IMG/VR virus record: IMGVR_UViG_3300029394_000152
Source of the DNA: a virus
Length of the DNA: 64,000 nt
Direction: 5' to 3' (one strand)
In this document: positions 1-64,000 of the stretch, piece after piece
Numbering within the stretch: position 1 is the first letter of the stretch
How the letters are laid out: the number at the start of each line of letters is the position of its first letter
Translations under genes and position numbers: made by a program
Notes under the pieces: generated by a model
What the model saw: only the letters and a program-made list of their open reading frames with translations
Databases searched by the model: none
What the model was told of the DNA's origin: nothing

Positions 1-47
1 CGTGGAGTTTGCGGTTCTCCGCAAGAATACAGCGTTTCAGCATGGTT

Positions 48-797
48 TTATACCTCCTCGTCCTGTACCTTGCGCCACGCAAGGGCAAACAGCACAGCGC
101 CCAGCGCAAGGGTGAAAGCCAGCAGCCCCCAGTTGAAGGGGCGGGTGCCGTAGGTGACGGTGTGGGTGGCCTGGTCCCAGTTCGCCACTTCGTAGGCGCT
201 CAGAGGAATGTAGTACCCAAAGGGCACAAAATAACTGGCAAGCGGCGGCATAAAAGCAGAGAACAGCCCCACCAGCGCCCCTACAATGCCCACGCAGAGC
301 GCCGGCAGGGGATTGCCCACCCACAGCATCAGCAGAAATTCTCCAAAGAAGAGCATTGTGTCCACCGCCAGCGTGCAGATGAATAGGTAGACCAGCTGCC
401 CAGTGGGAAAGGCTTCGGTATAACCATGAACGCGCCCCAGCACCGGAACGCAGGCCAGCTCCAGCACCGTGACCAGAAGAACTTCCAGCACCCCAAAGAC
501 CGCTTTGCCTGCAAACAGGCTGCGGCGGCTCTGCAGGGTGTAGAGCAGCTTTGCGGTGTTGCCTTTGATCTCCATATCCCACAGCCGGGAGGCCAGCACT
601 GCCATCATCACCGGCATCAGAATGGCTTCAATGACGGGCAGGCTGTAAAGCAGGGCGCTGTAACCGTTGGCGAGCTCCTCCGGGTCAGCTGGGGCAAGGC
701 CGCCCACCCATAGCACAACAATGCCGGGGATGAACAGGCAGAGAGCAAGGTCGTGCCGACGGTGGGCTTTTTGCAGTTCTGCACGGAAAGCTGCCAT
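48..797 (-). CDS. ABC-2 family transporter permease
   Basis: 249-aa hydrophobic multi-TM ORF; start lies 2 nt downstream of the ATPase stop (translational coupling). Confidence 0.65.
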   Translation of the reverse strand: MAAFRAELQKAHRRHDLALCLFIPGIVVLWVGGLAPADPEELANGYSALLYSLPVIEAILMPVMMAVLASRLWDMEIKGNTAKLLYTLQSRRSLFAGKAVFGVLEVLLVTVLELACVPVLGRVHGYTEAFPTGQLVYLFICTLAVDTMLFFGEFLLMLWVGNPLPALCVGIVGALVGLFSAFMPPLASYFVPFGYYIPLSAYEVANWDQATHTVTYGTRPFNWGLLAFTLALGAVLFALAWRKVQDEEV

Positions 798-798
798 C

Positions 799-1725
799 TT
801 ACGCCACCTCCCCGCTGGTCTGGGTCAAGCTGAGGAAGATGTCCTCAAGGCTCTTTGTCTGGGCCGTCAGGCCAACCACACCCACGCCGCTTTCGGCAAG
901 GGTACAGACCAGCGCCGCCAGCGCTTCGTCCGGCAGCGGGGGAAGCTGCAGGGTGTCCGGCTGGTCTGCCGGTGCGGTGGCTTTTACTCCCTGCTGCTGC
1001 AGGATGGCTGCGGCTTTGGATGCATCCAGCACCCGCAGCAGAATGCCGCCCCGGCTGTGCTTTTGCAGCTGCTGCAAGGAGCCCTCGAACAGCAGCCTGC
1101 CGTGGTTCAGGATGCCCACCTGATCCACCATCTGCTCGATCTCGCCCAGCAGGTGGCTGGAGATCAGCACGGTGGCTCCGGTGGTCTGCGGCATGGAAGC
1201 AATCAGACTGCGCATCTCCTGAATGCCCGCCGGGTCCAGACCGTTGGTGGGTTCATCTAAAATTAGCAGTTTGGGGCTGCCCAGCAGCGCCATGGCAATG
1301 CCCAGCCGCTGCTTCATGCCAAGGGAATACTGCCCCACCTTCCGGTTAGCGTCTTTGGTCAGGTGCACGATCTCCAGCACCCGGCTGATGTCCTTCCGGT
1401 CCACGTCCTTCAGGTCGGCCACGATGGAAAGGTTTTCCCGGGCGGTCAGGTGCAGGTAACCGGAGGGGGATTCGATCAGGCTGCCGGTCTGCCGCAGCAG
1501 GGCAATGCGGTTTGCTTCGTTCAGGGTGTGCCCAAGCAGTTCCACACTGCCACCGGTGGGGTGTACAAGCCCCAACAGCATCTTCATGGTGGTGGATTTG
1601 CCCGCACCGTTGGGGCCTAAAAAGCCGTAAACACAGCCCTCCGGGACAGTCAGGTTCAAATGATCCACCACCGGACGGCCATGGTAGCTTTTGCAAAGGG
1701 TATGGGTCTCGATCACAGGTTTCAT
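799..1725 (-). CDS. ABC transporter ATP-binding protein
   Basis: Walker A LGPNGAGKST, signature YSLGMKQRL, Walker B LLILDEP; start trimmed to the MKPVIE ATG with a GGAGA RBS. Confidence 0.85.
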   Translation of the reverse strand: MKPVIETHTLCKSYHGRPVVDHLNLTVPEGCVYGFLGPNGAGKSTTMKMLLGLVHPTGGSVELLGHTLNEANRIALLRQTGSLIESPSGYLHLTARENLSIVADLKDVDRKDISRVLEIVHLTKDANRKVGQYSLGMKQRLGIAMALLGSPKLLILDEPTNGLDPAGIQEMRSLIASMPQTTGATVLISSHLLGEIEQMVDQVGILNHGRLLFEGSLQQLQKHSRGGILLRVLDASKAAAILQQQGVKATAPADQPDTLQLPPLPDEALAALVCTLAESGVGVVGLTAQTKSLEDIFLSLTQTSGEVA

Positions 1726-1890
1726 AAATGGTCTCCTTTCACATTCATGGTTTTCGGAATGATGCCAGAATACACCCGCTGCCTTAAACTGACCGGAAGC
1801 GCAGCTTAATTTACCCTTAAATTTGCAGGTGTTTTCCGCTGTGGCGCGAAAAGTGTGGTATAGTAAAGGCGGGAAAGGAGAACTGCCCTT

Positions 1891-2610
1891 ATGGATACCG
1901 TTTATGATGCAAAGCTTCTCATTGTGGATGACAACGCCGAGCTGCTGGCACTGCTGTGTGAGCAGCTGCGGGGCGCAGGATATGGCCATATCAGAACCGC
2001 CCAAAGCTGCGCCGCTGCCCGCGCCTGTTTTGCGGCAGAGCAGCCGGAGCTGATGATCCTGGATATCAACCTGCCGGATGGGGATGGATTTTCGCTGTTC
2101 CGGGCGCTGCGGGCAAAAGCGGATGTCCCGGCGCTGTTCCTCTCCGCACGGGACGCGGATGCCGACCGTCTGTTTGGGCTGGGTCTTGGCGCAGATGACT
2201 ACCTGACCAAGCCTTTTCTGATGCAGGAACTGCTACTGCGGGTGCAGCATATTTTGCAGCGGGCGTACCGGGCAGAGCTGTCCCGTACAAAACCGGCACC
2301 TTTGCAGCTGGGGGAGCGGTGCGTAGACCTGAATGATGCCATTGTTACCCTGCCAGAGGGCAAAACACTGACGCTGACTGCTACCGAGCTGGCGCTGCTG
2401 CGGAAATTGGCAGAGAACCGGGGACACATCGTTACCTACGATGCCCTTTGTGCGGCGGTCTGGGGCGCAGATTACTATGGCTACGAGAACAGTCTGGGTG
2501 TACATATCCGGCATCTGCGGGAGAAGCTGGAAGCTGAACCCGGTGCGCCGCAGTTTCTGCGGACGGTGCGGGGCATTGGCTATAAGCTGACAAAGGGGGA
2601 AGAAGCATGA
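1891..2610 (+). CDS. OmpR-family response regulator
   Basis: receiver domain (LIVDDN...ILDINLPDGDG) plus winged-helix C-terminus; AAAGGAG RBS. Confidence 0.9.
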   Translation: MDTVYDAKLLIVDDNAELLALLCEQLRGAGYGHIRTAQSCAAARACFAAEQPELMILDINLPDGDGFSLFRALRAKADVPALFLSARDADADRLFGLGLGADDYLTKPFLMQELLLRVQHILQRAYRAELSRTKPAPLQLGERCVDLNDAIVTLPEGKTLTLTATELALLRKLAENRGHIVTYDALCAAVWGADYYGYENSLGVHIRHLREKLEAEPGAPQFLRTVRGIGYKLTKGEEA

Positions 2611-3974
2611 AAACCTTTGTGCGCCTGATCCGGCGGTATGTGCTGGCGGCGGTGGGCATCGTTCTGCTGCTATTGTTTTCCGGTGTTGCAGTGCTGGGCT
2701 GGCTGGGTTGGCACGAGGGCTGCCGCCTGCCGCAGCGGGAGTATTCATCCAGCGAGATCGCGGATTCTATGGTGGAGACCGCCGAAGGGCTTGCCTTTGG
2801 GGCAGAATGCACCCCGCAGGAGTGGATGAATGGCTACGAATGGGCGATGGTACTGGACGATGTGGGAAACATCCGCTGGAGCTACGGCCTGCCGCAGGAG
2901 CTGAACCATGCCTACACTCCCGGCGATATCGCCAAATTTGCCCGCTGGTATCTGGCGGATTACCCGGTGTTCTGCTGGACAGAACCCTACGGACTGTTCG
3001 TCATCGGGCTGCCAAAGGGGAGCCTGTGGAAGTACAGCATTTACAGCTCACCGGACTTTGCCCTGAGCATGGTGCGGGTGCTCCCGGCAGCAGTGCTGGG
3101 AATGCTGCTGCTGGGTCTGGCGCTCTGCTTCTGGCTGAGCTGGCGGGGGGCAAAGCGGCTGGAGACCGTGGCAAACGGTCTGGAAGCACTGGCGCAGGGG
3201 CAGACCGTCCGGCTGCCTACCGACGGTTTTGCCGGGGAATTGGCAGAAAAGCTGAACCAGACCGGGGCGCAGCTGCAAGCCAGAAATGAGATGCTTTCCC
3301 GGCGGGACAATGCCCGCACCCAGTGGATCGCAGGGGTCAGCCATGACGTGCGCACTCCGCTGGCGCTGATCTTAGGCTGGGCGGAGCAACTGGAACAGGA
3401 TGCACTTTTGCCGGACAGCTCCCGGCAGAAAGCGACCGGCATCCGCACCCAGTGCGAAAAGCTCCGTACCCTCATTGATGATCTGAACCTGACCAGTAAG
3501 CTGGAATACGGTGCCCAACCCCTGCGCCGGAAAGACCTCCGGGCAGGGCCGCTGTTCCGGCAGCTGGTGGCGCAGTTCTGCGAAAGCCCACTGGCAGAGC
3601 GCTGCGAGATCACGCTGGAACAGGAAGAACCAGCAGAGCAGACAGTGCTTTCGGTGGATGAGGCGCTGCTGGCACGGCTGCTGGAAAATCTGCTGAACAA
3701 CAGCGTCCGGCATAACCTAAAGCCGGTGAACATTACGGTGCACACCCGGCAGGTAGGGGAGCGCTTCTGCCTGACCGTGGCAGATGACGGTATCGGCTAT
3801 CCGGCTGCCGTTCTGGTGGCACTGAACGCTGCGGAGCCTGCCGAAAATGCGCCTCATATCCTTGGCCTGTATGTAGTGCAGCAGATCGCCGCCGCCCATG
3901 GCGGCACGGCAGTGTTTGGGCAGAACACCCCCTGCGGGGCAAAAACAACGGTCTGGCTGCCCGGCCGGGCGTGA
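2607..3974 (+). CDS. sensor histidine kinase
   Basis: two N-terminal TM segments, HisKA H-box SHDVRTPLA and an HATPase region; ATGA overlap with the regulator. Confidence 0.85.
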   Translation: MKTFVRLIRRYVLAAVGIVLLLLFSGVAVLGWLGWHEGCRLPQREYSSSEIADSMVETAEGLAFGAECTPQEWMNGYEWAMVLDDVGNIRWSYGLPQELNHAYTPGDIAKFARWYLADYPVFCWTEPYGLFVIGLPKGSLWKYSIYSSPDFALSMVRVLPAAVLGMLLLGLALCFWLSWRGAKRLETVANGLEALAQGQTVRLPTDGFAGELAEKLNQTGAQLQARNEMLSRRDNARTQWIAGVSHDVRTPLALILGWAEQLEQDALLPDSSRQKATGIRTQCEKLRTLIDDLNLTSKLEYGAQPLRRKDLRAGPLFRQLVAQFCESPLAERCEITLEQEEPAEQTVLSVDEALLARLLENLLNNSVRHNLKPVNITVHTRQVGERFCLTVADDGIGYPAAVLVALNAAEPAENAPHILGLYVVQQIAAAHGGTAVFGQNTPCGAKTTVWLPGRA

Positions 3975-3997
3975 ACGGGGCAAAAAAGAAAATAGCG

Positions 3998-4040
3998 CAA
4001 AAAACAGGCCGCTGCTTGCAGTTGTTGCAAACAGCGGTCT
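3998..4040. terminator. hairpin between convergent genes (possible bidirectional terminator)
   Basis: ggccgctg...cagcggtc stem between the kinase stop and the rluD-like stop. Confidence 0.35.
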
Positions 4041-4045
4041 TATTG

Positions 4046-5035
4046 TTATGCGTTTTTGCTTTTATCCAGCGCGTCAAACTGCTGTAAGATCTGGGGGTCT
4101 TTCAGCTTGATGACCTTGCCGGAGAGGTAGTGCAGGGTGTTTTCCTCCGGTATATCCAGAAAGCTGATGCGCACCGCGCACAGTGCCTGCGTCTTGGTGC
4201 CGGTACGCTCGTTCATCTTGCGGTTGCCGTATTTGATATCGCCCAGCACCGGCTTGCCCAGATAGGCCAGATGGGCACGGATCTGGTGGGTGCGCCCGGT
4301 GACAAGGCCGATCTTGCACAGGGCAAAGGGGCCTGCGGTGCGCAGCACGTCCACGTCCGTAATGATCTGCTTGCGGCGCTCGTCCTGCGATTGATGGGCG
4401 TGGATGCTGACCTTGTTGTTTTTCTCGTCGTGCTCCCACCATGCGGTGAACCGCCCGGACTGCGGAATGCCCACCGTGATGGTGTAGTATTCCTTTTTCA
4501 GCAGGTCGGTGCGGATGATCTCGTTCATGTCCCGCAGGGCGGCGTAGTTCTTGGCAGCGATCACCAGCCCCTCTGTGCCGCGGTCCAGCCGGTTGCAGAT
4601 GCCGGGTTTGAAGCGGTTCTCACCGTGGGGGTCATACTCGCCCTTCTGGGTCAGGTACTGGGTAAAGGCATCCACCAGATTGGCATCGCCGGTGCGGTCG
4701 CTGTGGCAAAGCAGATGGGTGGGCTTGTACAGCACTGCAAGGTTTTCATCCTCGTAGATGACCGTTACCTTGGGCTGATTGGGCTGCTTTTTGGGGGCAG
4801 CCTTCTGCACCGGCTTTGCGCCCTCGGGCGGGAAGAACTCGTCGTTGATGTACAACTCGATCAGGTCTCCCGCCTGCAAACGGTATTCCGGTGCGGCCTT
4901 TTTGCCGTTCACCTTCACCCGCTTGTTGCGGAAACTCTTGTACAGCAGGCTGGTGGGAAAATCGCGGGTCACGCTCTGCACAAAGCGCGAAAGACGCACG
5001 CCGTCATCGTTGGCGGTGGCAGTAAATTGTTTCAT
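4046..5035 (-). CDS. RluA-family 23S rRNA pseudouridine synthase (RluD-like, S4 domain)
   Basis: N-terminal S4 RNA-binding region and the catalytic HQIRAH motif. Confidence 0.85.
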   Translation of the reverse strand: MKQFTATANDDGVRLSRFVQSVTRDFPTSLLYKSFRNKRVKVNGKKAAPEYRLQAGDLIELYINDEFFPPEGAKPVQKAAPKKQPNQPKVTVIYEDENLAVLYKPTHLLCHSDRTGDANLVDAFTQYLTQKGEYDPHGENRFKPGICNRLDRGTEGLVIAAKNYAALRDMNEIIRTDLLKKEYYTITVGIPQSGRFTAWWEHDEKNNKVSIHAHQSQDERRKQIITDVDVLRTAGPFALCKIGLVTGRTHQIRAHLAYLGKPVLGDIKYGNRKMNERTGTKTQALCAVRISFLDIPEENTLHYLSGKVIKLKDPQILQQFDALDKSKNA

Positions 5036-5204
5036 AAAGCTATCCTCATCGTTTTTGTCAGAATCATGCTTTTATAGTAATACAGGCGGGACGGGAAGTC
5101 AACGCGCATTCCGGTGCAAAATCCGGGTTATTTTTGCAGAACGCTTGTGTTTGCGCCGCAAAATGGGTACTATAAGGAGAGAACATAGAAAAAGGAGTAC
5201 CGCC

Positions 5205-5924
5205 ATGGCAGAGAATAAACGGCACAAGGGACATCGCCAGCGGATGCGGGAGCGGGTGCAGAGCTACGGGCTGGACAGTCTGGCCGAGCACGAGGCGCTG
5301 GAATATGTGCTTTACCTGACCAACGCCCAAAGGGACACCAACGGCATCGCCCACGACCTGATCGATCGGTTCGGGGATTTTGCGGCGGTGCTGGAGGCCA
5401 GTGAGGAGGAACTGTGCACCGTGGAGGGCGTAGGCCCCTCTACTGCCCGGATGCTGCATCTGCTGCCCCAGATCAGCCGGTACTATGGCCGCAGCCGCAC
5501 CAGCACCACCCGCTGCATCAAGACCACCGAGCAGATGGGCAGCTATCTGATGGCAAAGTTTGCGTGGTCGGACTACGAGCGCGCCATGCTGGTCAGCCTG
5601 GACAGCCGCAAGCGGGTGCGCGCCGCCGTCTGGCTGCGGGAGGGCACCTCCGACCGGGTCAGTCTGGATATCAAGAACGTGGTGGCTGCCGCCATCAAGG
5701 GCGGTACGGATGCCGTGGTGCTCTGCCACAACCACCCCAACGGGGTGGCGCTGCCCTCGCTGGAGGACATGGACGCTACCGGCAGCATTGCCCGGGCACT
5801 GGGGCTGGTGAATGTGCACCTGCTGGACCACTTTATCCTGACCGACACCGAGTATTTTTCCATGCGGGACGCCAACCGCCTGCCCATCTACGATTTCAAG
5901 ACCGGCACGCTGTTCTGGCCGTAA
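5205..5924 (+). CDS. RadC-like JAB/MPN domain protein
   Basis: helix-hairpin-helix N-terminus and JAMM motif HNHPNG; AAAGGAG RBS 7 nt upstream of the ATG. Confidence 0.8.
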   Translation: MAENKRHKGHRQRMRERVQSYGLDSLAEHEALEYVLYLTNAQRDTNGIAHDLIDRFGDFAAVLEASEEELCTVEGVGPSTARMLHLLPQISRYYGRSRTSTTRCIKTTEQMGSYLMAKFAWSDYERAMLVSLDSRKRVRAAVWLREGTSDRVSLDIKNVVAAAIKGGTDAVVLCHNHPNGVALPSLEDMDATGSIARALGLVNVHLLDHFILTDTEYFSMRDANRLPIYDFKTGTLFWP

Positions 5925-6017
5925 AACAAAAAACTGTTTACATTATAAAATGTGCGTGCTATAATACAACTTGAAGCAACAACGGATTGTGGTTATACGC
6001 ACGGAAGGGAGAAAACG

Positions 6018-8075
6018 ATGGCAGAGGAAAAATTTGAACTGGTGTCGAACTATGCCCCCACTGGCGACCAGCCTCAGGCGATCGCGCAGCTGGTGGAGGG
6101 GGTGCAGCGGGGTGACCGCTGCCAGACCCTGCTGGGCGTGACCGGCAGCGGCAAAACCTTTACCATGGCCAACGTCATTGCCCAGTGCAACCGCCCCACG
6201 CTGGTGCTGGCGCACAACAAAACGCTGGCGGCGCAGCTGTGTACCGAGTTCCGCTCGTTTTTCCCCAACAATGCGGTGGAGTACTTCGTCAGCTACTACG
6301 ACTACTACCAGCCGGAGGCCTACATTCCCAGCACCGATACCTATATTGAAAAGGACAGCGCTATCAACGACGAGATCGACCGCCTGCGCCATTCGGCTAC
6401 GGCGGCACTTTCCGAGCGGCGGGACGTCATTATTGTGGCCTCGGTGTCCTGCATCTACTCGCTGGGCGACCCCATCGACTACCGCAGCATGGTCATCAGT
6501 CTGCGCCCCGGGATGCAGATGGAGCGGGATGAGTTGTGCAAAAAGCTGGTCACCCTGCAATACGAGCGCAACGACGTGAATTTTGTGCGCAATAAGTTCC
6601 GGGTACATGGCGACACGGTGGACATTTATCTGGCTTATATGAGCGAGCTTGCCATCCGGGTGGAGTTTTTCGGGGACGAGATCGACCGCATTACCGAGTT
6701 CAACCCCTTGACCGGCTCCAAGCAGAACGTGGTCAAGCACGTTGCTATCTTCCCGGCCAGCCACTATATCGTCAGCGCGGAAAAAAAGGCCGCTGCGCTG
6801 GAAAAGATCCGCGCCGAGTGCGACGCACAGGTCAAGCAGTTCACCGCCGAGGGCAAGCTGATCGAAGCGCAGCGCATTGCCCAGCGCACCAACTACGATA
6901 TCGAGATGCTGAATGAGGTGGGTATCTGCAAGGGCATCGAAAACTATTCGGCGGTGCTGTCCGGCCGCGCGCCGGGCAGTATGCCCACCACCTTGCTGGA
7001 TTATTTCCCGGAGGATTTTCTGCTCTTCGTGGACGAGAGCCACGTCACCCTGCCGCAGGTGCGCGCCATGTACGGCGGCGACTACGCCCGCAAAAAAACG
7101 CTGGTGGAGTATGGTTTCCGTCTGCCGTCCGCCTTCGATAACCGCCCCCTGAAATTTGAGGAGGTGGAGTCCAAACTCAACCAGATGATCTTTGTCTCCG
7201 CCACCCCCGGCGAGTACGAGCGCCGGAACAGTTCGCAGGTGGCGCAGCAGGTCATCCGTCCCACGGGTCTTTTGGACCCGGTCATCTCGGTGCGCCCGGT
7301 GGAAGGGCAGGTGGTGGATCTGCTGGGCGAGATCAATGCCCGCATCCAGCGGCAGGAGCGGGTGCTTGTGACCACCCTGACCAAAAAGATGGCCGAGGAT
7401 CTCACCGATTACCTCACCGAGCAGGGGATCAAGGTCAAGTATATGCACCACGAGGTGGATACCTTCGAGCGCATGGAGATCATCAAGGATCTGCGTTTGG
7501 GCAGCATCGACGTGGTGGTGGGCATCAACCTGCTGCGCGAGGGGCTGGATCTGCCGGAGGTGAGCCTTGTGGCCATTCTGGATGCCGACAAGGAGGGCTT
7601 TCTGCGCAGCGAGACCAGCCTGATCCAGACCATCGGCCGCGCTGCCCGCAATGCGGAGGGCATGGTCATCATGTACGCCGATGTGGTGACCGACAGTATG
7701 GAGCGCGCCATCACCGAGACCGAGCGCCGCCGCGCCATTCAGATGGCCTATAATGAGGAACACGGCATCGTGCCCAAGACCATCGTCAAGGCCATTGCGG
7801 ACAGCATCGAGATCAGCGATAAGGCCGAAAACGCCAAGCGCAACACCCGCCGCATGGGCAAGATGGAGCGGGAAGCTGCCATTGAGCGCCTGACCCGGGA
7901 GATGAAGGAAGCCGCGAAGCTGCTGGAATTTGAGCACGCAGCCTTCCTGCGGGATCAGATCGACCGCCTGCGCCGTGGCGAGAACCCCACCGTGGACTCC
8001 GCCGCCGAGACCGAACGCAAACAGAACCATGCACAGACACAACGAAAAGGGAGAAAATACCTTGGCAAACGATAA
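6018..8075 (+). CDS. uvrB: excinuclease ABC subunit B
   Basis: GVTGSGKT Walker A, helicase motifs and a UvrB/C-interaction C-terminus; start at the MAEEKF ATG with a GGGAG RBS. Confidence 0.95.
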
Positions 8076-10929
8076 AATCATCATCAAGGGTGCCCGCGAG
8101 CACAACCTGAAAAATATCAACCTGACCCTCCCGCGGGAAAAGCTGATCGTCATGACTGGCCTTTCCGGCTCGGGCAAGTCCAGTCTGGCTTTCGATACCA
8201 TCTACGCGGACGGCCAGCGCCGCTATGTGGAAAGCCTTTCCAGCTACGCCCGGATGTTTCTGGGACGGATGGATAAGCCGGACGTGGACGAGATCACCGG
8301 CCTTTCACCGGCTATTTCCATCGACCAAAAGACCACCAGCCACAACCCCCGCTCCACCGTGGGCACTGTGACTGAGATCTACGATTATCTGCGCCTGCTG
8401 TACGCCCGCATTGGCGTGCCGCACTGTCCGGTGTGCGGGCGGGTCATCAGCCAGCAGACCGTGGACGAGATGGTGGATGCCGTTCTCAAGCTGGAGGAGG
8501 GCACAAAGTTCCAGATCTTAGCCCCGGTGGTGCGTCAGCGCAAGGGCACCCAGCAGAAGGAACTGGACGCCGCCCGCCGCGCCGGCTATGCCCGCGTGAA
8601 AATCGACGGCAATCTGTATGATCTGGACGAGGAGATCAGTCTGGAAAAGAACATCAAGCATACGGTGGAAATCGTGGTGGACCGTCTTGCCCTGCGCAAG
8701 GGCATCCGCAGCCGTCTAGCAGACTCGCTGGAAACGGCGCTGGCGCTCACCGGGGGCGTGGCCGAGGTGGACGTCATCGGCGGCGAGTGTATGACCTTCA
8801 GTCAGAACTTTGCCTGCCCGGAGCACGGCATTTCCATCAGCGACCTGTCGCCCCGGCTCTTCTCCTTTAATAACCCGCTGGGTGCCTGCGAAAAATGCAC
8901 CGGCCTTGGCACCTTTATGCGGGTGGACGAGGATCGCATCCTGCCCAACCGCAGCCTTTCCATCCGGGAGGGTGCCATCAAGGCCAGCGGCTGGTATTAC
9001 GCCGAGGGCTCTGTGAGCGAGATGTATTATCTTGGCCTTGGCAAAAAATACGGTTTTACGCTGGATACGCCCATCAAGGAGATGAGCACCGAGGCGGTGA
9101 ACGCCCTGCTCTACGGCACCAACGGCGAAAAGATCGAGATGCACCGCACCAACGAGTTCGGCAGCGGGGTGTACTACAACACCTTTGAGGGCATTGTGGA
9201 AAATCTGGAGCGCCGCTTCCGCGAGACGAGCAGCGAGTGGATGAAGGAAGAAATCGGCAGCTTTATGTCCGGCGTGGAATGCCCGGACTGCCACGGTCAG
9301 CGCCTGAAGCCGGTGGTGCTTGCCGTGACCATCGGGGACAAGAACATCAGCCAGTTCTGTGAGATGTCTATCCGGGATGAACTGGAGTTTATCAGGCAAA
9401 ACGAGCCGAACCTCACCGAAAAGCAGCAGCAGATCGGCGGCCAGATCATGAAGGAGATCAAGAACCGTCTGCAATTCTTGCAGAGTGTGGGTCTGGATTA
9501 TCTCACGCTTGCCCGGGCGGCGGGCACGCTTTCCGGTGGCGAGAGCCAGCGCATCCGTCTGACCACCCAGATCGGCAGCGCTCTGTCCGGCGTGCTCTAT
9601 GTGCTGGACGAGCCCTCTATCGGTCTGCATCAGCGGGACAACGATAAGCTCATCGCTACCTTGAAAAACCTGCGGGATTTGGGCAACACGGTCATCGTGG
9701 TAGAGCACGACGAGGACACCATGCGCAGCGCGGACTATATCGTGGACGTAGGCCCCGGTGCCGGCGTGCACGGCGGCGAGATCGTAGCCGCAGGCAGCGT
9801 AAAGGATATCTGCAAGGCCAAGCGCAGCATTACCGGCGACTATCTCTCCGGCCGCAAGCGCATTGCAGTGCCCCAGACCCGCCGCACCGGCAACGGCCAC
9901 TGTCTGACCGTAAAGGGCGCACGGGAAAATAACCTGCGCAACATCGACGTCAGCTTCCCTCTGGGGGAGTTCATCTGCGTCACCGGCATTTCCGGCTCGG
10001 GCAAGTCCAGCCTCATCAACGAGATCTTGTACAAAACGCTGGCCAGCGAACTGAACGGTGCCCGCTCCCGCGCCGGCAAATGCGATGGGGTAGAGGGGCT
10101 GGAGTTCGTGGATAAGGTCATTGGCATCGATCAGCAGCCCATCGGCCGCACCCCGCGCTCCAACCCCGCCACCTACACCGGCGTGTTCAACGATATCCGC
10201 ACCGTATTCTCCCAGACGCAGGACGCCAAGATGCGCGGCTACGGCCCGGGACGGTTCAGCTTCAACGTCAAGGGCGGCCGCTGCGAAGCCTGCGAGGGCA
10301 ACGGCATTCTGCAGATCGAGATGCACTTTTTGCCGGATGTATATGTGCCCTGCGAGGTGTGCAAGGGCGCGCGCTACAACCGCGAAACGCTGGAAGTAAA
10401 GTATAAGGAAAAGACCATTGCGGATGTGCTGAACATGACCGTGGAGGAAGCGGTGGTGTTCTTTGCCAACCAGCCCAAGATCGCCCGCAAGCTGCAAACG
10501 CTGCTGGACGTGGGTCTTGGCTACGTCACCTTGGGGCAGAGCGCCACCACCCTGTCCGGTGGCGAGGCGCAGCGCGTAAAGCTGGCCAACGAGCTTGCCC
10601 GCCGCGGCACCGGCAAAACGGTGTATATTCTGGACGAGCCCACCACCGGCCTGCACATTGCAGACGTGCACCGCCTGATCGAGGTGCTGCAAAAACTGGT
10701 GGACGTGGGCAATACGGTCATCGTCATCGAGCATAATCTGGATCTGATCAAGTGTGCCGACCATATCATCGACCTTGGCCCGGAGGGCGGCAGTGCCGGT
10801 GGCGAGATCGTGGCCGAGGGTACCCCGGAGCAGGTGGCCGCCGTGCCCGGCAGCTTTACCGGCCAGTACCTGCGCCCGCTGCTGGAACGCGACCGTGCGC
10901 AGCGCGCCGCAGAAGCGGAAAAACACTGA
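8062..10929 (+). CDS. uvrA: excinuclease ABC subunit A
   Basis: two ABC cassettes ([18 protein letters not shown]), zinc-finger cysteines; N-terminus aligns to UvrA only from a TTG that overlaps the uvrB stop by 14 nt. Confidence 0.93.
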
Positions 10930-11013
10930 CAAAAACAGCAAAAACGAAAAAGCGCGTATCCGTGTGAAAATCAGAATTTTCTCAGAAAAAACCAAAAATA
11001 ATCGAAAAATCTG

Positions 11014-11042
11014 TTGACAAAACGGCCTTACCTGAGTATAAT
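11014..11042 (+). promoter_or_regulatory. sigma-70 consensus promoter for the tRNA
   Basis: TTGACA, 17-nt spacer, TATAAT, about 45 nt upstream of the tRNA. Confidence 0.55.
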
Positions 11043-11085
11043 GTTTCTTGTCGCCACGCTTCGGTAGGGAAGCGACGGTCGATAT

Positions 11086-11163
11086 CCGGGTGTAGCGCAG
11101 TTTTGGTAGCGCGCTTGAATGGGGTTCAAGAGGCCGTGAGTTCGATTCTCGCCACTCGGACCA
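11086..11163 (+). tRNA. tRNA-Pro (GGG)
   Basis: cloverleaf with 7-bp acceptor, C1:G72 and A73 typical of bacterial tRNA-Pro, anticodon loop AUGGGGU, T-loop TTCGATT, encoded CCA. Confidence 0.8.
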
Positions 11164-12670
11164 GACGCATCCCAGACGAACTTTCTTTTTGTAAGTTTGT
11201 CTGGGATGTTTTTTTGTTTTTGTTAACGGTTTCGTCCGAAACATTAAAATTGATAACCAGTTCACGGTCGCTAACTACCATACTTGTTACAAAAGTGTTA
11301 ACAAGACGGCGACCATACTCCGGTGTGCGCTCGGACGGCTCCACCAAGAACTGTTCCAGCAGGAAAAGGTACTGTTCTTTGGTGAATACAACCGGCTTCT
11401 CCTTTTCCAGAGCAGAGAGCTGGAAGTTCAGAGTGCGCTCCTGTTCGCTCAGATCGTCCAGACGGGCGCACAGCTGCGCATTGGCGGTGCCGTTTTCGAT
11501 GGCGTCCAGAATGTTCTTACTACGGCGGCGGACATCGGCAAGGCTCTGTTCGATGGCTACGCGCTCGGCGTTTGGTTTTTCCGCATCAGCCTTTTGCACC
11601 TCGACCATAGCTTCGGCCAGCGCTTCCATGGCTTCCGGCTGCAAGAGGTGATCCGAGATGGACTGCATGACCTTTCCTTCCAGATCGTCCTTCGGGATGT
11701 TCCGCAGGTGGCAGTTCTTGTTGGGACAGGTGTAGTAGCGGTAGACCTCGCCGGTGGCGCTGTGGCCGCTCATGCCGCGCATGAGGGAACCGCAGGAGCA
11801 GTAGAGCTTGCCGGACAGGATATAGTCCGCTTTCGGTTCATTCTTTGCCTTGAGCTGACGGTTCAGTTTCAACATGGTTTGTGCCCTCTCCCAAAGTTCG
11901 TCGTCGATAATGGCCGGAATGGCCCCTTCAATGCGCACATCATACGATTTGCTGACGTACACGCCGCGATAGGCTTCGTTCTGGATGATCCGGGGAATGC
12001 TGCTCTTGTTGAAGGGGTTGCCCTGACTGGTACGCAGACCTTTGGCGTTGAGCTTATCTACAATAGAGGTGGCGGATTCCCCGGCGGCGTAATGCTCAAA
12101 GATGAAGCGGACGGTGGGAGCGGTCTTTTCATCAATGACAAACCGTTTGTGTTCGTCCGTTTTCAGGCCAAGGGCACGGCATCGGCTGATGGCCTGCCCC
12201 TTGAGGGCACTTTCTCTCATGCCGCGGCGCATCTTCTCGGCCAGCTCGGCAGAGTAGTATTCGGCCAGCGCTTCCATCACGCCCTCAATGATGATACCTT
12301 CCGCACCGGCGATATTGGATTCTGCGGCATAAACGATCTCAACGCCGTTGTCACGCAGGCGTTTCTTGTACACGGCAGAATCATAGCGGTTCCGGGCGAA
12401 GCGGTCTGTTTTCCAGCAAATCACCATATCGAATGCGCCCTTGTCGCTGTCAGTAATCATTTGCTGGAACGCTGCACGATCATCGGTCTTGCCGCTGATG
12501 TGGCGATCCACATATTCTTTCTGAATGGTCATGTTGTGCAGGCGGGCGTAGGTCTCGCAGTCCCGGCGCTGGCCCTCAATGGACTGCTCGGTCTGCCCGC
12601 TGCCGCCGCTGTATCTGTAATAGGCGACCAGCCGCACTTCGCCGCCCTTGTTGAATTTTCTTTTTGCCAT
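11126..12670 (-). CDS. large serine recombinase (prophage integrase)
   Basis: N-terminal resolvase catalytic domain (YYRYSGGSGQ...) with a long zinc-ribbon/coiled-coil C-terminal recombinase domain; last 13 codons overlap the tRNA-Pro 3' end. Confidence 0.9.
   Translation of the reverse strand: MAKRKFNKGGEVRLVAYYRYSGGSGQTEQSIEGQRRDCETYARLHNMTIQKEYVDRHISGKTDDRAAFQQMITDSDKGAFDMVICWKTDRFARNRYDSAVYKKRLRDNGVEIVYAAESNIAGAEGIIIEGVMEALAEYYSAELAEKMRRGMRESALKGQAISRCRALGLKTDEHKRFVIDEKTAPTVRFIFEHYAAGESATSIVDKLNAKGLRTSQGNPFNKSSIPRIIQNEAYRGVYVSKSYDVRIEGAIPAIIDDELWERAQTMLKLNRQLKAKNEPKADYILSGKLYCSCGSLMRGMSGHSATGEVYRYYTCPNKNCHLRNIPKDDLEGKVMQSISDHLLQPEAMEALAEAMVEVQKADAEKPNAERVAIEQSLADVRRRSKNILDAIENGTANAQLCARLDDLSEQERTLNFQLSALEKEKPVVFTKEQYLFLLEQFLVEPSERTPEYGRRLVNTFVTSMVVSDRELVINFNVSDETVNKNKKTSQTNLQKESSSGMRLVRVARIELTAS
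11167..11218 (+). terminator. rho-independent terminator after the tRNA
   Basis: perfect 10-bp inverted repeat catcccagac/gtctgggatg followed by TTTTTTTGTTTTTG; lies inside the 3' coding end of the recombinase on the other strand. Confidence 0.6.
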
Positions 12671-12909
12671 ACCTTGAGTGTCCTTTCAGGTAATCGTCTC
12701 ATTGGCCTGCGGATTAGACGAAAGCGCAAGGCGTGAGACGAAAAATCATAAATCACTGCAGGATCATATAAATACAGTTTCATTTATAGCCCGTCAGGCT
12801 TCGGCCCGGCGGGCTTTTTCTTTTTGCAAATTTTACGAAAATAAAGAATAAATGAAGCAAAACGGAATAAACTGAGGGACTTTCAGAAAATGCTTCAAAA
12901 AAGTAATGA

Positions 12910-12986
12910 GCGCCCGCGTGCTATCCTAACTATCGGAAGGAGAGGATAGCACGCGGGATGTTCCCTTGCTTGACAAGGGAACATCA
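12910..12986. repeat. two adjacent perfect hairpins (14-bp and 11-bp stems) downstream of the repressor gene
   Basis: cccgcgtgctatcc...ggatagcacgcggg and gatgttccctt...aagggaacatc. Confidence 0.5.
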
Positions 12987-13000
12987 TGGATTCTATTCGC

Positions 13001-13354
13001 TTACACTTTGGTAGTTTCTGCGCTTTCTGCGCGTTGAGCATGACGGTTCAAAACGAAGTCCACGGTTTCTTTATCGGACGCAGGAAGGTTGTGATATTTT
13101 TCCAGCGCGGATACATCGTCGATGGAGAAAGACGGCCTGTCAGAATACGGCTCAATGCGCCCGGCAACAAGAGCATCCAGTGAGATTCCGAGAAACTGAC
13201 ATACGCGGATCATATTTTCGACGCGAGTATTCATTACACCACGGCGAAGGATACCGTCAATGGTTGTATAAGGCAATCCGATTGCAACGGAGAAATCTTT
13301 TACAGTCCTATATTGTTTCAGGATGTAGGATTTCAAAAGTTCTTCTCTGGTCAT
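13001..13354 (-). CDS. XRE-family HTH repressor (CI-like)
   Basis: 117-aa protein with an HTH (DFSVAIGLPYTTIDGILR), divergent from the Cro-like gene. Confidence 0.75.
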   Translation of the reverse strand: MTREELLKSYILKQYRTVKDFSVAIGLPYTTIDGILRRGVMNTRVENMIRVCQFLGISLDALVAGRIEPYSDRPSFSIDDVSALEKYHNLPASDKETVDFVLNRHAQRAESAETTKV

Positions 13355-13388
13355 AGTGTAGGCTCCCTTCTTTATTTATATTGTAGTC

Positions 13389-13490
13389 CTAGAATTAGGA
13401 AAAATCAATGCAGAACATCCGAAAAATAAAAAGAATTTTCTAAAAATAGTATTGAAACGGTTGACAAATACTAATTCTAGTGCTATAGTG
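13389..13490. promoter_or_regulatory. lysogeny-switch region: inverted operator copies plus a rightward promoter
   Basis: CTAGAATTAG at 13389-13398 and its reverse complement CTAATTCTAG at 13471-13480, inside a TTGACA, 18-nt spacer, TATAGT promoter. Confidence 0.45.
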
Positions 13491-13527
13491 GTCGCAAATA
13501 CGAAACTTAGGATTGGAGGATGGCGCA

Positions 13528-13773
13528 ATGGTATATCCGCTGGCTGAAAAGTATCTGCGTATCAGTGGCAAAACGGTAGAAGAACTGGCGGAAGAAGTCG
13601 GGACTTCCCGCAGTACGATGTACTACAAACTGAATGGCGGCTCAGACATGAGCGTGGAAATGGCTATCAAGGTCAAGGCGGCTTTGGGTGCAGAGGAAAG
13701 CATTGAAAAGCTCTTTGCACGCAGCGACGAACCCGAAAAGCAGGAGGGCGAAGCGCATGACGCTGAAACCTGA
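13528..13773 (+). CDS. Cro-like HTH regulator
   Basis: HTH GKTVEELAEEVGTSRSTMYYKL; GGAGGA RBS. Confidence 0.6.
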   Translation: MVYPLAEKYLRISGKTVEELAEEVGTSRSTMYYKLNGGSDMSVEMAIKVKAALGAEESIEKLFARSDEPEKQEGEAHDAET

Positions 13774-14065
13774 ACACATTGTAGAAGCGCTGAACAAAAC
13801 GCCGGAGCTGAAACGTCGCCTGATCCTGCGGATCATGGAAGAACTGCTGGACAGCGAAGCCTTTATGGAAGCGTACCCGCGCTTGTATGACCCGGCAGCG
13901 GCAGAGGCTTCACCGGAGTATAGGGAAAAGGTACGCGAAGAACTGGCGCAGATCATCGTGCGGCTGTTCCACAAAAACAAAGTTCGCCCGGACGATGCCG
14001 AAGAAGCATTGAACCGGGCGAGAGGAACTTATTTGGAAATGTATGTCCACTCCGATAAATCGTGA
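13757..14065 (+). CDS. hypothetical protein (copy A of a duplicated unit)
   Basis: ATGA-coupled start; N-terminus MTLKPEHIVEALNK is shared with the 14320 gene. Confidence 0.5.
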   Translation: MTLKPEHIVEALNKTPELKRRLILRIMEELLDSEAFMEAYPRLYDPAAAEASPEYREKVREELAQIIVRLFHKNKVRPDDAEEALNRARGTYLEMYVHSDKS

Positions 14066-14244
14066 GGGAGTTCTTCCAGATTTGAAGCATCGGGGCAGCC
14101 GGTGGCACGGCAGTATACATTGTCTGCTTCAATCTGTGGAGTGGGGCAGGCTTCCCAGATAATGCCGTTGTACAGAAATCCGAACAGGCCGTCACCGGTT
14201 GGGACGATATACAACGGGCCGATAGAAGAATGGTAGACCCACAT
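14029..14244 (-). CDS. hypothetical small protein
   Basis: 71 aa; AAAGGAGG RBS; own promoter TTGTTG-N17-GTGCTATAAT (extended -10). Confidence 0.45.
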   Translation of the reverse strand: MWVYHSSIGPLYIVPTGDGLFGFLYNGIIWEACPTPQIEADNVYCRATGCPDASNLEELPHDLSEWTYISK

Positions 14245-14319
14245 ATTTATAACGCCTCCTTTCCGACTGATTATAGCACGGCGGGGAGGGGAGAGACAAC
14301 AAGCAGGAGGGCGGAGCGC

Positions 14320-14604
14320 ATGACGCTGAGACCTGAACACATTGAAGAAGCGCTGAACAAAAAGACGTTTGATGAAATCGACCCGGACGAAGTTCTGAAA
14401 CATTACGGCTACAAGCCGGAAGAAGTTCATTGCAACGGCGTCGGGATCGGTGTATGGCGCAAGGAAGAAGCGTTTCAGAAGTTGGGGGACATCGGGGCAT
14501 TCATGAGGTTTGTTGACCATAAAGCAAAAGCCCGGATCGAGTTCAACTACGACCCGGACTTTCCGGCGGCGTTGCTTATTACACACGCCGCCACAAAGAC
14601 GTAA
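14320..14604 (+). CDS. hypothetical protein (copy B of the duplicated unit)
   Basis: N-terminus MTLRPEHIEEALNK; AGGAGGG RBS. Confidence 0.5.
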   Translation: MTLRPEHIEEALNKKTFDEIDPDEVLKHYGYKPEEVHCNGVGIGVWRKEEAFQKLGDIGAFMRFVDHKAKARIEFNYDPDFPAALLITHAATKT

Positions 14605-14606
14605 GA

Positions 14607-14816
14607 TCAGTTTCCCAGAAGCGTGCATTTGCATCCTTGAGGAAAACAAGGAGAAGATTCAAAGTCCGCTGGCGATGTCCAGCAAACCTCTGCGGATTCA
14701 AGGCCGGATGTTCCAACCTTTTCAAAGACTTCCCATGCGTACTGTTCCATTTTCTTACAAGCTGCTATACGTTCAGATATGGGTAGTGCGCGAAGATCGA
14801 CAAAGTAGTATTTCAT
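14607..14816 (-). CDS. hypothetical small protein
   Basis: 69 aa; GGGGAGGGGG RBS; second copy of the TTGTTG-N17-GTGCTATAAT promoter. Confidence 0.45.
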   Translation of the reverse strand: MKYYFVDLRALPISERIAACKKMEQYAWEVFEKVGTSGLESAEVCWTSPADFESSPCFPQGCKCTLLGN

Positions 14817-15253
14817 AAATTCACCCCCTCCCCATTTTATATGTTCAAATTATAGCACGGCGGGGAGTACAAGCACAACAAGGAGCACGAGGGTATGAGC
14901 AAATGGCCGAAAAGATGAAGCCGGACAAGCTGACGCTGGATGTCCGGCAGGCCGACGCCGCGGGGCTGTCCTACGGCAGGTGGAGATTTGAAGAAACCGC
15001 GCGCAAACGCAAGGAAAAAGAGATTATCCACCGCCAGTGCGAAGAACGGCGGCGTCGGCGAGATGAAGCATTATCTGGCAAGGGCTGAAAGAACACGCCA
15101 GAGCGGCCCGCATGGGCAGGCGGTATGTCTGACACCGCCTTTATATGGTGCGGCCAGTGCAGGCGGGGAGCGTCAAGCCCCGCCGCCCGGTGTCAACTCC
15201 GGGACACACCACCATATCCGAAAATTTACCTGCAAGCAGAAAGGACAAAGAGT

Positions 15254-15601
15254 ATGGCATACGCATTTATTCACGGAGAGGTCAAGGGCAGCGGCGCGTC
15301 GGTCGAGTTCAAGGGCGACGGGCTTGATCTGCTGGATTTGACGATCCAGATTGTGGGCAGCGTTGTAGCAGAAGTTCCCGAACCGCTTCGTCCGTACGTT
15401 ATCAAGAAGATTCAGGACAAAATTCCTGATGAAGTGCAGAACGATTTGGAAGCGCAGGGAAAGGCGGCTCCGGCAGAGAAGAAGGAAAAGCCTCCTGTTG
15501 GCGAGACGGTAGGGTTCCGCATGGCACGGCAGTTTGCAGAGACAGAGCCGGGCTTCAAGGACTTCATTATGGCGCTGGCCGACAAGTTGTCGAACGGCTG
15601 A
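15254..15601 (+). CDS. hypothetical protein
   Basis: 115-aa ORF with an AAGGA RBS. Confidence 0.4.
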   Translation: MAYAFIHGEVKGSGASVEFKGDGLDLLDLTIQIVGSVVAEVPEPLRPYVIKKIQDKIPDEVQNDLEAQGKAAPAEKKEKPPVGETVGFRMARQFAETEPGFKDFIMALADKLSNG

Positions 15602-15617
15602 GTTTGGAGGTCGGAAT

Positions 15618-15914
15618 ATGAACTGCAATGTAAAAATCACAGCCGAGGGAACGGCTGATGGTCTGGAAGTCAGCATTCACGGCGGTTCGGTTGGCATGAT
15701 GACGGCGGCAGAGCTTATTGTGGCCCGTGTCCTCATGGCGGTAGCCGATGACGAGGAAAATCTGGCAGGTCTGAAAGACAGTATGTTTGAGATCATCAAT
15801 GAAATGGTCAAGGACTGCTGGGCTGAAAAGACGGCCAAGACGGAAGCCGAAAAAGAAGCTGCAGTGAACCAGCTGAAAGCCTTTGTGGCAATGTTCTTTG
15901 AACCGGAGGACTGA
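15618..15914 (+). CDS. hypothetical protein
   Basis: 98-aa ORF; GGAGG RBS 7 nt upstream. Confidence 0.45.
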   Translation: MNCNVKITAEGTADGLEVSIHGGSVGMMTAAELIVARVLMAVADDEENLAGLKDSMFEIINEMVKDCWAEKTAKTEAEKEAAVNQLKAFVAMFFEPED

Positions 15915-16135
15915 CACAGGGCGGTTCCAATGGCGGGAGGAACGAAAACAAAACCCGCTGCCAGAAATACAGGCAGAAAGGCGGGGGAGTGTGAGCAGTG
16001 AATTTACGCCCTTTGTGGCGGCGTCCATGCGGGAAATGCTTTTGGATATGCTCGAAAAGCACCCGGAGATTTTCGACAGACCGACAAGATACCCGGAGGG
16101 CCGGGCAGAATTTTTGAAACAGAAGGAGCCGAACC

Positions 16136-16702
16136 ATGGATAACGAAAAACTGTATGAGGACATGAAGCCGAAAGAAAAGTTTGAGGTTCTCTGGGCGGA
16201 GAGCGGCCTTGCTGATCGTCCGGGAGCGGAAAACCTTTGGCAGCAGATGGTGGCTTTGGGGTTCTTTGAAAAGCCTGCAAGCATTAAGCACCATTCCAAC
16301 CATCCCGGCGGTCTGTGTGAGCACTCGGTTTGTGTGGCAGAGGCGGCAATGGAACTGTGCAGAACGAATCACGCTTTCAAGAAATGTCACCGGAATGAAG
16401 TTCTTGCGGCAGCGCTTCTGCACGACTATTGCAAGGTGGGCAAGTACCGCGATAAAGGCAAAGGTGAGTACGAATACTTTGACGCCGGTCTGGTGGGCCA
16501 TGGAGAAGGAAGCGTCATCATGGCACAGCAGTACATCAGGCTGACGGCGCGGGAGATCGTGGCGATTCGCTGGCACATGGGAGCATACAGCGGGTCGCAG
16601 GACTGGGATACGCTCAGTGCTGTTTATGACCGCTACCCGGAAGCCCTGTGTCTGCACTTCGCGGATATGATCGCTACACACTACGACGAAGTTCATTTCT
16701 GA
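16136..16702 (+). CDS. HD-domain phosphohydrolase
   Basis: H...HD motif (HHSNHPGG...LLHDYCK); GAAGGAG RBS. Confidence 0.7.
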   Translation: MDNEKLYEDMKPKEKFEVLWAESGLADRPGAENLWQQMVALGFFEKPASIKHHSNHPGGLCEHSVCVAEAAMELCRTNHAFKKCHRNEVLAAALLHDYCKVGKYRDKGKGEYEYFDAGLVGHGEGSVIMAQQYIRLTAREIVAIRWHMGAYSGSQDWDTLSAVYDRYPEALCLHFADMIATHYDEVHF

Positions 16703-16886
16703 GGATGTAAATGAAGGTACATAACAGAAGTCCCACCGAAAAAGCCCTGCACAAAAATGAACAGTGCAGGCATACGTTCGAGATCACCCACAAGCGGTGT
16801 GCGCCGTGCAGTGGCTATGATACGAACTGTGAACGTTACGAAAAAACCAAGGGTGCTGCTGATACAAAAACATCTAAGGTATGAAT

Positions 16887-16925
16887 GAGCCGCCACGCAC
16901 CGCGTCAGCGCGGCGGCTTTTATAT
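16887..16925 (+). terminator. rho-independent terminator
   Basis: gccgcc...ggcggc stem followed by TTTTAT. Confidence 0.5.
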
Positions 16926-16930
16926 GGCGC

Positions 16931-17355
16931 GGGGCTGAACCTTGAAACGACGCAGGGGGAAACCACCAGCGGGGCCACACCCCGTCCGCGCCGCTTTGCA
17001 GCAGGTATTCATGGAAGCCGGTGCGTTTGTCCATAATTTGACGCACCGACAGGGGCAGAGGGTGCCGTATGGCGGCGTTTCTCCCGTGTAAGCTGGTGCA
17101 AGACCACGCTGCCTTTCTGCCAAGCTACGCCCGCATGACGGTGCGGAAACCGATTTGGGCGTGCACGCCGCATGAGCGAAGAAATGCCTTGTCCGATCCA
17201 CCCAAGCCAAAGGTGGAAGGTCTGCTTGACCAAGACCGGCCCGCCGCGCTGCTCTCTTGCGCGGTGGGTTCTGATATGCGGGTGCAGCAAGGAAGTTGTC
17301 CGCCGTCCTGATCCCCCATCGGTAGGCAAGCCGGTTCGATTCCGGCCACCCGTGC
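16931..17355 (+). ncRNA. tmRNA (ssrA)-like RNA with an aberrant 3' end
   Basis: 5' GGGGCUGAACCUUGAAACGACGCAGGG resembles the tmRNA acceptor plus D-analog; GGGGGA/UCCCCC could form a P2-like helix; perfect T-arm GCCGG-UUCGAUU-CCGGC at the 3' side; the following CACCCGUGCAAG cannot pair with the 5' GGGGCUG and lacks CCA; no coding ORF. Confidence 0.35.
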
Positions 17356-17390
17356 AAGAACTATGAAAAAATCAATAGGAGGTAAAAAGA

Positions 17391-17591
17391 GTGCTTTACG
17401 TCGATGCAATAAGGATTTTGGAGAAAATTGCACAGGCGAGATTCCTTCACGCGACAATGCCGAAACAAGAAGAAATCGAAGAAGCGATTAAGGTTGTGGC
17501 AAGTCAGGTAACGGTTCAGGCTTGTCCGGGCTTCGCGCTTCATGCCGCACTGTGGTGGATGGCAATTAAATCTAAAGAGGCAGAAGAATGA
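17391..17591 (+). CDS. hypothetical protein
   Basis: GTG start with an AGGAGGT RBS; 66 aa. Confidence 0.35.
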   Translation: MLYVDAIRILEKIAQARFLHATMPKQEEIEEAIKVVASQVTVQACPGFALHAALWWMAIKSKEAEE

Positions 17592-18999
17592 TTCATTTGG
17601 GCGACATTACTAAAATCCATGGAGACCAGATTGAACCCGTGGACTGCATCACGTTTGGTTCGCCTTGTCAGGATTTGTCCATGGCAGGCTTGAGAGCTGG
17701 CCTTGAGGGGAAAAATTCCGGTCTGTTCACAGAAGCCATAAGAGTTATTGTAGAAATGAGGGTTGCCACAAATGGAATGTATCCAGCTTTCGCTATCTGG
17801 GAAAATGTTCCCGGAGCTTTCAGCTCAAACGGCGGAGAAGATTTCAGAACCGTGCTGGAAAAACTTGCCCACGCGGCACAACCAGACGTTTCAATTCCTC
17901 GACCTGCGGGGGGGGGCGATGGTGCAAGGCCGGAGCAATCATCGGAAACGGCTGGTCTCTGGCATGGCGGTTGCTCAACGCTGAACGTTGGGGAGTGCCC
18001 CAGCGTAGAAAGCGTATCGCAGTTGTCGCAGATTTTAGAGGTCAATGTGCCGCAGAGATACTTTTTGAGCGCACGGGCCTGTCAGGGAATCCTGACAAGA
18101 GCATCCCGACGTGGCAAAGCGTTACCGGATTTACTCAAAACTGCCCTGCTGGACATGATCGAGTGGTGGCAGGGGAGGCAGCCTACACCCTGAAAATCCG
18201 TTCGGGATGTGCAGGAGGCGGGAAAGGCGCACTGGTGCAGACAGAAAAGACGGGAACGCTCTCGACGCTTCAAGACCAGACCCTTTTCCAGCCAATCGTC
18301 TTTGACGCTCGTGGAAATGGCAACGGTAAGACAGTTCCGACCATTACCGGAGATCATGAGAGCCGCGTCACAGACTATACGGCTATTGCGGTCGATCTGT
18401 ACAACGGAGCTGTTACCGGAAGCAAGGCGGCAGCCTTGAGTTGCAAGAATACCGGGACGACAGCGGGGCCGCAGGTTGCTGAAAGAAAAACCTATAGCGA
18501 GCAGACTTTCTCTACATACAAAGAAAGCGACAGCAGTGCAACACTGAAAGCGAAAACGGGAAATATCGAAAACGGTGGGGAATGCCTTGTGGCGGAACGT
18601 GTCGTGCGCTGGATCGTCCGAAGATTGACCCCGACGGAATGTGAGCGCCTGCAGGGATACCCGGACGGATGGACAGACATCGGGGAATGGACGGACACCA
18701 AAGGGAAAAAGCATAAACCGGCAGATACGCCGCGCTATAAGGCACTGGGAAACAGCATTGCCCTTCCGCAGTGGTTCTGGATTGCCCAGAAGATGCGGCC
18801 ATACCTGAAAGATAAGCCAACACTGGGAAGCCTGTTTGATGGAATTGGCGGTTTCCCGCTTGTGTGGGAGACGGCATATGGAGCAGGTACAGCAGTGTGG
18901 GCGTCTGAAATTGAAGAATTTCCAATTGCAGTAACAAAAAGGTGGTTTGGAAATGACACGGAAAATGAAAGCAATTCTGGTGCTGTTCTTCGCGGCTGA
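17588..18999 (+). pseudogene. C5-cytosine DNA methyltransferase, frameshifted at a G9 tract and with permuted motif order
   Basis: frame A carries GDITKI, PCQ (motif IV) and ENVPG (motif VI) up to RPAGGG; frame B carries GRWCKAGAIIGNGWSLAWR, QRR (VIII), RLTPTECERLQGYPDGW (IX), GNSIALP (X), then motifs I-II (LFDGIGGF, ASEIEEF) at the C-terminus; ten G's would join the two frames. Confidence 0.7.
17908..17916. repeat. homopolymeric G9 tract inside the methyltransferase coding region
   Basis: cctgc-ggggggggg-cgatgg; the frame changes exactly here. Confidence 0.8.
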
Positions 19000-19483
19000 G
19001 ATCGTCAACAGCGCAAAGGTCGGCGTACTGAAAGGCCGTATTGCAGACCTTGAGACCCAGCGGGATATTTACGCAAGCCGTGCCCAGAACTGGCTTGACC
19101 GGGCTGTAGAGGACGAAGAAGTTATTGATTCTCTGCAAATTCGCCTTGATGAAACAGCGGACAGGAAAATCGAGCTGACAGAGGCAGGTACATTTTTCTG
19201 CACGGCATATTGCACAGAACAGTACGAACATATCTGCGGAGAAGGACACGGAATTACGGCCAGCGGCCAGCCTATACAGGCAGGCGTCACTGTGGCAGCG
19301 GACACGTCCATCTTTCCGTATGGAACGGTTCTGTACATTGAGGGCGTAGGAATCCGCATTGTGCAGGACAAAGGAGCCGCCATTCAGGGAAAACACCTTG
19401 ATGTAGCTGTGGACACTCACGAGAATGCCGAGAAGTGGAACGGCTGTGGAAATCATAGAGTATGGGTTTTGAAGGAGAAATAA
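18953..19483 (+). CDS. 3D-domain protein (MltA/YabE-like)
   Basis: N-terminal hydrophobic segment; C-terminal 3D motif IVQDKGAAIQGKHLDVAVDTHENAEKWNG. Confidence 0.6.
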   Translation: MTRKMKAILVLFFAAEIVNSAKVGVLKGRIADLETQRDIYASRAQNWLDRAVEDEEVIDSLQIRLDETADRKIELTEAGTFFCTAYCTEQYEHICGEGHGITASGQPIQAGVTVAADTSIFPYGTVLYIEGVGIRIVQDKGAAIQGKHLDVAVDTHENAEKWNGCGNHRVWVLKEK

Positions 19484-19486
19484 ACT

Positions 19487-19981
19487 ATGGCGAACTGGGT
19501 AAAAGGAAAACTTAAAATCCGCGGAAAGCCGGAAGATATTAAGCGGTGGGCGGAAGAATGCCTGCACTGCTACTTCACAAAGTGGTTTAGAGATGGCTCA
19601 TACAAAGATGAACTTGTAGATGACGCTGTCGTATTTGAACATGATCCGAAAGCCCGCGAGATGCGTTTGGATACGATCGAGGACGCTTATATCGAAGGAA
19701 CGAAAAGAAACTTTGTTGAAAAGGGGGTCTACGGGGATTCTTACAGAGAAGATGAAAAGCCGATCCTTGTTGTAAGCATGAAAGCAGCATGGAACGTTGA
19801 TGAAACGCCCTACATTGAAATGTCCAAAAAGTACAATGTGGATTTCCGCGTGTATGGATATGAAATGGGTTTGGAGTTCAACAGGGAAATTGAGATCGTG
19901 GAGGGCAGACTTGTCACGAACCGGAGAATCAAATTTAAGGACTACAAATGGGAATGCCCTGATCCGACGCTTGGAGGGTGA
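19487..19981 (+). CDS. hypothetical protein
   Basis: 164-aa ORF; GAAGGAGAAA RBS. Confidence 0.5.
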   Translation: MANWVKGKLKIRGKPEDIKRWAEECLHCYFTKWFRDGSYKDELVDDAVVFEHDPKAREMRLDTIEDAYIEGTKRNFVEKGVYGDSYREDEKPILVVSMKAAWNVDETPYIEMSKKYNVDFRVYGYEMGLEFNREIEIVEGRLVTNRRIKFKDYKWECPDPTLGG

Positions 19982-19984
19982 GCG

Positions 19985-20236
19985 GTGAAGATAAAAAGAG
20001 CGCTGGAAGAAGTTGCAGCAGAGGCCCAGAAGGATGGGTATGGGTTTGAATATATGCGAAACATCCGGGATGGATCGCTTGAAATGAGAATTTTCAAGGG
20101 ACGATTTGGCGAAAGGGTGACTTTACCCGTCAGGGAAGTGGTCGAGCATGAAACGTCCGGGACGGGGCACAAGCTCATTTTCGATACTTACTTTGCCCTG
20201 AAAGATCAATACGAGAGGGACGAAGTATGGATGTGA
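19985..20236 (+). CDS. hypothetical protein
   Basis: GTG start with a GGAGGG RBS. Confidence 0.4.
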   Translation: MKIKRALEEVAAEAQKDGYGFEYMRNIRDGSLEMRIFKGRFGERVTLPVREVVEHETSGTGHKLIFDTYFALKDQYERDEVWM

Positions 20237-20436
20237 AGCAGTCTCAAAAGGCAGGAAATAATGCAATTCAAATCCAGCAAACGGTTGTCGGAGACAATAA
20301 CTATGTTGTCGGAATTGAAATTGAGAACGACAGCCGCAAGCCGAACGACAACCAGCCCAAAAGGTCACTTCTGCGTAGGCTTGCTGCTTTTCTAAATGAT
20401 ATGGTAGCGGAGATTATCGACGCATTGGAGCTGTGA
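20227..20436 (+). CDS. hypothetical protein
   Basis: overlapping start; 69 aa. Confidence 0.35.
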   Translation: MDVKQSQKAGNNAIQIQQTVVGDNNYVVGIEIENDSRKPNDNQPKRSLLRRLAAFLNDMVAEIIDALEL

Positions 20437-20437
20437 A

Positions 20438-20659
20438 ATGACCCAGTATTGCAGATATTGTTCACTGGCGTCCCTGCAGGACGACGATCTAATTTACTGT
20501 GAAGCAAGAAAAGAAATCCGGGATAAAAAGAAAATTGTCAGCCCGAACCGCTGCAAGCAGTTTGAATTTAATCCGGTTGATGTCCTGAACGAAGAAAAGG
20601 ACTACAAGCCGCGCGAAACGAAAAATAAGAATCCAGAGGGGCAGGTGAGCTTCCTGTAA
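20438..20659 (+). CDS. hypothetical Cys-containing small protein
   Basis: CxxC...C...C pattern; 73 aa. Confidence 0.35.
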   Translation: MTQYCRYCSLASLQDDDLIYCEARKEIRDKKKIVSPNRCKQFEFNPVDVLNEEKDYKPRETKNKNPEGQVSFL

Positions 20660-20751
20660 TGGGATTATCTAAGTGGCGTCCCTATTTACCACGATCCGAT
20701 TTAATCCAGCTTTCGCCCGTACATAAACGCATGAGCGAAAGTTGAGGAAAC

Positions 20752-21663
20752 ATGATTCTTTTTATTATCGGCGCACTGTTTGTACTGATCGCGCTGGCTA
20801 TCCTGATTTTCTCGGATGATGCAAAAAGAACTGCAATCATCCCGGCGGTGGTGGCTGTCATTTTTATCGGCATTTCCTGTGTGTCCTATGTCCCTACCGG
20901 CTATACCGGCATCGTCACGACCTTTGGCAAAGTCGAGGATGGCACGAAGGACGCAGGTGTGGTGCTCAAGGCCCCGTGGCAGTCCATCGTGAAGATGGAT
21001 AACCGTGTTCAGGAAATGAGCATGGATTTGTCAGCGTTCAGTTCTGACATTCAGGAAGTCTCCACCAGTGTGGCGGTTGGCTACCGGATCAATCAGGCAA
21101 ATGCAATGACCATCTACAAAGAGGTCGGCAAAAAGTATGAGGACACCCTGATTACTCCCCGTGTCCTTGAAACGGTGAAAGCTGTAGTTGCCCACTACGA
21201 TGCAAGCAGCCTGATTTCTAACCGGGATGCAGTCGCTTCCCAGATGGACACGAAACTGCGGGAAGTGCTGGCACAGTACAACATCGACCTGCAGTATATC
21301 AGCGTAACCAATTTTGACTTCACTGATACCTTTACCGATGCGGTGGAAGCAAAGGTCAAGGCCCAGCAGGAAAAGGAAAAAGCCGAGACTGACGCCGACA
21401 AGCGCCGTGTCGAAGCACAGGCCACGGCGGACGCTGACCTGATCGCAGCCAATGCGGAAGCGGAAAAGTCTAAGGTTGCAGCGGACGCAGAGTTGTACGT
21501 TGCAGAGAAAAAGGCGGAAGCAAACCGCGCCCTGAATGACAGCCTGAACAGCAACCTGCTGGAATACTACAAGATCACCGATGTGGAATCCCGCTGGAAC
21601 GGTGAACTGCCTGCCTATGTTGGCGACGGTAACAGCATTCCCATTATCAACGGCATCAACTGA
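20752..21663 (+). CDS. SPFH/Band-7 (prohibitin/HflC-like) membrane protein
   Basis: N-terminal TM helix, SPFH core and coiled-coil A/E/K-rich C-terminus; GAGGA RBS. Confidence 0.75.
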   Translation: MILFIIGALFVLIALAILIFSDDAKRTAIIPAVVAVIFIGISCVSYVPTGYTGIVTTFGKVEDGTKDAGVVLKAPWQSIVKMDNRVQEMSMDLSAFSSDIQEVSTSVAVGYRINQANAMTIYKEVGKKYEDTLITPRVLETVKAVVAHYDASSLISNRDAVASQMDTKLREVLAQYNIDLQYISVTNFDFTDTFTDAVEAKVKAQQEKEKAETDADKRRVEAQATADADLIAANAEAEKSKVAADAELYVAEKKAEANRALNDSLNSNLLEYYKITDVESRWNGELPAYVGDGNSIPIINGIN

Positions 21664-21671
21664 CCTTTTGG

Positions 21672-21700
21672 AGCCGCCCGGTGCGGCGGCTCCTTTTTAT
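21672..21700 (+). terminator. rho-independent terminator
   Basis: ggagccgcc-cggtg-cggcggctcc followed by TTTTTAT. Confidence 0.55.
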
Positions 21701-21777
21701 GTGAGCATAGGGTATAGGCCCCGCCCGGTTCAAGCCCGGAAGTGCCCGCCGAAAAAATAAACAGAAGGGAGCAGACG

Positions 21778-21963
21778 ATGGCAAAGTTCAGCATCATGCT
21801 GTTCGGCTTTGACAGCTACACAAAAAGCAGGATGTGGCTGCCGTATAAGCTGGAAGCGGAAAAGGCCGATGCGGCAGTCCGCGAAGCGCGTGCGCGGGCA
21901 GGGAGAGCCTACCCGGAATTTGTAGAAGATGAAAGACCTGATGTGGAGGTGGTAAAAAGATGA
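21778..21963 (+). CDS. hypothetical protein
   Basis: AAGGGAG RBS; 61 aa. Confidence 0.4.
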   Translation: MAKFSIMLFGFDSYTKSRMWLPYKLEAEKADAAVREARARAGRAYPEFVEDERPDVEVVKR

Positions 21964-22610
21964 AACTTTCTGCACTGGCTGCCCAAATCAAAAGCTGCGG
22001 TCATTGTGAGGTAATCAACAACGGCGGAAGGATTTTTGTTGGCACGGGAAGTGCTTTCTACTGCATGGACGGCTACCCCAGAACGCAGGATGCGGGAGAA
22101 CTGGGCGCTATGCTGGGTATTCCGCAGAAGAAGATGAAAAACATCTTCTATCACGAGGAATGCACAATCGACGGGAAACTGTACGGCGTAAAGTGGGACG
22201 ACGAACCGGAACATGAAGGAAATACCTCTGAAATCAAAACTCGGATCGCGGTCAACGGAGAAGAACTTATCGCGTTGCGAAATCCTGATGGCAGTGTTGG
22301 TTTCACCCGGTCGGAGTTGCTGAAACCGGTGGAAGGTGAACTGAACAAGGAGTTTGCACAAATTTGTGTGCGTCCTGCCAATCAGGACTGCAGGTTCATC
22401 TATGCCATAAAAGACGGCATGATCCTTCGGGCGTTGATAGCGCCTATGAACATCAAGGACGATGTGGCGGATGATCTGGACGAGATCATCGCGGAACTGA
22501 TGTCCAGACGGCAGCAAAATATCGTCAAAAAAATGCACGACGATTTGCAGGACGTGATTGCACAGGAAACTGCAGAGAAAGCCGCGCAGGTTGAAAACGA
22601 ACAGGAATAA
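21960..22610 (+). CDS. hypothetical protein
   Basis: ATGA-coupled start; 216 aa. Confidence 0.5.
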   Translation: MKLSALAAQIKSCGHCEVINNGGRIFVGTGSAFYCMDGYPRTQDAGELGAMLGIPQKKMKNIFYHEECTIDGKLYGVKWDDEPEHEGNTSEIKTRIAVNGEELIALRNPDGSVGFTRSELLKPVEGELNKEFAQICVRPANQDCRFIYAIKDGMILRALIAPMNIKDDVADDLDEIIAELMSRRQQNIVKKMHDDLQDVIAQETAEKAAQVENEQE

Positions 22611-22628
22611 CAGGAAAGGAAAACGACC

Positions 22629-23276
22629 ATGAGCAAGATTTTGAAAAGCACAACTTTGGGCAATGTGAAAAATGGCGGCATCTTCAAGGCACTGGGCAAG
22701 GAGTTTGTGAAGCTGGATGCAGACGAACACGGCTGTCTGGTGCTGGCAAAGGACATTTGGACGAAAATGCCGTTCCGTGATGGTGACGACCCGGAGTGTC
22801 CCAACGATCTGCGCCGGAGCGATGTCATGAAGTATTTGAGTGACCGTTTCACAGAGTTTGTCCAGAGAGGAACGCCGCTGGACACTTTCATTCCGTTCAA
22901 GATCGACCTGCAGGACACAACCGGACAGACCGAATACGGAACCGTTGAATACAGAATCGGCCTGTTGACCCTGCGTCAGTATGGAAAGTATTGGCGGCTG
23001 ATCCCGAAGGTAGATACGCCGTGGTGGTTGGCGACGCCTTACGGTACGCCGAATTGCTCTCCGTACACCGACGGTAGCAACAACGTCTGGGTCGTCGGCA
23101 CCGATGGCTCCTACTACTACTACTGGTACTACAACTCCTATGGTGTTCGCCCCGCTTTGTACTTTCCCTCTACACTCTGGGTCTCTACCGAGGATGAAGG
23201 AGAAGCCGGGTTTTGCCTCGCCGATGTTCCATTGGATGATCTGCTGGCTGAAATCAAGAGCCGGGCGGAGGAATAA
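22629..23276 (+). CDS. DGR target protein 1 (C-terminal VR, probable C-type-lectin-like fold)
   Basis: C-terminal about 100 nt matches the TR near 61.6 kb except at template adenines; VR peptide ends ...NSYGVRPA, as in target 2. Confidence 0.7.
   Translation: MSKILKSTTLGNVKNGGIFKALGKEFVKLDADEHGCLVLAKDIWTKMPFRDGDDPECPNDLRRSDVMKYLSDRFTEFVQRGTPLDTFIPFKIDLQDTTGQTEYGTVEYRIGLLTLRQYGKYWRLIPKVDTPWWLATPYGTPNCSPYTDGSNNVWVVGTDGSYYYYWYYNSYGVRPALYFPSTLWVSTEDEGEAGFCLADVPLDDLLAEIKSRAEE
23056..23156 (+). repeat. DGR variable repeat VR1
   Basis: about 100 nt aligned to the TR; all 19 mismatches sit at TR adenines (for example AAC to TAC, GAC, GTC, GGC, AGC); shares the 3' GC-rich ctcctatggtgttcgccccgct. Confidence 0.75.
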
Positions 23277-23278
23277 CC

Positions 23279-23665
23279 ATGGACGTTATCACAAAAGATG
23301 TCCGTGCTCTGGCAAAGAAGGAGCTGGCGGCAGCAAACCGCCGCTTTCGGATGTTCGCAAGTCCGCATGAAGGGTATGCGGTGATCCGGGAAGAACTGGA
23401 CGAACTGATAGACGAGGTGCGGAAGCTCCACTTTGGCTTGACAATCCGGCTGTGGCGAGATGTCAAGAGAAACGAACCCATGAAGCGGGAGCACCTGAAT
23501 CTCATTTATGATGTGGCAATCCACGCAGCGGTGGAAGCTATTCAGCTGGCAGCAATGGTCAAAAAGTACGAGCGCAGCCAGCGGTACAACTGGCCGGGCG
23601 GCAAGGTGCCGGACTATGGAGCGGAGCCTGCACCTCTGAAAAAGAAAGGCGGGGAAACGGTATGA
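23279..23665 (+). CDS. hypothetical protein
   Basis: GGAGGAA RBS; 128 aa. Confidence 0.5.
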   Translation: MDVITKDVRALAKKELAAANRRFRMFASPHEGYAVIREELDELIDEVRKLHFGLTIRLWRDVKRNEPMKREHLNLIYDVAIHAAVEAIQLAAMVKKYERSQRYNWPGGKVPDYGAEPAPLKKKGGETV

Positions 23666-24054
23666 TTTTGGCAAAGGATGATATTGAAAAGGCTGTCAGC
23701 TGGTGGGCTGGAAAGCTGATGAATCACCAGCCGCACAGCAACGGAGACGATAGCTTTACCTCTGTTGCAGTGTGCTTCCTTGCGGATACGATGCGACAGA
23801 GCGTTACGCTGGATCAGCTGAACACATTCAAGGCGGCATTGGCAAAAAGCATTGAGGAATACGCGAAAAGCATTCAAGCTTTCGGCTTTTCCATCGGGAG
23901 TGATTACGGCCCGTGCAAAATGCTGGCCGATGCTGCCGCCGAAGCTGGCATCGACAGAGCAAACTTTCCGTTCAAGACGACAATGTTTTTTACGGAAAAA
24001 GAGGGGGTTCTGGTACGGGATGGCTACGGTGCCCCGGCTGTCAGGATTTGTTGA
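23662..24054 (+). CDS. hypothetical protein
   Basis: ATGA coupling; 130 aa. Confidence 0.5.
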   Translation: MILAKDDIEKAVSWWAGKLMNHQPHSNGDDSFTSVAVCFLADTMRQSVTLDQLNTFKAALAKSIEEYAKSIQAFGFSIGSDYGPCKMLADAAAEAGIDRANFPFKTTMFFTEKEGVLVRDGYGAPAVRIC

Positions 24055-24063
24055 GGTGACAGA

Positions 24064-24555
24064 ATGGTAACAAAAAATAAGACCCCGGCAGAGGTTGAGA
24101 CCGTGACCATCACCATGAGCCGGGAGACAGCACAGGCCGTGAAGCAGGCGTGCGAAGAATACCTCCGGTTCCGCATGGGCCAGTTTGAGGACTTCACCAA
24201 TGAGGTTTGCTGCTGGGATTATGTGGACAAGATGGAAAAGCGGTGCCACACGACAGAAGAACGAAAGCAGTTTCATAAAGACCACGAAGCGGATTTTCTC
24301 AAGTGTATGCGGCTTCGTAACCAGATGCGGCAGGGCATGGACGCACTTTGGAAGCAGAACGTTCCGCCTGCATCTATCGACACGACCATGAAGGGAGCAT
24401 ACCGGGCAGAAACCGTCTGGCTGACGATCCGGTACGCGCTTGCGTGGCACGACTTCCCGGAGGGTGGACAGTGGGTCGATTTCTATGAACCGATGAACCG
24501 TTCGGATCAGCCCATGCCGAAAGTGGAACTGAAACTGAAAGGCGAAGAAAAATGA
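24064..24555 (+). CDS. hypothetical protein
   Basis: GAGGTG RBS; 163 aa. Confidence 0.5.
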   Translation: MVTKNKTPAEVETVTITMSRETAQAVKQACEEYLRFRMGQFEDFTNEVCCWDYVDKMEKRCHTTEERKQFHKDHEADFLKCMRLRNQMRQGMDALWKQNVPPASIDTTMKGAYRAETVWLTIRYALAWHDFPEGGQWVDFYEPMNRSDQPMPKVELKLKGEEK

Positions 24556-24797
24556 CGATCACAACATACCCGGACGGTCATTCCGTCCAGCAGGGAACAC
24601 CGGAAGAACTGGCGCAGTTCATTTTCGCGGCGACGGAGGTTCAAACCTTGCAAAAATTCAAAAGTCTGGTCGAGGCAATCCCGGCGGAAATGGAGAAACA
24701 AAGGGATATTGTGGTGACGATACCGGATTTGCCAAAGAAGAAGCGAACGCCCAGAAAGAAAGCGGGAAAAGAAAATGAAAGAAAAACGTCTGGTTGA
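24552..24797 (+). CDS. hypothetical protein
   Basis: ATGA coupling; 81 aa with a basic C-terminus. Confidence 0.4.
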   Translation: MTITTYPDGHSVQQGTPEELAQFIFAATEVQTLQKFKSLVEAIPAEMEKQRDIVVTIPDLPKKKRTPRKKAGKENERKTSG

Positions 24798-25239
24798 TGC
24801 AAACCATTTCATGCAGGTACTCAAGAACATAGAGTATGCACTGAAAGGGGAGCTGACACACGGGAAAATCAAAACCAGTGTAGTGCAGATGATCGAGGGC
24901 AGTTTGAATGCCGAACCGACCATTGCCCCGGAGAGCCTGCAACCGCTGACATACAACGAGAACCGGGACTACATAGACTGCGACGAATTTATTTGCCACA
25001 AGTGCGGCATTCACGTTGAGGACTGGAAGCAAATCAAAATCGACCCGGACGACGGGGAGAAAGAACTTTGCGAGTACAAGTTTAAGCACTGCCCAGAGTG
25101 CGGCGCAAAAGTCACTTCACACAAAAGCTGTGAATTTTGCAGGTGGCATTTGCAGGACGGGACGTGTTTCAACAAACATCATTCTCAGCCCGTGACAGGC
25201 CGGGAAGCTTCCTGCTGGAACTGGGAGGAACGTGAGTGA
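24775..25239 (+). CDS. hypothetical Cys-rich (zinc-ribbon-like) protein
   Basis: CHKCG...CPECG...CEFCRWH motifs. Confidence 0.45.
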   Translation: MKEKRLVDANHFMQVLKNIEYALKGELTHGKIKTSVVQMIEGSLNAEPTIAPESLQPLTYNENRDYIDCDEFICHKCGIHVEDWKQIKIDPDDGEKELCEYKFKHCPECGAKVTSHKSCEFCRWHLQDGTCFNKHHSQPVTGREASCWNWEERE

Positions 25240-25374
25240 TGGAAAAAGAGTGTTTCACCTGCGCATGGCATGATAACTTTTCATGGGTGTGCTTCAATGG
25301 AAATTCTGAGCATCGGGCGGATTTCACAGACCCGGAAGATAGCTGCCCTGTGTGGGAAGGAAGGGAAGATAGTG

Positions 25375-25527
25375 ATGAAAAAGAAGAAAAGTGAGTTCGG
25401 CGCTTACGCTATCGGCTGGCTGTACCTGCTGGCACCGGTGATTATTCTTGCCGTGGTGCTGGTGGTAAAGTATTTTATTGCAGCATCCGACCTGCCGGAT
25501 TGGTTCAAATTCGCCCTGCTGAAATAA
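25375..25527 (+). CDS. hypothetical small membrane protein
   Basis: 50 aa with a single TM helix; AAGGGAAG RBS; overlaps a possible 51-aa Cys-rich ORF at 25239-25394. Confidence 0.3.
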   Translation: MKKKKSEFGAYAIGWLYLLAPVIILAVVLVVKYFIAASDLPDWFKFALLK

Positions 25528-25840
25528 GCAAGACAAGCCCTCTACCTTATATATAAAGAGCGTCCGTCGTTAAATTGCCGCCCTGACGAGGCGGCAAGGG
25601 GCTTGTATATCGGAGCTAAACTAAGGGACATTCTGAGAAATCAGAGAAAAACAGGAGCTTTCCCCCGGCGGGGAAAGGGAGTGCAGAGGGAAAACGAGGG
25701 CAGCGTTCTGATGGCTTGCCGGAAGCAGGATCGTAGGGAACGCGGCCCGGTGTTGTTCCTCTGCATCGTTCCCTTCTCGTGTTTGTGGTTCAAGATTCAG
25801 AAAATTCCATGACGTGTACGGAAAGGAGGACGTGGAGAGT

Positions 25841-26674
25841 ATGACCGCGGGATTCAGAGTACGAGAGCAAAAATTTATCTGCGGCAAAGACTATGCCACG
25901 GCTGACACCATGCAGGTGGATTTTTTCGAGATCACGGAACAGCAGCACAAGGCCAGCACCCGCAAGAAAAAAGAGCTGGCAAGCTCCATTGCGAAGGAAG
26001 CGTACAATTTGCGAAAAAGTGGACGGTATTTAGAGCTGTTGGTTCAGCGCAACTTCCACAAGAGCGATTATTCTGTTACATACACCTATGACGATGAACA
26101 CCGGCCCGACCCGGCGGACACAAAGCGTGTGGATAAGGATTTTTCCGCCGCCATGAAAAAGCTATACCGGATGTGCGATAAAAAAAGCATTCGGCACCCG
26201 AAGTGGATCGTCGTGCATGAATACTCGACGTATGTTGACGGGGTGTGGGTGGGAAAGCACCATCACCATGTCATTATGCAGCGCGTTTACGGTCTGACCC
26301 GTGAAATGGTAGAGGAAGCGTGGAGCGGGCGCGGCATGGCCCGTTGCGAACCTCTACACTTCGATCATGGCTACATCACGAGCCTTGCAAAGTACATCAT
26401 GAAGAATGTGAGGTGCAAGCGCCATTGGCGGCAGAGCCGCGGGCTGAAACCGCCGAAAATGCCCCGCCCGAACGATGGGAAAATGAGCCGCACCAAGCTG
26501 AAAGATGTTTGCGAGAACCGTCTGGAAGATCGTGCATTCTGGGAGAGAATGTACCCCGGCTACACCCTGCATTACTGCGAACCTATTATCACCGGCAACA
26601 ACACCCGGCACCTGATCGTGCGCCTATACCGCAAAGAGACCGGGATGCAGCAGAACAGGAGGAACCGGCCTTGA
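25841..26674 (+). CDS. rolling-circle replication initiator (HUH endonuclease, Rep_trans-like)
   Basis: HUH motif GKHHHHVIM and catalytic Tyr motif LAKYIMKNV; AAAGGAGGA RBS. Confidence 0.6.
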   Translation: MTAGFRVREQKFICGKDYATADTMQVDFFEITEQQHKASTRKKKELASSIAKEAYNLRKSGRYLELLVQRNFHKSDYSVTYTYDDEHRPDPADTKRVDKDFSAAMKKLYRMCDKKSIRHPKWIVVHEYSTYVDGVWVGKHHHHVIMQRVYGLTREMVEEAWSGRGMARCEPLHFDHGYITSLAKYIMKNVRCKRHWRQSRGLKPPKMPRPNDGKMSRTKLKDVCENRLEDRAFWERMYPGYTLHYCEPIITGNNTRHLIVRLYRKETGMQQNRRNRP

Positions 26675-26676
26675 GT

Positions 26677-27186
26677 ATGAGAATGGAGCTTTCTGACCTA
26701 CCGCCAAAGTATCGGGCACAGGCGGAAGCGCAAATTGCGGCCAGAAGCAGAGCAAAAGCGCCGCCGCTGGAAGCCGTGGCTGCAGCCGCCAAGAAAACAG
26801 GACGGGAGTTTGACAGCAGGGGCGAGTACGACTACTACATGGGAATGATTCTGCCAAAAGTCCAGCGCGGGGAGATCGTGAAGGTGGAATCGCACCGCAG
26901 GTTTACCATGCTGCCCGAAAAAGAATACGGCAATGTGAAACTACCGGCGATGCACTATACCCCGGATTTTGTGCTGACTTATGCAGATGGCACAGTTGAG
27001 GTTGTAGAGGTGAAAAGCAAATTCACCCGGCGGCAGCAGCGCGATTACATCCACCGCCGCCGTATGTTCATCGACCTTGTGGCGGAGCCGCGGGGCTGGC
27101 GCTTTGCGGAACACATTACCCCTGATACTGCAGCAGAAATCAAAGCATGGAAGAAGTGCGCCCAACAGACCGAAAGGAAAGGATGA
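26677..27186 (+). CDS. PD-(D/E)xK-like nuclease (DUF1064-like)
   Basis: HYTPDFVL...VEVVEVKS motif arrangement. Confidence 0.4.
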   Translation: MRMELSDLPPKYRAQAEAQIAARSRAKAPPLEAVAAAAKKTGREFDSRGEYDYYMGMILPKVQRGEIVKVESHRRFTMLPEKEYGNVKLPAMHYTPDFVLTYADGTVEVVEVKSKFTRRQQRDYIHRRRMFIDLVAEPRGWRFAEHITPDTAAEIKAWKKCAQQTERKG

Positions 27187-27192
27187 AACATC

Positions 27193-27885
27193 ATGAGCAG
27201 AGGAATCCCAAGGGCAGTGTCTATGCATATGGCACAGAATGCCTTTGCCCGGTGCGCCGAAAAGGTAAACACCAGAAAGAACCTGACGCTGAACCGGCAG
27301 GCCGTTGGCGAGGTGGTGAGCTACTGCACCATGATCGCCGCCAATGACACGCTAGATTTCAACCGGGACAAGCAGGAGCGGCTTTGCACGGAAATGAACC
27401 ACCGGGCAGAGGTATACACGGTTGAAATGAGCGCATATGGGCAGCCGAAAGCCCGCGAGAAGCTGAGAGAGCGCACAGCACCAATGCTGGATAAGCCGTT
27501 TGTCCTCCCGGCAGGACAATACCCGCGCAAACAGCGTGAAAAAGACGCGCTGGCCGAACGGCGTGCCGCTGGTGATCTCGTGATCCGGTTCTTCATCGAA
27601 GCGCTGGATTCTATGGGCTATGATCGTGCCCAGATCAACAGCACCGTGGAAGAAGCCAGAAAAAACTATGAACAGTTCCTCGAATGGGCAAAAGACGGGG
27701 AGTATGTGGCGTATACCAAACTGGGCCGGTGTGTCCGCCCAGATGACCGGCGGCAGTACGGAGGTTGCGCGTGTGCCCGGTGCAGGGCCTATCTTCTCGA
27801 CAGAATTTTGACGGTACGGAGCGTAGGAGGGCAAAATGCAGGCAGAAGAAACGAAAATGATTTTGCGCTACTTTGGCGGGATTGA
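27193..27885 (+). CDS. hypothetical protein
   Basis: 230-aa ORF. Confidence 0.45.
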   Translation: MSRGIPRAVSMHMAQNAFARCAEKVNTRKNLTLNRQAVGEVVSYCTMIAANDTLDFNRDKQERLCTEMNHRAEVYTVEMSAYGQPKAREKLRERTAPMLDKPFVLPAGQYPRKQREKDALAERRAAGDLVIRFFIEALDSMGYDRAQINSTVEEARKNYEQFLEWAKDGEYVAYTKLGRCVRPDDRRQYGGCACARCRAYLLDRILTVRSVGGQNAGRRNENDFALLWRD

Positions 27886-28336
27886 AGCGCAACTTGATGA
27901 TGTCAACATTGAGCTGGCAGAACTGCGAGACCGCTACAATCCCATCAAGGGCATTGCTATGGACGGTATGCCGCACGGCAGCACGCCGGGAGATAGTACC
28001 GCGTCGCTGGCTGTGAAACTGGCCGATGATGTGGAGTGCCAGCGCCGGGAAAATGAACTTCGTGTTCGGCAGGATGTTCTCCGTGCAGATCAGACAACAA
28101 TCCGGGGGCAATTAGACCGGCTGAACAGTCGTTACAAAACGATCCTGTGCGGGCGGTATGTCTACAGTGATCCGTCGTTACAAAAAGGCTGGAAAACCAT
28201 AGCCCGCGAACTGAGAAAAACAGAGATCACAGCCCAGCGGTGGGAAAAGTTCGCGCTGGTCGTTCTGGGTTCCATGCTGGATGAAGTCCCGATGGTCGAA
28301 GAACTGCTCTCACGCGCGTATGACGCGCGCGATTAA
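27836..28336 (+). CDS. hypothetical protein (possible late-gene regulator)
   Basis: 166-aa helical protein immediately upstream of the accessory and packaging region. Confidence 0.35.
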   Translation: MQAEETKMILRYFGGIEAQLDDVNIELAELRDRYNPIKGIAMDGMPHGSTPGDSTASLAVKLADDVECQRRENELRVRQDVLRADQTTIRGQLDRLNSRYKTILCGRYVYSDPSLQKGWKTIARELRKTEITAQRWEKFALVVLGSMLDEVPMVEELLSRAYDARD

Positions 28337-28584
28337 AAGGGGCTGTAAAATGGCTTATGCCTGATTTTTGATAGAAAACCTGCAAAAACAGGCCCTTAGA
28401 ATCGAACTTCAGCGATCTTAATTCGTGCCGGAAAGACACTATAGGGTAGAGAATGAAGCGAATTTATGCGCGTGCAGAATGAAGGGCTTCCGCGAAACCT
28501 CCGAACCGCTCAGAAAAACAAACTTGCGAATCGTCAAAAACAGAAATCCCCCGGCGGGTAATTCCGTCGAGGGATTTCGTGCGT

Positions 28585-28842
28585 TTATGGTTCGTTTTTC
28601 TTGATGATGATTTTCGGAACAGTGGGCGGTTCGCCGTGCTGCTTCATGTACTCGGCGATTTCGTTCGGCAGGCCAACAGGAAAGCCGTTTTCGTCCAGCG
28701 GCCCGTCATACCCGGAAAAATCCACAACATGAACCGTGGGCGGTTCCTGCAGGGTGTCGCAATACTGGCCGTCCTCATAGTTTACATCCGTGACACGGTT
28801 CCAATAGCCAATGTCGCCGTGCTCGGTCTGGGCGGCTTCCAT
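28585..28842 (-). CDS. hypothetical protein (cassette array member)
   Basis: 85 aa; last gene of the minus-strand array. Confidence 0.4.
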   Translation of the reverse strand: MEAAQTEHGDIGYWNRVTDVNYEDGQYCDTLQEPPTVHVVDFSGYDGPLDENGFPVGLPNEIAEYMKQHGEPPTVPKIIIKKNEP

Positions 28843-29065
28843 TGCGGCGTGGGCCTGTTCCTCGGTCAGTCCGTCGAACGTGGCGCGTGTGCCGTCGGCA
28901 AAACTGGCAACCAGACGCCAAGGTGCAAAAAATTCGACTTCGTTCGTAAAAATGCCCCCTTTTTTGCAAATTCGTTGCTGGAATTGAACTTTTCGTGCTT
29001 GAAAAGTCCAATTTCGTTAGTGAAAGTATATCACAAGATGCCCCGGCATGGAACCGGGGCACGCG

Positions 29066-29383
29066 TCATTCTTGTTCCTCTAAGCGCTTGCGAAAGGCTT
29101 TGCTCACGGTGTCGTACTGCTTGTTCAGAACATCGTTGCCGTGGTCGTACTCGCTTGCCCACGAAAGCAGCTTGTCGGACAGACACCGGCAGGCAGCCGC
29201 CATGCAGGCGCAATATTCGTTGTGGGTGTTGGGCAAGGGAAAGCTGCGCAGGATGTACATTTCATCGAAAACGGTATGCCGGACTTCAATGCGCCCGTTC
29301 CAGATCGTTATGTTGACAGTGGCTAAGTGGCGGCAGGAAGTGACCCTGTGCAGGACTGAGAGAAAGCGTTCGTTGGTTGTCAT
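29066..29383 (-). CDS. hypothetical protein (cassette array member)
   Basis: conserved leader cacgaaaaggagcaacgaacc before the ATG. Confidence 0.45.
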   Translation of the reverse strand: MTTNERFLSVLHRVTSCRHLATVNITIWNGRIEVRHTVFDEMYILRSFPLPNTHNEYCACMAAACRCLSDKLLSWASEYDHGNDVLNKQYDTVSKAFRKRLEEQE

Positions 29384-29414
29384 GGTTCGTTGCTCCTTTT
29401 CGTGGTGGTGATGT

Positions 29415-29603
29415 TCAGCGTGCCGGGCGGCGCTGGAAGATAAAGCCGGGGTTGTGCTCGGTCATCCATGCAACGGCATAGTCGGCTTGCTCCTTGAGGA
29501 AGCGCGGCGCGTATACCTTGCCCATGCCGCGGGTGCCTTTCCATGGATTGCAAAGCGTGAAGCGCTTTTCGTTGGGGCCTTTGCAGTAAATGAAGTAGTA
29601 CAT
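29415..29603 (-). CDS. hypothetical small protein (cassette array member)
   Basis: 62 aa from the MYYFIY start; leader cacgaaaggacgaaacga. Confidence 0.4.
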   Translation of the reverse strand: MYYFIYCKGPNEKRFTLCNPWKGTRGMGKVYAPRFLKEQADYAVAWMTEHNPGFIFQRRPAR

Positions 29604-29706
29604 TCGTTTCGTCCTTTCGTGATTCACCCCGGCGGGGCAGTGGATCGGCATTCAACCGACTACAAAATGAAGTCAATTCTCCTATTTTCCCCGGCGGAGC
29701 GGTCTG

Positions 29707-29964
29707 TTAGCAGATGCTTTGCGCAATTTCGTGCAGCGTCTTTTCCTGATCCCGGAGATAACGCGCATTGTCGGCGGCGTGGATGAACTTTGGGGAACCG
29801 TCCTCGTTCGTTTCAAGGGCCAGCCTTTCCCACGCTTCAATTTCACCGTTGCGGTACTTCGTGGAAGTGAGAAGGTAGAAATACAGGGTGTTCCACTGGT
29901 CAGCGGTGAGGGTGACGGTGCGCAGACCGCCGCCGGATTCGGTGCTTTGCTGTTTGGCTGTCAT
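29707..29964 (-). CDS. hypothetical protein (cassette array member)
   Basis: leader cacgaaaacgaaaaggagc. Confidence 0.45.
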   Translation of the reverse strand: MTAKQQSTESGGGLRTVTLTADQWNTLYFYLLTSTKYRNGEIEAWERLALETNEDGSPKFIHAADNARYLRDQEKTLHEIAQSIC

Positions 29965-30070
29965 GGTTCATAGCTCCTTTTCGTTTTCGTGATGTTCCCG
30001 ACATTTATGCCGGGAAGATGGGGCGGGGCCGCTTTGAATCGGTGCGGCCCTGCTGGGGTGTCCGCTTTTA

Positions 30071-30991
30071 TTATTCGTTTTCGTTGCCGTCCAGAAACTC
30101 CATGACACGGTGCGCTGCATATTTGGCGTTTGCGGTAAGCTGGCGCTGCCAAGCGCCCTGACTGGGTGCCCACCGGAAACCGTTCTCTTTGAGCATGGCG
30201 CGGGTTTCGTCGTCCGGCTTTCCGGGAAAGATGAATTGCACGCGCATGATTTCGTTGTTCTCACGGTAGGTGTAGCCGTCGTGCTGATCTTCAACGGGGC
30301 CGGATGCAGCGGAGGCTTGCGCTTTGTCGAGTTCGTCAAGGCGGGTCTGAATCCGCTTGATCTTGCCGCGGATACTGGTCAACTCAAAATCGTCGTAGGG
30401 CTTGCGGTACAGGCTCATTGAAAAGGCGTCCGGGCTGGTGAGGGCATCGGCTGCCGCGTCGCTCATGTTGGAATAGCCGCGCAAGGTTTTGTGCTTCCGG
30501 TAATAGGCATTGGCACCCTTGCAGTATTCGAGCAGGTCTTGCTCTTTGTTCAGCTGATCCGTGAGCAGTTCGCGGGCGTGGGGGTCGGCCAGATCAACGG
30601 GGCCGGTGCCAACCGCCTTGATTTTCGTCAAGATGGCTTCGATTTCTTCATATTCGTGCCAAAGCGTATCCTCGCGGGCGTTCTGCTTCTGCTTCTTTCG
30701 CACCGGGAAGTTACCAGCACCGCACACCAGCACAGAGGGGCAGCTTGCACCGTTCCGGTTGTGGTCGTCCGTCCACTGTGCAAGGCGGCGGGCGTAGCTG
30801 TCAAGCAGCGCGTCCAGCTTTTCGTGATAGTATGGGCTGACTTTCTGCTTCTTTTCTTCGACCAGAGCGGCGGCATTGTCCACGCTGGCACGGTATTCTC
30901 TGGTTGCATAGCCGTCCGGATAGGTGCTCATGCTGCGCATATTGTGGGAAGCACGGGCCAGATTTTCGTTGATGGGATAGTATGTTGTCAT
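30071..30991 (-). CDS. hypothetical protein (cassette array member)
   Basis: 306 aa from the MTTYYPINEN start; leader cacgaaacgcgaaaaggagc; GC-rich hairpin abuts the stop. Confidence 0.5.
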   Translation of the reverse strand: MTTYYPINENLARASHNMRSMSTYPDGYATREYRASVDNAAALVEEKKQKVSPYYHEKLDALLDSYARRLAQWTDDHNRNGASCPSVLVCGAGNFPVRKKQKQNAREDTLWHEYEEIEAILTKIKAVGTGPVDLADPHARELLTDQLNKEQDLLEYCKGANAYYRKHKTLRGYSNMSDAAADALTSPDAFSMSLYRKPYDDFELTSIRGKIKRIQTRLDELDKAQASAASGPVEDQHDGYTYRENNEIMRVQFIFPGKPDDETRAMLKENGFRWAPSQGAWQRQLTANAKYAAHRVMEFLDGNENE

Positions 30992-31083
30992 AATTCGTTT
31001 GCTCCTTTTCGCGTTTCGTGTTGTGCCTTTCGGCTGGGATCGGGTCGCTTTACGGTGCGGCCCGTCAAGGTATCCGGCGCGGA

Positions 31084-31569
31084 TCAGATGCACCACGGCG
31101 CGGCGTTGTATGCTGCATTCTGCTGGGCGGCGAATGCGTACAAGTGGTTTGAAGTCTTTACAAGCGCTTTCTGTAAATTCGTGTCTGCCGTGGCCTGTTC
31201 TTCGCACTGGTAAATGTAGCAGTCAAGCAGCTTCAGGAATTTGAAGAAATCAGCATCGAGAAAATAATGCTCGTTGTAGTCCAGACGGTGCAGCAGGTGC
31301 GGCACATTGTCCGGAATGGCTGGCACTTCGTCGGTTTCGTCCGGCTCTGCCTTATAGCGCCCTTCATACGCGGCTTCGTTGTGCCGGTACAGAACGGGGT
31401 AGATTCGACGGTCGTCATACAGAAAATCGTGCGGGTATTTGCAAGCGCCCAGAGCGTCGCGCAATTCGTCGGCGGCGGAAAGCTGGCACATTTCGGATTG
31501 ATTGAGCAGGTACGACAGACCGTGCGCAACGGTGGCGATGTGGGCGGGGGAAAGCATCATGCAAGACAT
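31084..31569 (-). CDS. hypothetical protein (cassette array member)
   Basis: 161 aa; AGGAGG RBS. Confidence 0.45.
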   Translation of the reverse strand: MSCMMLSPAHIATVAHGLSYLLNQSEMCQLSAADELRDALGACKYPHDFLYDDRRIYPVLYRHNEAAYEGRYKAEPDETDEVPAIPDNVPHLLHRLDYNEHYFLDADFFKFLKLLDCYIYQCEEQATADTNLQKALVKTSNHLYAFAAQQNAAYNAAPWCI

Positions 31570-31689
31570 AAATTCAAGCCTCCTGTTTTCGTTTTTCGTG
31601 TTTCGTGACGATCCCCCGGCGGGGTGCCGGTGGGAAGTGGGGCGGGGCCGCTTTGAACGGTGCGGCCCTGCTGGGGTCTCCGTTTCGTG

Positions 31690-32631
31690 TTATGCAAAGC
31701 AAAGCTGCTGCACGGTGGGAACCATTTCGGGGGTCTTTGCCTTTTCCAGATTGTCAAGGGCCATTACAAACGCGGCGGCTTCGCGGTCGCTGCTGATAAG
31801 GTCGCCCATGTATTTATTGAACTTCTGGACGGTGGCGGCAAACTGGGAATCGTTGGCGCTCATTTCGTCGAACTTGTCCACGGCGTCGTAAAACTCGCCG
31901 CTCTCGTGGTCGTCGTCGGTCTGGTACAGGCGGGAATAGTTCTTGACGAAAGCGTTTTTCAGTTCTTCCATGTCCGGCCCGGTGGGTTTCGTTTCGGCTT
32001 TCTTTGCCGGGGCCTTTTTGGCGGTGCGCTTCGTGGCCTTTTTCGTGGGCAGCGGATCGACGTGCACCAGTTCCGGCAACTCGTGGTGTTCTTCGGTGAT
32101 GATCGGGGCGGTGGCTTCGGCCTTTGCCTTTTCGGCGGCGGCTTTCGCTGCTTTCCGTTCGGCTGCCAGCTTCTTGTTATACTCGATGATTGCAGCGGTC
32201 GATCCAAACCGGCCAGCCGGGGCGGGCTTGCTGCTTTCAACCTGTAAGCAACTGAACAGGTGCGATTTCGTGGGGTAGTAATGCGGATCGGGGGCCGCTT
32301 CCTTGCCCTCTGCCGCTGCTTTTTCTCGCTGCTCTTTGCTGGGCTTCGTGGTGTACTTCCAGAGGTAGCAGCAAACAAGATGCTTTTCACCCTTTTTGAC
32401 GCTCTTACCCTCTTTCTTCCAGTGGTCGAATGTGTGCAGCTCGTCGGCTGCAAGCATGATTTCGACATCGGCCACGGTGGCGGGCTGTTCGTTGCCGTTC
32501 TCGTCGGTGGTTTTGCAAGCGGCGGCAATGGCGGCGATCTCGTCCGGGGTGTGGTGCGCGGTGGCGATGGCGTGCAGGGTGGCAGGGTCAAGCCGGGCGG
32601 CTTCGTTGCGGATGATCTGATTGTTCGTCAT
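31690..32631 (-). CDS. ArdC-N (DUF1738)-like ssDNA-binding domain protein
   Basis: motif LHTFDHWKKEGKSVKKGEKHLV resembles the ArdC_N TF.QW..G..V.KGEKG signature; Ala/Lys-rich linker and a C-terminal domain. Confidence 0.35.
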   Translation of the reverse strand: MTNNQIIRNEAARLDPATLHAIATAHHTPDEIAAIAAACKTTDENGNEQPATVADVEIMLAADELHTFDHWKKEGKSVKKGEKHLVCCYLWKYTTKPSKEQREKAAAEGKEAAPDPHYYPTKSHLFSCLQVESSKPAPAGRFGSTAAIIEYNKKLAAERKAAKAAAEKAKAEATAPIITEEHHELPELVHVDPLPTKKATKRTAKKAPAKKAETKPTGPDMEELKNAFVKNYSRLYQTDDDHESGEFYDAVDKFDEMSANDSQFAATVQKFNKYMGDLISSDREAAAFVMALDNLEKAKTPEMVPTVQQLCFA

Positions 32632-32735
32632 GGTAAATACTTCCTTTCAATTTTTGTTGTGGTTCTTCCCGGCGGGGCCGGGTGGATGGGATCGGGTCGC
32701 TTTTCGGTGCGGCCCGTCAAGGTATCCGGCGGGGA

Positions 32736-32948
32736 TCATGCGAGAAGTTCAGCGGCGGCGGTTTGATAGTCGGGAAACTCGTAGAACGTGCGCTGTTCGT
32801 CGTTCGTGTTCTCGTTCGTGATGCGGGCGACGATCCGCCGCCCCGTGTTCATGTCCCACCCCTCAAGCCGGAACCCGGCGGACAACAGGCGGCGGGCGGC
32901 GTGGTTTTCGTTGCGGCATTCGTTGCGGATTTCTTCAAGGGTTTTCAT
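32736..32948 (-). CDS. hypothetical small protein (cassette array member)
   Basis: 70 aa; AAAGGAG RBS. Confidence 0.4.
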   Translation of the reverse strand: MKTLEEIRNECRNENHAARRLLSAGFRLEGWDMNTGRRIVARITNENTNDEQRTFYEFPDYQTAAAELLA

Positions 32949-32966
32949 GTTGTGCGCTCCTTTCGT

Positions 32967-33308
32967 TCAATCGTCGATCCCGTCGCAATCGTGACAATAC
33001 AGGGCATCAATAACGCGGTCGTCGCTGAAGTCGTCCGGGGTTCCGTTAGCATCGACCACAAGATCGATCCGGTCATTGATCCGCAATTCGGTTTCGTTGT
33101 CCACGATGAAAAACCAGTCGTCACCGTCCAGCGCGTCACTGCACCAGACTTCAATCTGGTTTTCGTTGGTGGCGGTCATGCCTTGCACAATGGCCGGGGC
33201 GATATACCGCCCCAAAGGGCCGACTTTGTAGGGACAGGCGGCAGCGGCGCGGGGTGCGCCGGACAGCAGCGCGGCGGCAAGTGCGGCGGCGGTCAAAATT
33301 CGTTTCAT
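32967..33308 (-). CDS. secreted Asp-rich small protein (signal peptide)
   Basis: MKRILTAAALAAALLSGAPRAAAA signal sequence followed by a D-rich region. Confidence 0.45.
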   Translation of the reverse strand: MKRILTAAALAAALLSGAPRAAAACPYKVGPLGRYIAPAIVQGMTATNENQIEVWCSDALDGDDWFFIVDNETELRINDRIDLVVDANGTPDDFSDDRVIDALYCHDCDGIDD

Positions 33309-33426
33309 GGTTGTTTCTCCTTTTCGTTTCGTGGTGTGGCTTTTCGTGCTTTTCCCCGGCTATTGTCGGGGCGTGGGATCGGGTCGCTTTTCGTGGTGCG
33401 GCCCGTCAAGGTATCCGGGGCGGCGT

Positions 33427-33831
33427 TCATGCCGGAATGTTGTAAATCTCGTTGAAGATGTCCAGCGCGTCGAGATCGGCGGCTTTCTGTCGTGCTGCAT
33501 TCACCGCGCCGCGGTCGTCGTGGCCGTTGAAGTGGTACGCTTCAATAAAGGCGTTGCGGATCAGATCGGCGGTGTGCTGGTGCTCCTGCAGCGCTTCCCA
33601 TTCGGCCCGGTCACGGATCAAAATTGTACAAGTCCATGCGCAAGAGCTGAAAGCCTGCAGAACGTCAACGTGAAACGATTTGCACCGGTTCAGCGCGGCG
33701 GTGATTTGGTCGCGCTCCTTGCGATCCATCGGAACGATGGAATAGGCGGGAATGTACCAGCCAGAAACGGGGGAGATGTTCCACCCGTGCCGGGCGGCGA
33801 TCTGGTTTACTTTCTTGTCAAATGCGGTCAT
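33427..33831 (-). CDS. hypothetical protein (cassette array member)
   Basis: 134 aa from the MTAFDKK start; AAAGGAG RBS. Confidence 0.45.
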   Translation of the reverse strand: MTAFDKKVNQIAARHGWNISPVSGWYIPAYSIVPMDRKERDQITAALNRCKSFHVDVLQAFSSCAWTCTILIRDRAEWEALQEHQHTADLIRNAFIEAYHFNGHDDRGAVNAARQKAADLDALDIFNEIYNIPA

Positions 33832-34031
33832 GTTCTCGATCTCCTTTTGATTTTGGTTTTGACCCGGCGGAATGCCGGACCCCATGAGCGCCCGCCCCGT
33901 TTGGGGCGGCTGGACTTGCACCAGCGGCGGCGGATGCCGTCGGCCTTGCGGGGCGGGCTTGACTTCACTTCCTTTCGGTGGTAAAATCAGATTGCTTGAA
34001 AAAGTGCTTGTTCATGCGAACAAGTAGGCTG

Positions 34032-34139
34032 TCAACCGGTGGTGCGGTTGGCGGCTTTTTTCTTTGCCCATTCAGCCATGAGCGCGGCCCAAACGGCACG
34101 CTTGACGGCTTTCGGCAGCTCGAAAAAGTGTTTATTCAT
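34032..34139 (-). CDS. hypothetical 35-aa peptide (first gene of the array)
   Basis: AAAGGAGAA RBS; the MNKHFF start motif is repeated 130 nt downstream. Confidence 0.25.
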   Translation of the reverse strand: MNKHFFELPKAVKRAVWAALMAEWAKKKAANRTTG

Positions 34140-34172
34140 GCGGCTTTTCTCCTTTCGGCTTATTCAGCTTGC

Positions 34173-34308
34173 AACCCTGTACCGTGTCGCTCGCTGTGGC
34201 ACTACTCTAGCACGGTACAGGGTTGATTGTCAAGCCCTATACCGTGCTTTCTGCGTTTTGCACAAAACCCTATACCGTGCTTTGTGCAAATTGACACTGT
34301 ACAGGGTT
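34173..34308. promoter_or_regulatory. operator cluster: five 14-bp CCCT(G/A)TACCGTG sites in direct and inverted orientation
   Basis: AACCCTGTACCGTG, CACGGTACAGGGTT, AGCCCTATACCGTG, AACCCTATACCGTG and CACTGTACAGGGTT between the divergent array and the RHH gene. Confidence 0.55.
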
Positions 34309-34356
34309 GGGCGAAAATGCTATATTTTATATATAAAAATAAACAGGGGTAATATT

Positions 34357-34602
34357 ATGGCTGTATCAGCAAGAAAAAGACTGAATAACGACAAATACAA
34401 CGCAAAATGCACGCAAATAAACCTGAAACCGTTGACACCGGAAGCAAATGCAATAAAAGCCGCGGCAAAAGCGTCTGGGCAAAGCATACAGGGATATATT
34501 TTACAGGCCGTGCGGGAACGTATGGCAAAAGAGGGCCAGCCGTTGACGCTGGACGACTTGCCGGGGGCTGATTCCGTGGGCGGCGATTCCGTGAAACCGT
34601 GA
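34357..34602 (+). CDS. ribbon-helix-helix (CopG/Arc-like) regulator
   Basis: 81 aa; the TQINLKPLTPEANAIKAAAKASGQSIQGYILQAV region suggests an RHH beta-strand/helix signature. Confidence 0.5.
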   Translation: MAVSARKRLNNDKYNAKCTQINLKPLTPEANAIKAAAKASGQSIQGYILQAVRERMAKEGQPLTLDDLPGADSVGGDSVKP

Positions 34603-34789
34603 AAAGCGGGGAAGAAGGGGGACTATAGGGGGTTACTGGGGCGGCATATAGCCTAGTTAACCCTTACCACTGCAGCGATATGCCGTTAAGTGAAGAATCT
34701 GACCCCTTCGGCAAACAGCAAAAACAGCCCTGCACCGGGGCGACAACAGCAGCAGAAAAGGCCGGGACGACCGACGCACAACGCGCCGC

Positions 34790-35215
34790 CGCCCCGGCCT
34801 TTTTTCTTTTTGCCCGCTATGCCGGGCCGCTCACACTGCACCGCCTGCAGCAGCCAGCGCCCGCCGCGCACCGGCTGCACCGGGCATTCCGCCGCCGCCC
34901 TGCCTGCTGCATACCATGCCAGCGCCGCCCGCCTGCCCTATGCCAGCATACAGCAGACCGCCGCGCCCTACTGCACCGCCTGCACACTGCCAGCCATGCA
35001 GCAGCCAGCACCGCCCGCCGCCTTGCCGCGCCTGCCAGATCGCCGCCGCGCCCGGCCTGCTTTGGGGCGGATCGCTGGCCCGCTGGCCCCGCCCGCCTGC
35101 CGGATCGCCGCCGCGCTGGCGCTGCCCGGCCCGCCGCGCCGCCTCTTGCAATGACCCCGCGCCCGCCGCCCGGCGCCGGGCCGATGACCACGGCCCGCCC
35201 GCCCCGCGCCCGTAG
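34790..35215. repeat. about 78% GC low-complexity repeat-rich non-coding tract upstream of terS (candidate pac/cos region)
   Basis: GCCGCC/CCGCC-rich; repeated caccgcctgca...cagcagccagc blocks about 130 bp apart; only mutually overlapping spurious ORFs. Confidence 0.4.
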
Positions 35216-35476
35216 GTACTGGGAGCGGCGTTTCAATCCTTTACGGGTCCGAAAGCCCGAAAATTTTCTAGGTATAAACGGATTTTTGCCCTTCCCCAGA
35301 AGGGGGTCTGAAAAAATTTAGGGGGATTTTTTGAAGAAAATTTTCAAAATGATGTATCGTGATGCCTTTTTCCTGCTATAATCGGTACAGTGATAGGTGC
35401 GAAGCTCCATGACATTCCGTCGTGGGGCTTTTTCTTTTGCGTGTATTTTGGAAACGGGGTGCAGGAGTGATGCCGG

Positions 35477-36238
35477 ATGCCGAAGCGGAACGACAAGCGC
35501 GACACCGCCAAGGCTGAGTACATCAAGCGGCGGCGGTCGGGCGAGAAAGTAAATCTCAAAGACCTTGCCGAAAAACTGGGCGTGACATACGGCACCGTCC
35601 GCAACTGGAAACGCATTGACCAATGGGACGATGCGGTGGAGCGCAAGCGCGGGGGACAGCCCGGAAACAAAAACAGCCGGGGCAAGAGGAATGCCAAGGG
35701 CAATCCCGGCGGCGGTGCGCCGAACGGAAACACCAACGCAGAGAAGGACGGTGCATATAGCACGGTTCACCTTGAACGTTTGAGCCAAGAGGAACGGGAC
35801 TGGCTGGATCAAATGCCGACCGGTGCAAACGAGAACAACATTTATGAGTTGAAGCTGCTTCGGATTCAGCAGCGGCACATCATGGAACGGATCGCAGAGT
35901 ATGAAAGCTGCGACCCGGAAAAGCTGTTCACTGCATCCATCACCGATATGCGAAAACCGGGAAAGGACAAAGACGGGAAGCAGGCGGACGGAGCTGTGCA
36001 GAAGATGGTCATGGATAACAAGGACAGTGCCTTTGTTCGAGTGACCCAGCTGCGGGAGGCCCTGAACAAGGTCTCCGGCAGAATTATTTCCCTGACCACA
36101 CAAATCCGTCAGCAGGAAGAATTTGAAAAACGGTACGCTCTGGAACTGGAACGCCTTGACATTGCAAAGATGCGGGCGACCGGTGAGGTGGATGTAGACC
36201 CGGAGGGAGGGACAGAGGATGAAACTGTACACGACTAA
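35477..36238 (+). CDS. terminase small subunit
   Basis: N-terminal HTH LKDLAEKLGVTYGTVRNWK and coiled-coil C-terminus; sits upstream of terL. Confidence 0.7.
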   Translation: MPKRNDKRDTAKAEYIKRRRSGEKVNLKDLAEKLGVTYGTVRNWKRIDQWDDAVERKRGGQPGNKNSRGKRNAKGNPGGGAPNGNTNAEKDGAYSTVHLERLSQEERDWLDQMPTGANENNIYELKLLRIQQRHIMERIAEYESCDPEKLFTASITDMRKPGKDKDGKQADGAVQKMVMDNKDSAFVRVTQLREALNKVSGRIISLTTQIRQQEEFEKRYALELERLDIAKMRATGEVDVDPEGGTEDETVHD

Positions 36239-36722
36239 GATCGTTGCACAGTATCTCGACCTGTCCGAACGCCGGGTGCGGCAGCTCCGAGACGAGGGCG
36301 TGCTGGAAGAAAAGGCCCCCGGCCTTTACGACCTGCGTTCCAGCGTCCGACGGTACATCAACTACCTGCGGGGCGACGAGGGCGGCAAAGCTGACCTCAA
36401 CGAGGAACGGGCGAAGCTGACCAAGGAAAAACGGATCGCCGCCGAAACCGAGAATAAAGTTCGCAATGGGGAACTGTACCGGAAATCTGACATCACGGTT
36501 GGCATGACCACCGTTGTTATGAACCTGCGCTCAAGGCTCCTTGCCCTGCCCAACAAGTTGGCTGCAAACATTGCCAAGCTGGACGGTGATGAGGGCAAGA
36601 TCATGGACTTATTGCAAAGTTCCCTCTATGAGATCATGGAGGAATTTTCTAATTATCAGGTGGCGTTGCAGCCGCCAAAGGATGATGAAGAAGATGAACA
36701 AGACGGAGAAGAAACCGGATAA
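36219..36722 (+). CDS. MerR-like HTH DNA-binding protein (packaging-associated)
   Basis: AQYLDLSERRVRQLRDEGVL HTH; acidic C-terminus. Confidence 0.5.
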   Translation: MKLYTTKIVAQYLDLSERRVRQLRDEGVLEEKAPGLYDLRSSVRRYINYLRGDEGGKADLNEERAKLTKEKRIAAETENKVRNGELYRKSDITVGMTTVVMNLRSRLLALPNKLAANIAKLDGDEGKIMDLLQSSLYEIMEEFSNYQVALQPPKDDEEDEQDGEETG

Positions 36723-36820
36723 GCCCGGCGGCGCTTGCAAGCACTGCCCGTGGGGCAAACGCATCCACCAAAGGCTGATCCTGTGTATGTTCCCAGCCTG
36801 CGTAAGAGGTGAACCGAAAC

Positions 36821-38668
36821 GTGAAGAAAAAACGGATCGTGAAACTTGAACCGCAGACCGTGGAACTGTTCGCCGAGGTTCTAAGCAAACTACGCCCGCC
36901 GCCGCCCCTGACAGTCAGCCAGTGGGCGGACAGATACCGGGTGTTGTCCGCAGAATCCAGCGCAGAACCGGGGCGGTGGCACACCGAGAAAGCCCCGTAT
37001 CAGCGGGCTATCATGGATGCCATCGGTGATCCTCACGTCCGTTCTGTCGTCGTCATGTCGGCGGCGCAGATCGGAAAGACGGATGCTTTCATTCTGAACC
37101 CGCTGGGCTACTACATGGACTATGCACCCTGCCCGGTGATGTGTATGCAGCCTACCCTTGACATGGGGCAGACGCTCTCAAAAGACCGTATCGCTCCCAT
37201 GATCCGGGACACGCCCCGGCTTACCGGTCTGGTGGATACCAAAAGCCGGTACGCTGGAAATACCGTCATGAAGAAGAACTTCCCCGGCGGGCACATCACC
37301 ATTGTTGGCGCAAACAGCCCGTCGAGCCTTGCCAGCCGCCCCATCAAAGTGCTGCTGGCGGACGAGATCGACCGCTACCCCAAGAGCGCAGGAACAGAGG
37401 GCGACCCTCTTGATCTGGCAAAGAAACGCCAGACGACCTTTTGGGATTACAAGACCGTCATGGTCAGCACGCCCACCATCAAGGGAGACAGCCGCATTGA
37501 GGACGCCTACCTACTTTCTACACAAGAAGAATGGAACGTGCCTTGCCCGGAATGTGGGGCATACCAGCCGTTCCTTTGGGAGAATGTCAAGTTCGACAAA
37601 GACGACCTCGACAAGGGAATTGGATATGTCTGCAGGGAATGCGGCTGTGTATCAAATGAATACCGCTGGAAAGAGCAGGGGAAATACGGTAAGTATGTTG
37701 CCGCCAATCCCGGTGCAGAATCCAGAGGCTTCCACCTGAACACGCTGGCTTCAACCTTTGTTGGCTGGAAAGAGATCGTGACGAAGTTCATCGAAGCGAA
37801 AATTGCCCTCGATCATGGCAACCCGGAACAAATGAAGGTCTGGGTGAACACAGAGTTGGGCGAGACGTGGGAGGAACGCGGCATTCAGTTGGAGGACATC
37901 GAGCTGTTCAACCGCCGCGAAATCTACGCCGCAGAGGTGCCGGATGATGTTCTGTACCTCACTGCTGGTGTTGACGTGCAGGATGATCGCTTTGAAGTTG
38001 AAGTGGTCGGCTGGGGCGAGGGCACAGAGAGCTGGGGCGTTCGCTACCAGAAAATCTTCGGCGATATGCTTTCGGATCAGGTATGGGACGATCTGGACAA
38101 CTTTCTACTTCGGACATGGCACAAGGCAGACGGAACGGCATACCCGCTGTTGGCGACCTGCATTGATTCCGGTGGACACCACACCGATGAAGTTTACCGG
38201 TTTGCAAAGGAACGGCTCAACCGGCGCATCTTTGCCATTAAGGGCATGGGCGGCGCAGGAGTGCCGTTTATCCGCAACCCGTCCAAGAACAATCGTGTTC
38301 GGGCAGACCTGTTCATTCTGGGCGTTGATGCGGGCAAAACGACCATCTATCAGCGTTTGGAAGTCAAGACGCCCGGCCCGAACTACTGCCACTTCCCGTC
38401 AAATAAGGAAGCAGGCTACACCGAAGAATACTTCAAGGGCCTAACAGCTGAGAAGAAAGTGGTGCGGTTCGTCAAGGGTCATTTGAAAGAATACTGGGAA
38501 ATCAAAGATAAAGAGCATAAACGAAACGAGCCGCTGGATTTGCGCAATTACGCAACCGCGGCTCTTGCTATTTCTCGCCCTGTGCTGAAAAAACCGGATG
38601 CAGACGGAACGCCTGCCCAGCCGGTCAAGAAATCACGGGGCCGTCGTCAGCTTTCGGGAGGTATCTAA
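36821..38668 (+). CDS. terminase large subunit (lambda gpA-like)
   Basis: Walker A AAQIGKTD and a C-terminal nuclease domain; GTG start with an AAGAGGTGA RBS; the track ORF begins at the GTG at 36809. Confidence 0.9.
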   Translation: MKKKRIVKLEPQTVELFAEVLSKLRPPPPLTVSQWADRYRVLSAESSAEPGRWHTEKAPYQRAIMDAIGDPHVRSVVVMSAAQIGKTDAFILNPLGYYMDYAPCPVMCMQPTLDMGQTLSKDRIAPMIRDTPRLTGLVDTKSRYAGNTVMKKNFPGGHITIVGANSPSSLASRPIKVLLADEIDRYPKSAGTEGDPLDLAKKRQTTFWDYKTVMVSTPTIKGDSRIEDAYLLSTQEEWNVPCPECGAYQPFLWENVKFDKDDLDKGIGYVCRECGCVSNEYRWKEQGKYGKYVAANPGAESRGFHLNTLASTFVGWKEIVTKFIEAKIALDHGNPEQMKVWVNTELGETWEERGIQLEDIELFNRREIYAAEVPDDVLYLTAGVDVQDDRFEVEVVGWGEGTESWGVRYQKIFGDMLSDQVWDDLDNFLLRTWHKADGTAYPLLATCIDSGGHHTDEVYRFAKERLNRRIFAIKGMGGAGVPFIRNPSKNNRVRADLFILGVDAGKTTIYQRLEVKTPGPNYCHFPSNKEAGYTEEYFKGLTAEKKVVRFVKGHLKEYWEIKDKEHKRNEPLDLRNYATAALAISRPVLKKPDADGTPAQPVKKSRGRRQLSGGI

Positions 38669-38899
38669 ATGGCAGGAATTACGCTGGAAACGGCACAGAA
38701 ACAGCTTGACCTTTGGATTGCCGCCGAGGAAAAGGTGACACACGGGCAAAGCTACCAGATCGGCAACAGGTCATTGACCTACGCAGACCTGACGCAGATT
38801 GGAAAGCGGATTGATTATTGGTCGAACAAGGTGACGGAACTTTCTCAGCAGAGAAAGGGACGGAACCGGATGGGGCATTTTGTGCCGCGTGACCTGTAA
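38669..38899 (+). CDS. head-tail joining protein (lambda gpW-like)
   Basis: 76-aa protein between terL and the portal, as in lambda. Confidence 0.55.
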   Translation: MAGITLETAQKQLDLWIAAEEKVTHGQSYQIGNRSLTYADLTQIGKRIDYWSNKVTELSQQRKGRNRMGHFVPRDL

Positions 38900-38911
38900 G
38901 GAGAGTAGAAG

Positions 38912-40534
38912 ATGGGATTCTTCGATACCCTGCTCACGGCGATTGCCCCGGAGCGGGCAGTAAAACGTGTTGCCGCACAGACGGCAATACGGGCAATCAA
39001 TTCGGGATATTCCAACTATGGCGCAAGTCTGCACAAGAAATCTATGCGGGGCTGGATGTGGCACGGTGGAAGCCCGAAAGAGGACATCGAAGATAATCTT
39101 CGCGTCCTGAGAGAGCGGAGCAGGGACGCTTATATGGGCGTCCCGCTGGCAACCGGTGCCATCAAGACCATGCGCACCAATGTAGTGTGCGGCGGTCTGA
39201 CACCGACACCGCAGATCGACAACGCATTTTTGGGTATTTCAGACGAGGAAGCCCAGAAAATCAATGAACAAATCGCAAGAGAATTTGCTCTGTGGGCCAA
39301 TAAGCCGACCTGTGATGCAGACCGCATCGACAATTTCTATATGTTGCAGCAGTTGGCATTTACGGGATTTCTGCTGAATGGTGATTCATGGGCAGTCCTG
39401 CAGAACAAAAAGACGCCCGGTGTACCGTATGACCTGCGTGTGCGGATCATCGAAGCCGACCGCATTTGTTCTCCTGCGTTTATGGACATCCTTTCGCCGA
39501 CGGACATTAACGAGCATCATGTTGAAAAGATCGTGCAAGGTGTTGAAACCGATGCAGACGGCATGGTCATTGCGTACTGGGTTTGCGACCGGCACCCGCT
39601 GGCGTCTACCAGCGTGACGGGATTGACGGCCTCGCACTGGACAAGAGTGGAAGCCTACGGCAAAAAGACCGGGCGGCAGAATGTTCTCTGTCTGATGCAG
39701 CGCGAACGTGCCGGTCAGCTGCGCGGCGTACCACTGCTGGCACCGGTGCTGGAAAGCCTGAAACAGCTTGGGCGTTTTACGGACGCAGAGCTGACAGCCG
39801 CGGTGATCTCCGCGATGTTCACAGTGTTTATCAAGAAGTCGGATCAATCTGACGAGGTGCCGTTTGGCGAAATGCTTCCCCCGGATGTGCAGGTAGATAC
39901 GCCTGATAAGACCAGTGTGGAGCTGGCACCGGGCGCGTTTATCGACCTGAACCCCGGAGAGGAAGTGCAGTTCGCAGACCCGAAGCACCCAACGACCGGG
40001 TTTGAAGCGTTCATGAACGCCATTGTAAAGCAGATGGCGGCGGCGTTGGAAATTCCGTCTGAGGTGCTGTACAAGCAGTTCAGCACCAGCTATTCTGCAG
40101 CCCGCGGCGCTTTGAATGAATTTTGGAGAACCACGGGAATGCACCGAGACTGGTTCGCGGATTCTTTCTGCCAGCCGGTCTATGAGGCATGGTTCCGGGA
40201 AGCCGTGTGCAAGGGACGGATCAAAGCGCCGGGCTTCCTGACAAACCCGGCGGTTGCAGCGGCCTACATGAACTGCAACTGGAATGGCCCGGCAAGAACA
40301 AACCTGAACCCCAAGGATGAAGCCGAAGCAGCCCAGATGCGGGTGAACAGCGGATTCTCCACGGCGGCACAGGAAACCGCTCAGATGACGGGCGGAAGCT
40401 ATGAGGCAAATATGCGGCAGCGGAAAGCCGAAGCCGCACTGAAACGGGAGGTGGACGAAATTGCGGGAGCACAAGTGCAACAGCAAACCGCTGTTCCTCA
40501 ACGGAGCGGCGGCGACCCCGGCAAGTCCGAGTAA
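38912..40534 (+). CDS. portal protein (lambda gpB family)
   Basis: 540 aa placed after terL and gpW, with lambda-family portal features. Confidence 0.85.
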   Translation: MGFFDTLLTAIAPERAVKRVAAQTAIRAINSGYSNYGASLHKKSMRGWMWHGGSPKEDIEDNLRVLRERSRDAYMGVPLATGAIKTMRTNVVCGGLTPTPQIDNAFLGISDEEAQKINEQIAREFALWANKPTCDADRIDNFYMLQQLAFTGFLLNGDSWAVLQNKKTPGVPYDLRVRIIEADRICSPAFMDILSPTDINEHHVEKIVQGVETDADGMVIAYWVCDRHPLASTSVTGLTASHWTRVEAYGKKTGRQNVLCLMQRERAGQLRGVPLLAPVLESLKQLGRFTDAELTAAVISAMFTVFIKKSDQSDEVPFGEMLPPDVQVDTPDKTSVELAPGAFIDLNPGEEVQFADPKHPTTGFEAFMNAIVKQMAAALEIPSEVLYKQFSTSYSAARGALNEFWRTTGMHRDWFADSFCQPVYEAWFREAVCKGRIKAPGFLTNPAVAAAYMNCNWNGPARTNLNPKDEAEAAQMRVNSGFSTAAQETAQMTGGSYEANMRQRKAEAALKREVDEIAGAQVQQQTAVPQRSGGDPGKSE

Positions 40535-41681
40535 CAAGAAGTTTTGGGAGTTCCGCAATGCAGCCGAGACCGGCGGCACGGCGGAACTTCTGCTTTACGG
40601 TGATATTAGCCGTACGAGCTGGTGGGGTGATGAAGTGACCCCGCAGGCGTTCGCCGCAGACCTTGCGACGATTCCGGATATGGATGACCTGACTGTCCGT
40701 TTTTGCAGCGGCGGCGGGGATGTCTGGGCCGCACAAGCCATTGGCGCAATGTTGGAAAACAGGCTTGGCACGGTGACAGCGCAAATCGAAGGTATCTGTG
40801 CCAGCGCGGCGACCATCGTCGCCAGCCATTGCAAAGTGGTCAAGGCGGCAGAGGATGCAACCTACATGATCCACCCCATCAAGGTAAACCCGAACGGGTT
40901 TGTGGACATGGAGGGCTTGAAGCAGCTCATGGATGCACTGACCGTGATGCGCACCAATGTCTTGAACCAGTATGCGAAAAAGACAGGACACACCGTCGAA
41001 GAAGTGGCGGCGTGGATGGACGCTACATCGTGGTGGACGGCGGCAGAAGCAAAAGAAAATGGCTTCATCGACGAAATCACGGAAAGCAACCAGACTGCAA
41101 AAATCGAAAACAGGAATGGTGCGCTGTTTGTCAACAGCATTGCCGTTCCGGGCACATTTGATGATGCCCCTGAATTTGTACGAAACCGCGCCGTGGTGGC
41201 CCCTGCCACGACTGAGGGTTTTGTAAATAACACTGACCCGGCAGGAAAGCCGGACAAGAACGATGGAGGTAACGACATGGAGTTCAAGAACGCAGATGAA
41301 CTGCGCAACGGCTGTCCTGATCTGGTGAAAGAGATTGTGGACGAAGCCCATGCGGAGGCACAGAAGCAGGAGCGTGATCGTTTGGCTGCCATTGACGAGA
41401 TTGCGGATGCAGTCCCGTCCGATCTGGTGGCCGAGGCAAAGTATGGTGACAAGGCTTGTTCTGCGGAGCAGCTTGCTTACCGTGCGGCGCTGGATGCAAA
41501 GAAGAAGGGCCACAAACTGCTGGATGATACCGAAGATGATGCAGATACCAGCGGCGCAAACAGCGTTGGCGGTGCTGCCCCGGACGGGGTCTCCGGCACT
41601 GGCACGAAGAACAAGAACCAGACCGACGCCGAAAAGCGTGCAATGGTCAAGAACCTGTTCCACCCGAAGAAGGAGGACTAA
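40461..41681 (+). CDS. prohead protease (S49/ClpP-like) with scaffold domain (lambda gpC-like)
   Basis: ClpP/S49 fold motifs (GGGDVWAAQAI, ASAATIVA); TTG start overlapping the portal end. Confidence 0.8.
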   Translation: MREHKCNSKPLFLNGAAATPASPSNKKFWEFRNAAETGGTAELLLYGDISRTSWWGDEVTPQAFAADLATIPDMDDLTVRFCSGGGDVWAAQAIGAMLENRLGTVTAQIEGICASAATIVASHCKVVKAAEDATYMIHPIKVNPNGFVDMEGLKQLMDALTVMRTNVLNQYAKKTGHTVEEVAAWMDATSWWTAAEAKENGFIDEITESNQTAKIENRNGALFVNSIAVPGTFDDAPEFVRNRAVVAPATTEGFVNNTDPAGKPDKNDGGNDMEFKNADELRNGCPDLVKEIVDEAHAEAQKQERDRLAAIDEIADAVPSDLVAEAKYGDKACSAEQLAYRAALDAKKKGHKLLDDTEDDADTSGANSVGGAAPDGVSGTGTKNKNQTDAEKRAMVKNLFHPKKED

Positions 41682-41684
41682 ACG

Positions 41685-42083
41685 ATGGCTGAAAAAATGC
41701 TGAGTGAAAAGCTGGGCGAGGTTGAGTACGACGGCCTGATCGCAGGCGTGAACCCGAAAAAGCGCGTCGGCCCCGGCGTAATCGCTGGCCCGGAAGCAGC
41801 AACCACCTTTGTGCGTGGCACGGTGTTTGCCAAGAGCGCAAAGGATGGAAAGCTGTACATTCTGGGAACTGAGGCGTCCGGCGGCGATACTCTGGCCGCT
41901 GACTGCATCCTGATTGAGGATGTGACTATGAAGGCCAGCACGGATGAAACCGTTGCAGTCTATCTGGCAGGCTGTTTCAACCCGGACAAGCTGACCGTCA
42001 AGGACAGCTACACCATGACCGAGGCAGACAAAGACGCACTGCGGATGCGGGACATTGTTCTGCTGCCTGTGGTCGAAATGTAA
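41685..42083 (+). CDS. head decoration protein (gpD-like)
   Basis: 132 aa between the protease and the major capsid gene; gpD-like sequence. Confidence 0.65.
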   Translation: MAEKMLSEKLGEVEYDGLIAGVNPKKRVGPGVIAGPEAATTFVRGTVFAKSAKDGKLYILGTEASGGDTLAADCILIEDVTMKASTDETVAVYLAGCFNPDKLTVKDSYTMTEADKDALRMRDIVLLPVVEM

Positions 42084-42098
42084 CAGGAGGACGTTTCA

Positions 42099-43175
42099 AT
42101 GGCAATTCTGATTAACTTCTTTGACAATGTTATCCTTCAGGCAATTTCCGAGGAAATTGTCCCGAAGGTCAGCTTTTTCAAGGATCGCTATTTCCCCACC
42201 GGGGCGGGCGACATCTTCAAGGCAAACGAAGTTCTGACCGAGTACCGTAGCGGCGACCGTAAGCTGGCGGCATTCGTGGATCAGAAAGCGGGCGACATTC
42301 CCATTGGTCGCCGGAGCTATGAGGTGCATTCCTATAAGCCCGCCTATATCGCCCCGTCTCGTCTGCTGACCCTCGACGAGCTGACTAAGCGTGGCTTCGG
42401 TGAGGCTCTGTATCCGGGCATGGATGAAGCACAGCGTGCCGCCCGCCTGCTGGCAGACGACATGAACGACATGGAAAACCGCATTGCCCGCCGCGAGGAA
42501 TGGATGGCGGCGGAAACCATGATCGGCAACGGCTGCGTTATGCAGGAGTACATCGACGGTGCAACCAAGGGCGATTCTCTGGTTGTGAAGTTCTACGACG
42601 GCACCAGCGATCATACCTATACCGCTTCCAAGAAGTGGAACGAGAACGGTGGTGACTTCTGGGGCGACGTTAAGGCCATGTGCCGTATGCTGTCTGCTCG
42701 TGGTCTGCCTGCAAAAGACCTGATTCTCGGCACTGATGTGGCCGACTACATCCTGACTGACGAAAGAACCCGCCAGCTGCTCGATAAGAACAGCGGCATC
42801 ATCGTAGGCGAGATTCGCCAGCAGCTCACCCAGTACGACGGCGTTGTGTTTATGGGTACGCTAAACTTCGGCGGTTTCATGCTGAACGTGTTCAGCGTGG
42901 ACGAAACCTATGAGGACGAGACCGGCAAGAGCGCCAGATACTTCCCGGCTACGGCAGCTATGGTGACTGCGCCGGACTGCGGCCATATGATGTACGGCTC
43001 CATTACTCAGATGGACTACGGCAAGACCGACTACACGACCTATGCCGCAAAGCGTGTTGCAAAGCTGGTTGTGGATCAGGACAAGGATACCCGCAAGCTC
43101 CGTCTGGGCTGCCGTCCTCTGGCCGCACCCAAGACCTACTGCCCCTACATCTATGCAGCTGACGTTGTGGGCTAA
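42099..43175 (+). CDS. major capsid protein (lambda gpE family)
   Basis: 358 aa, phage major capsid protein E-like. Confidence 0.85.
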   Translation: MAILINFFDNVILQAISEEIVPKVSFFKDRYFPTGAGDIFKANEVLTEYRSGDRKLAAFVDQKAGDIPIGRRSYEVHSYKPAYIAPSRLLTLDELTKRGFGEALYPGMDEAQRAARLLADDMNDMENRIARREEWMAAETMIGNGCVMQEYIDGATKGDSLVVKFYDGTSDHTYTASKKWNENGGDFWGDVKAMCRMLSARGLPAKDLILGTDVADYILTDERTRQLLDKNSGIIVGEIRQQLTQYDGVVFMGTLNFGGFMLNVFSVDETYEDETGKSARYFPATAAMVTAPDCGHMMYGSITQMDYGKTDYTTYAAKRVAKLVVDQDKDTRKLRLGCRPLAAPKTYCPYIYAADVVG

Positions 43176-43192
43176 GAGAAAGGAGCGGGAAT

Positions 43193-43471
43193 ATGAAGGT
43201 CGTTCAGATCATTTCCGGCGGCTATGGCTTCCGGGCGAAAGCTGGTGCACCCACGAAGCTGATTCTGGCGGGCGAGGTCGTTTGCGTTGATGATGCAGAG
43301 GCGGAACGCCTTGTGAAATTGGGCGTTGCCGCTGAAGCGGAACTGGATGCGGAAACTAAGGCCATTGTGGAGCAGGCTGACGCCGACAGCAACGATGTGG
43401 AAACGCAGGAAGAAGCATCCAAAGCCGAGGAAAAGCCCGGCAGAAAAGGCCGCAAGACTGCAGCAGAGTAA
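43193..43471 (+). CDS. hypothetical head-associated protein
   Basis: 92 aa, acidic. Confidence 0.4.
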   Translation: MKVVQIISGGYGFRAKAGAPTKLILAGEVVCVDDAEAERLVKLGVAAEAELDAETKAIVEQADADSNDVETQEEASKAEEKPGRKGRKTAAE

Positions 43472-43483
43472 GCAGGTATTACC

Positions 43484-43819
43484 ATGACCGACTTTTTGGA
43501 AATGGCAATGGCTGATATTGACGATGTGTTTTTTCAGGAGTTTGTAGAACAGCATACCATCGACGGAGAAACGTTTGATGTGGTGCCGTATGAAACCGGA
43601 CTGAAAGAGCGCAAGTCACACTGGGAAGCCGGTGCCAAGCAAAACTTTGACCAAGGCTTGTACATCTCGCAAAGGCAGTTCTTTATCCGGGCGGCTGACT
43701 ATGGCCCTGCTCCAAAGATTGGAAAGCCGATGGAGTACGACCGAATCAGCTACACGATAAAAAGCTGTCAAAATGAGCATGGACTGTATCTGGTCACGTT
43801 GGAGAGGGTGCGGCAGTAA
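43484..43819 (+). CDS. head-tail connector/adaptor-like protein
   Basis: position and size (111 aa). Confidence 0.4.
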   Translation: MTDFLEMAMADIDDVFFQEFVEQHTIDGETFDVVPYETGLKERKSHWEAGAKQNFDQGLYISQRQFFIRAADYGPAPKIGKPMEYDRISYTIKSCQNEHGLYLVTLERVRQ

Positions 43820-44502
43820 TGGCAAAGGCAATCTATGACGTGCAGGTGCCGAACATCGGTGAAGTGGAACGTGCACTGGGAGATATGCGGGATAAGGCCC
43901 CGCGGGCCATGAAAAACGCTGTCAACCAGACTGCGACGAGAGCCAAAAACATGATGATCCGGCAAGCGCGGCTTCGGTATGCTGTCAATTCTGCTGGCCG
44001 TCGTCACCTGAATGCGCTGAAAGTTCGCAACAGGGCGACAACGCAGAACCCGACGGCGGAGATTTTTATTTCCAGCCGGAGAAATGATCTGGGCGACTTC
44101 CAGTCGAACCCGTCTGTTCCGCATATGGGAAGGGACTGGGTGTTGTCGCCGGAGTTCCACACATCGCGTGTTTTGAAAAAATCGCCGATGGAAGCATTGA
44201 CCGGCGGACATACGGCGCTGGGACAGGCAAGCAAGGGCTTTCTTGTGAAGTTTGACAGTGGGCACGTCGGCATGGTGCAGAGGTTGATCGGTCGTCCGGC
44301 GGCAAATCCGAAATCGACCAGATGGCGCAGTAAGAATGGCGTCGTAGAAAAACTCTACACCATGTCCAGCCCGTCTGTCAGTGCGATGCATAGCACCGTA
44401 TGGAGAGAGGAAGTCGAGCCGGACAGCGAGATTATCTTGCAGGAACGGCTGCAGCATGAAGTATCCAAAATTCTGACGCAGGCCGGGAGGAAAACAAAGT
44501 GA
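43819..44502 (+). CDS. virion morphogenesis / head-tail joining protein
   Basis: 227 aa, basic; structural module position. Confidence 0.45.
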   Translation: MAKAIYDVQVPNIGEVERALGDMRDKAPRAMKNAVNQTATRAKNMMIRQARLRYAVNSAGRRHLNALKVRNRATTQNPTAEIFISSRRNDLGDFQSNPSVPHMGRDWVLSPEFHTSRVLKKSPMEALTGGHTALGQASKGFLVKFDSGHVGMVQRLIGRPAANPKSTRWRSKNGVVEKLYTMSSPSVSAMHSTVWREEVEPDSEIILQERLQHEVSKILTQAGRKTK

Positions 44503-45035
44503 GAGCGAGTAATTACACACCGGTTGACGCTGTGAAAAAGCTGCATGAAGAACTGGACAAGCTCTTTGCAGGAAAGACATTCAGTGGTCAAGGCAAAAAT
44601 AAGCCGCTCAACATTTTCGATTTTGAATTTCCGACCGACTTCGGCAATGACGAGGATGTGGATACGGTGGCTGCAGCGGCTCCGTTTATTCTGGTCAAGG
44701 CAGCAGGTTGGAGCATTGATAAGATGGAAGAACCTGAAATGGTGGACATGAGCCTGATTATTTGCACATATCAGACACCTATTCGCAACAAAGAGGAAGG
44801 TGTGCGGGATAAAAAAGCTCCCGCCGTTCTGGATTTGTACAACATCATGCAGGATATTGGACAGCATTTCCGCGTCTACAACATCTTTGGCGATTATTTC
44901 AACGTGTTGCTTCCCATTGACTGCGCAATTCAACAGGACGATACAAGCCCGTATTACTTCGCTACGGTGCAGATGGATGTTACTTGTCCGAGCATGAGCA
45001 GCGAAAACAACCCGGAAATCGAGGAACTTATATGA
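44499..45035 (+). CDS. tail completion-like protein
   Basis: GTG start with a GGGAGG RBS. Confidence 0.45.
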   Translation: MRASNYTPVDAVKKLHEELDKLFAGKTFSGQGKNKPLNIFDFEFPTDFGNDEDVDTVAAAAPFILVKAAGWSIDKMEEPEMVDMSLIICTYQTPIRNKEEGVRDKKAPAVLDLYNIMQDIGQHFRVYNIFGDYFNVLLPIDCAIQQDDTSPYYFATVQMDVTCPSMSSENNPEIEELI

Positions 45036-45328
45036 GCAATGCAAAAAATACTCAGACCGAAAAGGCGGCTGCGACCGAAACTCCGGTCAAGAAGGATGGG
45101 CCGATGGTTTACTGCGGCCCGACGGTAAAAAACACGGTGAAGCAGTACACGGTGTACCATGACAGTAAGGCGGTGCCGGATGCGGTGAACCGTTTCCTTG
45201 ATGCCGTACCGATGGCAAGGGGCCTGCTGGTGCCTCTTGATAAATTCAAAGATACTCGCGTGGCTCTTGAGAACCCCAAGAGCAGCGCGGGTATTCTTTT
45301 TGCCGCAGTGAAAGCGGCACTGAACTAA
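45032..45328 (+). CDS. hypothetical tail-associated protein
   Basis: 98 aa from an internal ATG with a GAGGAA RBS. Confidence 0.4.
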   Translation: MSNAKNTQTEKAAATETPVKKDGPMVYCGPTVKNTVKQYTVYHDSKAVPDAVNRFLDAVPMARGLLVPLDKFKDTRVALENPKSSAGILFAAVKAALN

Positions 45329-45341
45329 GGAGGGAGAGAAC

Positions 45342-46790
45342 ATGGCATACAAGCATGGCGTTTATGTTGCCGAGCAGGGAACCAGTATCGTGGCACCCGT
45401 GACGGCAACTGCTGGCCTGCAGGTCGTTATCGGCACTGCGCCGATCAACCGCGCAAGTGATCCGTATCACTGCACGAATACCCCCATGCTGGCAAATACG
45501 CTGGCAGGCGCAACTGCCGCAGTGGGTTACGACGATGATTATGAGAAGTACACCGTCTGCCAGAGCATGGGCGCAAGTTTCAAGGTCGTCGGCGTGTCGC
45601 CGATGATCCTGATTAACGTGCTTGATCCCAACAAGCACAAGAAAAATCTGCCGGAAAAAACTGTGCAGGTCAATGACGGCGTTGCAGTGGTGGAGGAAAA
45701 GGACATCCTGCTGGACAAGCTGACCGTTAAGGCAGAGGAAACTCCGCTGGCGGCTGGTACGGACTACACCGCAGCATTTGACGATAACGGTTATGTGAAC
45801 ATCGTGGTGATCCCCGGCGGTGCTGGCGACAGCGCAACGAGCCTGACTGTGAGCGGTGTCCAGATCGACCCGACTGCTGTTACCCCGGCAGACATCGTTG
45901 GTGCGGTTACTGCAGATGGTGTTGAGAGCGGCATGGAAGTCATTCGCCAGATTTTCCCGAAGCTGAACATGACCCCCGGCATTCTGCTTGCTCCGGGCTG
46001 GTCGGAGAATGCACTGGTGTCGGCTGGCCTGCAGGCAAAGACAAGCCACATCAACGGTGTTTTCAACTGCGTGTGCATCGTGGACATCGACAGCTCTACT
46101 GCCGGTGCAACCAAGTATGACGACGTGAAGCGTCAGAAGGAAAAGCAGGCTGTGACCAGTGCGAATTGCTACGCTGTGTGGCTGTACGCAAAGGTTGGCG
46201 ACGTGATCTATGCGGGTTCGGCAATGGCTGCTGCGGCGACCGTGGCGACCGATGCGAACAACGGCGATATTCCCAACGTAAGCCCGGATAACAAGCCTAT
46301 CTCTATTTCTGCTGCCTGCCTGAAAGATGGAACGGAAGTTCTGCTGGATCAGGAGCAGGCCAATGTGGTCAACTCCTTCGGCGTTGCAACGTGGCTGAAC
46401 ATGAACGGCTTCCGTCTGTGGGGCAACAACACTGCCTGTTATCCCGGCAACACTGACCCGAAGGATCGCTGGTTCAGCGTCCGCAGGTTCTTCTGCTGGG
46501 ATGATAACACCTTCATCCAGACCTATTTCCAGAAGGTCAGCGACCCGCTGAACAAGCGCCTGATCGAGGCTCTGGTTGACAGCGAGAACGTGCGCGGCAA
46601 CAGCTTTGTCAGCCGTGGCATTTGCGCCCGCTATGAGCTGCAGCACATCGAATCCGAAAACCCCACGACCGATCTGCTGAATGGCACGGTGAAGTTCCAC
46701 AAGTATATGTCTCCGTTTAATCCGGCGGAGGACATCGAGGAAATTGTGGAGTTTGATCCCAACGCGATTTCTACCGCGCTGGTGGGCTAA
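45342..46790 (+). CDS. contractile tail sheath protein
   Basis: 482 aa; tail-sheath family N- and C-terminal regions. Confidence 0.9.
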   Translation: MAYKHGVYVAEQGTSIVAPVTATAGLQVVIGTAPINRASDPYHCTNTPMLANTLAGATAAVGYDDDYEKYTVCQSMGASFKVVGVSPMILINVLDPNKHKKNLPEKTVQVNDGVAVVEEKDILLDKLTVKAEETPLAAGTDYTAAFDDNGYVNIVVIPGGAGDSATSLTVSGVQIDPTAVTPADIVGAVTADGVESGMEVIRQIFPKLNMTPGILLAPGWSENALVSAGLQAKTSHINGVFNCVCIVDIDSSTAGATKYDDVKRQKEKQAVTSANCYAVWLYAKVGDVIYAGSAMAAAATVATDANNGDIPNVSPDNKPISISAACLKDGTEVLLDQEQANVVNSFGVATWLNMNGFRLWGNNTACYPGNTDPKDRWFSVRRFFCWDDNTFIQTYFQKVSDPLNKRLIEALVDSENVRGNSFVSRGICARYELQHIESENPTTDLLNGTVKFHKYMSPFNPAEDIEEIVEFDPNAISTALVG

Positions 46791-46811
46791 CCCAGAAAGG
46801 AGGAATAAACA

Positions 46812-47339
46812 ATGGCACTGGACACGAATCTGACCCCGGAAATCGTCAACAGCTTCAACGTTTACATTGACGGCGTGAAAGCAATTGGCACTGCACCGGA
46901 AATCACTCTGCCGCAGATCACCTCGGAGACTATCGACGTTTCCGGCGCTGGTATCCTCGGTAAGATTTCCGCACCGAACATCGGCCAGTTTGAATCCATC
47001 GAGCAGGAAGTTTCCTTCAACCTTGTATATTCGAGCTTTGTCAACGTCCTTTCTCCGAAGCGTCAGGTGAACCTTACCTTCCGCGTTGCACAGCAGGCGG
47101 TGGATAAGAGCCTCGGCTATGCCTATAAGGGCCTGCGCATCGTTGAGGTTGGCCGCGTCAAGGAGTTTACTCCCGGCAAGATCAAGGCGGGCGAGGGCAT
47201 GGAAGCCAAGGTTAAGCTGGAACTGACCTACATCATGATCGAGAACGACGGCGAGGAAATCATTGCCATCGACAAGCTGAACGGCGTATACCGCGTTCAG
47301 GGCGAGGATATGCTGGCAGACGTTACCGCGCTGATCTAA
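46812..47339 (+). CDS. tail tube protein (FII-like)
   Basis: 175 aa immediately after the sheath gene. Confidence 0.8.
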   Translation: MALDTNLTPEIVNSFNVYIDGVKAIGTAPEITLPQITSETIDVSGAGILGKISAPNIGQFESIEQEVSFNLVYSSFVNVLSPKRQVNLTFRVAQQAVDKSLGYAYKGLRIVEVGRVKEFTPGKIKAGEGMEAKVKLELTYIMIENDGEEIIAIDKLNGVYRVQGEDMLADVTALI

Positions 47340-47415
47340 CGCCAAAGAAATGAAGCGACCGCCCCGAAAGACCGGGGCGGTCAATTTTTATATCTGAACA
47401 GAAAGGAAAACCACC

Positions 47416-48081
47416 ATGGAAAAGAATGTTTCTTCCGTCGCAGAACAGGACAAGACCGCTGAGGTTAAGAAGAACCCGAAGCTGATCGAGTTGGCCCGCC
47501 CGTACAAGTTTGATGATAAGGAGTATACCGAGATCGACCTGTCCGGTCTGGATGATCTGACCATCAAGGATGCGGTGCTCATCATCAAGAAACTGTACAA
47601 CGAGGGCGAAATGGCCGTGATGATTACCCCTGAAACTGCGACTGCATACACCGACGCTCTGGCCGCTGCCGCAACGAAGCTCCCCATCGAGTTTTTCCAG
47701 CTGCTTCCCATCGGCGCAAGCAAGAAGGTTCGCCAGACTGTTCAGGCGTCGCTCCGTAGCGCCGCCGCAGAGGAAGATGGCGACGAGGACGAGCACAGCC
47801 ACATCATGAAGTTCGGCAAGCCCTACACCTACAAGGGCGAAAAATACACCGAAGTTGACCTGTCAGGCGTGGCGAACCTTACCGGCATGAACGTCCGTCA
47901 GGCGGAAAACCGCATGGAGGAAGAAGATATTCGCGCAGCGGAAAAGACCCTGAACTACTATTACTGCTGCCTGATCGCATCTATGGCCACCGGTAAGGAT
48001 GTGGCATTCTTCCTCGGCCTGCCGCTGGCGGAGGCTGTACAGCTTCGCGCAGGGGTGAACCACAAGGATTTTTTCGCCTAA
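47416..48081 (+). CDS. tail assembly chaperone (gpG/E-like) with a -1 frameshift extension to about 48231
   Basis: internal repeat YKFDDKEYTEIDLSG / YTYKGEKYTEVDLSG; slippery heptamer T TTT TTC at 48069-48075 just before the stop, with the -1 frame open for 51 codons. Confidence 0.65.
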   Translation: MEKNVSSVAEQDKTAEVKKNPKLIELARPYKFDDKEYTEIDLSGLDDLTIKDAVLIIKKLYNEGEMAVMITPETATAYTDALAAAATKLPIEFFQLLPIGASKKVRQTVQASLRSAAAEEDGDEDEHSHIMKFGKPYTYKGEKYTEVDLSGVANLTGMNVRQAENRMEEEDIRAAEKTLNYYYCCLIASMATGKDVAFFLGLPLAEAVQLRAGVNHKDFFA

Positions 48082-48208
48082 AGGGCGGATACAAAACCAT
48101 CAGAAAGGCGGCGATAGCCCTCGCCACGGCTACACACACGAGTGCAGATTTCTACCTGAATCTGCCCGTGCGTGAGCTGGTGGAAATCAACGAGGAGGTG
48201 GCGGAGGA

Positions 48209-51200
48209 GTGGCAAAAAATCAAACCCTAGAGCTTTCTATTTTGATCGGCGGTCACGTTGATAACTCGCTGACGCAGGCTGTAAAGTCTGCGAATACTCA
48301 GCTCAGCAGTATGGCGAACGGCGCATCGAAACTGGCAGCGAATATCGCAAAAGTAACGGTGGGCATAGCCAGCGGCATTACAGCGGGGCTGGTAGATGCA
48401 ACAAAAGAAGCAGTTGCATTTGAAAGCGAAATGCTTGATGTGACGAAGTACGTTGGCGGTCTGACGGACGCGAACGGAAAGGTCAAAACGGACGCTTATG
48501 CGGAAATGTCGAAAGACATTCTTGACTTGAGCACACAAATTCCGTACACCGCCAAAGAGCTGACACGTCTGGCAGCTGCGGCTGGTCAGTCCGGAAAGAG
48601 CATGGATGACCTAATAAGCGGCGGGTTTCTAAAGGACGTTGCCGAAATGGGCACGGCCATGGATATTTCTGCGGATCAGGCAGGCGACTGGGCAGCAAAG
48701 TGGGAAGTTGCATTCAACATGAACCACGATCAGGTCATGGAGCTGGCAGACCAGATTAACTATCTGGGTGCCCACTACGCAACGACCGCCGCTGAAATTG
48801 CCCAGACCGTAAACGACACCGGCTCTCTGGGTCAAATCGCTGGCATGGATGTTCAGAGCACGGCAGCGCTTTCTACAGCACTGCTGGCAATGGGCGTTGA
48901 TTCTGGTAAAGTGGCAACATCCATCCGCCGGATGTATACGAACCTTTCTATGGGTTCAAAAGCTACAGATGCACAGTCTGCGGCTTTTGAACAGCTGGGA
49001 TTTACCGCGGAACAGTTTGCAAAGGATATGCAAAAAGACGCCCCGGCAGCATTGAAAAGTTTGTTTACCGCTATCGGTACTCAGCCGAAAGACAAGCAAG
49101 TGGGCTATCTGAAAACTCTGCTCGGTCAGTGGGCCATTGAGAGTGGCGCAAAACTAACCGGCAATCTTGACTTGTTTGTGAAAACGCTGGACGACGTAGG
49201 CGATGCTTCTAAGTATAACGGCAGTATGTATAAAGAGTTTATGCTGAAATGCGAAACCTCTGAATCTGTATTGACGATGCTTGGGAGCGCATGGCGGGCC
49301 GTCCGCATTGAGGTTGGAAATAATTTCCTTCCGGTGCTGAAAGATGTAGCCGGGTTTGGCATCGAAAAGCTGAATGACCTCCGCGCCGCTCTGCCGGATA
49401 TTGCAGAACGTGTAAGGCAGGTAATTGAGTATCTGCTGAATAATGGCGATAAGGTAGCTGCGACCATCGCGGGTATCGGCACGGCATGGGCAGGAATGCG
49501 GTTTGCACCGCAAATCCTGCAGGTGGTATCCAGCGCGACGAAGTTTGCAAGCGGGGCGGCAAGCCCTGTGGGGCTTGTACAGAAGGGCGTGTCTGGTGCA
49601 GGAAAAGCTGGCAATCTGTGGCAGGCTGCAAAACTTGGAACACAGCTGGCAAACAGCGCTGTTCCGGCGGGCAGCAATCCTAGCTTCGGGCAGAGAGTGC
49701 AGAACACCATACTTGGTAGCGTCCTTGGAATGCAAAACAGCAAAAAGCTGTTTGGAGCAAAGACACCTGCTGGGATGGCAAAGGCAACGAGTGCGCTGTT
49801 TGGCAGCATTCAGCAGGCACAGGCTTCCGGCGGAATAATCGGACTGTTGAAAGGCAGTTCGATAGGGCAATACGGAGCCAGAGTTGCAAGGTCTGCAAAA
49901 AATCTGGCGGGGACAGACTTTATTCAGAACACGGTCGGCGTTGGAAAGTGGATCGGCCAAAAAGTTGCCGGTACACAACTTGGCGGCTTTGTAGGGAACA
50001 TGGGCCAAAAGGCTATGGGCTTTGGACAAGGATTGCTGGGCGGAGCAAAAAACATTGCAGGAACGGCAATTGGCGGCGTAAAAAATCTGGCAGGCCGCGC
50101 GGCATCTACTAAAGCTGGACAATTTGCCTTAAAGGTTGGCGGGGGAATTGCGAAAGGAACAGGGGACACGTTCAAGTTCCTTGGTTCTGGACTGAGCCTA
50201 GCCAACACGGCGGTAGGCCCGATAGCCGGTAAATTGGGCGGTGCATTTATGGGATTGCTCGGCACCTTCGGCCCGGTGATTACCGGAATCGGTGGAATCA
50301 TCGCAGTGGTCAGTCTGCTGGGAGATCACTTTGAGGACATCCGCCAGATCGTCGGGAACGTGTTCGGCGAAAAGGGACTGGCAATGTTTGATGGATTTAC
50401 GAGTAAAATCCACGATATTGCAGGCAACGTCCGAGATTCGGTGAGCAATGCATTCTCTTTGGAAAACCTGCAAAACATCCAGCAGAGCTTGAGCGGAAAG
50501 AGTATTTTCGGTATCGACGACTTGGGAACCACCTTCGGGGCAGTGATACCGATTATCGAATCGGTGAAAGGGCTGATTGGACAGATCGTAGACCTCGGAG
50601 TGAATCATATTAAGCCGCTGCTGGCTGATATTATGAGCTTCGCTGTAAACGAATTGTTCCCCGCAGTGTCGCCGCTGATAAGCATGATTATCAGTCTGGT
50701 TGGCACAACCCTGATAAACGCAATCAAGCTCGTCGTCGATGTGATCCACGGACTACTGCCGGTGATTGAACCGGTTATTCAGGGCATCGTCGGGTTGATA
50801 AAGGGCATTGTATCGGTGACGATTACGGTTGCGAATGCAATCATCGGCACGTTGAACAAATTGTCTTTTACGGTGCCTGATTGGGTGCCCGCCCTCGGTG
50901 GAAAACAATTCGGCTTCAACCTGAAAGAAGTTGCAATGCCTGCCTTTGCGAACGGCGGTTTTACTCACGGTGTCAGCATTGCAGGCGAAGCTGGAACAGA
51001 GGCGGTTATCAGCTTCAAGCCTAGTGTTCACGATAGCAACGTCGAAAACTGGGTGCGTGCAGGCCGGATGCTGGGAGTGTCTGGCGAGGATGCAACTCGT
51101 GCGGCGGGTGTACGGTATTTTGCAAACGGCGGTTTCACCGACGGAAGCAAGGAAAAACTGGACAACCTGATTGATTTCTCCAAAGCATACGGTAAGTACG

Positions 51201-51712
51201 CACTGCGTTCCAATGGCATCCGAACCACCGGCGACGCTTTGTCGATGCTATGGACGGTCGCCAACAACTCAATGTCTGGTGACGCTTCGCTTGCACTGGC
51301 GGCGACCAGCCTTGCAGCTGATGTTGCTCCGCTTCTGCTGAACAAGTACCTCGGAAGTGACAGCCCTGTAACCACTGCACTGACCGAAGCAGCCAAAAAC
51401 TACAACGGCGGCACGGTGCTTTCAAGCTGGCAGGACGGTGTCCTTACAGACACAGGAACGCCGCTTTATGTGCTGCCGCCGAGGGATACCGGGCGCACGC
51501 TGTCCGAAATCCCGGTGAGCGCATATCAGAATACACCTGTACCCGGCGGCAACGGCGGAAGCTCTCCGCAGTTTGTATTTGCTCCAAACATCACAATCAC
51601 TGGTGATGCAGACCGCCAGCAGATTGCTTCGATTATGGAGGACGAGTACGAAAAGTTCAAAGCCTTTATGGACAAATACAACCGAGAAAACAATCGAACC
51701 CGGTATGCATAA
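48209..51712 (+). CDS. tail tape measure protein
   Basis: 1167 aa, Gly/Ala-rich repeats, follows the chaperone. Confidence 0.9.
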   Translation: MAKNQTLELSILIGGHVDNSLTQAVKSANTQLSSMANGASKLAANIAKVTVGIASGITAGLVDATKEAVAFESEMLDVTKYVGGLTDANGKVKTDAYAEMSKDILDLSTQIPYTAKELTRLAAAAGQSGKSMDDLISGGFLKDVAEMGTAMDISADQAGDWAAKWEVAFNMNHDQVMELADQINYLGAHYATTAAEIAQTVNDTGSLGQIAGMDVQSTAALSTALLAMGVDSGKVATSIRRMYTNLSMGSKATDAQSAAFEQLGFTAEQFAKDMQKDAPAALKSLFTAIGTQPKDKQVGYLKTLLGQWAIESGAKLTGNLDLFVKTLDDVGDASKYNGSMYKEFMLKCETSESVLTMLGSAWRAVRIEVGNNFLPVLKDVAGFGIEKLNDLRAALPDIAERVRQVIEYLLNNGDKVAATIAGIGTAWAGMRFAPQILQVVSSATKFASGAASPVGLVQKGVSGAGKAGNLWQAAKLGTQLANSAVPAGSNPSFGQRVQNTILGSVLGMQNSKKLFGAKTPAGMAKATSALFGSIQQAQASGGIIGLLKGSSIGQYGARVARSAKNLAGTDFIQNTVGVGKWIGQKVAGTQLGGFVGNMGQKAMGFGQGLLGGAKNIAGTAIGGVKNLAGRAASTKAGQFALKVGGGIAKGTGDTFKFLGSGLSLANTAVGPIAGKLGGAFMGLLGTFGPVITGIGGIIAVVSLLGDHFEDIRQIVGNVFGEKGLAMFDGFTSKIHDIAGNVRDSVSNAFSLENLQNIQQSLSGKSIFGIDDLGTTFGAVIPIIESVKGLIGQIVDLGVNHIKPLLADIMSFAVNELFPAVSPLISMIISLVGTTLINAIKLVVDVIHGLLPVIEPVIQGIVGLIKGIVSVTITVANAIIGTLNKLSFTVPDWVPALGGKQFGFNLKEVAMPAFANGGFTHGVSIAGEAGTEAVISFKPSVHDSNVENWVRAGRMLGVSGEDATRAAGVRYFANGGFTDGSKEKLDNLIDFSKAYGKYALRSNGIRTTGDALSMLWTVANNSMSGDASLALAATSLAADVAPLLLNKYLGSDSPVTTALTEAAKNYNGGTVLSSWQDGVLTDTGTPLYVLPPRDTGRTLSEIPVSAYQNTPVPGGNGGSSPQFVFAPNITITGDADRQQIASIMEDEYEKFKAFMDKYNRENNRTRYA

Positions 51713-51724
51713 GGAGGTGGCCTG

Positions 51725-51928
51725 ATGTCTTACACGACAAAGAGCGGTGACACTTGGGATGGTATTGCAAAAACTGTCTACGGTGACGAGTTGAAAGCCG
51801 ATGTGCTGATGACTGCCAACCGGGAGTATATCGAGGTGTACAAGTTTGATTCCGGGGTGGTGCTTGCCACGCCGGAAGTGGAAGTTAAGGCAAAAACAGA
51901 CGAAAGTCTGCCGCCTTGGAAAAGGTGA
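51725..51928 (+). CDS. tail protein X (LysM-like, P2 gpX-like)
   Basis: 67 aa with GDTWDGIA. Confidence 0.55.
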   Translation: MSYTTKSGDTWDGIAKTVYGDELKADVLMTANREYIEVYKFDSGVVLATPEVEVKAKTDESLPPWKR

Positions 51929-51938
51929 GGTGTGAGGG

Positions 51939-52937
51939 ATGATTACGCCACGTCAAGCGTTCCTGACGCTTGAATATGACGGAAAGGACATTTCAAGCGA
52001 CATCCGCAAAGATGTGGAAAACTTCACATACACCGATAGCGGTTCGGATTCGAGTGACAGCCTTTCTATTAAGGTAAACGCGATGGATCACAAGTGGATC
52101 GATTCGTGGATGCCAGACAAGGAAGCTGTGCTGCACCCGACCCTCTGCACGACAAACTGGATCGTGCAGGGGGATAGAACCGTTTTGGATTGTGGAACGC
52201 TGGTAGTTGATGATCTGAGCTTTTCGGCCTGCCCGGATGTTTTGACGATTGGAGCGGTCGCCCGGCCAAACGGGACGAGCTTTCATGAAAAAAACAGAGA
52301 GCAGGTTTGGAAGAACACGAGCATCAAACGCATTGCAGAAACCATTGCTGGGCGGTACGGCTTGGAATGCAAGATGGATGCAGAGGATGTCAGCGTCGCT
52401 CTGAAAGAACAGGACGATAATGACAGCTCTTTCTTGCAGAAAATTTGCAGCACATACGGGCTGATCCTCAAAACATACCGGAACAAAATCTGGATTTTTG
52501 ACCGTGAAAAGTACAAGAAAAAGGATTCGGTAGCAACGGTAAAACCGATTGACATTGTGCCCGGCTCGTTGAGCTGGAACACAACGCTGGCAGGAACATA
52601 CACCGGAGGCGAGTTCACTTATTCCAACCAAAAGAAAAAAGTGAATATCAAGGTGACAATCGGAACGGCAGACCGGATGTTGAAGCTAAACCAGTATGCA
52701 TCAAGTGAAGCGGACGCAAAACGGCAGCTGCAGGCGGCTATCGACAACAAAAACCATTCGGCTACAACCATTTCCTTTACGACTATGGGAAACCTGACAT
52801 ATTGCGCGACGCAGTGTATTGACGTGGAAGGATATGGGAAAATCGACGGAAAATATTACATGGACAGTGTAGGGCACACCATGAATAAATCCGGCGGTTT
52901 TGTGACGAAGGTCTCAGCAAGCAGAGTGGGAGGGTGA
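51939..52937 (+). CDS. late control D-like tail protein (P2 gpD family)
   Basis: 332 aa; position after tape measure and X. Confidence 0.75.
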   Translation: MITPRQAFLTLEYDGKDISSDIRKDVENFTYTDSGSDSSDSLSIKVNAMDHKWIDSWMPDKEAVLHPTLCTTNWIVQGDRTVLDCGTLVVDDLSFSACPDVLTIGAVARPNGTSFHEKNREQVWKNTSIKRIAETIAGRYGLECKMDAEDVSVALKEQDDNDSSFLQKICSTYGLILKTYRNKIWIFDREKYKKKDSVATVKPIDIVPGSLSWNTTLAGTYTGGEFTYSNQKKKVNIKVTIGTADRMLKLNQYASSEADAKRQLQAAIDNKNHSATTISFTTMGNLTYCATQCIDVEGYGKIDGKYYMDSVGHTMNKSGGFVTKVSASRVGG

Positions 52938-52941
52938 CACG

Positions 52942-53559
52942 ATGAGCAGCGTCATTCGCATTGGCACAGTGTCCAAAGTGAATTACGAGGATGGCACAAT
53001 TGAAGTTGCATATGAAGATCGGGACGGTTCTGTGACCGATGAAATCTGTGTGGTTTCAAATGCGCTGTACCGGATGCCGGTTGTCGGTGCTATGGTTTGC
53101 GTTCTCCACAATTCCGATAGTCAGGAAATGGGAACGTGCATCGGAACGTTCTGGAATGAGGATAACAAGCCGGTCGGTGGAAAGAAACAACGTTACCGGT
53201 ATGACTACAACGATAAGAAGGGAAAAGCCTTTGAACAATACGATGGAGATAGCGGAGACTATGAAGAAAAAATCGACGGGAATGCAAAAGAGACCATCGG
53301 TAAAAATCTGGACTTCACTGTTGGTGGGGACGTGACCTTCAAGGTCGGGGCTTCGACCGTCAAGGTTTGCCAGAGCGGAACGATTGAAATTACCGGGACG
53401 ACGGTGAAAATCACAGGAGCAACGGTGAATATTTCGGGCGGCTCTGGCGACTGCAAAATCAATGGCGTAAGCCTTGTGAATCACAAGCACGAACATGACG
53501 GGTCGGCAAAAGCTGGCCCGTATACTGTTTCGGGGAATACCGGCGTCCCGGTAAAGTGA
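52942..53559 (+). CDS. baseplate spike protein (gpV-like)
   Basis: N-terminal OB-fold-like region and a C-terminal beta-helix repeat TIEITGTTVKITGATVNISG. Confidence 0.7.
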   Translation: MSSVIRIGTVSKVNYEDGTIEVAYEDRDGSVTDEICVVSNALYRMPVVGAMVCVLHNSDSQEMGTCIGTFWNEDNKPVGGKKQRYRYDYNDKKGKAFEQYDGDSGDYEEKIDGNAKETIGKNLDFTVGGDVTFKVGASTVKVCQSGTIEITGTTVKITGATVNISGGSGDCKINGVSLVNHKHEHDGSAKAGPYTVSGNTGVPVK

Positions 53560-53563
53560 GGGG

Positions 53564-53974
53564 GTGTTCTTTATGGCATGGGGCAGCATCGGTAGCTTTG
53601 CTGGACTGGTGTTTACAGTATCAAGTTGGCGAGTTCTTACGCCGGACAACATCAGTGGAAGTACGTCGAGCAACTGGGCGACGCACAGCGTGATCGGCGG
53701 AAAAGATAAAAGCGAATATGTAAGTCCCGGCCTGCGAGAGTATCAGTTCAACATTACGCTTAGTTCAAGGCTGGGAGTAAATCCGCGAAAGGTCTTTGAC
53801 GCCCTAATGGATTTGTGCGAAGCCGGAGCAGTAGACTACTTCATCATCAACAACAGGCCGGTTTCTCAAAATCCGTTTATGCTTGAAAAAGTAGCGGATG
53901 AATGGGGCGCGGTACATCGGTTCTGGGGACTGACAAGCGGAAAGCTGACCTTGACGCTAAAGGAGTACACATGA
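53564..53974 (+). CDS. hypothetical baseplate-associated protein
   Basis: 136 aa between the spike and the gp25-like gene. Confidence 0.4.
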   Translation: MFFMAWGSIGSFAGLVFTVSSWRVLTPDNISGSTSSNWATHSVIGGKDKSEYVSPGLREYQFNITLSSRLGVNPRKVFDALMDLCEAGAVDYFIINNRPVSQNPFMLEKVADEWGAVHRFWGLTSGKLTLTLKEYT

Positions 53975-54297
53975 GCGGTGAGCTGGAAAAGCTGATACTG
54001 GGCGATATTGATGTAGAGATCAATCCGTCCGAAAGCACAGAAGAACGGGATGTATATAACTGTCTCAAGACGCTTTATGGGAGCCGAGAAGGTGAACAGG
54101 CACTTGACCGGGAGTTTGGCCTGAACATGGACTGCTTGAGCCTGCCAGCCGAAGCTGCCGAAGCGAAGCTCACGGCAGAGATCATCCGAAAGACAAAGAA
54201 GTACGAACCGAGGGCACAAGTGCTGGAAGTAAGCTATGAAACCAGCCGAAGCCAGCAGGGGAACATTCGACCGAAGGTGGTGATAAACATTGTCTAA
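53971..54297 (+). CDS. baseplate wedge protein (gp25/gpW-like)
   Basis: 108 aa with a gp25-like motif arrangement. Confidence 0.55.
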   Translation: MSGELEKLILGDIDVEINPSESTEERDVYNCLKTLYGSREGEQALDREFGLNMDCLSLPAEAAEAKLTAEIIRKTKKYEPRAQVLEVSYETSRSQQGNIRPKVVINIV

Positions 54298-55471
54298 TAT
54301 CGCTGAATTTGCCGAAATCCCGGAGTATAGCGTCACAGATAATATGACGCTTGAGGATGTAAATAATCTGGTGACAGAAATTTACACCCGAAATTACAAA
54401 GCGGTAAACGGAACAACCCCGCCGTTGCACAGTGCTGACCCAATCACTCTTACGCTGAAAAGTATTTCTGAGCTGTATTACATGGTGCTGCAGGTTGCAG
54501 AAAAAAGAACCCGCTGCGCCTTGCTGAAAACAGCAACGGGTGCAGCGCTGGATAATATGGGGCTTCCGTTCGGCGTGAAGCGGAATGAAGCAACCTATGC
54601 AACGGTGACAATCCGATTTAATCTTTCGGCTGAACAAAAAACAGTTGTAATGATTCCACAGGGAACCCGCGTCAGAACTGCCGCGGGTATTTATTTTGCC
54701 ACAGCGGCCTATGCACAGATTGCCATTGGCGAGACCTATGTTGATGTGTTGGCGCAAGCCGAGGTGGTAGGAGCCAGCGGAAACGACGTTCCAATCGGCG
54801 TTGTCGATACGCTGGTAGACGCCATTCCTTATGTTGCGGCAGTGGAGAATGTGGATACATCCAGCGGCGGCGCAGACGCGGAAAGCGACGATAGCTTGAC
54901 CCGGCGGATTTGGCTGTCACCGACAACGTATAGTTGCGCAGGGCCGCGAGACGCCTACGAGTATTGGGCAATGAGCTTCCGCTCTGATGTGGAAAATGCA
55001 ATTGCAGTCAGTCCACGGAGCCAGCCTTGCACAGTGTATATCTTTTTCATGCTGACGGGCGGAAGGATGCCGAGTGAAAAGGATATGAGCGAAATGCAAG
55101 CATATCTGATGAACGAAGCTCGACGCCCCATGACAGATCAGGTGATCTGTAAGGCCCCGGAAGAAGTGGAGTACGGAATTGACTTTACCTATTATATCGG
55201 AGCGGGCAACGCGAAGGGCGCAAGTATTGTTCAGGAAAACGTTACAAAAGCTGTTGAGGAATTTCAGCAGTGGCAGCGCTCCATCGGGAGAGACATTAGC
55301 CCGATGGAATTGATTTATCGCTTGCGTGTCGCTGGCGTAAAACGAGTAGAGCTTAGACAACCGGTTTACATGGTAGTCGAAGGCGGTTCGGATTTGGAAA
55401 AAGCAACAGTGCAAATCCCAAAACTGAGCGGAACCCCGACGATCATCTACGGAGGTGTCGAGGATGATTAA
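54290..55471 (+). CDS. baseplate J-like protein
   Basis: 393 aa following the gp25-like gene. Confidence 0.8.
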   Translation: MSNIAEFAEIPEYSVTDNMTLEDVNNLVTEIYTRNYKAVNGTTPPLHSADPITLTLKSISELYYMVLQVAEKRTRCALLKTATGAALDNMGLPFGVKRNEATYATVTIRFNLSAEQKTVVMIPQGTRVRTAAGIYFATAAYAQIAIGETYVDVLAQAEVVGASGNDVPIGVVDTLVDAIPYVAAVENVDTSSGGADAESDDSLTRRIWLSPTTYSCAGPRDAYEYWAMSFRSDVENAIAVSPRSQPCTVYIFFMLTGGRMPSEKDMSEMQAYLMNEARRPMTDQVICKAPEEVEYGIDFTYYIGAGNAKGASIVQENVTKAVEEFQQWQRSIGRDISPMELIYRLRVAGVKRVELRQPVYMVVEGGSDLEKATVQIPKLSGTPTIIYGGVEDD

Positions 55472-56231
55472 GCTGCAGGACGCGAGAATTGCAGATGGAC
55501 TGCCGCGGGTCGTTGCTGAACAGCCGTGGGCAAAGGTGCTGTCTGCAGTATACGGGGAACTTCAAGGCCGGATGCTGGAATATCTGGCAACGGGCATGAC
55601 GTTCTCGGATGTGGATAACTGTAGCGAGGGAATGCTGGATCAAATGGCAATCTATCTCAAAATCGAATGGTACGATTCTGCCGCCGATATTGAGACGAAG
55701 CGTAAGCTCGTAAGAACCGCAATTGAAATCCAGCGTTATGCAGGAACGGTAAAGGCTGTTCGTGAACAGGTGGAGACAATTTACAAAAAAGCCAGAATTG
55801 AGGAATGGTTCTCGTATGGGGGGACACCGGGATTCTGGAAACTGTATGTTGACATCACCGACGATCAGGAAACATATCACACCGCAGCAGAAATGGAAAA
55901 GCTGCTGGGCTACACAAAACGCTGCACTGCTCACCTTGAGCACATCATCTACACCATCGAACCGCATGAAAGATCGCCCGCCTACATCGCCGCCGTCCCC
56001 TGCGGCATGGCGACATCCTGCACCGTAAAGGTCCCCGGTAGGATCAAGCCGCGGGAAGTTGGCGCAAAGGCGTATGTTGCCGGTGCGGTCGGAAGATCGA
56101 AAATGCAGGTTGCCGTGGCGCTGCCCGGTGCCGTTGAAGCAAAGGCAGTGAAAGCACGAGCCTTTACGGCGGGCACTGTTGAGCGGTCGCACACGGCGAT
56201 AAACATTGTTATTGGAGGACAGACAACGTGA
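55455..56231 (+). CDS. tail protein I-like
   Basis: 258 aa following J. Confidence 0.6.
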   Translation: MSRMIKLQDARIADGLPRVVAEQPWAKVLSAVYGELQGRMLEYLATGMTFSDVDNCSEGMLDQMAIYLKIEWYDSAADIETKRKLVRTAIEIQRYAGTVKAVREQVETIYKKARIEEWFSYGGTPGFWKLYVDITDDQETYHTAAEMEKLLGYTKRCTAHLEHIIYTIEPHERSPAYIAAVPCGMATSCTVKVPGRIKPREVGAKAYVAGAVGRSKMQVAVALPGAVEAKAVKARAFTAGTVERSHTAINIVIGGQTT

Positions 56232-57340
56232 GTTGGGAAAAATCTAACTACACCGCCGCCGGTGCCGCCCTGCTGTCGGAATCTCTCTCCGGTGGTGCGC
56301 TGGTAATCACCCGCGCTGTGAGCGGCACCGGCACGGCAGACGCAGACCTTTCGGAGGAAACCGGGGTAAGCGGCGAAACACATGACCTGAAATTGCTGGA
56401 CATCGAAACTGTTGAAAGCAACGGCGAAACTGCCCGGCGGGTAAAAATCCAGATCACCGGTGCAGATGAAACCTACATCATGCATCAGGTGGGCGTTTAC
56501 GGCAGACTGAACGACGATGCCGAAACACTCCTGTTCATTATGCAGGATGAGCGCGGCGTGGAAGTTCCGTCTACAAAAGTGAACGGTGATTTTGAAATTG
56601 AGTTGTCGGCGTTGCTTGCTGTGTCGAACAAGGCCAATATCAGCATCACCGTAGACCCGCAGATGCAGGCTCTCGCAAAGATGGTCAGGGCAGAGGTCGA
56701 GAAGCACAACAAAGACGCTTCCGCCCATACCGAGGCCATCACCGCCGCCGTCGGCAACGCCATGGAATCCCTCAAGGAATCTGGGGACGTTGTAAGCGAA
56801 GAACAGGTCAAAGCTCTTATTCAGGAGCAGGGCAGCTCTGGCGGAGCTGCCATCATCAAGGACATCACGATCCCCGCAGACGGTTGGGACTGGCAGCGGG
56901 AATCTGATGACGAGGAAATGCTGGGGATGGATGACTTCCGGTGCGTTGTCAATGTCACAGTTGACGGCGTAACGGAGGATATGTTCCCCAGTGTTGCCTT
57001 ACATAAAGCGGCCCTTGAGGTCGCAAAGCGTGCCGGGCTTTGTCCGACGGTGCAGGCTCTCGCCGGTGTCCTGCGCTTTTGGGCAAGGAACATCCCGACG
57101 GAGGATATGTCCGCCACGGTGGCGCTGTTTGCACCGGGAGGCACAACGGGCGGCGGTTCCGCCTATGTGCTGCCCGTTGCAACGGCGACCCGGCTCGGCG
57201 GCGTGAAGATTGGTTCCGGTATTTCCGTGACGGCAGACGGAACAGTCACCGTATCGACCAGCGGCATCACCCCGGAGGAAGTCGTATCTGCGGCGGACAC
57301 GGATAAGATGCTGGACGAAATCTTCCCCGCAGAAAGTTGA
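56228..57340 (+). CDS. tail fibre protein
   Basis: 370 aa following J and I, as in P2/Mu modules. Confidence 0.5.
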   Translation: MSWEKSNYTAAGAALLSESLSGGALVITRAVSGTGTADADLSEETGVSGETHDLKLLDIETVESNGETARRVKIQITGADETYIMHQVGVYGRLNDDAETLLFIMQDERGVEVPSTKVNGDFEIELSALLAVSNKANISITVDPQMQALAKMVRAEVEKHNKDASAHTEAITAAVGNAMESLKESGDVVSEEQVKALIQEQGSSGGAAIIKDITIPADGWDWQRESDDEEMLGMDDFRCVVNVTVDGVTEDMFPSVALHKAALEVAKRAGLCPTVQALAGVLRFWARNIPTEDMSATVALFAPGGTTGGGSAYVLPVATATRLGGVKIGSGISVTADGTVTVSTSGITPEEVVSAADTDKMLDEIFPAES

Positions 57341-57369
57341 ACGAATCACCGGCATAACAGGAGGCTTAT

Positions 57370-58800
57370 ATGGCAGACAACAAGTTTGTAACCCTCGAAG
57401 CTCTCAAATCCACTACGGTGCGCTTGCAGCAGGAGTGGATCAAGTCCATCTCCAAGGCTGGTCATGCCCGCTTTGAGGTGGCGGAAGCCATCCCTGACGC
57501 ATCCGCAGCGCAGGAAAACATCATGTATCTTGTCATGAACGACAAGACGCAGCACTACGACATCTACGCAAAGGTCAATGATAAGGTCGTCCTGCTGGAC
57601 GATACCACTGTTGACCTGTCCGGCTATGCTACCAAGGAACAGCTGGAAGCTGTTTCCGGCGGGCTTGGCGGTGCAGTCTATGCGGCGACCAAGGCCGATC
57701 TGTCCGCATCGGACGACAGCGTAATTTCTGGTTACTTCACACAGCATACGGGCGCAAAGCCCAAGAAGGGCGATGTCTTTGTCGTGACCACCACCGTGGA
57801 CGGTTCCACCTATGAGCAGTCCGCCTATTTCTATGACGGTTCTGCATGGGTGGCCATGACCGGTTCCGTGGATGCCGATAAGGTCATCCTGCGGGAGAAC
57901 ATCACGTTGGCCGGTGGCTATACGCAGGTCGGCAACCTGACCAAGAGCCAGAACGGAACGGCAACCTTCCAGACGAAGGGCAAGTCCGTCGCCGACATCC
58001 TGACTGAGATTTTCAGCAAGCGTCTTCAGCCCACCATCACGGCGCAGCCCTCCGTCACTGGCTTTGCTTTGAACGGAGCGAAGGCTGTCGAAGCTGGTAC
58101 TCAGATCGCTGCTGCGTCTTATGGCACTGCTGAACTGAACCCCGGTTCCTACAAGTACGGTCCTGACACCGCAGTTGTAGCTTCCGGCTGGAAGGTTGAG
58201 CGCATCACCGACAAGGCGACGACCGAGGTCGCAAATGCTGAGACCGCTTCTCTGGCTGCTGGTTCCGACAACAACGGCGGCGCTGGTTTCGTCATCGGTG
58301 ATGCTGGCGGTGACGCTGTGGCAAGCCTGAAGTACAAGGCCACTGCGACGCACGGCGCAGGTGTTACCGCAAAGGACAACCTCGGCTCCGACTCCAACCC
58401 CGCTGTGGCTATCGCAGCAGGCACGAAGTCGAAGGAGACCGCTGCATACACGCCGTTCCGAAATTACTTCTACGGTGCCACCGCCGAGAAGCCCACGCTG
58501 AACAGCGACTACATCCGCAGTCTGACTAAGAGCGGCAAGGCGTATGCCGCTGGTACGCTGACCATCAACGTCCCCGTCGGTGCGCAGCGTGTGGCAATCG
58601 CCTGCATTGCGACTGCAAAGGGCGTCACCAAGGTCATCAACGAGACCGCCATGAACGCAGATGTCACCAGCACCTTTGTCAAGTCCACTGTTCCCGTTGA
58701 GGGTTCGAACGGCTATTCCGCCAAGACCTACAATGTGTGGATCTTTGAGCCTGCTGTTGCCTATGGCAACGCCGCAGTGCTGAAGGTCACGCTGGGTTAA
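57370..58800 (+). CDS. tail fibre / receptor-binding protein
   Basis: 476 aa, Gly/Ala/Thr-rich. Confidence 0.5.
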   Translation: MADNKFVTLEALKSTTVRLQQEWIKSISKAGHARFEVAEAIPDASAAQENIMYLVMNDKTQHYDIYAKVNDKVVLLDDTTVDLSGYATKEQLEAVSGGLGGAVYAATKADLSASDDSVISGYFTQHTGAKPKKGDVFVVTTTVDGSTYEQSAYFYDGSAWVAMTGSVDADKVILRENITLAGGYTQVGNLTKSQNGTATFQTKGKSVADILTEIFSKRLQPTITAQPSVTGFALNGAKAVEAGTQIAAASYGTAELNPGSYKYGPDTAVVASGWKVERITDKATTEVANAETASLAAGSDNNGGAGFVIGDAGGDAVASLKYKATATHGAGVTAKDNLGSDSNPAVAIAAGTKSKETAAYTPFRNYFYGATAEKPTLNSDYIRSLTKSGKAYAAGTLTINVPVGAQRVAIACIATAKGVTKVINETAMNADVTSTFVKSTVPVEGSNGYSAKTYNVWIFEPAVAYGNAAVLKVTLG

Positions 58801-58814
58801 AGGAGGGCTGAACA

Positions 58815-59120
58815 ATGGCTGTGAACAATACCGCAAAGAAGCATTCCGACATGGAGTTCCCGCTGGCTATGAAGCGGCAGGATGCTTTCGCACTGGATGA
58901 GACCGCCGTGTGGCCGTCCATGGAAACCGCGCAGGCATACGCAAAGACCAATCCCACTGCCTACATCGGCCAGCTGCTTTCCGTCATCGTTGACGGTGTA
59001 GCTACCCCGTATGTGATCCAGAACGCCGCAGGCGACCTTGCCCCGCTGGGAGCTGCCGCCGTGACCATTGCTTCGGATGCTGAAGCCAATGAAGCAATCA
59101 CTGAGGTTTTTGGTGAGTAA
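58815..59120 (+). CDS. hypothetical (possible fibre assembly protein)
   Basis: 101 aa. Confidence 0.35.
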   Translation: MAVNNTAKKHSDMEFPLAMKRQDAFALDETAVWPSMETAQAYAKTNPTAYIGQLLSVIVDGVATPYVIQNAAGDLAPLGAAAVTIASDAEANEAITEVFGE

Positions 59121-59202
59121 GAACCCGTGACCGACCGGCTGCCCGGAAAGGCTGGACAGCCGGATATTTTATAAGATAAGAAAGAAAAAGAGGTATTTTA
59201 TT

Positions 59203-60048
59203 ATGGCTTACAATGCAAACGCTCTCGTCCGTCTGTCCGCTCTGAAGAATCTGGCCGCAAAGACCAAGGCTGAGATCGACAACATCAACACCGACGTTTC
59301 CAAGGCTATTAAGTCTCTGGGCGTTGACGGCAATACCGTGAGCTTCTACACCTCTACCGACAAGAGCGGCACTGCTGCTTTCTCCGTTGACTTCCCCTCT
59401 GAGCTGTTCCTCGACCAGACCAAGACCACCTTCGTGGCCAAGTTCAAGTTCGATGCCGCCACCTACCCCGGCGCTACCGACCCCAAGCTGGACGGCAAGC
59501 CCGTCATGGTGCTGGCTGTTAAGGGCCAGAACCCTGACAACTGCACCTACAGCTTCCTGAACATGGCCGCTCTGGTCGATACCTACGCCGCCAAGGCTAC
59601 CGGCAAGGATGCATCCACCACCGTTACCATCGCCGGTTATGAGATCGAAGTGAAGGTGAATGTCTCTGCAACTGCTGGTAACGCCCTGAGCCTCAAGTCC
59701 GACGGTCTGTATGTGGACATCAGCGGCAAGGCCGACAAGGCGAAGAACGCCACCGCTGGCAACTTCGCCGCTCTGGATGGCGAGGGCAATCTGACCGACA
59801 GCGGCAAGAAGCCTGCAGACTTCGTGGCCGCTGAGACCGGCAAGCGTCTGATGACCAATGCAGAGGGCGAAAAGCTGAAGGACATTTCTGCTGGTGCCAC
59901 CAAGACCGCCGCCAGCGAGACCAACGGTCATATCACCATCGACGGCGTGGACACCACCGTGTACACTGAGCCGTCCGATGTGATCCACGGCACCGTCGCA
60001 TCCGACAGCGATGTGACCGCTATGCTGACCGAGGTTTTCGGCGCATAA
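59203..60048 (+). CDS. hypothetical tail-associated protein
   Basis: 281 aa. Confidence 0.4.
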   Translation: MAYNANALVRLSALKNLAAKTKAEIDNINTDVSKAIKSLGVDGNTVSFYTSTDKSGTAAFSVDFPSELFLDQTKTTFVAKFKFDAATYPGATDPKLDGKPVMVLAVKGQNPDNCTYSFLNMAALVDTYAAKATGKDASTTVTIAGYEIEVKVNVSATAGNALSLKSDGLYVDISGKADKAKNATAGNFAALDGEGNLTDSGKKPADFVAAETGKRLMTNAEGEKLKDISAGATKTAASETNGHITIDGVDTTVYTEPSDVIHGTVASDSDVTAMLTEVFGA

Positions 60049-60132
60049 GCTGACTGACCTTACCAAAGAAGTATGAGGGGCGAGACCGTCACATGGCGGT
60101 CTCGCCTGCTTTTTTAGGGAGGACAAGCGTGA

Positions 60133-60555
60133 ATGAATATTATCGCACTCGTAACCCACCTGAAACAGGTCGCACAGGCAGCAAAGGCGTATACTGATTC
60201 GCTGATAAGCGAAACGGCCAAAGAAACTATTAAAGCGATTAAAGAGATGGATCGTGCAAAGGTCGATAAGATTTCCGCCGTTGCTGTTACGATCAGCACG
60301 GACGGCTGGGTGGAAGATGAAACGTGGGAGGAATACCCCATGCGTTATGACATCACTGCCGCAGATGTGACGGCGACCGATCGCGCAGACATCATCTTGT
60401 CACCGAACAGTTTGACCGCCGCGATGGACTGCAGTGTCTGTCAGACCTGCGAAACGCAGACCGGGAAAATTTGTATCTGGGCGAAGAAAGCCCCGGCGGA
60501 AGCGCTGACTGCTGAGTACCAGATCATTCAGGGCGAAAAGCCAAAGGAGGACTAA
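60133..60555 (+). CDS. hypothetical protein
   Basis: 140 aa. Confidence 0.4.
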   Translation: MNIIALVTHLKQVAQAAKAYTDSLISETAKETIKAIKEMDRAKVDKISAVAVTISTDGWVEDETWEEYPMRYDITAADVTATDRADIILSPNSLTAAMDCSVCQTCETQTGKICIWAKKAPAEALTAEYQIIQGEKPKED

Positions 60556-60558
60556 CAC

Positions 60559-60951
60559 ATGGCATATGGAAACGTGAATGTCGCCGTGCCGGGCGTGTCG
60601 AACGATGAATCCAGCTATCTGAAAACAGAACAGGCCGGTGCCCCCGGCGGCGTGGCAACGCTGGATGCGGATGGTAAGCTGTCTGAATCGCAGCGTCCGG
60701 CGGTGGACGCATACACCAAGGCTGAGACCGACCAGCGCATCAGCGCAGCCGTGGACGCTCACAACGGTGCGGAGAACGCCCACAGCGACATCCGTGCCAG
60801 TGTGGCAGCGATGAATGCCAGCATTAAGGCAATCGAGTTGAAGTTCGGCACGAACGTCACCAAGAATCCTTTTTCTGCCACGTTCGGCAGCCTTGACGGC
60901 CTGACCGTCACCGGCGTGTGGAACGCAGATCAGGCAAGGGTGGAGTTCTGA
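60559..60951 (+). CDS. hypothetical protein
   Basis: 130 aa. Confidence 0.4.
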   Translation: MAYGNVNVAVPGVSNDESSYLKTEQAGAPGGVATLDADGKLSESQRPAVDAYTKAETDQRISAAVDAHNGAENAHSDIRASVAAMNASIKAIELKFGTNVTKNPFSATFGSLDGLTVTGVWNADQARVEF

Positions 60952-60952
60952 T

Positions 60953-61543
60953 ATGACTGAACAACCGTTTCTGGTTGGCAGCAAAGCGCGGGAGCTTCTG
61001 AGATATACACAGAGGGCGACCCGCATCGTTTCGGATGACATCAGCCGTAGCGATGCCCGAAAAGTATTTCAGAAAGCCGCTGCGCTTGAGGACATCCGGG
61101 AAATCAAGCAGGTCTGCACCACCGCTGTCCATGCTCTCGATACGAGGGAGAAGGAGGGCTTCACGAAAAGCACCTTCAACCTCTACGGCAGGGACATCAG
61201 GGAGATAGCCAAGAAGATTCTGCTGGATGCCCATGCGGCCAACAACGTGAACTTCGCCACGGAGTACGACAAGCGGATTGAAAAGATCGGTGAGGTCGTG
61301 GACGGCTGTTCTCTGCTGCTGGAATATCTGACCCTCTGCACGGAGGATGGTATCATCAGCACCAAGAAAGCCGGTATCTGGACAAAGAAGATCACGGATG
61401 TAAAATACCCGGCCATGAAGTGGCTCAAGTCTGAACGTGGCCGGGCAGAAAATCTCCGGCAGGAAGCAGAGAAGAAACGGCTTGAAATGCTTGTCAAAGC
61501 ACTTCGGGCCGTCTTTGCCCAGCAGGAGCAGAAAACGGCATAA
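60953..61543 (+). CDS. helical protein upstream of the TR (candidate DGR accessory protein, Avd-like by position)
   Basis: 196-aa helical protein ending 43 nt before the TR; no recognisable Avd motif. Confidence 0.25.
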   Translation: MTEQPFLVGSKARELLRYTQRATRIVSDDISRSDARKVFQKAAALEDIREIKQVCTTAVHALDTREKEGFTKSTFNLYGRDIREIAKKILLDAHAANNVNFATEYDKRIEKIGEVVDGCSLLLEYLTLCTEDGIISTKKAGIWTKKITDVKYPAMKWLKSERGRAENLRQEAEKKRLEMLVKALRAVFAQQEQKTA

Positions 61544-61585
61544 CAGGAAACTGTTTTGCAATAGGGGTACGGTTTATATTCTGAC

Positions 61586-61705
61586 GCTGCCATTTGGTGG
61601 CTGCGCTCTCCGAACACCAACAATAACAACAACGTCTGGAACGTCAACACCGATGGCTCCAACAACAACAACTGGTACAACAACTCCTATGGTGTTCGCC
61701 CCGCT
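61586..61705 (+). repeat. DGR template repeat (TR)
   Basis: non-coding 120 nt, AAC-rich, near-identical to VR1 and VR2 except at adenines; followed by a distinct 3' end (IMH*-like) ctgatggaacc. Confidence 0.8.
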
Positions 61706-61875
61706 CTGATGGAACCGTGTGACGAGTAGGCATAAGCTGAAAGCAGTGCGCCCATCAAAGGAAACCGCATCCTGTCGCTTGCCGATGCAGGCAAGTGATA
61801 AATACATCCCGCTGAGGTGGGCCATCCCTGCCGGATGCAGCCCACTACCGTAACGCGAACCAGCGGAGGGTCATT

Positions 61876-63105
61876 TTGACATACGAAGAACTGTGCAGCT
61901 TTGAGGTGCTTTACAAAGCCTACCTTGAAGCCCGGAAGGGAAAGCGCAGTAAAAGCAAAACAATCGAGTACGAGGCGCAGGCGCTGGCCTGCACGGAAAA
62001 GCTCTCCCGTAAGCTGGCTGTCTGCAATGTGCGGCAGCCAGACGGGAGCATTCGGCAGCAGATACGCTATGTGCCAAGTAAGTTTGAGGTCTTTGCCGTC
62101 TACGAGCCGAAGCGCCGCATGGTACACGCCCCCGCATTTGTGGACAAGGTGGTGCTGCACGCTCTGGTCGATAACATCCTGTATGATGCCCTGACAAAGA
62201 GCTTTATCCGGGACAGCCACGCCAGCCAGACCGGAAAAGGCACAGACGACGGCCTGATGCGCCTGAAAACCCACATGGTGGACTATTACCGCCGTGAGGG
62301 CCACGGCGCGGACGGCTGGGTGCTGAAAGGCGACGTGCGGCATTTCTTCGCCAGCATCGACCACCGGAAGCTAAAACGCAAGCTCAAAGCCGTGCTGGAC
62401 AAGCGCGGCGTTGACCCGCGTGTCTATGAGCTGCTTTGCATCTACATCGACGTGATGGAGGACGGCTTGCCGCTGGGCTACCAGACGAGCCAGCTTTTCG
62501 CCCTCATGTTTTTGGACGAGTTCGACCACATCATCAAAGAAAAGTACCGCATCAAATACTATGGCCGATACATGGATGATTTCTACATCATCTGTTCGGA
62601 CAAGCAGAAGTTGCAGTGCATCTTGAAGGATGTGCGGGCACTCATGGACGAGTACGGTTTGGAGCTGAACCAGAAAACGGCTATCTTCCCACTGAGGAAC
62701 GGCATTGATTTTCTGGGGTTCCATTCGTATCTGACTGAAACCGGCGCGGTCGTCCAAAAGCTGCGTCGGGACAGCGCCAAACGGATGAAAGCCAAAATCA
62801 GGCATTGGGAAAAGGCATACCCGGCGGGTGAGGTAACAAAGGAAGAAATCCTTTGTAGCTTCCTTGCATGGGATGCCCATGCTGCACACGGCGATACCTA
62901 CGCCCTGCGCCGCCAGTACGCCGACCGTCTGGGAAAATTGCTCAACTGCACAATTTCCATCCACCGAAAAATCAACTCGAATAAACTCGCACGAGACAGG
63001 CGACGCGCCCGGCAATGCCGCTGCATCTACAAGAAGCAGCACAAAGCCTTGACCGCCGCTGTCTCGCAGAACACAAGACCCATTGGCGTTTTGCCGTGGG
63101 CCTGA
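61876..63105 (+). CDS. DGR reverse transcriptase
   Basis: RT motifs including YMDDF and the DGR-specific LGYQTSQ (LGxxxSQ); no maturase or endonuclease domain; TTG start with a GGAGGG RBS; TR immediately upstream. Confidence 0.85.
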   Translation: MTYEELCSFEVLYKAYLEARKGKRSKSKTIEYEAQALACTEKLSRKLAVCNVRQPDGSIRQQIRYVPSKFEVFAVYEPKRRMVHAPAFVDKVVLHALVDNILYDALTKSFIRDSHASQTGKGTDDGLMRLKTHMVDYYRREGHGADGWVLKGDVRHFFASIDHRKLKRKLKAVLDKRGVDPRVYELLCIYIDVMEDGLPLGYQTSQLFALMFLDEFDHIIKEKYRIKYYGRYMDDFYIICSDKQKLQCILKDVRALMDEYGLELNQKTAIFPLRNGIDFLGFHSYLTETGAVVQKLRRDSAKRMKAKIRHWEKAYPAGEVTKEEILCSFLAWDAHAAHGDTYALRRQYADRLGKLLNCTISIHRKINSNKLARDRRRARQCRCIYKKQHKALTAAVSQNTRPIGVLPWA

Positions 63106-63121
63106 TTTTATAAGGAGGTAA

Positions 63122-64000
63122 CAATGGCAAACGTAAAACTGAGCACAAAGGCCGTTGGCAGCATCGTCAAGATCAAGGTCAACGGCGCGGCCAAAGATTT
63201 CATCATCGTGCATCAGGGCTTGCCCAGCAGCGCCTATGATGCAAGCTGCAACGGCGTCTGGGTTGTGATGAAGGACATCTACACCACGAGCACGTTCGGT
63301 AACAACAACTCTTACAAGGATTCCGGCATTCACACCTATCTGAACGGAACCTTCTACAACCTGATTGATTCTCAGATTCGAGCGGTTATCAAGCAGGTCA
63401 AGATTCCGTATACCAACAGCGGCGTTCAGAGCGGCGCAAACGGCCTTTCGACCAAGGTGTTCCTGCTGTCTGGCACGGAGGTCGGGTTCAGCGGCGTAAG
63501 CTACATGAACACCGAAGGTGCAAAGCTGTCCTATTTCGATAGCGCAAGCAAGCGTGTCGCATATAACGGCAGCAGCGCTGCCATTTGGTGGCTGCGCTCT
63601 CCGTACACCGACTATGTCAGCAGCGTCTGGTTCGTCTACACCGATGGCTCCCACGGCAACATCTGGTGCAACTACTCCTATGGTGTTCGCCCCGCTTTTG
63701 TACTTCCCTCTGAACTCGTGGTCTCTGACGACGGCACGGTCAGCACGAACACTGCACCGGCCATCAACACCAGCTCCACGAATCTGGGGGAGAAGAACGC
63801 GCCCTTCAACTTCGGATACACCGTTACCGATGCCGACGGCGATACTCTGACCGTCACCGAAAAGATGGACGGAAAGACCACCGCCACCCGCACAGGCGTT
63901 GCAAGCGGTACTGCACTGACCTTCAGGCAGGGCAGTACCGCCGACGGCTTCCGGCGCATCCTCAACGGCAGCCACACCATCCAGATCACGGCCAGCGACG
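63122..64000 (+). CDS. DGR target protein 2 (VR2-containing; continues past the window end with Ig-like repeats)
   Basis: VR2 encodes AAIWWLRSPYTDYVSSVWFVYTDGSHGNIWCNYSYGVRPA; partial at the window edge. Confidence 0.75.
63577..63696 (+). repeat. DGR variable repeat VR2
   Basis: 120 nt; all differences from the TR fall at TR adenines; shared 3' ctcctatggtgttcgccccgct, then an IMH-like tttgtacttccctctg also present after VR1. Confidence 0.8.

Follow-up and report, generated by a model that had tools for sequence, protein, structure and literature searches.

To our knowledge, large RNAs with as many conserved helices as the one described here are rare, and each of the examples that we know of (ribosomal RNAs, RNase P, group I and group II introns, OLE, GOLLD and ROOL) is biochemically remarkable. 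Some long RNAs end in a module shaped like a tRNA; MALAT1, with its mascRNA, and MEN-beta use such tRNA-like 3' modules for the formation of their ends. RNase P, RNase Z and the CCA-adding enzyme all recognise the mascRNA-type modules and those found at the 3' end of plant viral RNAs; for the viral ones, aminoacyl-tRNA synthetases do so too. GOLLD and ROOL have been described as being 'often near tRNA islands', tRNAs being sometimes located inside the GOLLD linker (PMC12286853). Furthermore, YrlA, a bacterial or phage Y RNA-like molecule that is encoded by some phages, contains a mimic of the acceptor, T and D arms of tRNAs (PMC4201824).

Here, we describe a locus from the viral record IMGVR_UViG_3300029394_000152 of IMG/VR. 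The window, i.e. the whole stretch of viral DNA that was analysed, is 64,000 nt long. Comparison with related sequences indicates that it encodes, on the + strand from 16925 to 17354/17360, a conserved non-coding RNA of about 435 nt that is heavily folded and has a tRNA-shaped module at its end. This RNA appears to constitute a new family, nearest in kind to GOLLD and ROOL.

Genomic context and relatives of the RNA

The RNA is located in a gap devoid of conserved ORFs that extends from the stop codon of a gene encoding a 57-aa protein (Zn57), at 16884, to the next start codon, at 17391; the first-pass annotation had rightly considered this stretch as non-coding. The features of the locus are as follows.

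16711..16884, + strand: Zn57 gene encoding a 57-aa Cys-rich protein (C-X10-C-X2-C-X6-C); translation, tblastn in relatives
16889..16921, + strand: terminator-like G+C-rich hairpin (16889-16917) followed by UUUU; its inner part (16900-16913) is detected by the terminator scan
16925..16993, + strand: 5' three-way domain (P1, H2 and H3); covariation in 27 sequences
17008..17050, + strand: conserved single-stranded box UUCAUGGAA (17008-17016), then helix H5; alignment and covariation
17053..17168, + strand: central multi-helix domain; covariation
17170..17216, + strand: most conserved core (H12 and H13); invariant columns and covariation
17219..17270, + strand: two hairpins of variable length (H14 and H15); covariation
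17271..17277, + strand: AU-rich single-stranded leader CUGAUAU, with U at position -1 of the module; AU at its end in nearly every one of the 64 distinct variants
17278..17354, + strand: 77-nt tRNA-like module; covariation and folds of clade representatives
17355..17363, + strand: 3' tail CAAGAA and mosaic homology breakpoint; tail CAARAN across variants, five contig alignments ending at 17360-17363

Internal parts of the Faecalibacterium phages FP_Toutatis and Lelie share 98.5-99.8% identity with the region, the stretch corresponding to positions 5755-6275 of Toutatis (of 54,725) and 34277-34797 of Lelie (of 53,400). The window is collinear from 11126 onward with FP_Toutatis from its base 1, and the RNA locus is internal and contiguous in Toutatis, in Lelie and in many viral contigs. 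Lelie has been induced and is packaged as a single 53.4-kb cos phage (PMC11792537); its packaged ends lie elsewhere than the RNA locus. The true integration site is the tRNA-Pro gene at 11086-11163, beside a serine recombinase gene, and ARAGORN found no other tRNA in this prophage. This host tRNA-Pro has a GAUAU leader. Since the region is internal to a Toutatis/Lelie-type genome, the segment from 11.1 to 16.9 kb is the lysogeny/early module of the same phage and not a second island. Hence, the stretch does lie inside one prophage, as one of the initial proposals held. The RNA is part of the early operon in a Toutatis-like prophage of Faecalibacterium.

The homology of five related phage contigs to the window ends at 17360-17363. 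The boundary suspected at the 3' end of the stretch is therefore real; however, since the locus is internal to Toutatis and Lelie and Lelie is packaged as one genome, it is a mosaic joint between phages rather than the att site that had been envisaged. The tail located there reads CAARAN in all variants that were retrieved without requiring it, and CCA is not encoded.

Zn57 lies directly upstream of the RNA in all 20 representative loci searched by tblastn, whereas the downstream gene differs between clades. In most loci, a gene encoding a Dcm-type (cytosine-5 DNA) methylase is found 3' of the RNA, directly or one small gene later. The variation at third codon positions in the body of Zn57 supports coding; the codons at its end (AADTK) do not vary even in nucleotide sequence, and GCUGCUGAUACAAA is a conserved block. 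The protein has no match in Pfam, PHROG or PADLOC, and a search of 5.8 billion proteins returned only close relatives, near-identical and nameless. Another neighbour, an HD-domain protein, weakly resembles the HD domain of YhaM (E = 0.003) and is missing from about half of the loci; for these two reasons, it was left out of our model.

The terminator-like hairpin and its U tract are present in all clades, with differing stem sequences, and the UUUU is followed by AUAU and then by the first helix of the RNA. The conservation of a terminator hairpin just ahead of the RNA speaks for limited or regulated transcription into it. A scan of positions 16000-18000 detected no sigma-70-type promoter, and no terminator-like site was detected between the RNA and the next gene.

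Relatives were retrieved with the core block (17170..17216) as a search pattern and, for many of them, with patterns fixing the T loop, parts of the acceptor strand and the CAAGAA tail. The 55 distinct full-length elements collected (373-489 nt; 16 clusters sharing 45-95% identity) all come from gut Faecalibacterium-type phages, and about 100 viral contigs carry the element, its gene context being the same each time. Among species-representative genomes, seven loci were found, of the Faecalibacterium or Oscillospiraceae type save for one 2-kb contig binned as Barnesiella. A metagenome scan yielded about 50 true matches and about 20 chance matches, and neither more distant relatives nor new contexts.

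No Rfam 15 family (4227 families) matched the RNA in four clades, i.e. the element of the window (whole window at the gathering score; 1.3 kb and 101 nt at E up to 10) and three others (E up to 1). Group I and II introns, RNase P RNA, riboswitches, GOLLD, ROOL, HEARO and Y RNA were thus rejected for want of a model match; weak matches to P6, sodF and Plastid-ycf2, on the opposite strand and far below threshold, were also rejected. The three GenBank phage records containing the element do not annotate it, and our literature searches found no description of this RNA. A survey of viral structured-RNA candidates gives motifs of at most 151 nt (PMC10690425) and may hold fragments of this RNA.

Fold of the RNA and of its 3' module

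The structure alignment comprises 27 relatives, 18 helices and 111 pairs. Across the 27 sequences, 91.4% of the positions assigned to pairs can pair, versus 36-46% in controls in which the partners were slid, and 51 pairs are changed on both sides (12-22 in the slid controls). The covariation score, 0.319 versus about 0.08, was reached by none of 500 shuffles, and an independent scan recovered the main helices, including P1 and H3. Since the retrieval patterns fixed them, the invariance of the T-loop, acceptor and tail columns is partly due to construction; the covarying positions were left free. The evidence for structure is comparative: the fold energy of single sequences, with statistics taken on both strands, is not unusual relative to shuffles (z = -0.9 to -1.3). 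Furthermore, G-U pairs exceed A-C pairs (287 versus 84), this strong bias being seen on the + strand only, the longest stop-free stretch varies from 57 to 116 codons among relatives and the length differences between clades are not multiples of three. These three observations point to a non-coding RNA transcribed from the + strand.

In the 5' three-way domain, P1 (5' GGCGCGG) joins 16925-16932 to 16986-16993, with 96.3% of pairing and four of eight pairs changed on both sides. It encloses H2, a variable hairpin (16933-16940 with 16957-16964; seven of eight pairs changed on both sides), and H3, a conserved hairpin GCGGGG-CCACA-CCCCGU (16969-16974 with 16980-16985) that abuts the 3' strand of P1. 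The string GGGGCUGAACCUUGAAACGACGCAGGG, reported initially, is present and starts at 16931, but it had been taken for a tmRNA-like acceptor followed by a D-analogue. Instead, bases 16925-16932 belong to P1, and CCUUG...CAGGG is the stem of the clade-variable hairpin H2; the string read as 'GGGGCUGAACC...' also falls within this domain.

Downstream, CAUGRAAGC is invariant in alignment A2 and precedes H5 (17017-17025 with 17042-17050; five pairs changed on both sides). A candidate pairing between the CAAGAA tail and UUCAUG (helix 4) involves invariant bases only. In the central domain, H6-H8 span 17053-17110, H8 joining 17091-17097 to 17103-17110; pairing around 17063-17112 is ambiguous, GCGGC/GCUGC being an alternative. 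Clade C elements (373-376 nt) lack the H6-H8 arm (about 17062-17119). H10 (17126-17132 with 17157-17163) and H11 (17139-17142 with 17149-17152) have four of seven and three of four pairs changed on both sides, respectively. A long-range UGCCGU/ACGGUG pairing drawn from a first alignment of 11 sequences was rejected, the wider alignment favouring the competing hairpin H11.

In the core, H12 (17170-17178 with 17185-17192) holds GAGCGAAGAAAUGCCUUGUCC at 17174-17194, and H13 (17198-17202 with 17212-17216) closes the conserved loop CAAGCCAAA, four of its five pairs being changed on both sides. H14 (17219-17224 with 17232-17237) and the long G+C-rich H15 (17238-17249 with 17259-17270) have three and six such pairs, and the tips of this region carry clade-specific insertions.

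The RNA ends with the tRNA-like module. Its acceptor stem, GCGGGUG (17278-17284) with CACCCGU (17347-17353), is paired in 100% of the 27 sequences, with three pairs changed on both sides, and is a perfect 7-bp stem in all 64 distinct variants of the family; its third pair is G-C. The discriminator is G17354 and a purine (A or G) in relatives. A small D-like hairpin with a conserved GG (17291-17292) is followed by an extended hairpin at the anticodon position (about 17300-17327) with a C-rich loop, CCCCC (17313-17317). In the various clades, the latter has 5-9 bp and a loop of 5 to about 14 nt, and none has a 7-nt anticodon loop. The perfect T arm noticed at first sight, GCCGG-UUCGAUU-CCGGC (17330-17346), is genuine: its stem is 97% paired in the 27 sequences, with an invariant closing G-C pair, and it directly abuts the 3' strand of the acceptor. 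Since the T arm is kept in every relative with compensatory stems (GUUGG/CCAAC, GUCGG/CCGAC, UCCGG/CCGGA, GCCAG/CUGGC), it is beyond chance. The sequence that comes next, CACCCGUGCAAG, had been viewed as an orphaned strand without CCA; CCA is indeed absent, but the strand finds its partner in 17278-17284.

From the 5' strand of the acceptor to the T stem, 42-59 nt intervene, as in tRNAs, and all 14 clade representatives of the module (74-91 nt) fold alone into a cloverleaf-like shape. Nevertheless, models of the Rfam tRNA clan match the 17-nt T arm only, and RF00005 (tRNA) gave no match, even in the 101-nt search. ARAGORN was applied to the window, to the region (80%, 70% and 50% thresholds and intron mode) and to 56 relatives. 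At its default threshold, it called no tRNA in the 56 sequences; the relaxed threshold gave, for some clades, weak calls that were tRNA-Gly(CCC) or undetermined, and low-threshold calls containing an intron were discarded as noise.

Proposed role and alternative readings

Judging from its sequence, the most likely role of the element is that of a stable phage RNA whose ends would be set by tRNA-processing enzymes of the host. It would be produced within the early polycistronic transcript, through read-through of the upstream hairpin. The tRNA-like module, given its shape and flanking bases, would serve as a handle for these enzymes: RNase P would cut AUAU|G at 17277/17278, RNase Z would cut after the discriminator at 17354/17355, and CCA addition may come next. 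The AU-rich leader ending in U(-1), the purine discriminator and the lack of an encoded CCA are consistent with such processing. In almost all sequences, U(-1) is able to pair with the discriminator (A or G); the stem would then reach 8 bp, and cleavage by RNase P could be displaced or impeded. Such cleavage would define and stabilise the ends of the RNA and separate the flanking messages, much like the action of mascRNA in MALAT1. The folded part of the RNA, to which the 57-aa protein may bind, would thereafter work in trans in the course of infection or in the lysogenic state. This explanation as a whole, i.e. a structured + strand RNA of about 435 nt from the early operon, processed by means of its tRNA-like module and acting in trans, is probably correct.

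A broader reading, tentative and of rather low probability, is that of a new class of ornate phage RNA, probably forming an RNP with the 57-aa protein, whose CCA-tailed and perhaps charged end engages the translation or tRNA-handling machinery of the host. If so, the RNA could be a decoy for tRNA-directed defence or a ligand of the ribosome or of EF-Tu; alternatively, if the RNA forms an assembly like those of GOLLD/ROOL, its tRNA-like end could tether cargo there. The 5' domain has a similar build, with an AUAUG leader, a stem of 8 bp and a hairpin that abuts the 3' strand, and could then be viewed as a second, older module derived from a tRNA.

It is unlikely that the element is instead a cis-acting leader (riboswitch-like, antitermination or translational control) of the downstream gene, often the cytosine-5 DNA methyltransferase. 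Its position, with the terminator on one side and the next gene's ribosome-binding site on the other, the lack of any detected promoter or terminator of its own and the frequent proximity of the methylase gene would all suit a leader. However, it is the upstream gene that is constant, whereas the downstream one varies by clade and it is precisely at the 3' end of the RNA that homology is lost. Furthermore, the sequences reveal no conserved pairing with the variable downstream ribosome-binding sites, no riboswitch model matches, and the size, the 18 helices and the tRNA-shaped 3' module are atypical for leaders.

The module could also be an unusual functional phage tRNA, for instance a tRNA-Gly(CCC) derivative, lying by chance next to an unrelated upstream RNA. 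Its length of 74-91 nt, its tRNA-like acceptor and T arms and the relaxed ARAGORN calls in several clades go in this direction, but two independent genes are very improbable: the loop at the anticodon position changes in size with the clade where a tRNA has a standard 7-nt one, neither default ARAGORN (0/56) nor the Rfam tRNA model at 101 nt recognises the module, and module and upstream body are never apart among the loci containing both ends.

We attach hardly any probability to a degenerate phage-borne tmRNA-like RNA, alanine-charged and acting on the ribosome, in which 5' GCGCGGG (16927-16933) would pair with 3' CCCGUGC (17349-17355) to form, beside the T arm, an acceptor stem whose third pair would be G-U and whose discriminator would be A. 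This end-to-end helix is 88.9% paired in the 27 sequences (16-65% when the partners are slid); 17 of the sequences have G-U as its third pair and ten have G-C, all have A as the next base, and the T arm is genuine. However, the local helices are better paired (96% for P1 and 100% for the acceptor stem) and, where the two conflict, variation follows them: the A of column 13 pairs with U71 (P1) in ten sequences and mismatches C502, and the covariation partners of columns 500 and 503 are 417 and 414. Two extra bases would moreover part the T stem from the acceptor strand. The tmRNA-like gene first proposed also failed the searches: ARAGORN, down to the 50% threshold, and the Rfam tmRNA models, permuted ones included, did not detect it, the latter aligning only the 17-nt T arm at 10-12 bits (12.4 at most) against gathering scores of 47-84. 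In line with the earlier impression, no tag reading frame was found by ARAGORN in tmRNA mode in the window, the region or the 56 relatives; CCA is lacking too. Since the alternative helix is 89% paired, a second conformer is possible.

A DNA-level element (replication origin or packaging site) or a decayed protein gene is as improbable as the tmRNA-like RNA. A long gene-free G+C-rich stretch in the early region of a phage, with long ORFs on both strands, might suggest one or the other; however, compensatory changes preserve the pairs, the G-U excess is confined to the + strand, no iteron-type repeats are seen in the sequence, the ORFs are not conserved between clades and the Toutatis annotation places the replication protein and the cos/terminase region away from the RNA locus. 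Finally, although phages often integrate into the 3' ends of tRNA or tmRNA genes and the T arm adjoins the point where homology of related contigs ends, a host ssrA or attP/attB relic split by a second integration, making tandem elements of the 11.1-16.9 kb segment and the large prophage, as had been suggested, is already contradicted and has a negligible probability, given the collinearity with FP_Toutatis, the internal position in Toutatis and Lelie, the packaging of Lelie as one cos genome, the integration site in tRNA-Pro and the constant gene context in about 100 viral contigs.

Comparison with known systems

As in a canonical tRNA, the 7-bp acceptor of the module adjoins a 5-bp T stem capped by a 7-nt T loop (64/64 variants), but the module lacks a 5-bp anticodon stem with a 7-nt loop. 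With tmRNA (SsrA), the RNA shares a canonical T arm, which aligns to that of the beta_tmRNA and permuted tmRNA models, a large structured body on a tRNA-like part, in this window, a 5' string resembling the 5' end of tmRNA and, in some clades, the lack of a clear stem in the D region. However, its acceptor is closed by a strand located 70 nt upstream and not by the 5' end of the RNA; therefore, the large body extends the module in the 5' direction instead of being inserted at the anticodon position. It also differs from tmRNA by the G-C third acceptor pair and the lack of a tag frame, CCA or model match. Hence, a T arm and a G-rich 5' string are insufficient to annotate a tmRNA.

As with the mascRNA-type and plant viral tRNA-like ends, a tRNA-shaped module ends a longer structured RNA. 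Here, however, the RNA comes from a DNA phage of a Firmicute and its processing is predicted from its shape and flanking bases; furthermore, the acceptor is a plain helix, whereas plant viral acceptor arms are pseudoknotted. Like YrlA, it is a non-coding RNA with a domain mimicking a tRNA, but it is far larger and has another architecture, and no Rfam family matched, YrlA included if represented there; a scan of nearby proteins did not identify Ro60/Rsr.

Faecalibacterium is among the most abundant and health-associated bacteria of the human gut, and its temperate phages are active, while little is known of how they function. This RNA offers a compact case (about 375-490 nt) with a cultivable host-phage pair (Lelie in strain L2-61), a tRNA-shaped handle that gives direct biochemical tests and a candidate protein partner encoded next door. 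For these reasons, it could help to test why ornate phage RNAs travel with tRNAs. Like GOLLD and ROOL, it is encoded by phages or prophages, is hundreds of nucleotides long, has many covarying helices and is linked to tRNA, a likeness of description that is not in itself evidence of homology. In contrast to them, it matches neither of their Rfam models (E up to 10 for the element of the window, up to 1 for the three other clades), is smaller (373-489 nt), has a narrow host range and is always accompanied by the gene of a small Cys-rich protein. Moreover, whereas GOLLD and ROOL have true tRNAs as neighbours, this RNA carries one built-in, non-canonical tRNA-like module of its own.

A conserved RNA with a tRNA-like 3' module

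The window carries a conserved structured RNA of about 435 nt (16925 to 17354/17360, + strand) with a tRNA-like 3' module. No conserved reading frame was found in 16885-17390. RNAalifold, applied to a 27-sequence alignment (A2), gave a consensus of 111 pairs in 18 helices, the main ones being listed below.

Helices of the RNA (window positions)
16925-16932 with 16986-16993, +, P1
16933-16940 with 16957-16964, +, H2
16969-16974 with 16980-16985, +, H3
17017-17025 with 17042-17050, +, H5
17091-17097 with 17103-17110, +, H8
17126-17132 with 17157-17163, +, H10
17139-17142 with 17149-17152, +, H11
17170-17178 with 17185-17192, +, H12
17198-17202 with 17212-17216, +, H13
17219-17224 with 17232-17237, +, H14
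17238-17249 with 17259-17270, +, H15
17277/17278-17284 with 17347-17353/17354, +, acceptor stem
17330-17334 with 17342-17346, +, T arm

Standard pairs fill 91.4% of the cells of this structure, versus 36-46% after a shift of the 3' partners by 1-3 columns, and 51 pairs are altered on both sides, versus 12-22 in these shifted controls. The covariation score (0.319, versus about 0.08 shifted) was reached by none of 500 shuffles. Since G-U exceeds A-C (287 : 84), the RNA corresponds to the + strand. A separate, independent search for runs of antiparallel covariation recovered P1, H3, H5, H10, H11, H13, H15 and the acceptor stem. Pairing is ambiguous in 17063-17112, and an arm at about 17062-17119 is absent from one clade.

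The module (77 nt in the window, 17278-17354; 74-91 nt across clades) reaches a cloverleaf-like fold separately in 14/14 clade representatives. Its acceptor stem encloses a D-like hairpin or loop, which is short and carries a conserved GG. The anticodon position is taken by a long hairpin whose C-rich loop measures 5 to about 14 nt, and a canonical T arm adjoins the acceptor 3' strand without a gap. The base preceding the stem is almost always U, in an AU-rich leader (AUAU before the G of the stem); a GAUAU leader is common to the module and to the host tRNA-Pro (11086-11163). The discriminator is A or G and the tail CAARAN, never CCA, whereas this tRNA-Pro encodes CCA. Its resemblance to a tRNA is thus confined to the "top half", and the module is not a decoding tRNA. 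A tRNA gene is its probable origin, given that relaxed ARAGORN calls tRNA-Gly(CCC) or an undetermined tRNA in some clades.

To gather relatives, viral contigs were searched with the HD-domain protein encoded upstream, which yielded 30 loci, among them a clade with only about 75% identity in the core; two conserved DNA patterns retrieved many more. The collection holds 55 distinct full-length elements in 16 clusters (identity 45-95%, length 373-489 nt). One pattern required the CAAGAA tail, the T loop and four C's in the 3' strand but did not constrain stem positions, so the invariance of the required columns is partly built in; loci retrieved by other routes have the same features. A one-genome-per-prokaryotic-species scan found seven loci, in assemblies of Faecalibacterium or related Oscillospiraceae/Clostridiales; the exception was a 2-kb contig in a Barnesiella bin. 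About 50 more came from a metagenome scan, from human gut wherever the record name gives a source; some 20 further matches were judged to be chance. Among 50,697 GenBank phage records, only those of the Faecalibacterium phages FP_Toutatis (two records) and Lelie and one uncultured fragment carry the RNA.

As a minor alternative, GCGCGGG (16927-16933) could pair with CCCGUGC (17349-17355) in an end-to-end helix of tmRNA-like topology. In the window its third pair would be G-U, followed by A; across the alignment, the helix is 88.9% paired. However, substitutions follow the local helices wherever the two conflict; column 13 is A opposite C502 in ten sequences, yet pairs with U71 in P1. Moreover, two bases would remain unpaired between T stem and acceptor strand. 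We regard the end-to-end helix as a by-product of the likeness between the two 5' strands. The 5' domain (16925-16993) and the 3' module (17273-17360) share an AUAUG leader and a 7-8-bp G-rich stem, and in both a hairpin abuts the 3' strand of the stem, followed by G-C. An ancient duplication of a tRNA-like unit could account for this layout, which suggests that the 5' domain may be a decayed second unit of this kind.

Relation to tmRNA and to the prophage

The first-pass annotation had proposed a tmRNA-like gene. The strings on which it relied are all present: GGGGCUGAACCUUGAAACGACGCAGGG from 16931, GCCGG-UUCGAUU-CCGGC at 17330-17346 and, directly after this T-arm hairpin, CACCCGUGCAAGAA without CCA. 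Their interpretation did not hold. ARAGORN called only tRNA-Pro (11086-11163) in the whole window, no tmRNA in the RNA region with the threshold lowered to 50%, and neither tRNA nor tmRNA at default in 56 relatives. At gathering score, the Rfam 15 matches were tRNA-Pro and, in other parts of the window, six ribozyme motifs, with nothing at the RNA, and three other clades of the family had no Rfam match. In permissive scans (1.3 kb; last 101 nt), tmRNA models aligned to the 17-nt T arm only, with 10-12 bits against gathering scores of 47-84. The G-rich 5' string, supposed to be a tmRNA-like acceptor, actually belongs to P1 (as its 5' strand) and to the variable hairpin H2; substitutions in P1 from G-C to A-U and from C-G to U-A are matched in 16986-16993. 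The 3' strand CACCCGU, thought to be non-complementary, pairs with GCGGGUG (17278-17284). Other clades form the same stem with GUGGGUG/CGCCCAC, GCGGAUG/CGUCCGC, GCGGACG/CGUCCGU or GCGAGCG/CGUUCGC, and it is perfect over 7 bp (G-U allowed), 42-59 nt before the T stem, in 64/64 distinct variants. It is thus very probable that the locus encodes a structured RNA family that is neither a tmRNA nor an att site.

FP_Toutatis 5755-6275 and Lelie 34277-34797 match the stretch at 98.5-99.8% identity, and neither record annotates it. The window is collinear with Toutatis (offset 11,125), so the prophage begins at the serine-recombinase gene beside tRNA-Pro and extends beyond the window end.

11126-12670, minus, serine-recombinase gene, start of the prophage

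This opposite-strand ORF ends within the 3' part of tRNA-Pro(GGG), and the overlap is the actual left junction. Lelie undergoes spontaneous induction, and its packaged DNA is one 53.4-kb genome with cohesive ends (PMC11792537). Together with the collinearity, this excludes two tandem elements, a split host ssrA or an attP relic; what had been proposed as a tRNA-Pro island (11.1-16.9 kb) is just the Toutatis lysogeny/early module.

The candidate recombination site suggested at the 3' end survives in another sense. Homology to five related contigs (L003, L007, L008, L018 and L019) ends at 17360-17363, at the RNA 3' end, and restarts 0.2-1.6 kb downstream, with different gene content between; in L015, only the module interior (17285-17327) is swapped for another clade's version. 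Hence, the RNA 3' end is a mosaic joint between phage modules and not an att or integration site.

Genes around the RNA and elsewhere in the prophage

16711-16884, +, ORF of a 57-aa Cys-rich protein (Zn57), ending just upstream of the RNA
16889-16921, +, G+C-rich hairpin followed by UUUU, its inner part picked up by the terminator scan
17391, start codon of the next gene downstream, preceded by a ribosome-binding site

The RNA lies in an operon, without a detected promoter (scan of 16000-18000) or terminator (between the element and the ribosome-binding site/start codon at 17391) of its own, and is genetically linked to the small Cys-rich protein: this gene and the hairpin-U tract precede it in 20/20 representative loci. 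About half of these loci have an HD-domain gene, and the usual downstream gene, with exceptions, encodes a cytosine-5 DNA methylase.

In the 3'-terminal part of the 57-aa ORF (16840-16884), the AADTK codons (GCUGCUGAUACAAA) are invariant across clades down to their third positions, and they can serve as the loop of a small hairpin. Here the coding sequence is also under constraint at the RNA level; therefore, the functional RNA may begin upstream of the terminator hairpin. The methylase (17588-18999) consists of two ORFs, 17588-18193 and 17971-18999, which overlap in different frames and match its Pfam model in the N-terminal and the C-terminal part, respectively; it is annotated as two CDS in Toutatis and as one shorter CDS in Lelie. 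A frameshift, recoding or decay to a pseudogene could explain the split.

Five RAGATH-5 motifs (30012-30065, 31028-31077, 31631-31683, 32680-32729 and 33367-33418) and one twister-sister ribozyme (33875-33956), all on the minus strand and above Rfam gathering scores, lie one per successive intergenic gap of a minus-strand operon with a primase gene, as if its every junction were self-cleaving. A "retron-type" reverse transcriptase is annotated at Toutatis 49347-50576, adjoining tail-fibre genes, which by collinearity alone corresponds to about 60470-61700 in the window. Diversity-generating retroelements have been described in the related phage Lelie (PMC11792537).

Possible role and comparison with known phage RNAs

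RNase P recognises the acceptor/T-arm stack and prefers U at -1, and RNase Z cleaves CCA-less precursors 3' of the discriminator. Given these preferences, the module would be a processing and stabilising handle that would free the RNA from the early transcript and part the flanking messages from each other; the folded body would then act in trans. By analogy with tRNA processing, we consider this mechanism plausible, if slightly short of probable.

Our search of the literature and of RNA families found no described family or paper on this RNA, and neither the GOLLD nor the ROOL model matches it. We regard these elements as an apparently new family among the large structured RNAs of phages. GOLLD and ROOL, large ornate phage RNAs of unknown function that lie near tRNAs or contain them (PMC12286853), are the closest in kind, but the RNA described here differs from them in its size and architecture, in having a tRNA mimic built in and in its protein partner.

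Follow-up and report, generated by a model that had tools for sequence, protein, structure and literature searches.

A predicted circularly permuted C5-methyltransferase of a Faecalibacterium prophage with a probable poly-G phase switch

The stretch of DNA analysed here (the window, 64 kb) includes a Toutatis/Lelie-like Faecalibacterium prophage. Homology to phage Toutatis begins at 11126, with host DNA to the left of it, and the left junction is marked by a tRNA-Pro gene (Table 1). The prophage contains a C5-methyltransferase gene broken by a run of nine G's, as the original prediction had noticed and the sequence confirms. The gene is preceded by a 66-aa ORF that was found in all related loci and by a Shine-Dalgarno-like AAAGAGG (17574-17580), and its 3′ end overlaps the gene of a Toutatis gp16 homolog. 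The upstream 1.2 kb had no Rfam match above threshold, and a promoter and terminator scan around the methyltransferase gene gave nothing better than shuffled sequences. A tRNA-like T-arm at 17330-17346 was rejected as a tRNA by ARAGORN.

Table 1 Features of the methyltransferase locus and the left prophage junction, in window positions.
Feature	Position	Strand	Remark
tRNA-Pro(ggg)	11086..11163	+	marks left prophage junction
66-aa ORF upstream of methyltransferase	17391..17591	+	stop overlaps methyltransferase start codon (ATGA)
C5-methyltransferase gene, whole	17588-18999	+	broken by G9 run
5′ part of methyltransferase gene	17588..17907	+	aa 1-106 plus 2 nt
ORF1 (G9 allele)	17588-18193	+	201 aa; GDIT, PCQ, ENVPG, then ...RPAGGG before losing frame
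Motif III, GDIT	17600-17611	+	within 5′ part; protein begins at motif III
Motif IV, PCQ with catalytic Cys	17663-17671	+	5′ part
Open third frame (MECIQLSLSGK...)	17772..17907	+	upstream of G tract
Motif VI, ENVPG	17801-17815	+	5′ part
Homopolymeric G9 tract	17908-17916	+	inside coding sequence, at frame junction
ORF1 out-of-frame tail in G9 allele	17917..18193	+	DGARPEQSS...QGRQPTP, then stop
3′ part of methyltransferase gene	17917..18999	+	-1 frame in G9 allele; stop codon 18997-18999
Motif VIII, QRRKR	18001-18015	+	3′ part
Mosaic variable/target-recognition region	about 18064-18606	+	3′ part
Motif IX, RRLTPTECERLQGYP	18619-18663	+	3′ part
Motif X, GNSIALP	18748-18768	+	3′ part; linker after it
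Motif I, LFDGIGGF	18832-18855	+	after linker, near C-terminus
Motif II, WASEIEEF	18898-18921	+	near C-terminus
3D-domain protein gene (Toutatis gp16 homolog)	18953..19483	+	overlaps methyltransferase 3′ end by 47 nt

PCQ and ENVPG lie in one frame up to ...RPAGGG, as predicted, and the same frame (ORF1) also holds motif III. Beyond the tract, the tail of ORF1 has no homology to methyltransferases, and the frame ending at 18999 picks up directly after the G run with RWCKAGAIIGNGWSLAWR... The original prediction called this the +1 frame; the frame does resume right after G9, but the wording was loose, because, counted by coordinates, ORF1 is followed by the -1 frame. Its expectation that ten G's would make the methyltransferase continuous was borne out, as insertion of one G (G10) gives one 470-aa ORF matching PF00145. 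Removal of two (G7) likewise gives a single ORF, of 469 aa. The in-frame lengths G7, G10, and G13 encode AGG, AGGG, and AGGGG, respectively. With G6, G9, G12, or G15, the product is truncated at 200-203 aa. With G8, G11, or G14, it has 131-133 aa, and the open third frame becomes joined to the 3′ part in a chimeric ORF of 408-410 aa, which is labelled methylase by gene callers and NCBI.

With thresholds of at least 7 for G/C runs and at least 9 for A/T runs, the G9 tract is the only one in the window. The occurrence of a G9 run is within chance (a mean of 0.74 such runs in dinucleotide shuffles of the window, with one or more in 39 of 100), and the run is significant because of its frame-junction position, conservation, and polymorphism. 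An AlphaFold2 (AF2) model places the tract in a predicted loop (aa 98-114), with the helix after motif VI on one side and the motif VII/VIII strands on the other.

The repaired protein matches Pfam PF00145 with E = 7.4e-35 and 121 bits (cut-off 22 bits). Motifs I (FxGxGG), IV (PCQ, with the Cys nucleophile), VI (ENV), VIII (QRR), IX, and X (GNS) are all present, and the catalytic and cofactor motifs are invariant or nearly so in a 60-sequence alignment. The original prediction took the protein for an ordinary C5-methyltransferase; its membership in the C5 family stands on PF00145 and the motifs, but the motif order is permuted, with I-II at the C-terminus, which had been overlooked. Upstream of motif III, at the protein N-terminus, motifs I-II are absent. 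The 5′ part matches M.HhaI residues 59-134 and PF00145 profile positions 46-132, while the C-terminal 63 aa by themselves match profile positions 4-43. In residue numbers, aa 5-87 of the protein pair with HhaI 59-134, and aa 415-457 with HhaI 16-56. Once un-permuted, the sequence matches HhaI 16-135 and Pfam positions 4-132 without a break, and it scores higher against PF00145 (136 bits in one continuous match).

A first AF2 model, built from 9 close homologs, had a pLDDT of 30 and was discarded. In the model that was used, the core (aa 1-160 and 400-443) has a pLDDT of 74-96, and the C-terminal beta-alpha-beta unit is confident. Its best Foldseek matches are M.HhaI, M.HaeIII, and M.MpeI (E down to 8e-8), a fold match that rests on the core, as the pLDDT of the variable (target-recognition) region is below 50. 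Because motifs III-X come first and I-II last, the permutation has placed the termini between II and III. By these alignments, the predicted enzyme is a circular permutant with the motif order III-X then I-II, the ‘Type B’ topology.

Permuted C5 enzymes make up a large family in gut phages. The permuted arrangement was found in more than 289 of the 304 homologs, in ~120 of the top 149 clusters at 50% identity, and in 59 of the 80 viral loci, 13 others of which are canonical-order sisters. The canonical sisters have 36-43% identity; L105 and L110 are loci with the canonical order. Judged from these counts, the Type B order is a heritable family trait, not a local accident. The variable region is mosaic, with lengths of 117-318 aa and 52 module combinations, which may point to multispecificity. 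Enterobacter phage CobraSix, a candidate by tblastn coverage, was dismissed as a permuted case, since its enzyme is a fusion of a canonical C5 with an adenine methyltransferase.

Tract length was compared across strains, as the original prediction had proposed. In thousands of public assemblies, lengths from G6 to G15 are all present on one otherwise identical gene haplotype and all three frames are populated, supporting the phase-variable option of the prediction. A single length everywhere, named there as speaking against a switch, was not what we found, because in-frame (G7, G10, and G13) and out-of-frame alleles are both abundant. Exact allele products were counted in 839 blocks for G7, about 2,965 (1,603 + 1,362) for G8, 5,988 for G9, 3,360 for G10, about 2,432 (623 + 1,809) for G11, 453 for G12, and 293 for G13. 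Rarer lengths were counted in contigs (43 for G6, 49 for G14, and 11 for G15). In this census of exact products, ~27% of alleles are in frame. A tract running free would give one third, and the observed share does not exceed this, so the census shows no sign of selection for ON at present.

In the 44 non-redundant loci whose flanks match exactly, spacers of 7-15 nt were found. Over 1,403 nt of the gene, nine assemblies show 0 differences, yet they have G14, 9, 8, 8, 10, 12, 7, 8, and 10, that is, six different tract lengths. Interrupted alleles G9A, G10A, and G11A are present in a sub-lineage and show apparent slippage going on within it; further base-interrupted alleles are G9C and G9AG5. Homopolymers of 5-6 nt elsewhere in the same contigs are nearly invariant. 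When contigs with lysogen context were compared with other contigs, the ON/OFF count was 8 OFF to 1 ON, and the difference was not significant. An exact-flank search of species-representative genomes gave no match, and loci in these genomes were sought by a protein-based scan instead. Low-coverage Illumina or long-read assemblies could account, through miscalled homopolymers, for some of the ±1 length spread.

The methyltransferase gene is not decaying, and purifying selection acts on both halves. Within the clade, 21 synonymous and 20 nonsynonymous variants give a pN/pS of ~0.3 (p = 1.2e-4), and between clades dN/dS is 0.10-0.24 in both gene halves, other OFF alleles included. Both halves are open in 30 of the 36 complete loci with no second lesion there, and a few loci bear additional lesions. 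The tract itself is also kept. Relatives of 60-75% identity have G6-G9 in the same codon positions, spelled A(G/A)G-GGG-GGC, and GGG is the rarest Gly codon (11.7%), yet it is used in the tract at a dS to relatives of ~1-1.5. In 156 further loci, every frame break between motifs VI and VIII is at a G run. The drop in synonymous diversity close to the tract is unspecific, as there are similar drops elsewhere.

A contingency locus is recognized here by a repeat of at least 7 G inside a reading frame, by a length that varies among near-identical genomes, and by a gene otherwise kept by selection. We found G9 in the reading frame, ON and OFF alleles among near-identical genomes, and a gene that selection maintains apart from the tract. 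Phase variation of this putative switch is strongly supported. Overall, the locus likely represents an orphan C5-methyltransferase gene of a phage that is both a poly-G contingency locus and a natural Type B permutant.

If the true sequence were G10, as the original prediction also allowed, the G9 of the window and much of the public length spread would be homopolymer miscalls in sequencing or assembly. Long G runs are indeed error-prone, a one-base miscall in this one window is conceivable, G8 and G11 are each one step off the two commonest lengths, and several variant loci come from assemblies with coverage below 3 that bear other lesions too. Lelie (G14), an active, spontaneously induced phage, was sequenced with NovaSeq two-colour chemistry (PMC11792537). 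However, the lengths span 6-15, well beyond ±1, and the exact G9 product is found in isolate-type genomes among its 5,988 blocks (900-kb contig, GCA_002549895.2). The G13 blocks include a 177-kb contig of 50x coverage and the chromosome of F. prausnitzii L2-6, and coverage is 15.7x for G7 and 24x for G10A. The base-interrupted alleles and the stability of shorter homopolymers in the same contigs also argue against miscalling, and we consider an artefact improbable. Purifying selection on both halves contradicts the remaining option of the original prediction, a plain frameshift pseudogene, in which the methyltransferase is dead in the lineage and the tract drifts neutrally. Such decay would fit the ~70% of alleles out of frame (an in-frame share near one third), the extra lesions at a few loci, and the viability of Lelie with an OFF allele. 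It does not fit a dN/dS of 0.1-0.2 even between OFF alleles, the significant surplus of synonymous variants in the clade, the lack of a second lesion in most complete loci, a tract kept at the nucleotide level over a dS of about 1 or more, or intact G10, G7, and G13 alleles that number thousands. A pseudogene is very unlikely.

Two further explanations would let OFF alleles yield enzyme. In one, they are expressed by programmed -1 ribosomal frameshifting or by RNA-polymerase slippage on the G run. Runs of at least 9 identical bases can support transcriptional slippage, which is established for A/T runs, and for the window, folding predicts a stable hairpin right at the 3′ side of the tract (17914-17976, z = -2.9). 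This hairpin begins within the tract, leaving no spacer, and it is unconserved, as the consensus fold of 16 relatives (-13 kcal/mol, covariation -0.4, one compensatory pair) is a different structure. A site for programmed frameshifting should be fixed in length, whereas here every length and each of the three frames is found and many alleles are in frame, which makes recoding distinctly improbable. Low-level leakiness of OFF alleles would be compatible with phase variation. In the other, the G9 allele yields two separately translated proteins, one per ORF, that assemble into an active methyltransferase. After the tract, however, no start codon has a ribosome-binding site; the first in-frame candidate, TTG at 17971, is without a Shine-Dalgarno and downstream of family-conserved residues, and the position of the split would move with tract length. 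Split C5-methyltransferases do exist, both natural (M.AquI-type) and engineered, and Toutatis is annotated with two methyltransferase CDSs. M.MpeI fragments complement each other, but an engineered Type B enzyme bisected after motif VI ([62-191]+[192-61]) failed to do so (PMC5944983). A split enzyme is hardly credible.

In our phase-variation model, the gene would encode an orphan phage DNA cytosine-5 methyltransferase that is functional when in frame. It is placed in the early, lytic-direction block of a temperate Toutatis/Lelie-like Faecalibacterium phage, a position that would argue against expression in lysogens. Slipped-strand length changes in the coding poly-G tract would toggle methyltransferase expression, making the gene a contingency locus. 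Between motifs VI and VIII, the tract codes for a short loop of Gly residues. With 7, 10, or 13 G's the frame is kept, and with any other length the protein is cut off before motif VIII; the G9 of the window is an OFF allele. The length changes presumably arise by replication slippage, at a high rate and reversibly within lineages. Motif conservation and the engineered analogues suggest that the in-frame protein methylates DNA. The mix of ON and OFF may be a bet-hedge, in which methylated progeny would evade classical restriction and unmethylated progeny would evade methylation-dependent restriction or avoid the cost of m5C. The Type B form probably arose when a canonical-order ancestor within this phage lineage was duplicated and truncated.

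In a 2018 survey, Type B topology was reported absent from nature, and its authors asked why this is so and proposed weaker AdoMet binding; engineered Type B permutants of M.MpeI match wild-type activity and rank first in activity among all the permutants built (PMC5944983). Like the phage enzymes, these permutants have the order III-IV-...-X-I-II, with a new N-terminus between II and III and the native C-terminus (motif X helix) joined to motif I. They are laboratory constructs of CG-specific enzymes, whereas the phage family is natural and diverse with a large mosaic variable region. In the natural permutants of Type H (M.BssHII, M.Alw26I, M2.Eco31I, M.Esp3I, and M2.BsaI), IX-X precede I-VIII (PMC5944983). 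Type H enzymes and plant DRM2 share with the phage enzymes the same ten motifs and fold, circularly permuted presumably via duplication and truncation. The Type H break point is in the variable region, whereas the gut-phage family is broken between II and III, inside the catalytic domain. DRM enzymes are broken after motif V and before motif VI, which agrees with the match of aa 1-54 to the C-terminal end of the DRM chains 4onj/4onq.

Switching and regulons have been shown for the Mod phasevarions of Haemophilus, Neisseria, Helicobacter, and Moraxella and for Campylobacter cj0031 (PMC13076061). There as here, the length of an intragenic repeat sets the frame, ON and OFF occur among near-identical strains, and the gene is otherwise conserved. 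Those enzymes belong to pathogens and are adenine methyltransferases of Type III, Type I, or Type IIG with chromosomal genes, while the present one is a predicted orphan C5 enzyme in a temperate phage of a gut commensal. For phages, polyG tracts in receptor-binding genes of Fletchervirus (Sorensen 2021) and homopolymer loci of T2/T4 are cited in a preprint, which also notes a polyG in a methylase gene of Bordetella phage BPP-1, by its account not studied further (bioRxiv 10.1101/2025.10.21.683753). According to that preprint, phage contingency loci likewise have tracts of 7-11 G and frameshift heterogeneity in progeny, read as bet-hedging against host defence; they target adsorption or rII-type genes, in contrast to the DNA modification gene here. 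Relative to the BPP-1 polyG, a population-scale length spectrum is documented here, from public assemblies. CJIE1 and other candidate precedents from the literature were set aside, being host genes and not phage methyltransferases. Bacillus phages SPR, phi3T, and rho11s encode multispecific C5-methyltransferases of canonical motif order with no repeat switch, which serve self-protection against several host restriction systems. They too are orphan C5 enzymes borne by phages, and their long variable region consists of exchangeable modules; no sequence relationship to them was found among phage matches at E <= 1e-20.

The comparisons can be joined in one proposal, which we put forward tentatively and rate as slightly less than probable. 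The locus would combine the first natural II/III (‘Type B’) C5 permutation, in a very large and abundant family, with the first documented phage methyltransferase phase-varied by a homopolymer, and a common gut prophage would release methylated and unmethylated progeny as a bet-hedge against classical or methylation-dependent restriction.

For enzymologists, the family would set a counterpart from nature beside the engineered Type B permutants. As it is large, natural, and under selection, the question of why nature lacks Type B becomes testable, and the canonical sisters allow a direct comparison. Annotation pipelines split or mis-fuse the gene into ‘methylases’ of 131, 201, and 408 aa, and real tract variation would be erased by frameshift-correcting polishers. 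The allele spectrum is already seen in more than 16,000 public assemblies. Faecalibacterium is a dominant gut commensal associated with health, and contingency-locus biology would come to include DNA modification by one of its temperate phages. If ON/OFF switching governs methylation of the phage DNA, it would affect host range, the linkage of virome to host by methylation motifs, and phage engineering for Faecalibacterium.

The G9 tract is the only G or C run of at least 7 in the 64-kb window. ORF1 enters the tract in the methyltransferase frame and leaves it out of frame, as the frame ending at 18999 picks up right after G9 with RWCKAGAIIGNGWSLAWR...QRRKR...RRLTPTECERLQGYP...GNSIALP. With one G added, the gene encodes 470 aa and its product matches Pfam DNA_methylase (E = 7e-35) and phage methyltransferase PHROGs, bearing out the original prediction of a methyltransferase split at G9 and continuous with ten G's. 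The window's allele is OFF. Because shuffled sequence yields a mean of 0.74 G9 runs per window, G9 per se is not improbable, and the case for a switch rests on variability, selection and conservation. Separately, an allele on 6 contigs (protein P0003; ~17740-17916) has an extra one-base insertion ~170 nt upstream, offset at the G tract; its ORF is full-length at 470 aa, with a scrambled stretch at aa 52-107 that takes in the ENV motif.

Features of the prophage end and the methyltransferase gene, in window positions
Feature	Position	Strand	Description
tRNA-Pro(ggg)	11086-11163	+	marks attachment site; overlaps prophage left end
ORF1	17588-18193	+	MIHLGDITKIHGD...PCQ...ENVPG...RPAGGG, then 90 out-of-frame codons
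G9 tract	17908-17916	+	homopolymeric run at the frame break
Predicted hairpin	17914-17976		begins within the tract's last G's (z = -2.9, 121-nt context)
Variable region	~18064-18606		117-318 aa long among homologs

The closest records with identical flanks carry G9 (the window and phage Toutatis), G11 (MT836117) and G14 (phage Lelie). When public viral and metagenome contigs were scanned for the exact flanks, 44 non-redundant loci were found with spacers of 7-15 nt, interrupted tracts among them being G9A, G10A, G11A, G9C and G9AG5. Nine independent assemblies that are identical over the other 1,403 nt of the gene have tracts of G14, 9, 8, 8, 10, 12, 7, 8 and 10, and the 5-6-nt homopolymers of those contigs are nearly invariant. 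In a census, the predicted products of all tract lengths between G6 and G15, set in the major haplotype, were looked up by exact sequence, and all ten were found in public assemblies. The lengths have one mode around 9-10, and the in-frame share is ~27%. G13 is an annotated methylase on the F. prausnitzii L2-6 chromosome and also lies on a 177-kb contig with 50x coverage, and G9 is present in the isolate-type genome GCA_002549895.2.

Census of tract lengths, counted in index blocks except for G6, G14 and G15 (contigs) and corrected for chimeric ORFs at G8, G11 and G14
Tract	Count	Frame
G6	43 contigs	out of frame
G7	839 blocks	in frame
G8	1,603 + 1,362 blocks	out of frame
G9	5,988 blocks	out of frame
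G10	3,360 blocks	in frame
G11	623 + 1,809 blocks	out of frame
G12	453 blocks	out of frame
G13	293 blocks	in frame
G14	49 contigs	out of frame
G15	11 contigs	out of frame

The chimeric ORFs (408-410 aa, P0513-P0515) arise at G8, G11 and G14, where a third upstream frame (MECIQLSL..., 17772-17907) is joined to 17917-18999, and they lack motifs III-VI. Gene callers list them in place of the short ORF, and they are publicly annotated as 'C-5 cytosine-specific DNA methylase' (e.g. UWD57714.1). This annotation is an artefact that masks the true N-terminal ORF on long contigs.

Comparison across strains thus finds in-frame and out-of-frame alleles, G6-G15, on one major haplotype. Homopolymer miscalls surely add some noise to this spread, but its breadth exceeds what ±1 miscalls can explain, and the pure sequencing or assembly error raised in the original prediction is unlikely. 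A plain frameshift pseudogene, its other alternative, is likewise unlikely given purifying selection on both halves. Compared with relatives of 60-92% identity, dN/dS is 0.10-0.24 before and after the tract alike, a range that includes pairs of out-of-frame alleles. Within the Toutatis clade, 21 synonymous and 20 nonsynonymous variants give pN/pS ~0.3 (binomial p = 1.2e-4 vs neutrality). Both halves are open to the same stop codon in 30 of the 36 loci with a complete 3′ half, the failing loci being mostly very low-coverage contigs.

Out-of-frame alleles could instead be expressed by frameshifting or slippage on the G run, as the hairpin predicted directly 3′ of the tract might suggest. However, it is not kept in relatives, where the consensus fold (-13 kcal/mol) has essentially no covariation and a different structure, and a programmed frameshift site has a fixed length whereas this tract varies. 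We therefore regard such recoding as improbable; low-level transcriptional slippage is possible and would merely make OFF leaky. Even less credible is that separately translated halves assemble as a split enzyme, since downstream of the tract there is no start codon preceded by a ribosome-binding site, and an engineered analogue lost its activity when cut in two after motif VI (PMC5944983).

The tract itself is conserved. Relatives of 60-75% identity, among which synonymous sites elsewhere are saturated, use the same codons A(G/A)G-GGG-GGC-AGA-TGG (G6/G7) with nearly no exceptions, even though GGG is used less than any other Gly codon in the prophage (11.7%). In this clade, G7 loci are in frame in 24/24, and the alleles that are out of frame have G6, G9 or G8, the last with three distinct flanking contexts. 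Species-representative bacterial genomes contributed 76 loci with eight frame breaks between motifs VI and VIII; each break falls at a run of G8 or G9, and no break lacks such a run. The Toutatis clade has lengthened the run to ~10, where instability is far greater. A conserved, otherwise selected methyltransferase gene thus has its frame set by a hypervariable G run, and this, with the conserved tract, supports the predicted switch: phase variation of the gene is likely.

As a side observation, conserved blocks of relatives L046-L104 contain patches of very low synonymous diversity (codons 56-70, 86-105 and 146-180; 0.03-0.14 vs 0.22 overall), one flanking the tract, which may come from inter-phage recombination or nucleotide-level constraint.

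The methyltransferase is circularly permuted. Its N-terminus lacks motifs I and II, and aa 5-87, 124-151 and 339-407 align with M.HhaI 59-134, 146-172 and 266-322, respectively, while the C-terminal aa 415-457 (LFDGIGGF...WASEIEEF) align with M.HhaI 16-56. When the last 50 residues are placed at the front, a single continuous Pfam match (profile positions 4-132; 136 vs 121 bits) and a single M.HhaI block 16-135 (E = 3.6e-13 vs 2.5e-9) are obtained. In an AlphaFold model from a 60-sequence alignment, the catalytic core is confident (pLDDT 80-96 for aa 1-160, 74-91 for aa 400-443), the C-terminal segment folds as two strands (413-416 and 436-440) with a helix (423-431) between them, and the codons of the tract fall within loop aa 98-114; the variable region has no resolved structure. 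The top structural matches are M.HhaI, M.HaeIII and M.MpeI.

The order III-IV-...-X-I-II characterizes the family: all close homologs have it, as do 59 of 80 viral loci (motif I fixed +213 nt past motif IX), at least 289 of the 304 proteins collected in three homolog searches, and about 120 of the best 149 of 3,266 clusters (50% identity, E <= 1e-30). Canonical-order sisters (13 of the 80 viral loci, 36-43% identity) open with the same module, ...LGSLFDGSGGFPL...WASEIEPFPI.VT.KR.P..H(L/Y)GDI. One 547-aa protein, P0234 (L126:655-2298), has the motif I-II module at both termini, the intermediate expected from a tandem duplication-truncation model; known from one contig at 1.6x coverage, it may be a chimeric assembly.

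Exactly this topology was engineered as 'Class B', with a new N-terminus between motifs II and III, by Slaska-Kiss et al. (PLoS One 2018; PMC5944983). Class B was the most active among ten permutation types, cp62M.MpeI being comparable to wild type. That study reported the arrangement as absent from natural enzymes, and literature searches found no description of a natural Type B permutant. The gene stands for an abundant family of natural C5-methyltransferases with Type B circular permutation, and this permutation adds a new natural variant to a family of enzymes already known.

The variable region is mosaic, with 52 block combinations in 274 proteins, and Thr-Leu, a dipeptide typical of target-recognition domains in C5 enzymes, is found in many of the blocks. 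The region resembles that of multispecific Bacillus phage enzymes, and the methyltransferase may likewise be multispecific. An 84-aa deletion (P0008) and insertions of 41 to about 110 aa (P0004 and P0024) were also seen in this region.

Host DNA occupies positions 1 to about 11125. From 11126, which is Toutatis coordinate 1 and adjoins a large serine recombinase, the window is collinear with Faecalibacterium phages FP_Toutatis (97-98% identity) and Lelie, and the prophage extends beyond the window end. The gene corresponds to Toutatis gp14 and gp15, annotated as two methyltransferases because Toutatis carries the same G9. It lies between a 66-aa ORF (ATGA overlap) and an overlapping 3D-domain gene, in a rightward block that follows a cro-like HTH gene; the genes for a cI-like repressor and the serine integrase diverge from that HTH gene. 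No restriction enzyme gene is adjacent, making it an orphan methyltransferase.

A stretch of about 500 nt (16885-17390) ahead of the 66-aa ORF and the methyltransferase gene lacks a convincing ORF, 72-80 aa being predicted at times by gene callers at 17069-17311. A tRNA T-arm-like hairpin, GCCGGTTCGATTCCGGC, lies at 17330-17346, where ARAGORN finds no tRNA and Rfam matches are far under threshold. The prophage also carries a DGR reverse transcriptase, going by annotations of matching records. On one metagenomic contig (L214:1-5100), the serine-recombinase arm of the same prophage adjoins ParA, ParB and RepA_N genes, which suggests that a plasmid-like element carries the prophage or has taken it up by integration.

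Replication slippage would frequently toggle the gene between ON and OFF, and the in-frame enzyme would methylate phage DNA in lytic growth. Mixed progeny could hedge between two host types: methylation would protect progeny in hosts with classical restriction, and unmethylated progeny would be better off under methylation-dependent restriction or given the mutagenic and metabolic cost of m5C. Lelie, whose G14 allele is OFF, is spontaneously induced and makes particles (PMC11792537), which means that Lelie can do without the gene on its own host. Integrated copies are OFF in 8/9, which is not significant. The papers on Toutatis and on Lelie (PMC11792537) mention neither the methyltransferase nor the frameshift.

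Repeat-driven methyltransferase phase variation is classical in bacterial Mod and Type I systems (PMC13076061). Among phages, polyG tracts are known in Fletchervirus receptor-binding genes, and a 2025 preprint that proposed 'contingency loci' in T2 and T4 also noted an unstudied polyG in a methylase gene of Bordetella phage BPP-1 (bioRxiv 10.1101/2025.10.21.683753). The kind of switch is therefore known, and the setting is new: an unusually well documented switch, in public data, on a modification enzyme in temperate phages of a dominant gut commensal.

Follow-up and report, generated by a model that had tools for sequence, protein, structure and literature searches.

The methyltransferase gene

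One gene for a C5-cytosine DNA methyltransferase lies at positions 17588-18999 (+ strand) of the window, by which is meant the whole stretch of 64,000 nucleotides analysed. In translation it is read in two frames that are joined at a run of G residues. The ATG at 17588, which overlaps the stop codon of an upstream 66-aa ORF (ATGA), opens frame 1 with M-I-H-LGDITKI (motif III), FGSPCQDLS (motif IV), and ENVPG (motif VI). Past a run of nine G residues (G9) the homologous reading is found in the -1 frame, which holds QRRKR (motif VIII), a variable region of approximately 170 aa, RRLTPTECERLQGYPDGW (motif IX), and YKALGNSIALP (motif X). After motif X the -1 frame goes on, uninterrupted, through KDKPT-LGSLFDGIGGFP (motif I), VWASEIEEF (motif II), and AVTKRWFGN to the stop codon at 18997-18999. 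The order of motifs along the gene is III-IV-VI-VIII-TRD-IX-X-I-II, where TRD is the target-recognition domain. The coordinates of the features are collected in Table 1.

The permuted motif order that the original prediction had read in this interval is borne out by the translation and by a rotation relative to M.HhaI (see below). The same prediction took the reading to continue in frame. This holds from motif X through motifs I and II and AVTKRWFGN to the stop, but the ORF as a whole is broken at the G9 run. Translation of the window copy as it stands, from the ATG, terminates at 18193, past motif VI. With one G added, the window sequence encodes 470 aa, four of which are different in P0001, an intact 470-aa database protein (99% identical).

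Table 1. Features of the methyltransferase gene, in window coordinates.
Feature	Position	Strand	Basis or remark
Circularly permuted C5-cytosine DNA methyltransferase gene	17588..18999	+	470 aa with a 10-base G run
AAAGAGG resembling a Shine-Dalgarno site, 8 nt before the ATG	17573..17579	+	direct sequence reading
Motif III LGDITKI, new N-terminus	17597..17617	+	aligns to M.HhaI GDITQV, residues 59-64
Motif IV FGSPCQDLS, catalytic Cys27	17654..17680	+	P26, C27, and Q28 invariant in 114 family members
Motif VI ENVPG	17801..17815	+	E72 invariant in 114 family members
Nine-base poly-G run, coding for the Gly loop PAGGGRW that separates motif VI from motif VIII	17908..17916	+	in-frame lengths 7, 10, 13
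Motif VIII QRRKR	18001..18015	+	translation, M.HhaI alignment
Variable region with target-recognition domain, approximately aa 166-337	18082..18597 (bounds approximate)	+	mean pairwise identity 0.29
Motif IX RRLTPTECERLQGYPDGW	18619..18672	+	translation, M.HhaI alignment
Motif X YKALGNSIALP, followed by its helix (residues 393-406)	18736..18768	+	M.HhaI alignment, AlphaFold
Linker KDKPT, from ancestral C-terminus (after X) to ancestral N-terminus (before I)	18808..18822	+	identity 0.21
Motif I LGSLFDGIGGFP, AdoMet-binding glycine loop near the C-terminus	18823..18858	+	L416, F417, G419, G421, and F423 invariant
Motif II VWASEIEEF, conserved acidic E441; protein ends 25 residues on	18895..18921	+	E441 invariant; alignment to M.HhaI 16-56

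Prophage context

The window derives from a lysogen, and the prophage is Toutatis/Lelie-like. Position 1 of the Toutatis record, at the integrase gene, maps to window position 11126 with 99.9% identity over 3.3 kb. The integrase end lies immediately beside a tRNA-Pro gene (11086-11163), which marks the prophage boundary; the prophage extends beyond the window end. The methyltransferase gene is located approximately 6.4 kb inside the prophage, in the early region, and positions 14300-22097 of the window are colinear with the genomes of phages Lelie and Toutatis. Over the methyltransferase region, the phage of the window (Toutatisvirus) is 99.6% identical to phage Lelie.

Upstream of the gene, an element at approximately 16927-17355 has a tRNA-like end with a T-arm, GCCGG-UUCGAUU-CCGGC, at 17330-17346, around which a 7-bp acceptor stem could pair (GCGCGGG/CCCGUGC, the third pair being G-U). 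The gene had been described as lying only about 240 bp from a tmRNA-like junction. As a tmRNA, the element received no ARAGORN call even at 70% thresholds, Rfam matches just the 17-nt T-loop (E = 0.18), and the fold z-score is -1.39. Phage DNA colinear with Lelie and Toutatis lies on both sides of the element, thus this junction is not a boundary, the boundary being at the tRNA-Pro gene.

Enzyme class and rotation of the chain

By its sequence the gene product is a C5-cytosine DNA methyltransferase, with methyl transfer as its predicted activity. The protein scores 121.3 bits against Pfam PF00145 (cut-off 22) and 111.3 bits against TIGR00675 (dcm; cut-off 100.65). All of the catalytic motifs are present, i.e. 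SPCQ (aa 25-28), ENV (72-74), and QRRKR (139-143), as are all of the AdoMet motifs, FDGIGGF (417-423), E441, GD (5-6), and GNS (388-390). The beta-class N6-adenine and N4-cytosine methyltransferases, e.g. M.PvuII, M.MboIIA, CcrM, M.RsrI, and M.BceJIV, have another chemistry, with a DPPY-type motif as opposed to PCQ and ENV, and their sequence identity to the protein is just 8-9%.

Against M.HhaI, phmmer aligned the protein in four pieces: residues 415-457 to HhaI 16-56, residues 5-87 to HhaI 59-134, residues 124-151 to HhaI 146-172, and residues 338-407 to HhaI 265-322. Taken together, the four pieces form an exact circular permutation, thus the chain is cut between HhaI residues 56 and 59. 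This position falls between motifs II and III, and the old ends are bridged by approximately six residues. The colinear order from motif I to motif X is not found in the window gene, which runs from III to X and then from I to II. Type B permutants are defined by new termini placed between motifs II and III and by a direct join of the native ends, and this is the arrangement of the window enzyme. In Type H, by definition, the N-terminus is in the variable region and motifs IX-X precede motifs I-VIII (PMC5944983). The window enzyme is not of that type, as its N-terminus is at motif III and its motifs IX-X come after motif VIII and the TRD.

No cognate endonuclease gene adjoins the methyltransferase gene, the neighbors being the 66-aa ORF, which has no family match, and a gene for a 3D-domain protein. 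For this reason the enzyme is classed as an orphan methyltransferase of the phage. Its role would probably be protection from host restriction, by methylation of the phage DNA and perhaps of lysogen DNA.

Distribution and conservation of the permuted layout

Among the best 120 matches from a collection of 5.8 billion proteins, 113 are full-length, and the permuted layout is present in all 113, from a start at M-[IK]-H-LGDITKI to an end at ...AVTKxRFxx. These proteins are 425-579 aa long, with the length differences confined to the variable region; across the wider family the range is 425-1201 aa. HMMER searching over 1.84 billion cluster representatives gave 29,435 matches (3,266 below 1e-30). 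Within the best 150 of the 29,435, each of which represents a separate cluster at 50% identity, the permuted layout is seen in at least 105 and the canonical one in 13-16. Bacterial genomes, scanned at one genome per species, contain 42 loci colinear with residues 1-454, mostly in Oscillospiraceae, Ruminococcaceae, Christensenella, Gemmiger, Lachnospiraceae, and Faecalibacterium; many Clostridia are among the carriers. Searched for as a whole, the architecture is thus shared by homologues from its start to its end, and this recurrence in proteins, cluster representatives, and genome loci alike strongly supports one of the two readings offered originally, that of a naturally permuted C5-methyltransferase. 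Two tblastn matches that seemed to reach motif I proved not to be permuted. The match in Enterobacter phage CobraSix is a canonical C5-methyltransferase fused to an N6-adenine methyltransferase domain, and that in Vibrio phage 367.14 is a canonical C5-methyltransferase.

Across 114 aligned members, pairwise identity averages 0.68 for the C-terminal block of motifs I-II, 0.68 for the catalytic core of motifs III-VI, and 0.62 for motifs IX-X, compared with 0.21 for the linker from X to I and 0.13 for the tail after motif II. Judged by this conservation, the C-terminal block is constrained to the same degree as the catalytic core.

The other reading offered originally was the relic of a tandem duplication followed by deletion. 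As a recent and local event, in which duplication of a canonical gene and deletions would have left a scrambled, non-functional gene in one prophage, this is scarcely credible. The motif order is indeed what truncation of a tandem pair at both ends would give, and the gene is frameshifted in the window, yet identical architecture and identical ends occur in more than 100 clusters at 50% identity and in many bacterial families, and the C-terminal motifs are constrained like the catalytic core. No second copy or remnant of motifs I-II is present elsewhere in the 64-kb window. Homologous prophages (phages Lelie and Toutatis and the metagenomic copies) carry one single gene between the same neighbors, the 66-aa ORF and the 3D-domain protein, and not the two tandem methyltransferase genes that a local deletion would imply. 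A local origin is rejected because the architecture is conserved family-wide.

Predicted structure

AlphaFold2, run with 114 diverse members, gave a model with a pTM of 0.70. Averaged by block, pLDDT exceeds 90 in most of residues 1-160, where five 10-residue blocks fall to 71-89, and lies at 93-97 in residues 351-450. Confidence is low in the variable region with the target-recognition domain. The C-terminal block is predicted to consist of a strand (413-416), a helix (422-431), a second strand (436-440), and a second helix (444-454), at pLDDT 96-97. In the model, this strand-helix-strand-helix is the beta1-alphaA-beta2 unit expected for motifs I-II. A BFVD fold search with the model returned low TM-scores only, owing to the poorly modelled TRD.

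The protein would have an ordinary class-I methyltransferase fold, in which the ancestral C-terminus, i.e. the helix of motif X, is fused via approximately six residues to the ancestral N-terminus with motifs I-II, the new ends being placed in the II-III loop. The AdoMet pocket would be composed of the C-terminal X-I-II module and the N-terminal motif III. Catalysis would proceed via Cys27 (PCQ), Glu72 (ENV), and the arginines of QRRKR, with the target-recognition region placed mid-chain. A structural model had been proposed as a means to see if a C-terminal I-II segment can complete the pocket. The strands and helices of the segment are indeed predicted, and the assembly of the pocket is what we infer.

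Relation to known methyltransferases

C5-methyltransferases are a textbook case of rigid motif order. The canonical phage C5-methyltransferases of the family, e.g. P0181, P0218, and P0227, are 45-60% identical to the window enzyme in all motifs and share with its family the same kind of variable TRD array and the junction RFPxMxHLGD. They differ in that motifs I-II are N-terminal and the chain ends after the motif X helix. Permutation in another sense is known from plants, where the catalytic domain of DRM2 and of tobacco DRM has the order VI-X followed by I-V. Unlike the window enzyme, these proteins are eukaryotic and act as dimers in RNA-directed DNA methylation. M.BssHII, M.Alw26I, M2.Eco31I, M.Esp3I, and M2.BsaI are natural permuted enzymes of Type H. 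They have in common with the window enzyme a permutation of the same fold in which motif X is followed directly by motif I, whereas the cut in the window gene is between motifs II and III.

Permutants with this cut have been engineered, namely cp62M.MpeI, cp58M.SssI, and permutants of M.HaeIII obtained by directed evolution (PMC5944983). A 2018 study made every type of permutation, and the II/III cut, Type B, gave the most active permutants (PMC5944983). The activity of the engineered proteins means that the Type B topology is compatible with catalysis. The REBASE survey in the same study found no natural example of Type B, and its authors asked why nature avoids the II/III cut, proposing a handicap in AdoMet binding (PMC5944983). 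In the part of the later literature that was covered, no natural C5-methyltransferase with a II/III cut was found. Engineered Type B proteins and the window enzyme have in common an N-terminus between motifs II and III and a C-terminus after motif X that is joined directly to the N-terminus before motif I; the former are laboratory constructs, while the window enzyme is natural and comes from a large phage family.

The present family suggests that nature does use the II/III cut, and does so extensively, in phages of bacteria that dominate the human gut. The family also supplies natural sequences against which the idea of reduced AdoMet affinity can be judged. The literature holds, as far as was found, no biochemical or methylome report for any member of the permuted family, and the expectation of activity draws on conservation, the structural model, and the engineered analogues. 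The window enzyme is a new natural variant, of Type B, of a well-known kind of enzyme, abundant in gut phages and annotated poorly or by fragments. GenBank splits the gene into two "DNA methyltransferase" CDS in Toutatis and labels it a "hypothetical protein" in Lelie, and the PHROGs family phrog_16427 is built from a C-terminal fragment. The methyltransferase goes unmentioned in the papers on Toutatis and Lelie.

The poly-G run

The G9 run puts the window gene out of frame; 7, 10, or 13 G residues would restore the frame. The run is the sole lesion of this copy. With a run of nine bases the window gene would be OFF. Changes in run length that keep the frame lengthen or shorten the loop PAGG(G)(G)RW by one glycine.

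The comparison covered 51 copies, taken from the two cultured phages, from IMG/VR, and from metagenomes; for most of the copies identity is 99.4-99.8%. The run is 6 bases long in 1 copy, 7 in 4, 8 in 10, 9 in 11, 10 in 10, 11 in 9, 12 in 5, and 14 in 1, with some of these differences coming from low-coverage assemblies that have scattered indels in other parts of the gene as well. The gene is in frame in 14 of the 51 copies (approximately 27%) and out of frame in 37. Both cultured relatives are out of frame, Toutatis with G9 and Lelie with G14. Once a 10-base run is assumed, no further stop or frameshift occurs in 28 of the 38 full-length copies, that of the window included; these differ by just 3-7 nt, and one by 23 nt. 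The remaining 10 comprise several low-coverage assemblies with scattered indels, the rest being divergent alleles or copies with a single extra indel.

Within the 64-kb window there is no other run of G or C longer than 6 bases, and composition shuffles lead one to expect approximately 12 runs of 7 or more. A run of G7-G11 occurs at the homologous place in 14 of 34 distant genomic loci, with a frame change there in 8 of the 14. In the variable region, 9 of 10 loci with a frame change carry G runs of at least 7, and none of 12 in-frame loci do. The repeat is located inside the ORF and sets the reading frame by its length, and the length varies among near-identical copies, two of the three marks of a contingency gene, the third being reversible switching in a clonal population with an effect on the methylome. 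The variation in length between sequences suggests phase variation, short of proof, and the run is most likely a slippage-driven on/off switch.

Errors of sequencing or assembly, with a true run of G10 everywhere and an intact gene, would be an improbable source of the variation. G homopolymers are error-prone, and several contigs with coverage below 2 have scattered indels elsewhere in the gene. The lengths nevertheless span 6-14 and do not merely deviate by one base, contigs at coverage 8-24 show runs of 7, 11, and 12, and the two cultured phages, sequenced independently, have 9 and 14. Moreover, gene callers across thousands of samples yield forms of 277, 408, and 470 aa, as expected from the three phases.

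Somewhat less improbable, though still unlikely, is that the family is real and the gene is dead in Toutatis/Lelie-like phages, with neutral slippage as the source of the differences in run length. The 37 out-of-frame copies are near the two-thirds expected without selection, and Lelie, like Toutatis out of frame, is still an active phage with G14 (PMC11792537). A dead gene accords poorly with the copies free of any lesion apart from the run and with the many intact members of 469-471 aa in a cluster of 3282. It accords poorly also with the persistence of unbroken G runs at the same codons in lineages 40-75% identical, where synonymous GGN codons could interrupt them.

Alternatively, G9 could be functional, with a -1 ribosomal frameshift or transcriptional slippage making the full-length enzyme. 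A -1 slip on G9 would give exactly PAGGGRW, as in the protein of the G10 allele. Run length varies, and the three phases are similarly frequent, which no single programmed shift explains, so that recoding of this kind is very improbable.

It is highly probable, taking gene and run together, that a temperate Faecalibacterium phage here encodes an orphan C5-cytosine DNA methyltransferase with a genuine, natural circular permutation, the poly-G run being most likely its on/off switch. The phasevarion methyltransferases of host-adapted bacteria likewise contain, within the CDS, a homopolymer that determines the frame and differs in length from one near-identical strain to the next. Most known examples are chromosomal genes of bacteria, either Type III mod or Type I hsd. 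Here, by comparison, a putative switch, deduced from sequences, is found in an orphan C5-methyltransferase on a temperate phage. If the poly-G switch is real, a temperate gut phage would here encode epigenetic marking that is phase-variable.

Origin of the permuted family

The canonical relatives carry the junction ...KRFP-x-M-x-H-LGDITK. Its core, RFPxMxHLGD, is present in 14 of 15 canonical relatives, and its Met is exactly the initiator residue of the permuted proteins, in agreement with the original statement that the break point coincides with a conserved internal Met. A rough neighbor-joining tree of rotated, concatenated cores (276 columns, 103 sequences) groups 12 of 13 canonical sequences together, with almost all of the permuted sequences in a sister clade. 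This split is consistent with one early permutation and a subsequent radiation.

The permuted architecture may thus have arisen once, early, in a large methyltransferase family of gut-Clostridia phages. The likely route would be an in-frame tandem duplication that was trimmed at both ends, with the conserved internal Met becoming the start codon. An ancient tandem duplication, as distinct from the local event rejected above, is the likely origin of the whole permuted family. Among the best 150 representatives there are no duplication intermediates with motifs I-II at both ends.

A broader reading joins the topologies to the switch. The family of gut-phage C5-methyltransferases, with its canonical, Type B, and Type H-like topologies, would be a record of permutation by duplication. 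A phase-variable methyltransferase would, in addition, split the progeny into methylated and unmethylated phages as a bet-hedge. As a whole, this reading is speculative and perhaps on the doubtful side. If true, the hedge would be between hosts with restriction enzymes that are blocked by methylation and hosts with methylation-dependent ones, and part of it is that many family members, the window gene included, keep hypermutable poly-G runs. The natural series from canonical through Type B to Type H-like proteins provides material for studying the evolution of new protein topologies.

The third of these topologies, the Type H-like one, has the order TRD-IX-X-I-II-III...VIII-TRD in one ORF of 458-584 aa, on contigs of up to 72 kb. 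It comprises P0191 and approximately 25 relatives, and is of a different type from the window gene. Three Type H-like examples were placed in the neighbor-joining tree, and two of them nest inside the permuted clade.

Chain order, apparent inteins and guanine runs in the methyltransferase family

Beyond the window, the methyltransferase family includes a subfamily with a third chain order, namely part of the target-recognition domain (TRD), then IX, X, I, II and III to VIII, followed by the remaining TRD part. This subfamily comprises database proteins P0191 and P0271-P0291, which are 458-584 aa in length and are encoded on contigs of up to 72 kb; one and the same protein of the subfamily is carried by 32 contigs. 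Two of the three members placed in the neighbour-joining tree nest within the Type B clade of permuted sequences.

Inteins appear to be present in some family members outside the window (P0248, P0272, P0282, P0342 and P0386). In P0248, motif VI is interrupted between ENV and CGAFSS by an insertion running C...HN. Pfam PF14890 was found in the other four, together with PF14528 and PF13403 in P0342 and P0386.

Among distant family loci on genome contigs of other Clostridia (L062-L092), several carry multiple G7-G9 runs within the variable region, e.g. four G8 runs in L085 and runs of G9, C9 and G9 in L092. Within this set the frameshifted copies were those with G7-G9 runs in the variable region, and run-free copies were intact.

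Prophage context and structured RNAs

At the left end of the prophage a tRNA-Pro(GGG) abuts the integrase gene, and therefore window 1 to about 11100 is host chromosome. The right side of the prophage runs on past window position 64000. The region at about 61585-63981 is the diversity-generating retroelement region known from Toutatis/Lelie-type phages (PMC11792537, PMC5883640), with an identity of only 79-88% to the reverse-transcriptase and Hoc-like decoration genes of Toutatis.

Coordinates of features in the window
Feature	Position	Strand	Basis or remark
Left end of prophage	11086-12670
tRNA-Pro(GGG)	11086-11163		adjoins integrase gene
Integrase gene	starts 11126	minus	Toutatis gp01
Direct repeat, about 62 nt	13738-13799 and 14301-14362		prophage early region; copies about 95-97% identical
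GC-rich non-coding stretch, tRNA-like at both ends	16927-17355	+	
RAGATH-5 RNAs (five)	30012-30065, 31028-31077, 31631-31683, 32680-32729, 33367-33418	minus	Rfam, gathering-score hits
Twister-sister ribozyme	33875-33956	minus	Rfam, gathering-score hit, 77 bits

The GC-rich stretch, which lies in the section colinear with Lelie and Toutatis, could be a divergent tmRNA-like or tRNA-like RNA carried by the phage. It contains a T-arm, GCCGG UUCGAUU CCGGC (17330-17346). GCGCGGG (about 16927) may pair with CCCGUGC (17347-17353) to form an acceptor stem of 7 bp, the third pair being G-U. No tmRNA was called there by ARAGORN or Rfam, no tag ORF is obvious within it, and its folding gave a z-score of -1.39. 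The 5' part, GGGGCUGAACCUUGAAACGACG, resembles 5' ends of tmRNA.

Rfam matches at gathering score within the prophage span 30012-33956, all six on the minus strand. The direct repeat of the early region also occurs in Toutatis and Lelie.

Follow-up and report, generated by a model that had tools for sequence, protein, structure and literature searches.

Can the template repeat (TR) of a single DGR diversify a gene that lies 38.5 kb away, as well as the target beside its own reverse transcriptase (RT), and what kind of protein would such a remote target be? The question is raised by a stretch of 64,000 nt (the window), in which the initial annotation had recognised a second DGR target region (VR1) in the 3′ part of a small gene (target 1) located among early genes. 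The locus shares 95% nucleotide identity with Faecalibacterium phage FP_Toutatis and 96.5% with phage Lelie and, by this identity, the window is a Toutatisvirus-like Faecalibacterium prophage, whose left end is marked by a serine integrase gene and whose right end lies beyond the window (Table 1). The DGR cassette is complete and comprises Avd, TR, RT and a cassette-proximal target (target 2, containing VR2). The Avd gene matches a PHROG of that name, and no Pfam match for Avd was found in the Pfam scan. The motif [LIV]GxxxSQ is a signature of DGR RTs, and the LGYQTSQ motif of the RT encoded here fits it. The TR sits inside an ORF (61437-61709, plus strand) whose counterpart in the RefSeq record of Toutatis (NC_047915, 49048-49200, gp80) is labelled 'DUF6273 domain-containing protein'; this label is an artefact of annotation that arises because translation of the TR yields the C-terminal DUF6273 motif.

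Table 1 Position of the prophage and DGR features in the window, with the evidence for each
Feature	Position (nt)	Strand	Evidence and remarks
Serine integrase	11126..12670	-	phrog_95, 2e-115; counterpart of FP_Toutatis gp01; marks the left prophage end
Terminator-like hairpin after the prohibitin gene	21670..21693	+	9-bp stem with 8 G-C pairs, T tail; consensus scan only
Target 1 gene	22629..23276	+	215 aa; divergent DUF6273, phrog_9958; conserved C-terminal helix
VR1	23056..23156	+	codes for residues 143-176; 14 mismatches to TR, all at TR adenines
VR1 3′ end, IMH-like	23136..23175	+	GC-rich; identical to TR and VR2, then VR-specific; by analogy to IMH/IMH* of BPP-1
Avd accessory protein	60953..61543	+	phrog_3206 'Avd protein of DGR', 1.4e-29; adjoins TR
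Template repeat (TR)	61585..61705	+	part 61605-61705 templates VR1; whole repeat templates VR2
DGR reverse transcriptase, TTG start	61876..63105	+	Pfam RVT_1, 1.9e-19; LGYQTSQ and YMDD motifs read in the sequence
Target 2 gene (tentaclin / 'Hoc-like': DUF6273 and Ig-like domains)	63124..64000	+	Pfam DUF6273, 1e-38; phrog_10993, 8.8e-86; cut by the window end
VR2	63576..63696	+	16 mismatches to TR, all at adenines

Three copies of a repeat of approximately 100-120 nt are present in the window, namely VR1, TR and VR2 (Table 1), and a repeat search combined with a search for the 21-nt end of the repeat ruled out a third VR. VR1 was aligned to positions 61605-61705 of the TR in an ungapped register (TR position minus 38549), confirming the coordinates 23056-23156 that had been assigned to it. 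The two sequences differ at 14 positions (7 A>T and 7 A>G), all 14 of which are adenines in the TR. The VR1 stretch of the TR contains 33 adenines and none of its 68 non-adenine positions differs, resulting in a hypergeometric probability of 1.6e-8 for all 14 mismatches falling on the 33 adenines. The initial annotation had listed 19 adenine-specific differences between VR1 and TR; the restriction to adenines was borne out, whereas the count was not, being 14 for VR1 and 16 for VR2. With the VR2 frame re-derived from the ATG at 63124, all substitutions in both VR1 and VR2 are located at codon positions 1 and 2.

At the 3′ end of the repeat, the 21-nt sequence TCCTATGGTGTTCGCCCCGCT occurs exactly three times in the window (in VR1, TR and VR2; 0 expected), and no further copy was detected in the window even when three mismatches were allowed. 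The base that follows it is C in the TR (61706) and T in both VR1 (23157) and VR2 (63697), and the TR and the VRs diverge beyond this point, consistent with the IMH-like 3′ end that had been noted for VR1. This layout is the one expected of an IMH/IMH* pair, and the element is called IMH-like as its function is assumed from phage BPP-1, where a GC-rich 3′ element likewise tells VR from TR. In BPP-1, a hairpin or cruciform is located downstream of the VR, whereas no significant hairpin or cruciform was found downstream of VR1 or VR2, the predicted DNA folds of 23140-23240 and 63680-63780 having z-scores of 0.56 and 0.14, respectively, against shuffled sequences. Such a structure downstream of the VR is not universal in DGRs.

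At the 5′ end, homology to the TR extends over 101 nt in VR1 and 121 nt in VR2, in agreement with the previous estimates of about 100 and about 120 nt. VR1 homology begins at GCTCTCCG because target 1 has, upstream of this sequence, an insertion of 8 residues relative to target 2 (WWL-ATPYGTPNC-SP vs WWL-R-SP). GCTCTCCG constitutes the 8 nt before the first diversified adenine, at which 31 of 35 relatives carry a mutation; this pattern of variation shows homing to extend as far as an adenine that is 8 nt from the 5′ homology limit.

Variation of VR1 was analysed in 44 full-length target 1 orthologues, consisting of those of the window, Toutatis, Lelie and 41 IMG/VR contigs. Every one of the 44 carries a different VR1 between flanks that are near-invariant and, in the closely related group of 215-aa proteins, nucleotide diversity is 0.18 in VR1, relative to 0.013 upstream and 0.025 downstream. 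Per-site variation was computed on the 35 orthologues with a type-A VR1 (the TR type of the window), in which all 33 TR adenines vary and are mutated in 44% of cases on average, compared with 1% at non-adenine sites, with a spectrum of 282 A>G, 188 A>T and 40 A>C changes. Rare non-adenine changes are present in some VR1 copies (e.g. one T>A in Lelie), and the VR1 content of Lelie and Toutatis differs from that of the window at 13-17 adenine sites. Among distinct type-A copies, 44.6% of adenines are mutated in VR1 vs 47.5% in VR2, and the per-site profiles of the two are correlated (r=0.75). The initial annotation had proposed a search among relatives for VR1 variants, which are present at TR adenines in all 44 orthologues, and had named two observations that would speak against a second target: non-adenine substitutions, which amount to 0 of 68 positions in the window and 1% in the type-A orthologues (n=35), and a VR1 that is invariant while VR2 varies, which was not seen. 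Two clusters of the target 1 protein at 90% identity contain 9,787 and 4,980 member sequences. Several IMG/VR contigs (L047, L048, L050, L052 and L053) break off inside or beside VR1, and in some representative proteins (P0121-P0124) the match to target 1 ends at residues 137-162 and a different sequence follows; both look like assembly breaks or chimeras arising from VR microdiversity.

The TR is conserved, with type A being found in 57 identical copies among the loci fetched and being identical in Toutatis and Lelie. Seven of the 44 orthologues have another VR1 backbone, and two others have a VR1 of different length, with one extra codon in L023, matching TR length variants with an extra AAC, and a 12-nt deletion in L025, by which SYGV is lost. 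Among the TRs themselves, length variants were observed in L067 (+AAC) and L087 (-AAC), and the 5′ part of the TR copy of L099 already shows substitutions at several adenines. A second TR lineage (type B), together with a sub-variant B′, was retrieved from contigs carrying the other VR1 backbone by a pattern search in which the adenine sites were set to N, whereas two guessed TR-B sequences gave no match in IMG/VR. TR-B contains AACGAC and is followed by a different post-repeat sequence, CTCCGGCTG. In 11 genomes representing three TR types, VR1 has 0-1 non-adenine mismatches to the TR of its own genome and 3-12 to the other TRs. A more distant phage encodes a homologue with 58% identity, the VR1 of which shares its non-adenine backbone with the VR2 of that phage (B′ type), the comparison in this case being made to VR2 and not to a TR. 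The claim of the initial annotation that a single RT and TR diversify two proteins is supported by the adenine-only differences of VR1, by its variability being equal to that of VR2, and by its tracking of its own TR. With activity being read from population diversity, VR1 is very probably a genuine and currently used second target of the DGR of this Toutatisvirus-like prophage, and the same population evidence indicates repeated and recent rewriting of VR1 from its cognate TR.

The steps by which VR1 would be rewritten are taken from the established DGR mechanism. A complex of RT and Avd would copy TR-containing RNA to cDNA, inserting random nucleotides opposite adenines, and the cDNA would replace the VR from the shared GC-rich 3′ end up to the 5′ homology limit. 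The cDNA would act in trans on VR1, so that the 38.5 kb between TR and VR1 in the prophage would be immaterial. This distance is 38,549 nt in the integrated prophage and approximately 17.5 kb the other way round the circularised genome (by arithmetic on the Toutatis record), whereas in Toutatisvirus the second VR was placed 17,480 nt upstream of the TR in phage coordinates (Egorov & Atkinson, bioRxiv 10.1101/2024.10.15.618418); by arithmetic on the coordinates of the Toutatis record, 17,480 and 38,549 nt agree with each other if the genome is a circle of about 55 kb.

Two other origins of the resemblance between VR1 and TR were considered. VR1 could be a relic that is no longer diversified and that resembles the TR through the paralogy of targets 1 and 2, or through one ancient homing event. 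Such a history would be in keeping with the paralogy of the two targets over the whole DUF6273 domain, with the 5′ homology of VR1 being shorter than that of VR2, and with phage Lelie in culture, which shows no read-level variation at either VR (PMC11792537). However, the codons flanking the VRs of the two paralogues are only about 28% identical, compared with identity to the TR at 68 of 68 non-adenine VR1 positions; VR1 differs in 44 of 44 near-identical genomes, at TR adenines only, and changes together with the TR lineage. A relic is contradicted by this orthologue variation and TR-lineage concordance, and was rejected as very improbable. The variation of VR1 could also be generated by gene conversion, that is by recombination with VR2 or between co-infecting phages, in place of TR cDNA. 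Variation that is limited to TR adenines is a pattern that cannot arise de novo from recombining two diversified copies, and VR1 and VR2 of the same genome differ at most adenine sites; on these grounds gene conversion was rejected as an exceedingly remote prospect, even though VR1 and VR2 are homologous over 101 nt and have a common 3′ end, and recombinant patches are present elsewhere in the target 1 gene (around positions 200-260). Rewriting of VR1 from TR cDNA is therefore the reading used below.

The target 1 ORF encodes 215 aa, and VR1 (residues 143-176) is followed by 39 further residues; the small protein described at the outset was thus correctly sized, but its VR is located at the C-terminal end of the fold and not of the protein. 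Target 1 matches phrog_9958 along its full length. Its match to Pfam DUF6273 (PF19789) covers residues 131-178 only and, at 21.5 bits vs a cut-off of 23.5, is below the gathering threshold, whereas some orthologues have a precomputed PF19789 match and RefSeq calls Toutatis gp24 DUF6273. Target 1 and the DUF6273 domain of target 2 share 28% identity (E=8e-12), the two targets being paralogous across the whole domain, and both homology and fold are common to target 1 and bona fide DUF6273 domains. A library-wide family search returned 722 clusters at 50% identity (206 of them at E<=1e-10), mostly of 180-250 aa. Matches in BFVD are DUF6273 proteins of gut phages, and a PDB sequence search with target 1 gave noise only (best E=0.11). 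Target 1 is a single-domain protein of C-type-lectin fold, representing a divergent DUF6273.

The VR is positioned on a surface element at the C-terminal end of the C-lectin fold, where it forms a short helix and three strands. It is followed by an acidic, low-confidence linker and then by a helix (residues 202-214) with the motif (D/E)LLxE(I/L)xxR, which is kept in distant family members. The TR, read in the VR1 frame, contains 14 AAY (Asn) codons and 5 single-adenine codons, the VR1 part of the TR allowing approximately 3e19 stop-free protein variants, and Tyr prevails among the selected residues at the VR1 variable sites. With the diversified residues on a helix, on beta-strands and on loops where the compact C-lectin fold ends C-terminally, they most likely form a ligand-binding surface. 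The protein has a predicted mass of 24.6 kDa and is acidic (pI 4.8), and neither a hydrophobic or membrane segment nor a signal-like N-terminus was found in its sequence; from this composition we infer a cytoplasmic location. The tentaclin architecture (N-terminal C-lectin and Ig-like domains) is that of target 2 (phrog_10993) and is absent from target 1, which consists of a single domain and one short helix, with no N-terminal trimerisation or anchor domain.

Target 1 is located between methyltransferase and prohibitin genes on one side and a replication initiator and a Q-like regulator on the other. The packed plus-strand gene run to which it belongs starts after the hairpin that follows the prohibitin gene and continues via a 'transcriptional regulator', the replication initiator and a further regulator, the orthologue of which in Toutatis bears the annotation antiterminator Q, and the late operon begins downstream of this run with the small terminase at 35477. 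This gene order, upstream of the Q-like regulator and the late operon, agrees with the initial placement of target 1 among early genes and not tail genes and, given its position in an early operon, target 1 is probably expressed before the virion genes. The five flanking proteins examined have no Pfam match, and their PHROGs are mostly 'unknown function' families. The upstream neighbour (21960-22610, plus strand; 216 aa, phrog_24518), which is similar in size to target 1, was considered as a cryptic paralogue and rejected, with an hhalign probability of 0.4% and no overall similarity; the two have in common a 12-residue C-terminal motif alone (LDEIIAELMSRR vs LDDLLAEIKSRA), and this match is not significant (E=0.076).

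Two sets of repeats were observed elsewhere in the window. Five GC-rich, hairpin-containing repeats (30021-30067, 31032-31086, 31639-31685, 32684-32738 and 33373-33427), with the core GGGxCGC...GTGCGGCCC, are located in a region with a block of minus-strand genes (primase and others) and may be terminators or regulatory sites. Direct repeats approximately 570 nt apart (13738-13804 / 14301-14367, 93%; 14270-14306 / 14849-14885, 81%) are located in the region immediately to the right of the prophage end with the integrase and repressor, and their arrangement suggests duplicated small genes or regulatory units.

Distant homologues of target 1 were sought in IMG/VR with a back-translated WWLATPW motif. 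Several distant homologues lie on short contigs in which the context is uninformative. The same synteny is present around the 58%-identical homologue of the more distant phage. A cro-like HTH gene is found about 1 kb upstream of a 41%-identical homologue, opposite an HTH_3 repressor-like gene, and another homologue adjoins a DUF551 gene. Another phage lineage, represented by at least 10 contigs, has a tandem pair of phrog_9958 genes downstream of an SbcC-like nuclease gene, and the pair is followed by Avd, TR, RT and RecT where these are present and the locus reaches them. This places the DGR between the SbcC-like nuclease and RecT, i.e. in a recombination module, in L181 (2571-5392; IMG/VR 3300029332_000102) as well as in L164, L173, L182 and others; in L181, the TR is at approximately 4192-4262 and both small phrog_9958 genes have adenine-specific mismatches to it. 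Some members of the SbcC lineage have lost RT or Avd and keep the targets. In L160, L178, L179, L180 and L183 of this lineage, the small target leads to RecT directly or via an Avd remnant, with no RT between them. These RT-less members are paralleled by some Toutatisvirus genomes that, according to a published remark, retain both targets but not the DGR.

What target 1 does with its variable surface was considered in terms of a location inside or outside the virion. Target 1 could quite possibly be a virion receptor-binding protein, that is an Mtd-like C-lectin which docks to the tail via its C-terminal helix and whose diversification broadens host range or adhesion, a role that has been proposed previously (PMC10743442; bioRxiv 10.1101/2024.10.15.618418). 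The C-lectin fold with a VR on its surface, as in Mtd and TvpA, favours such a role, as does diversification as intense as that of the tentaclin target, and the family-wide (D/E)LLxE(I/L)xxR helix could be the docking element. However, target 1 is encoded in an early operon, upstream of the Q-like regulator and distant from the tail module, members of its family are located in early or recombination modules of several other phage lineages, and it has no N-terminal trimerisation or anchor domain. A large survey took unannotated viral DGR targets to be structural proteins; the early-module placement fits poorly with this assumption for the small phrog_9958 targets, as far as gene order can tell, and does not refute it.

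Rather more tentatively, the small phrog_9958 C-lectin targets, including target 1, might be early-expressed, cytoplasmic, hypervariable binding proteins that are not part of the virion, and their variable face might, with the same reserve, track a variable ligand that is intracellular or released, for instance a host factor for defence or exclusion, or a component of a competitor phage. In favour of this are the early-module placement kept in the window, in Toutatis and around the 58%-identical homologue with the same synteny, the position of the 41%-identical homologue near a cro-like HTH gene and of another beside the DUF551 gene, the tandem targets next to SbcC-like nuclease and RecT genes in at least 10 contigs of another lineage, and the acidic composition of target 1 with no signal peptide or membrane segment. 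However, the same region also contains other accessory genes (prohibitin family, 3D domain), and the C-lectin DGR targets characterised so far are surface-exposed.

The two-target DGR arrangement of Toutatis-like phages is already published. The original Toutatis paper described one DGR target and left its function unassigned, and phage Lelie was subsequently reported to have two VRs, in 'small' and 'large' DUF6273 targets, in a study that had too few cognate genomes for a test of population variation (PMC11792537). Lelie orf58 and FP_Toutatis gp24 (NC_047915) are the orthologues of target 1, with an identical TR, the same gene order, VR position and length of 215 aa, and differ from the gene of the window in VR1 content and in a recombinant patch around codons 70-80. 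As in the window, the Toutatisvirus TR lies between Avd and RT, with one VR in a Hoc-like gene downstream of the RT, and analysis of 173 Toutatisvirus genomes identified the second VR in a core gene that is present in 98.8% of the phages; the products of both VR-bearing genes are C-lectin-like DUF6273 proteins, and the early-module position of the core gene was not discussed (Egorov & Atkinson, bioRxiv 10.1101/2024.10.15.618418).

In other gut phages, too, a tentaclin has been described together with a small C-lectin target that consists of a single domain and carries a shorter VR (PMC10743442). Set side by side with target 1 by description, nd4_tgt2 and nd12_tgt2 (Baykov et al. 2023, PMC10743442) are likewise small, single-domain DUF6273 C-lectins, flanked by short helices, with a 3′ VR that is shorter than that of the tentaclin and one TR serving both targets. 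They also resemble target 1, in which Tyr prevails, in having Tyr and Ser enriched at their variable sites. They were described inside the DGR cassette, whereas target 1 is remote from it, in an early operon. Mtd of Bordetella phage BPP-1 resembles target 1 in its C-type-lectin fold, in a VR at the end of the fold and in adenine mutagenesis from a TR; however, Mtd-like receptor-binding proteins have N-terminal trimerisation domains and are encoded in the tail module, and neither applies to target 1. Target 1 also differs from TvpA of Treponema denticola and from the targets of other DGRs with several or remote targets, which are lipoproteins of bacterial surfaces and carry export signals; target 1 is encoded by a phage and lacks such a signal. 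In the IgA peptidase of Thomasclavelia ramosa (PDB 9qa6; PMC12402451), the N-terminal DUF6273 is a single domain within a protease that is secreted and anchored to the wall and, unlike target 1, it is not a DGR target.

To these systems the present analysis adds population evidence that the remote VR is diversified as actively as the cassette-proximal VR and that it is rewritten from the TR of its own genome, which was beyond the reach of the Lelie study. It further adds the minimal 5′ homology of 8 nt and the recurrent early-module placement of the phrog_9958 target family. These prophages are abundant in the gut and Lelie is inducible, and they would be a tractable system in which to address the function of target 1. 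Should the small C-lectin targets of early modules turn out not to be structural, it would be necessary to revise the common view that a phage DGR target lacking annotation is a virion protein.
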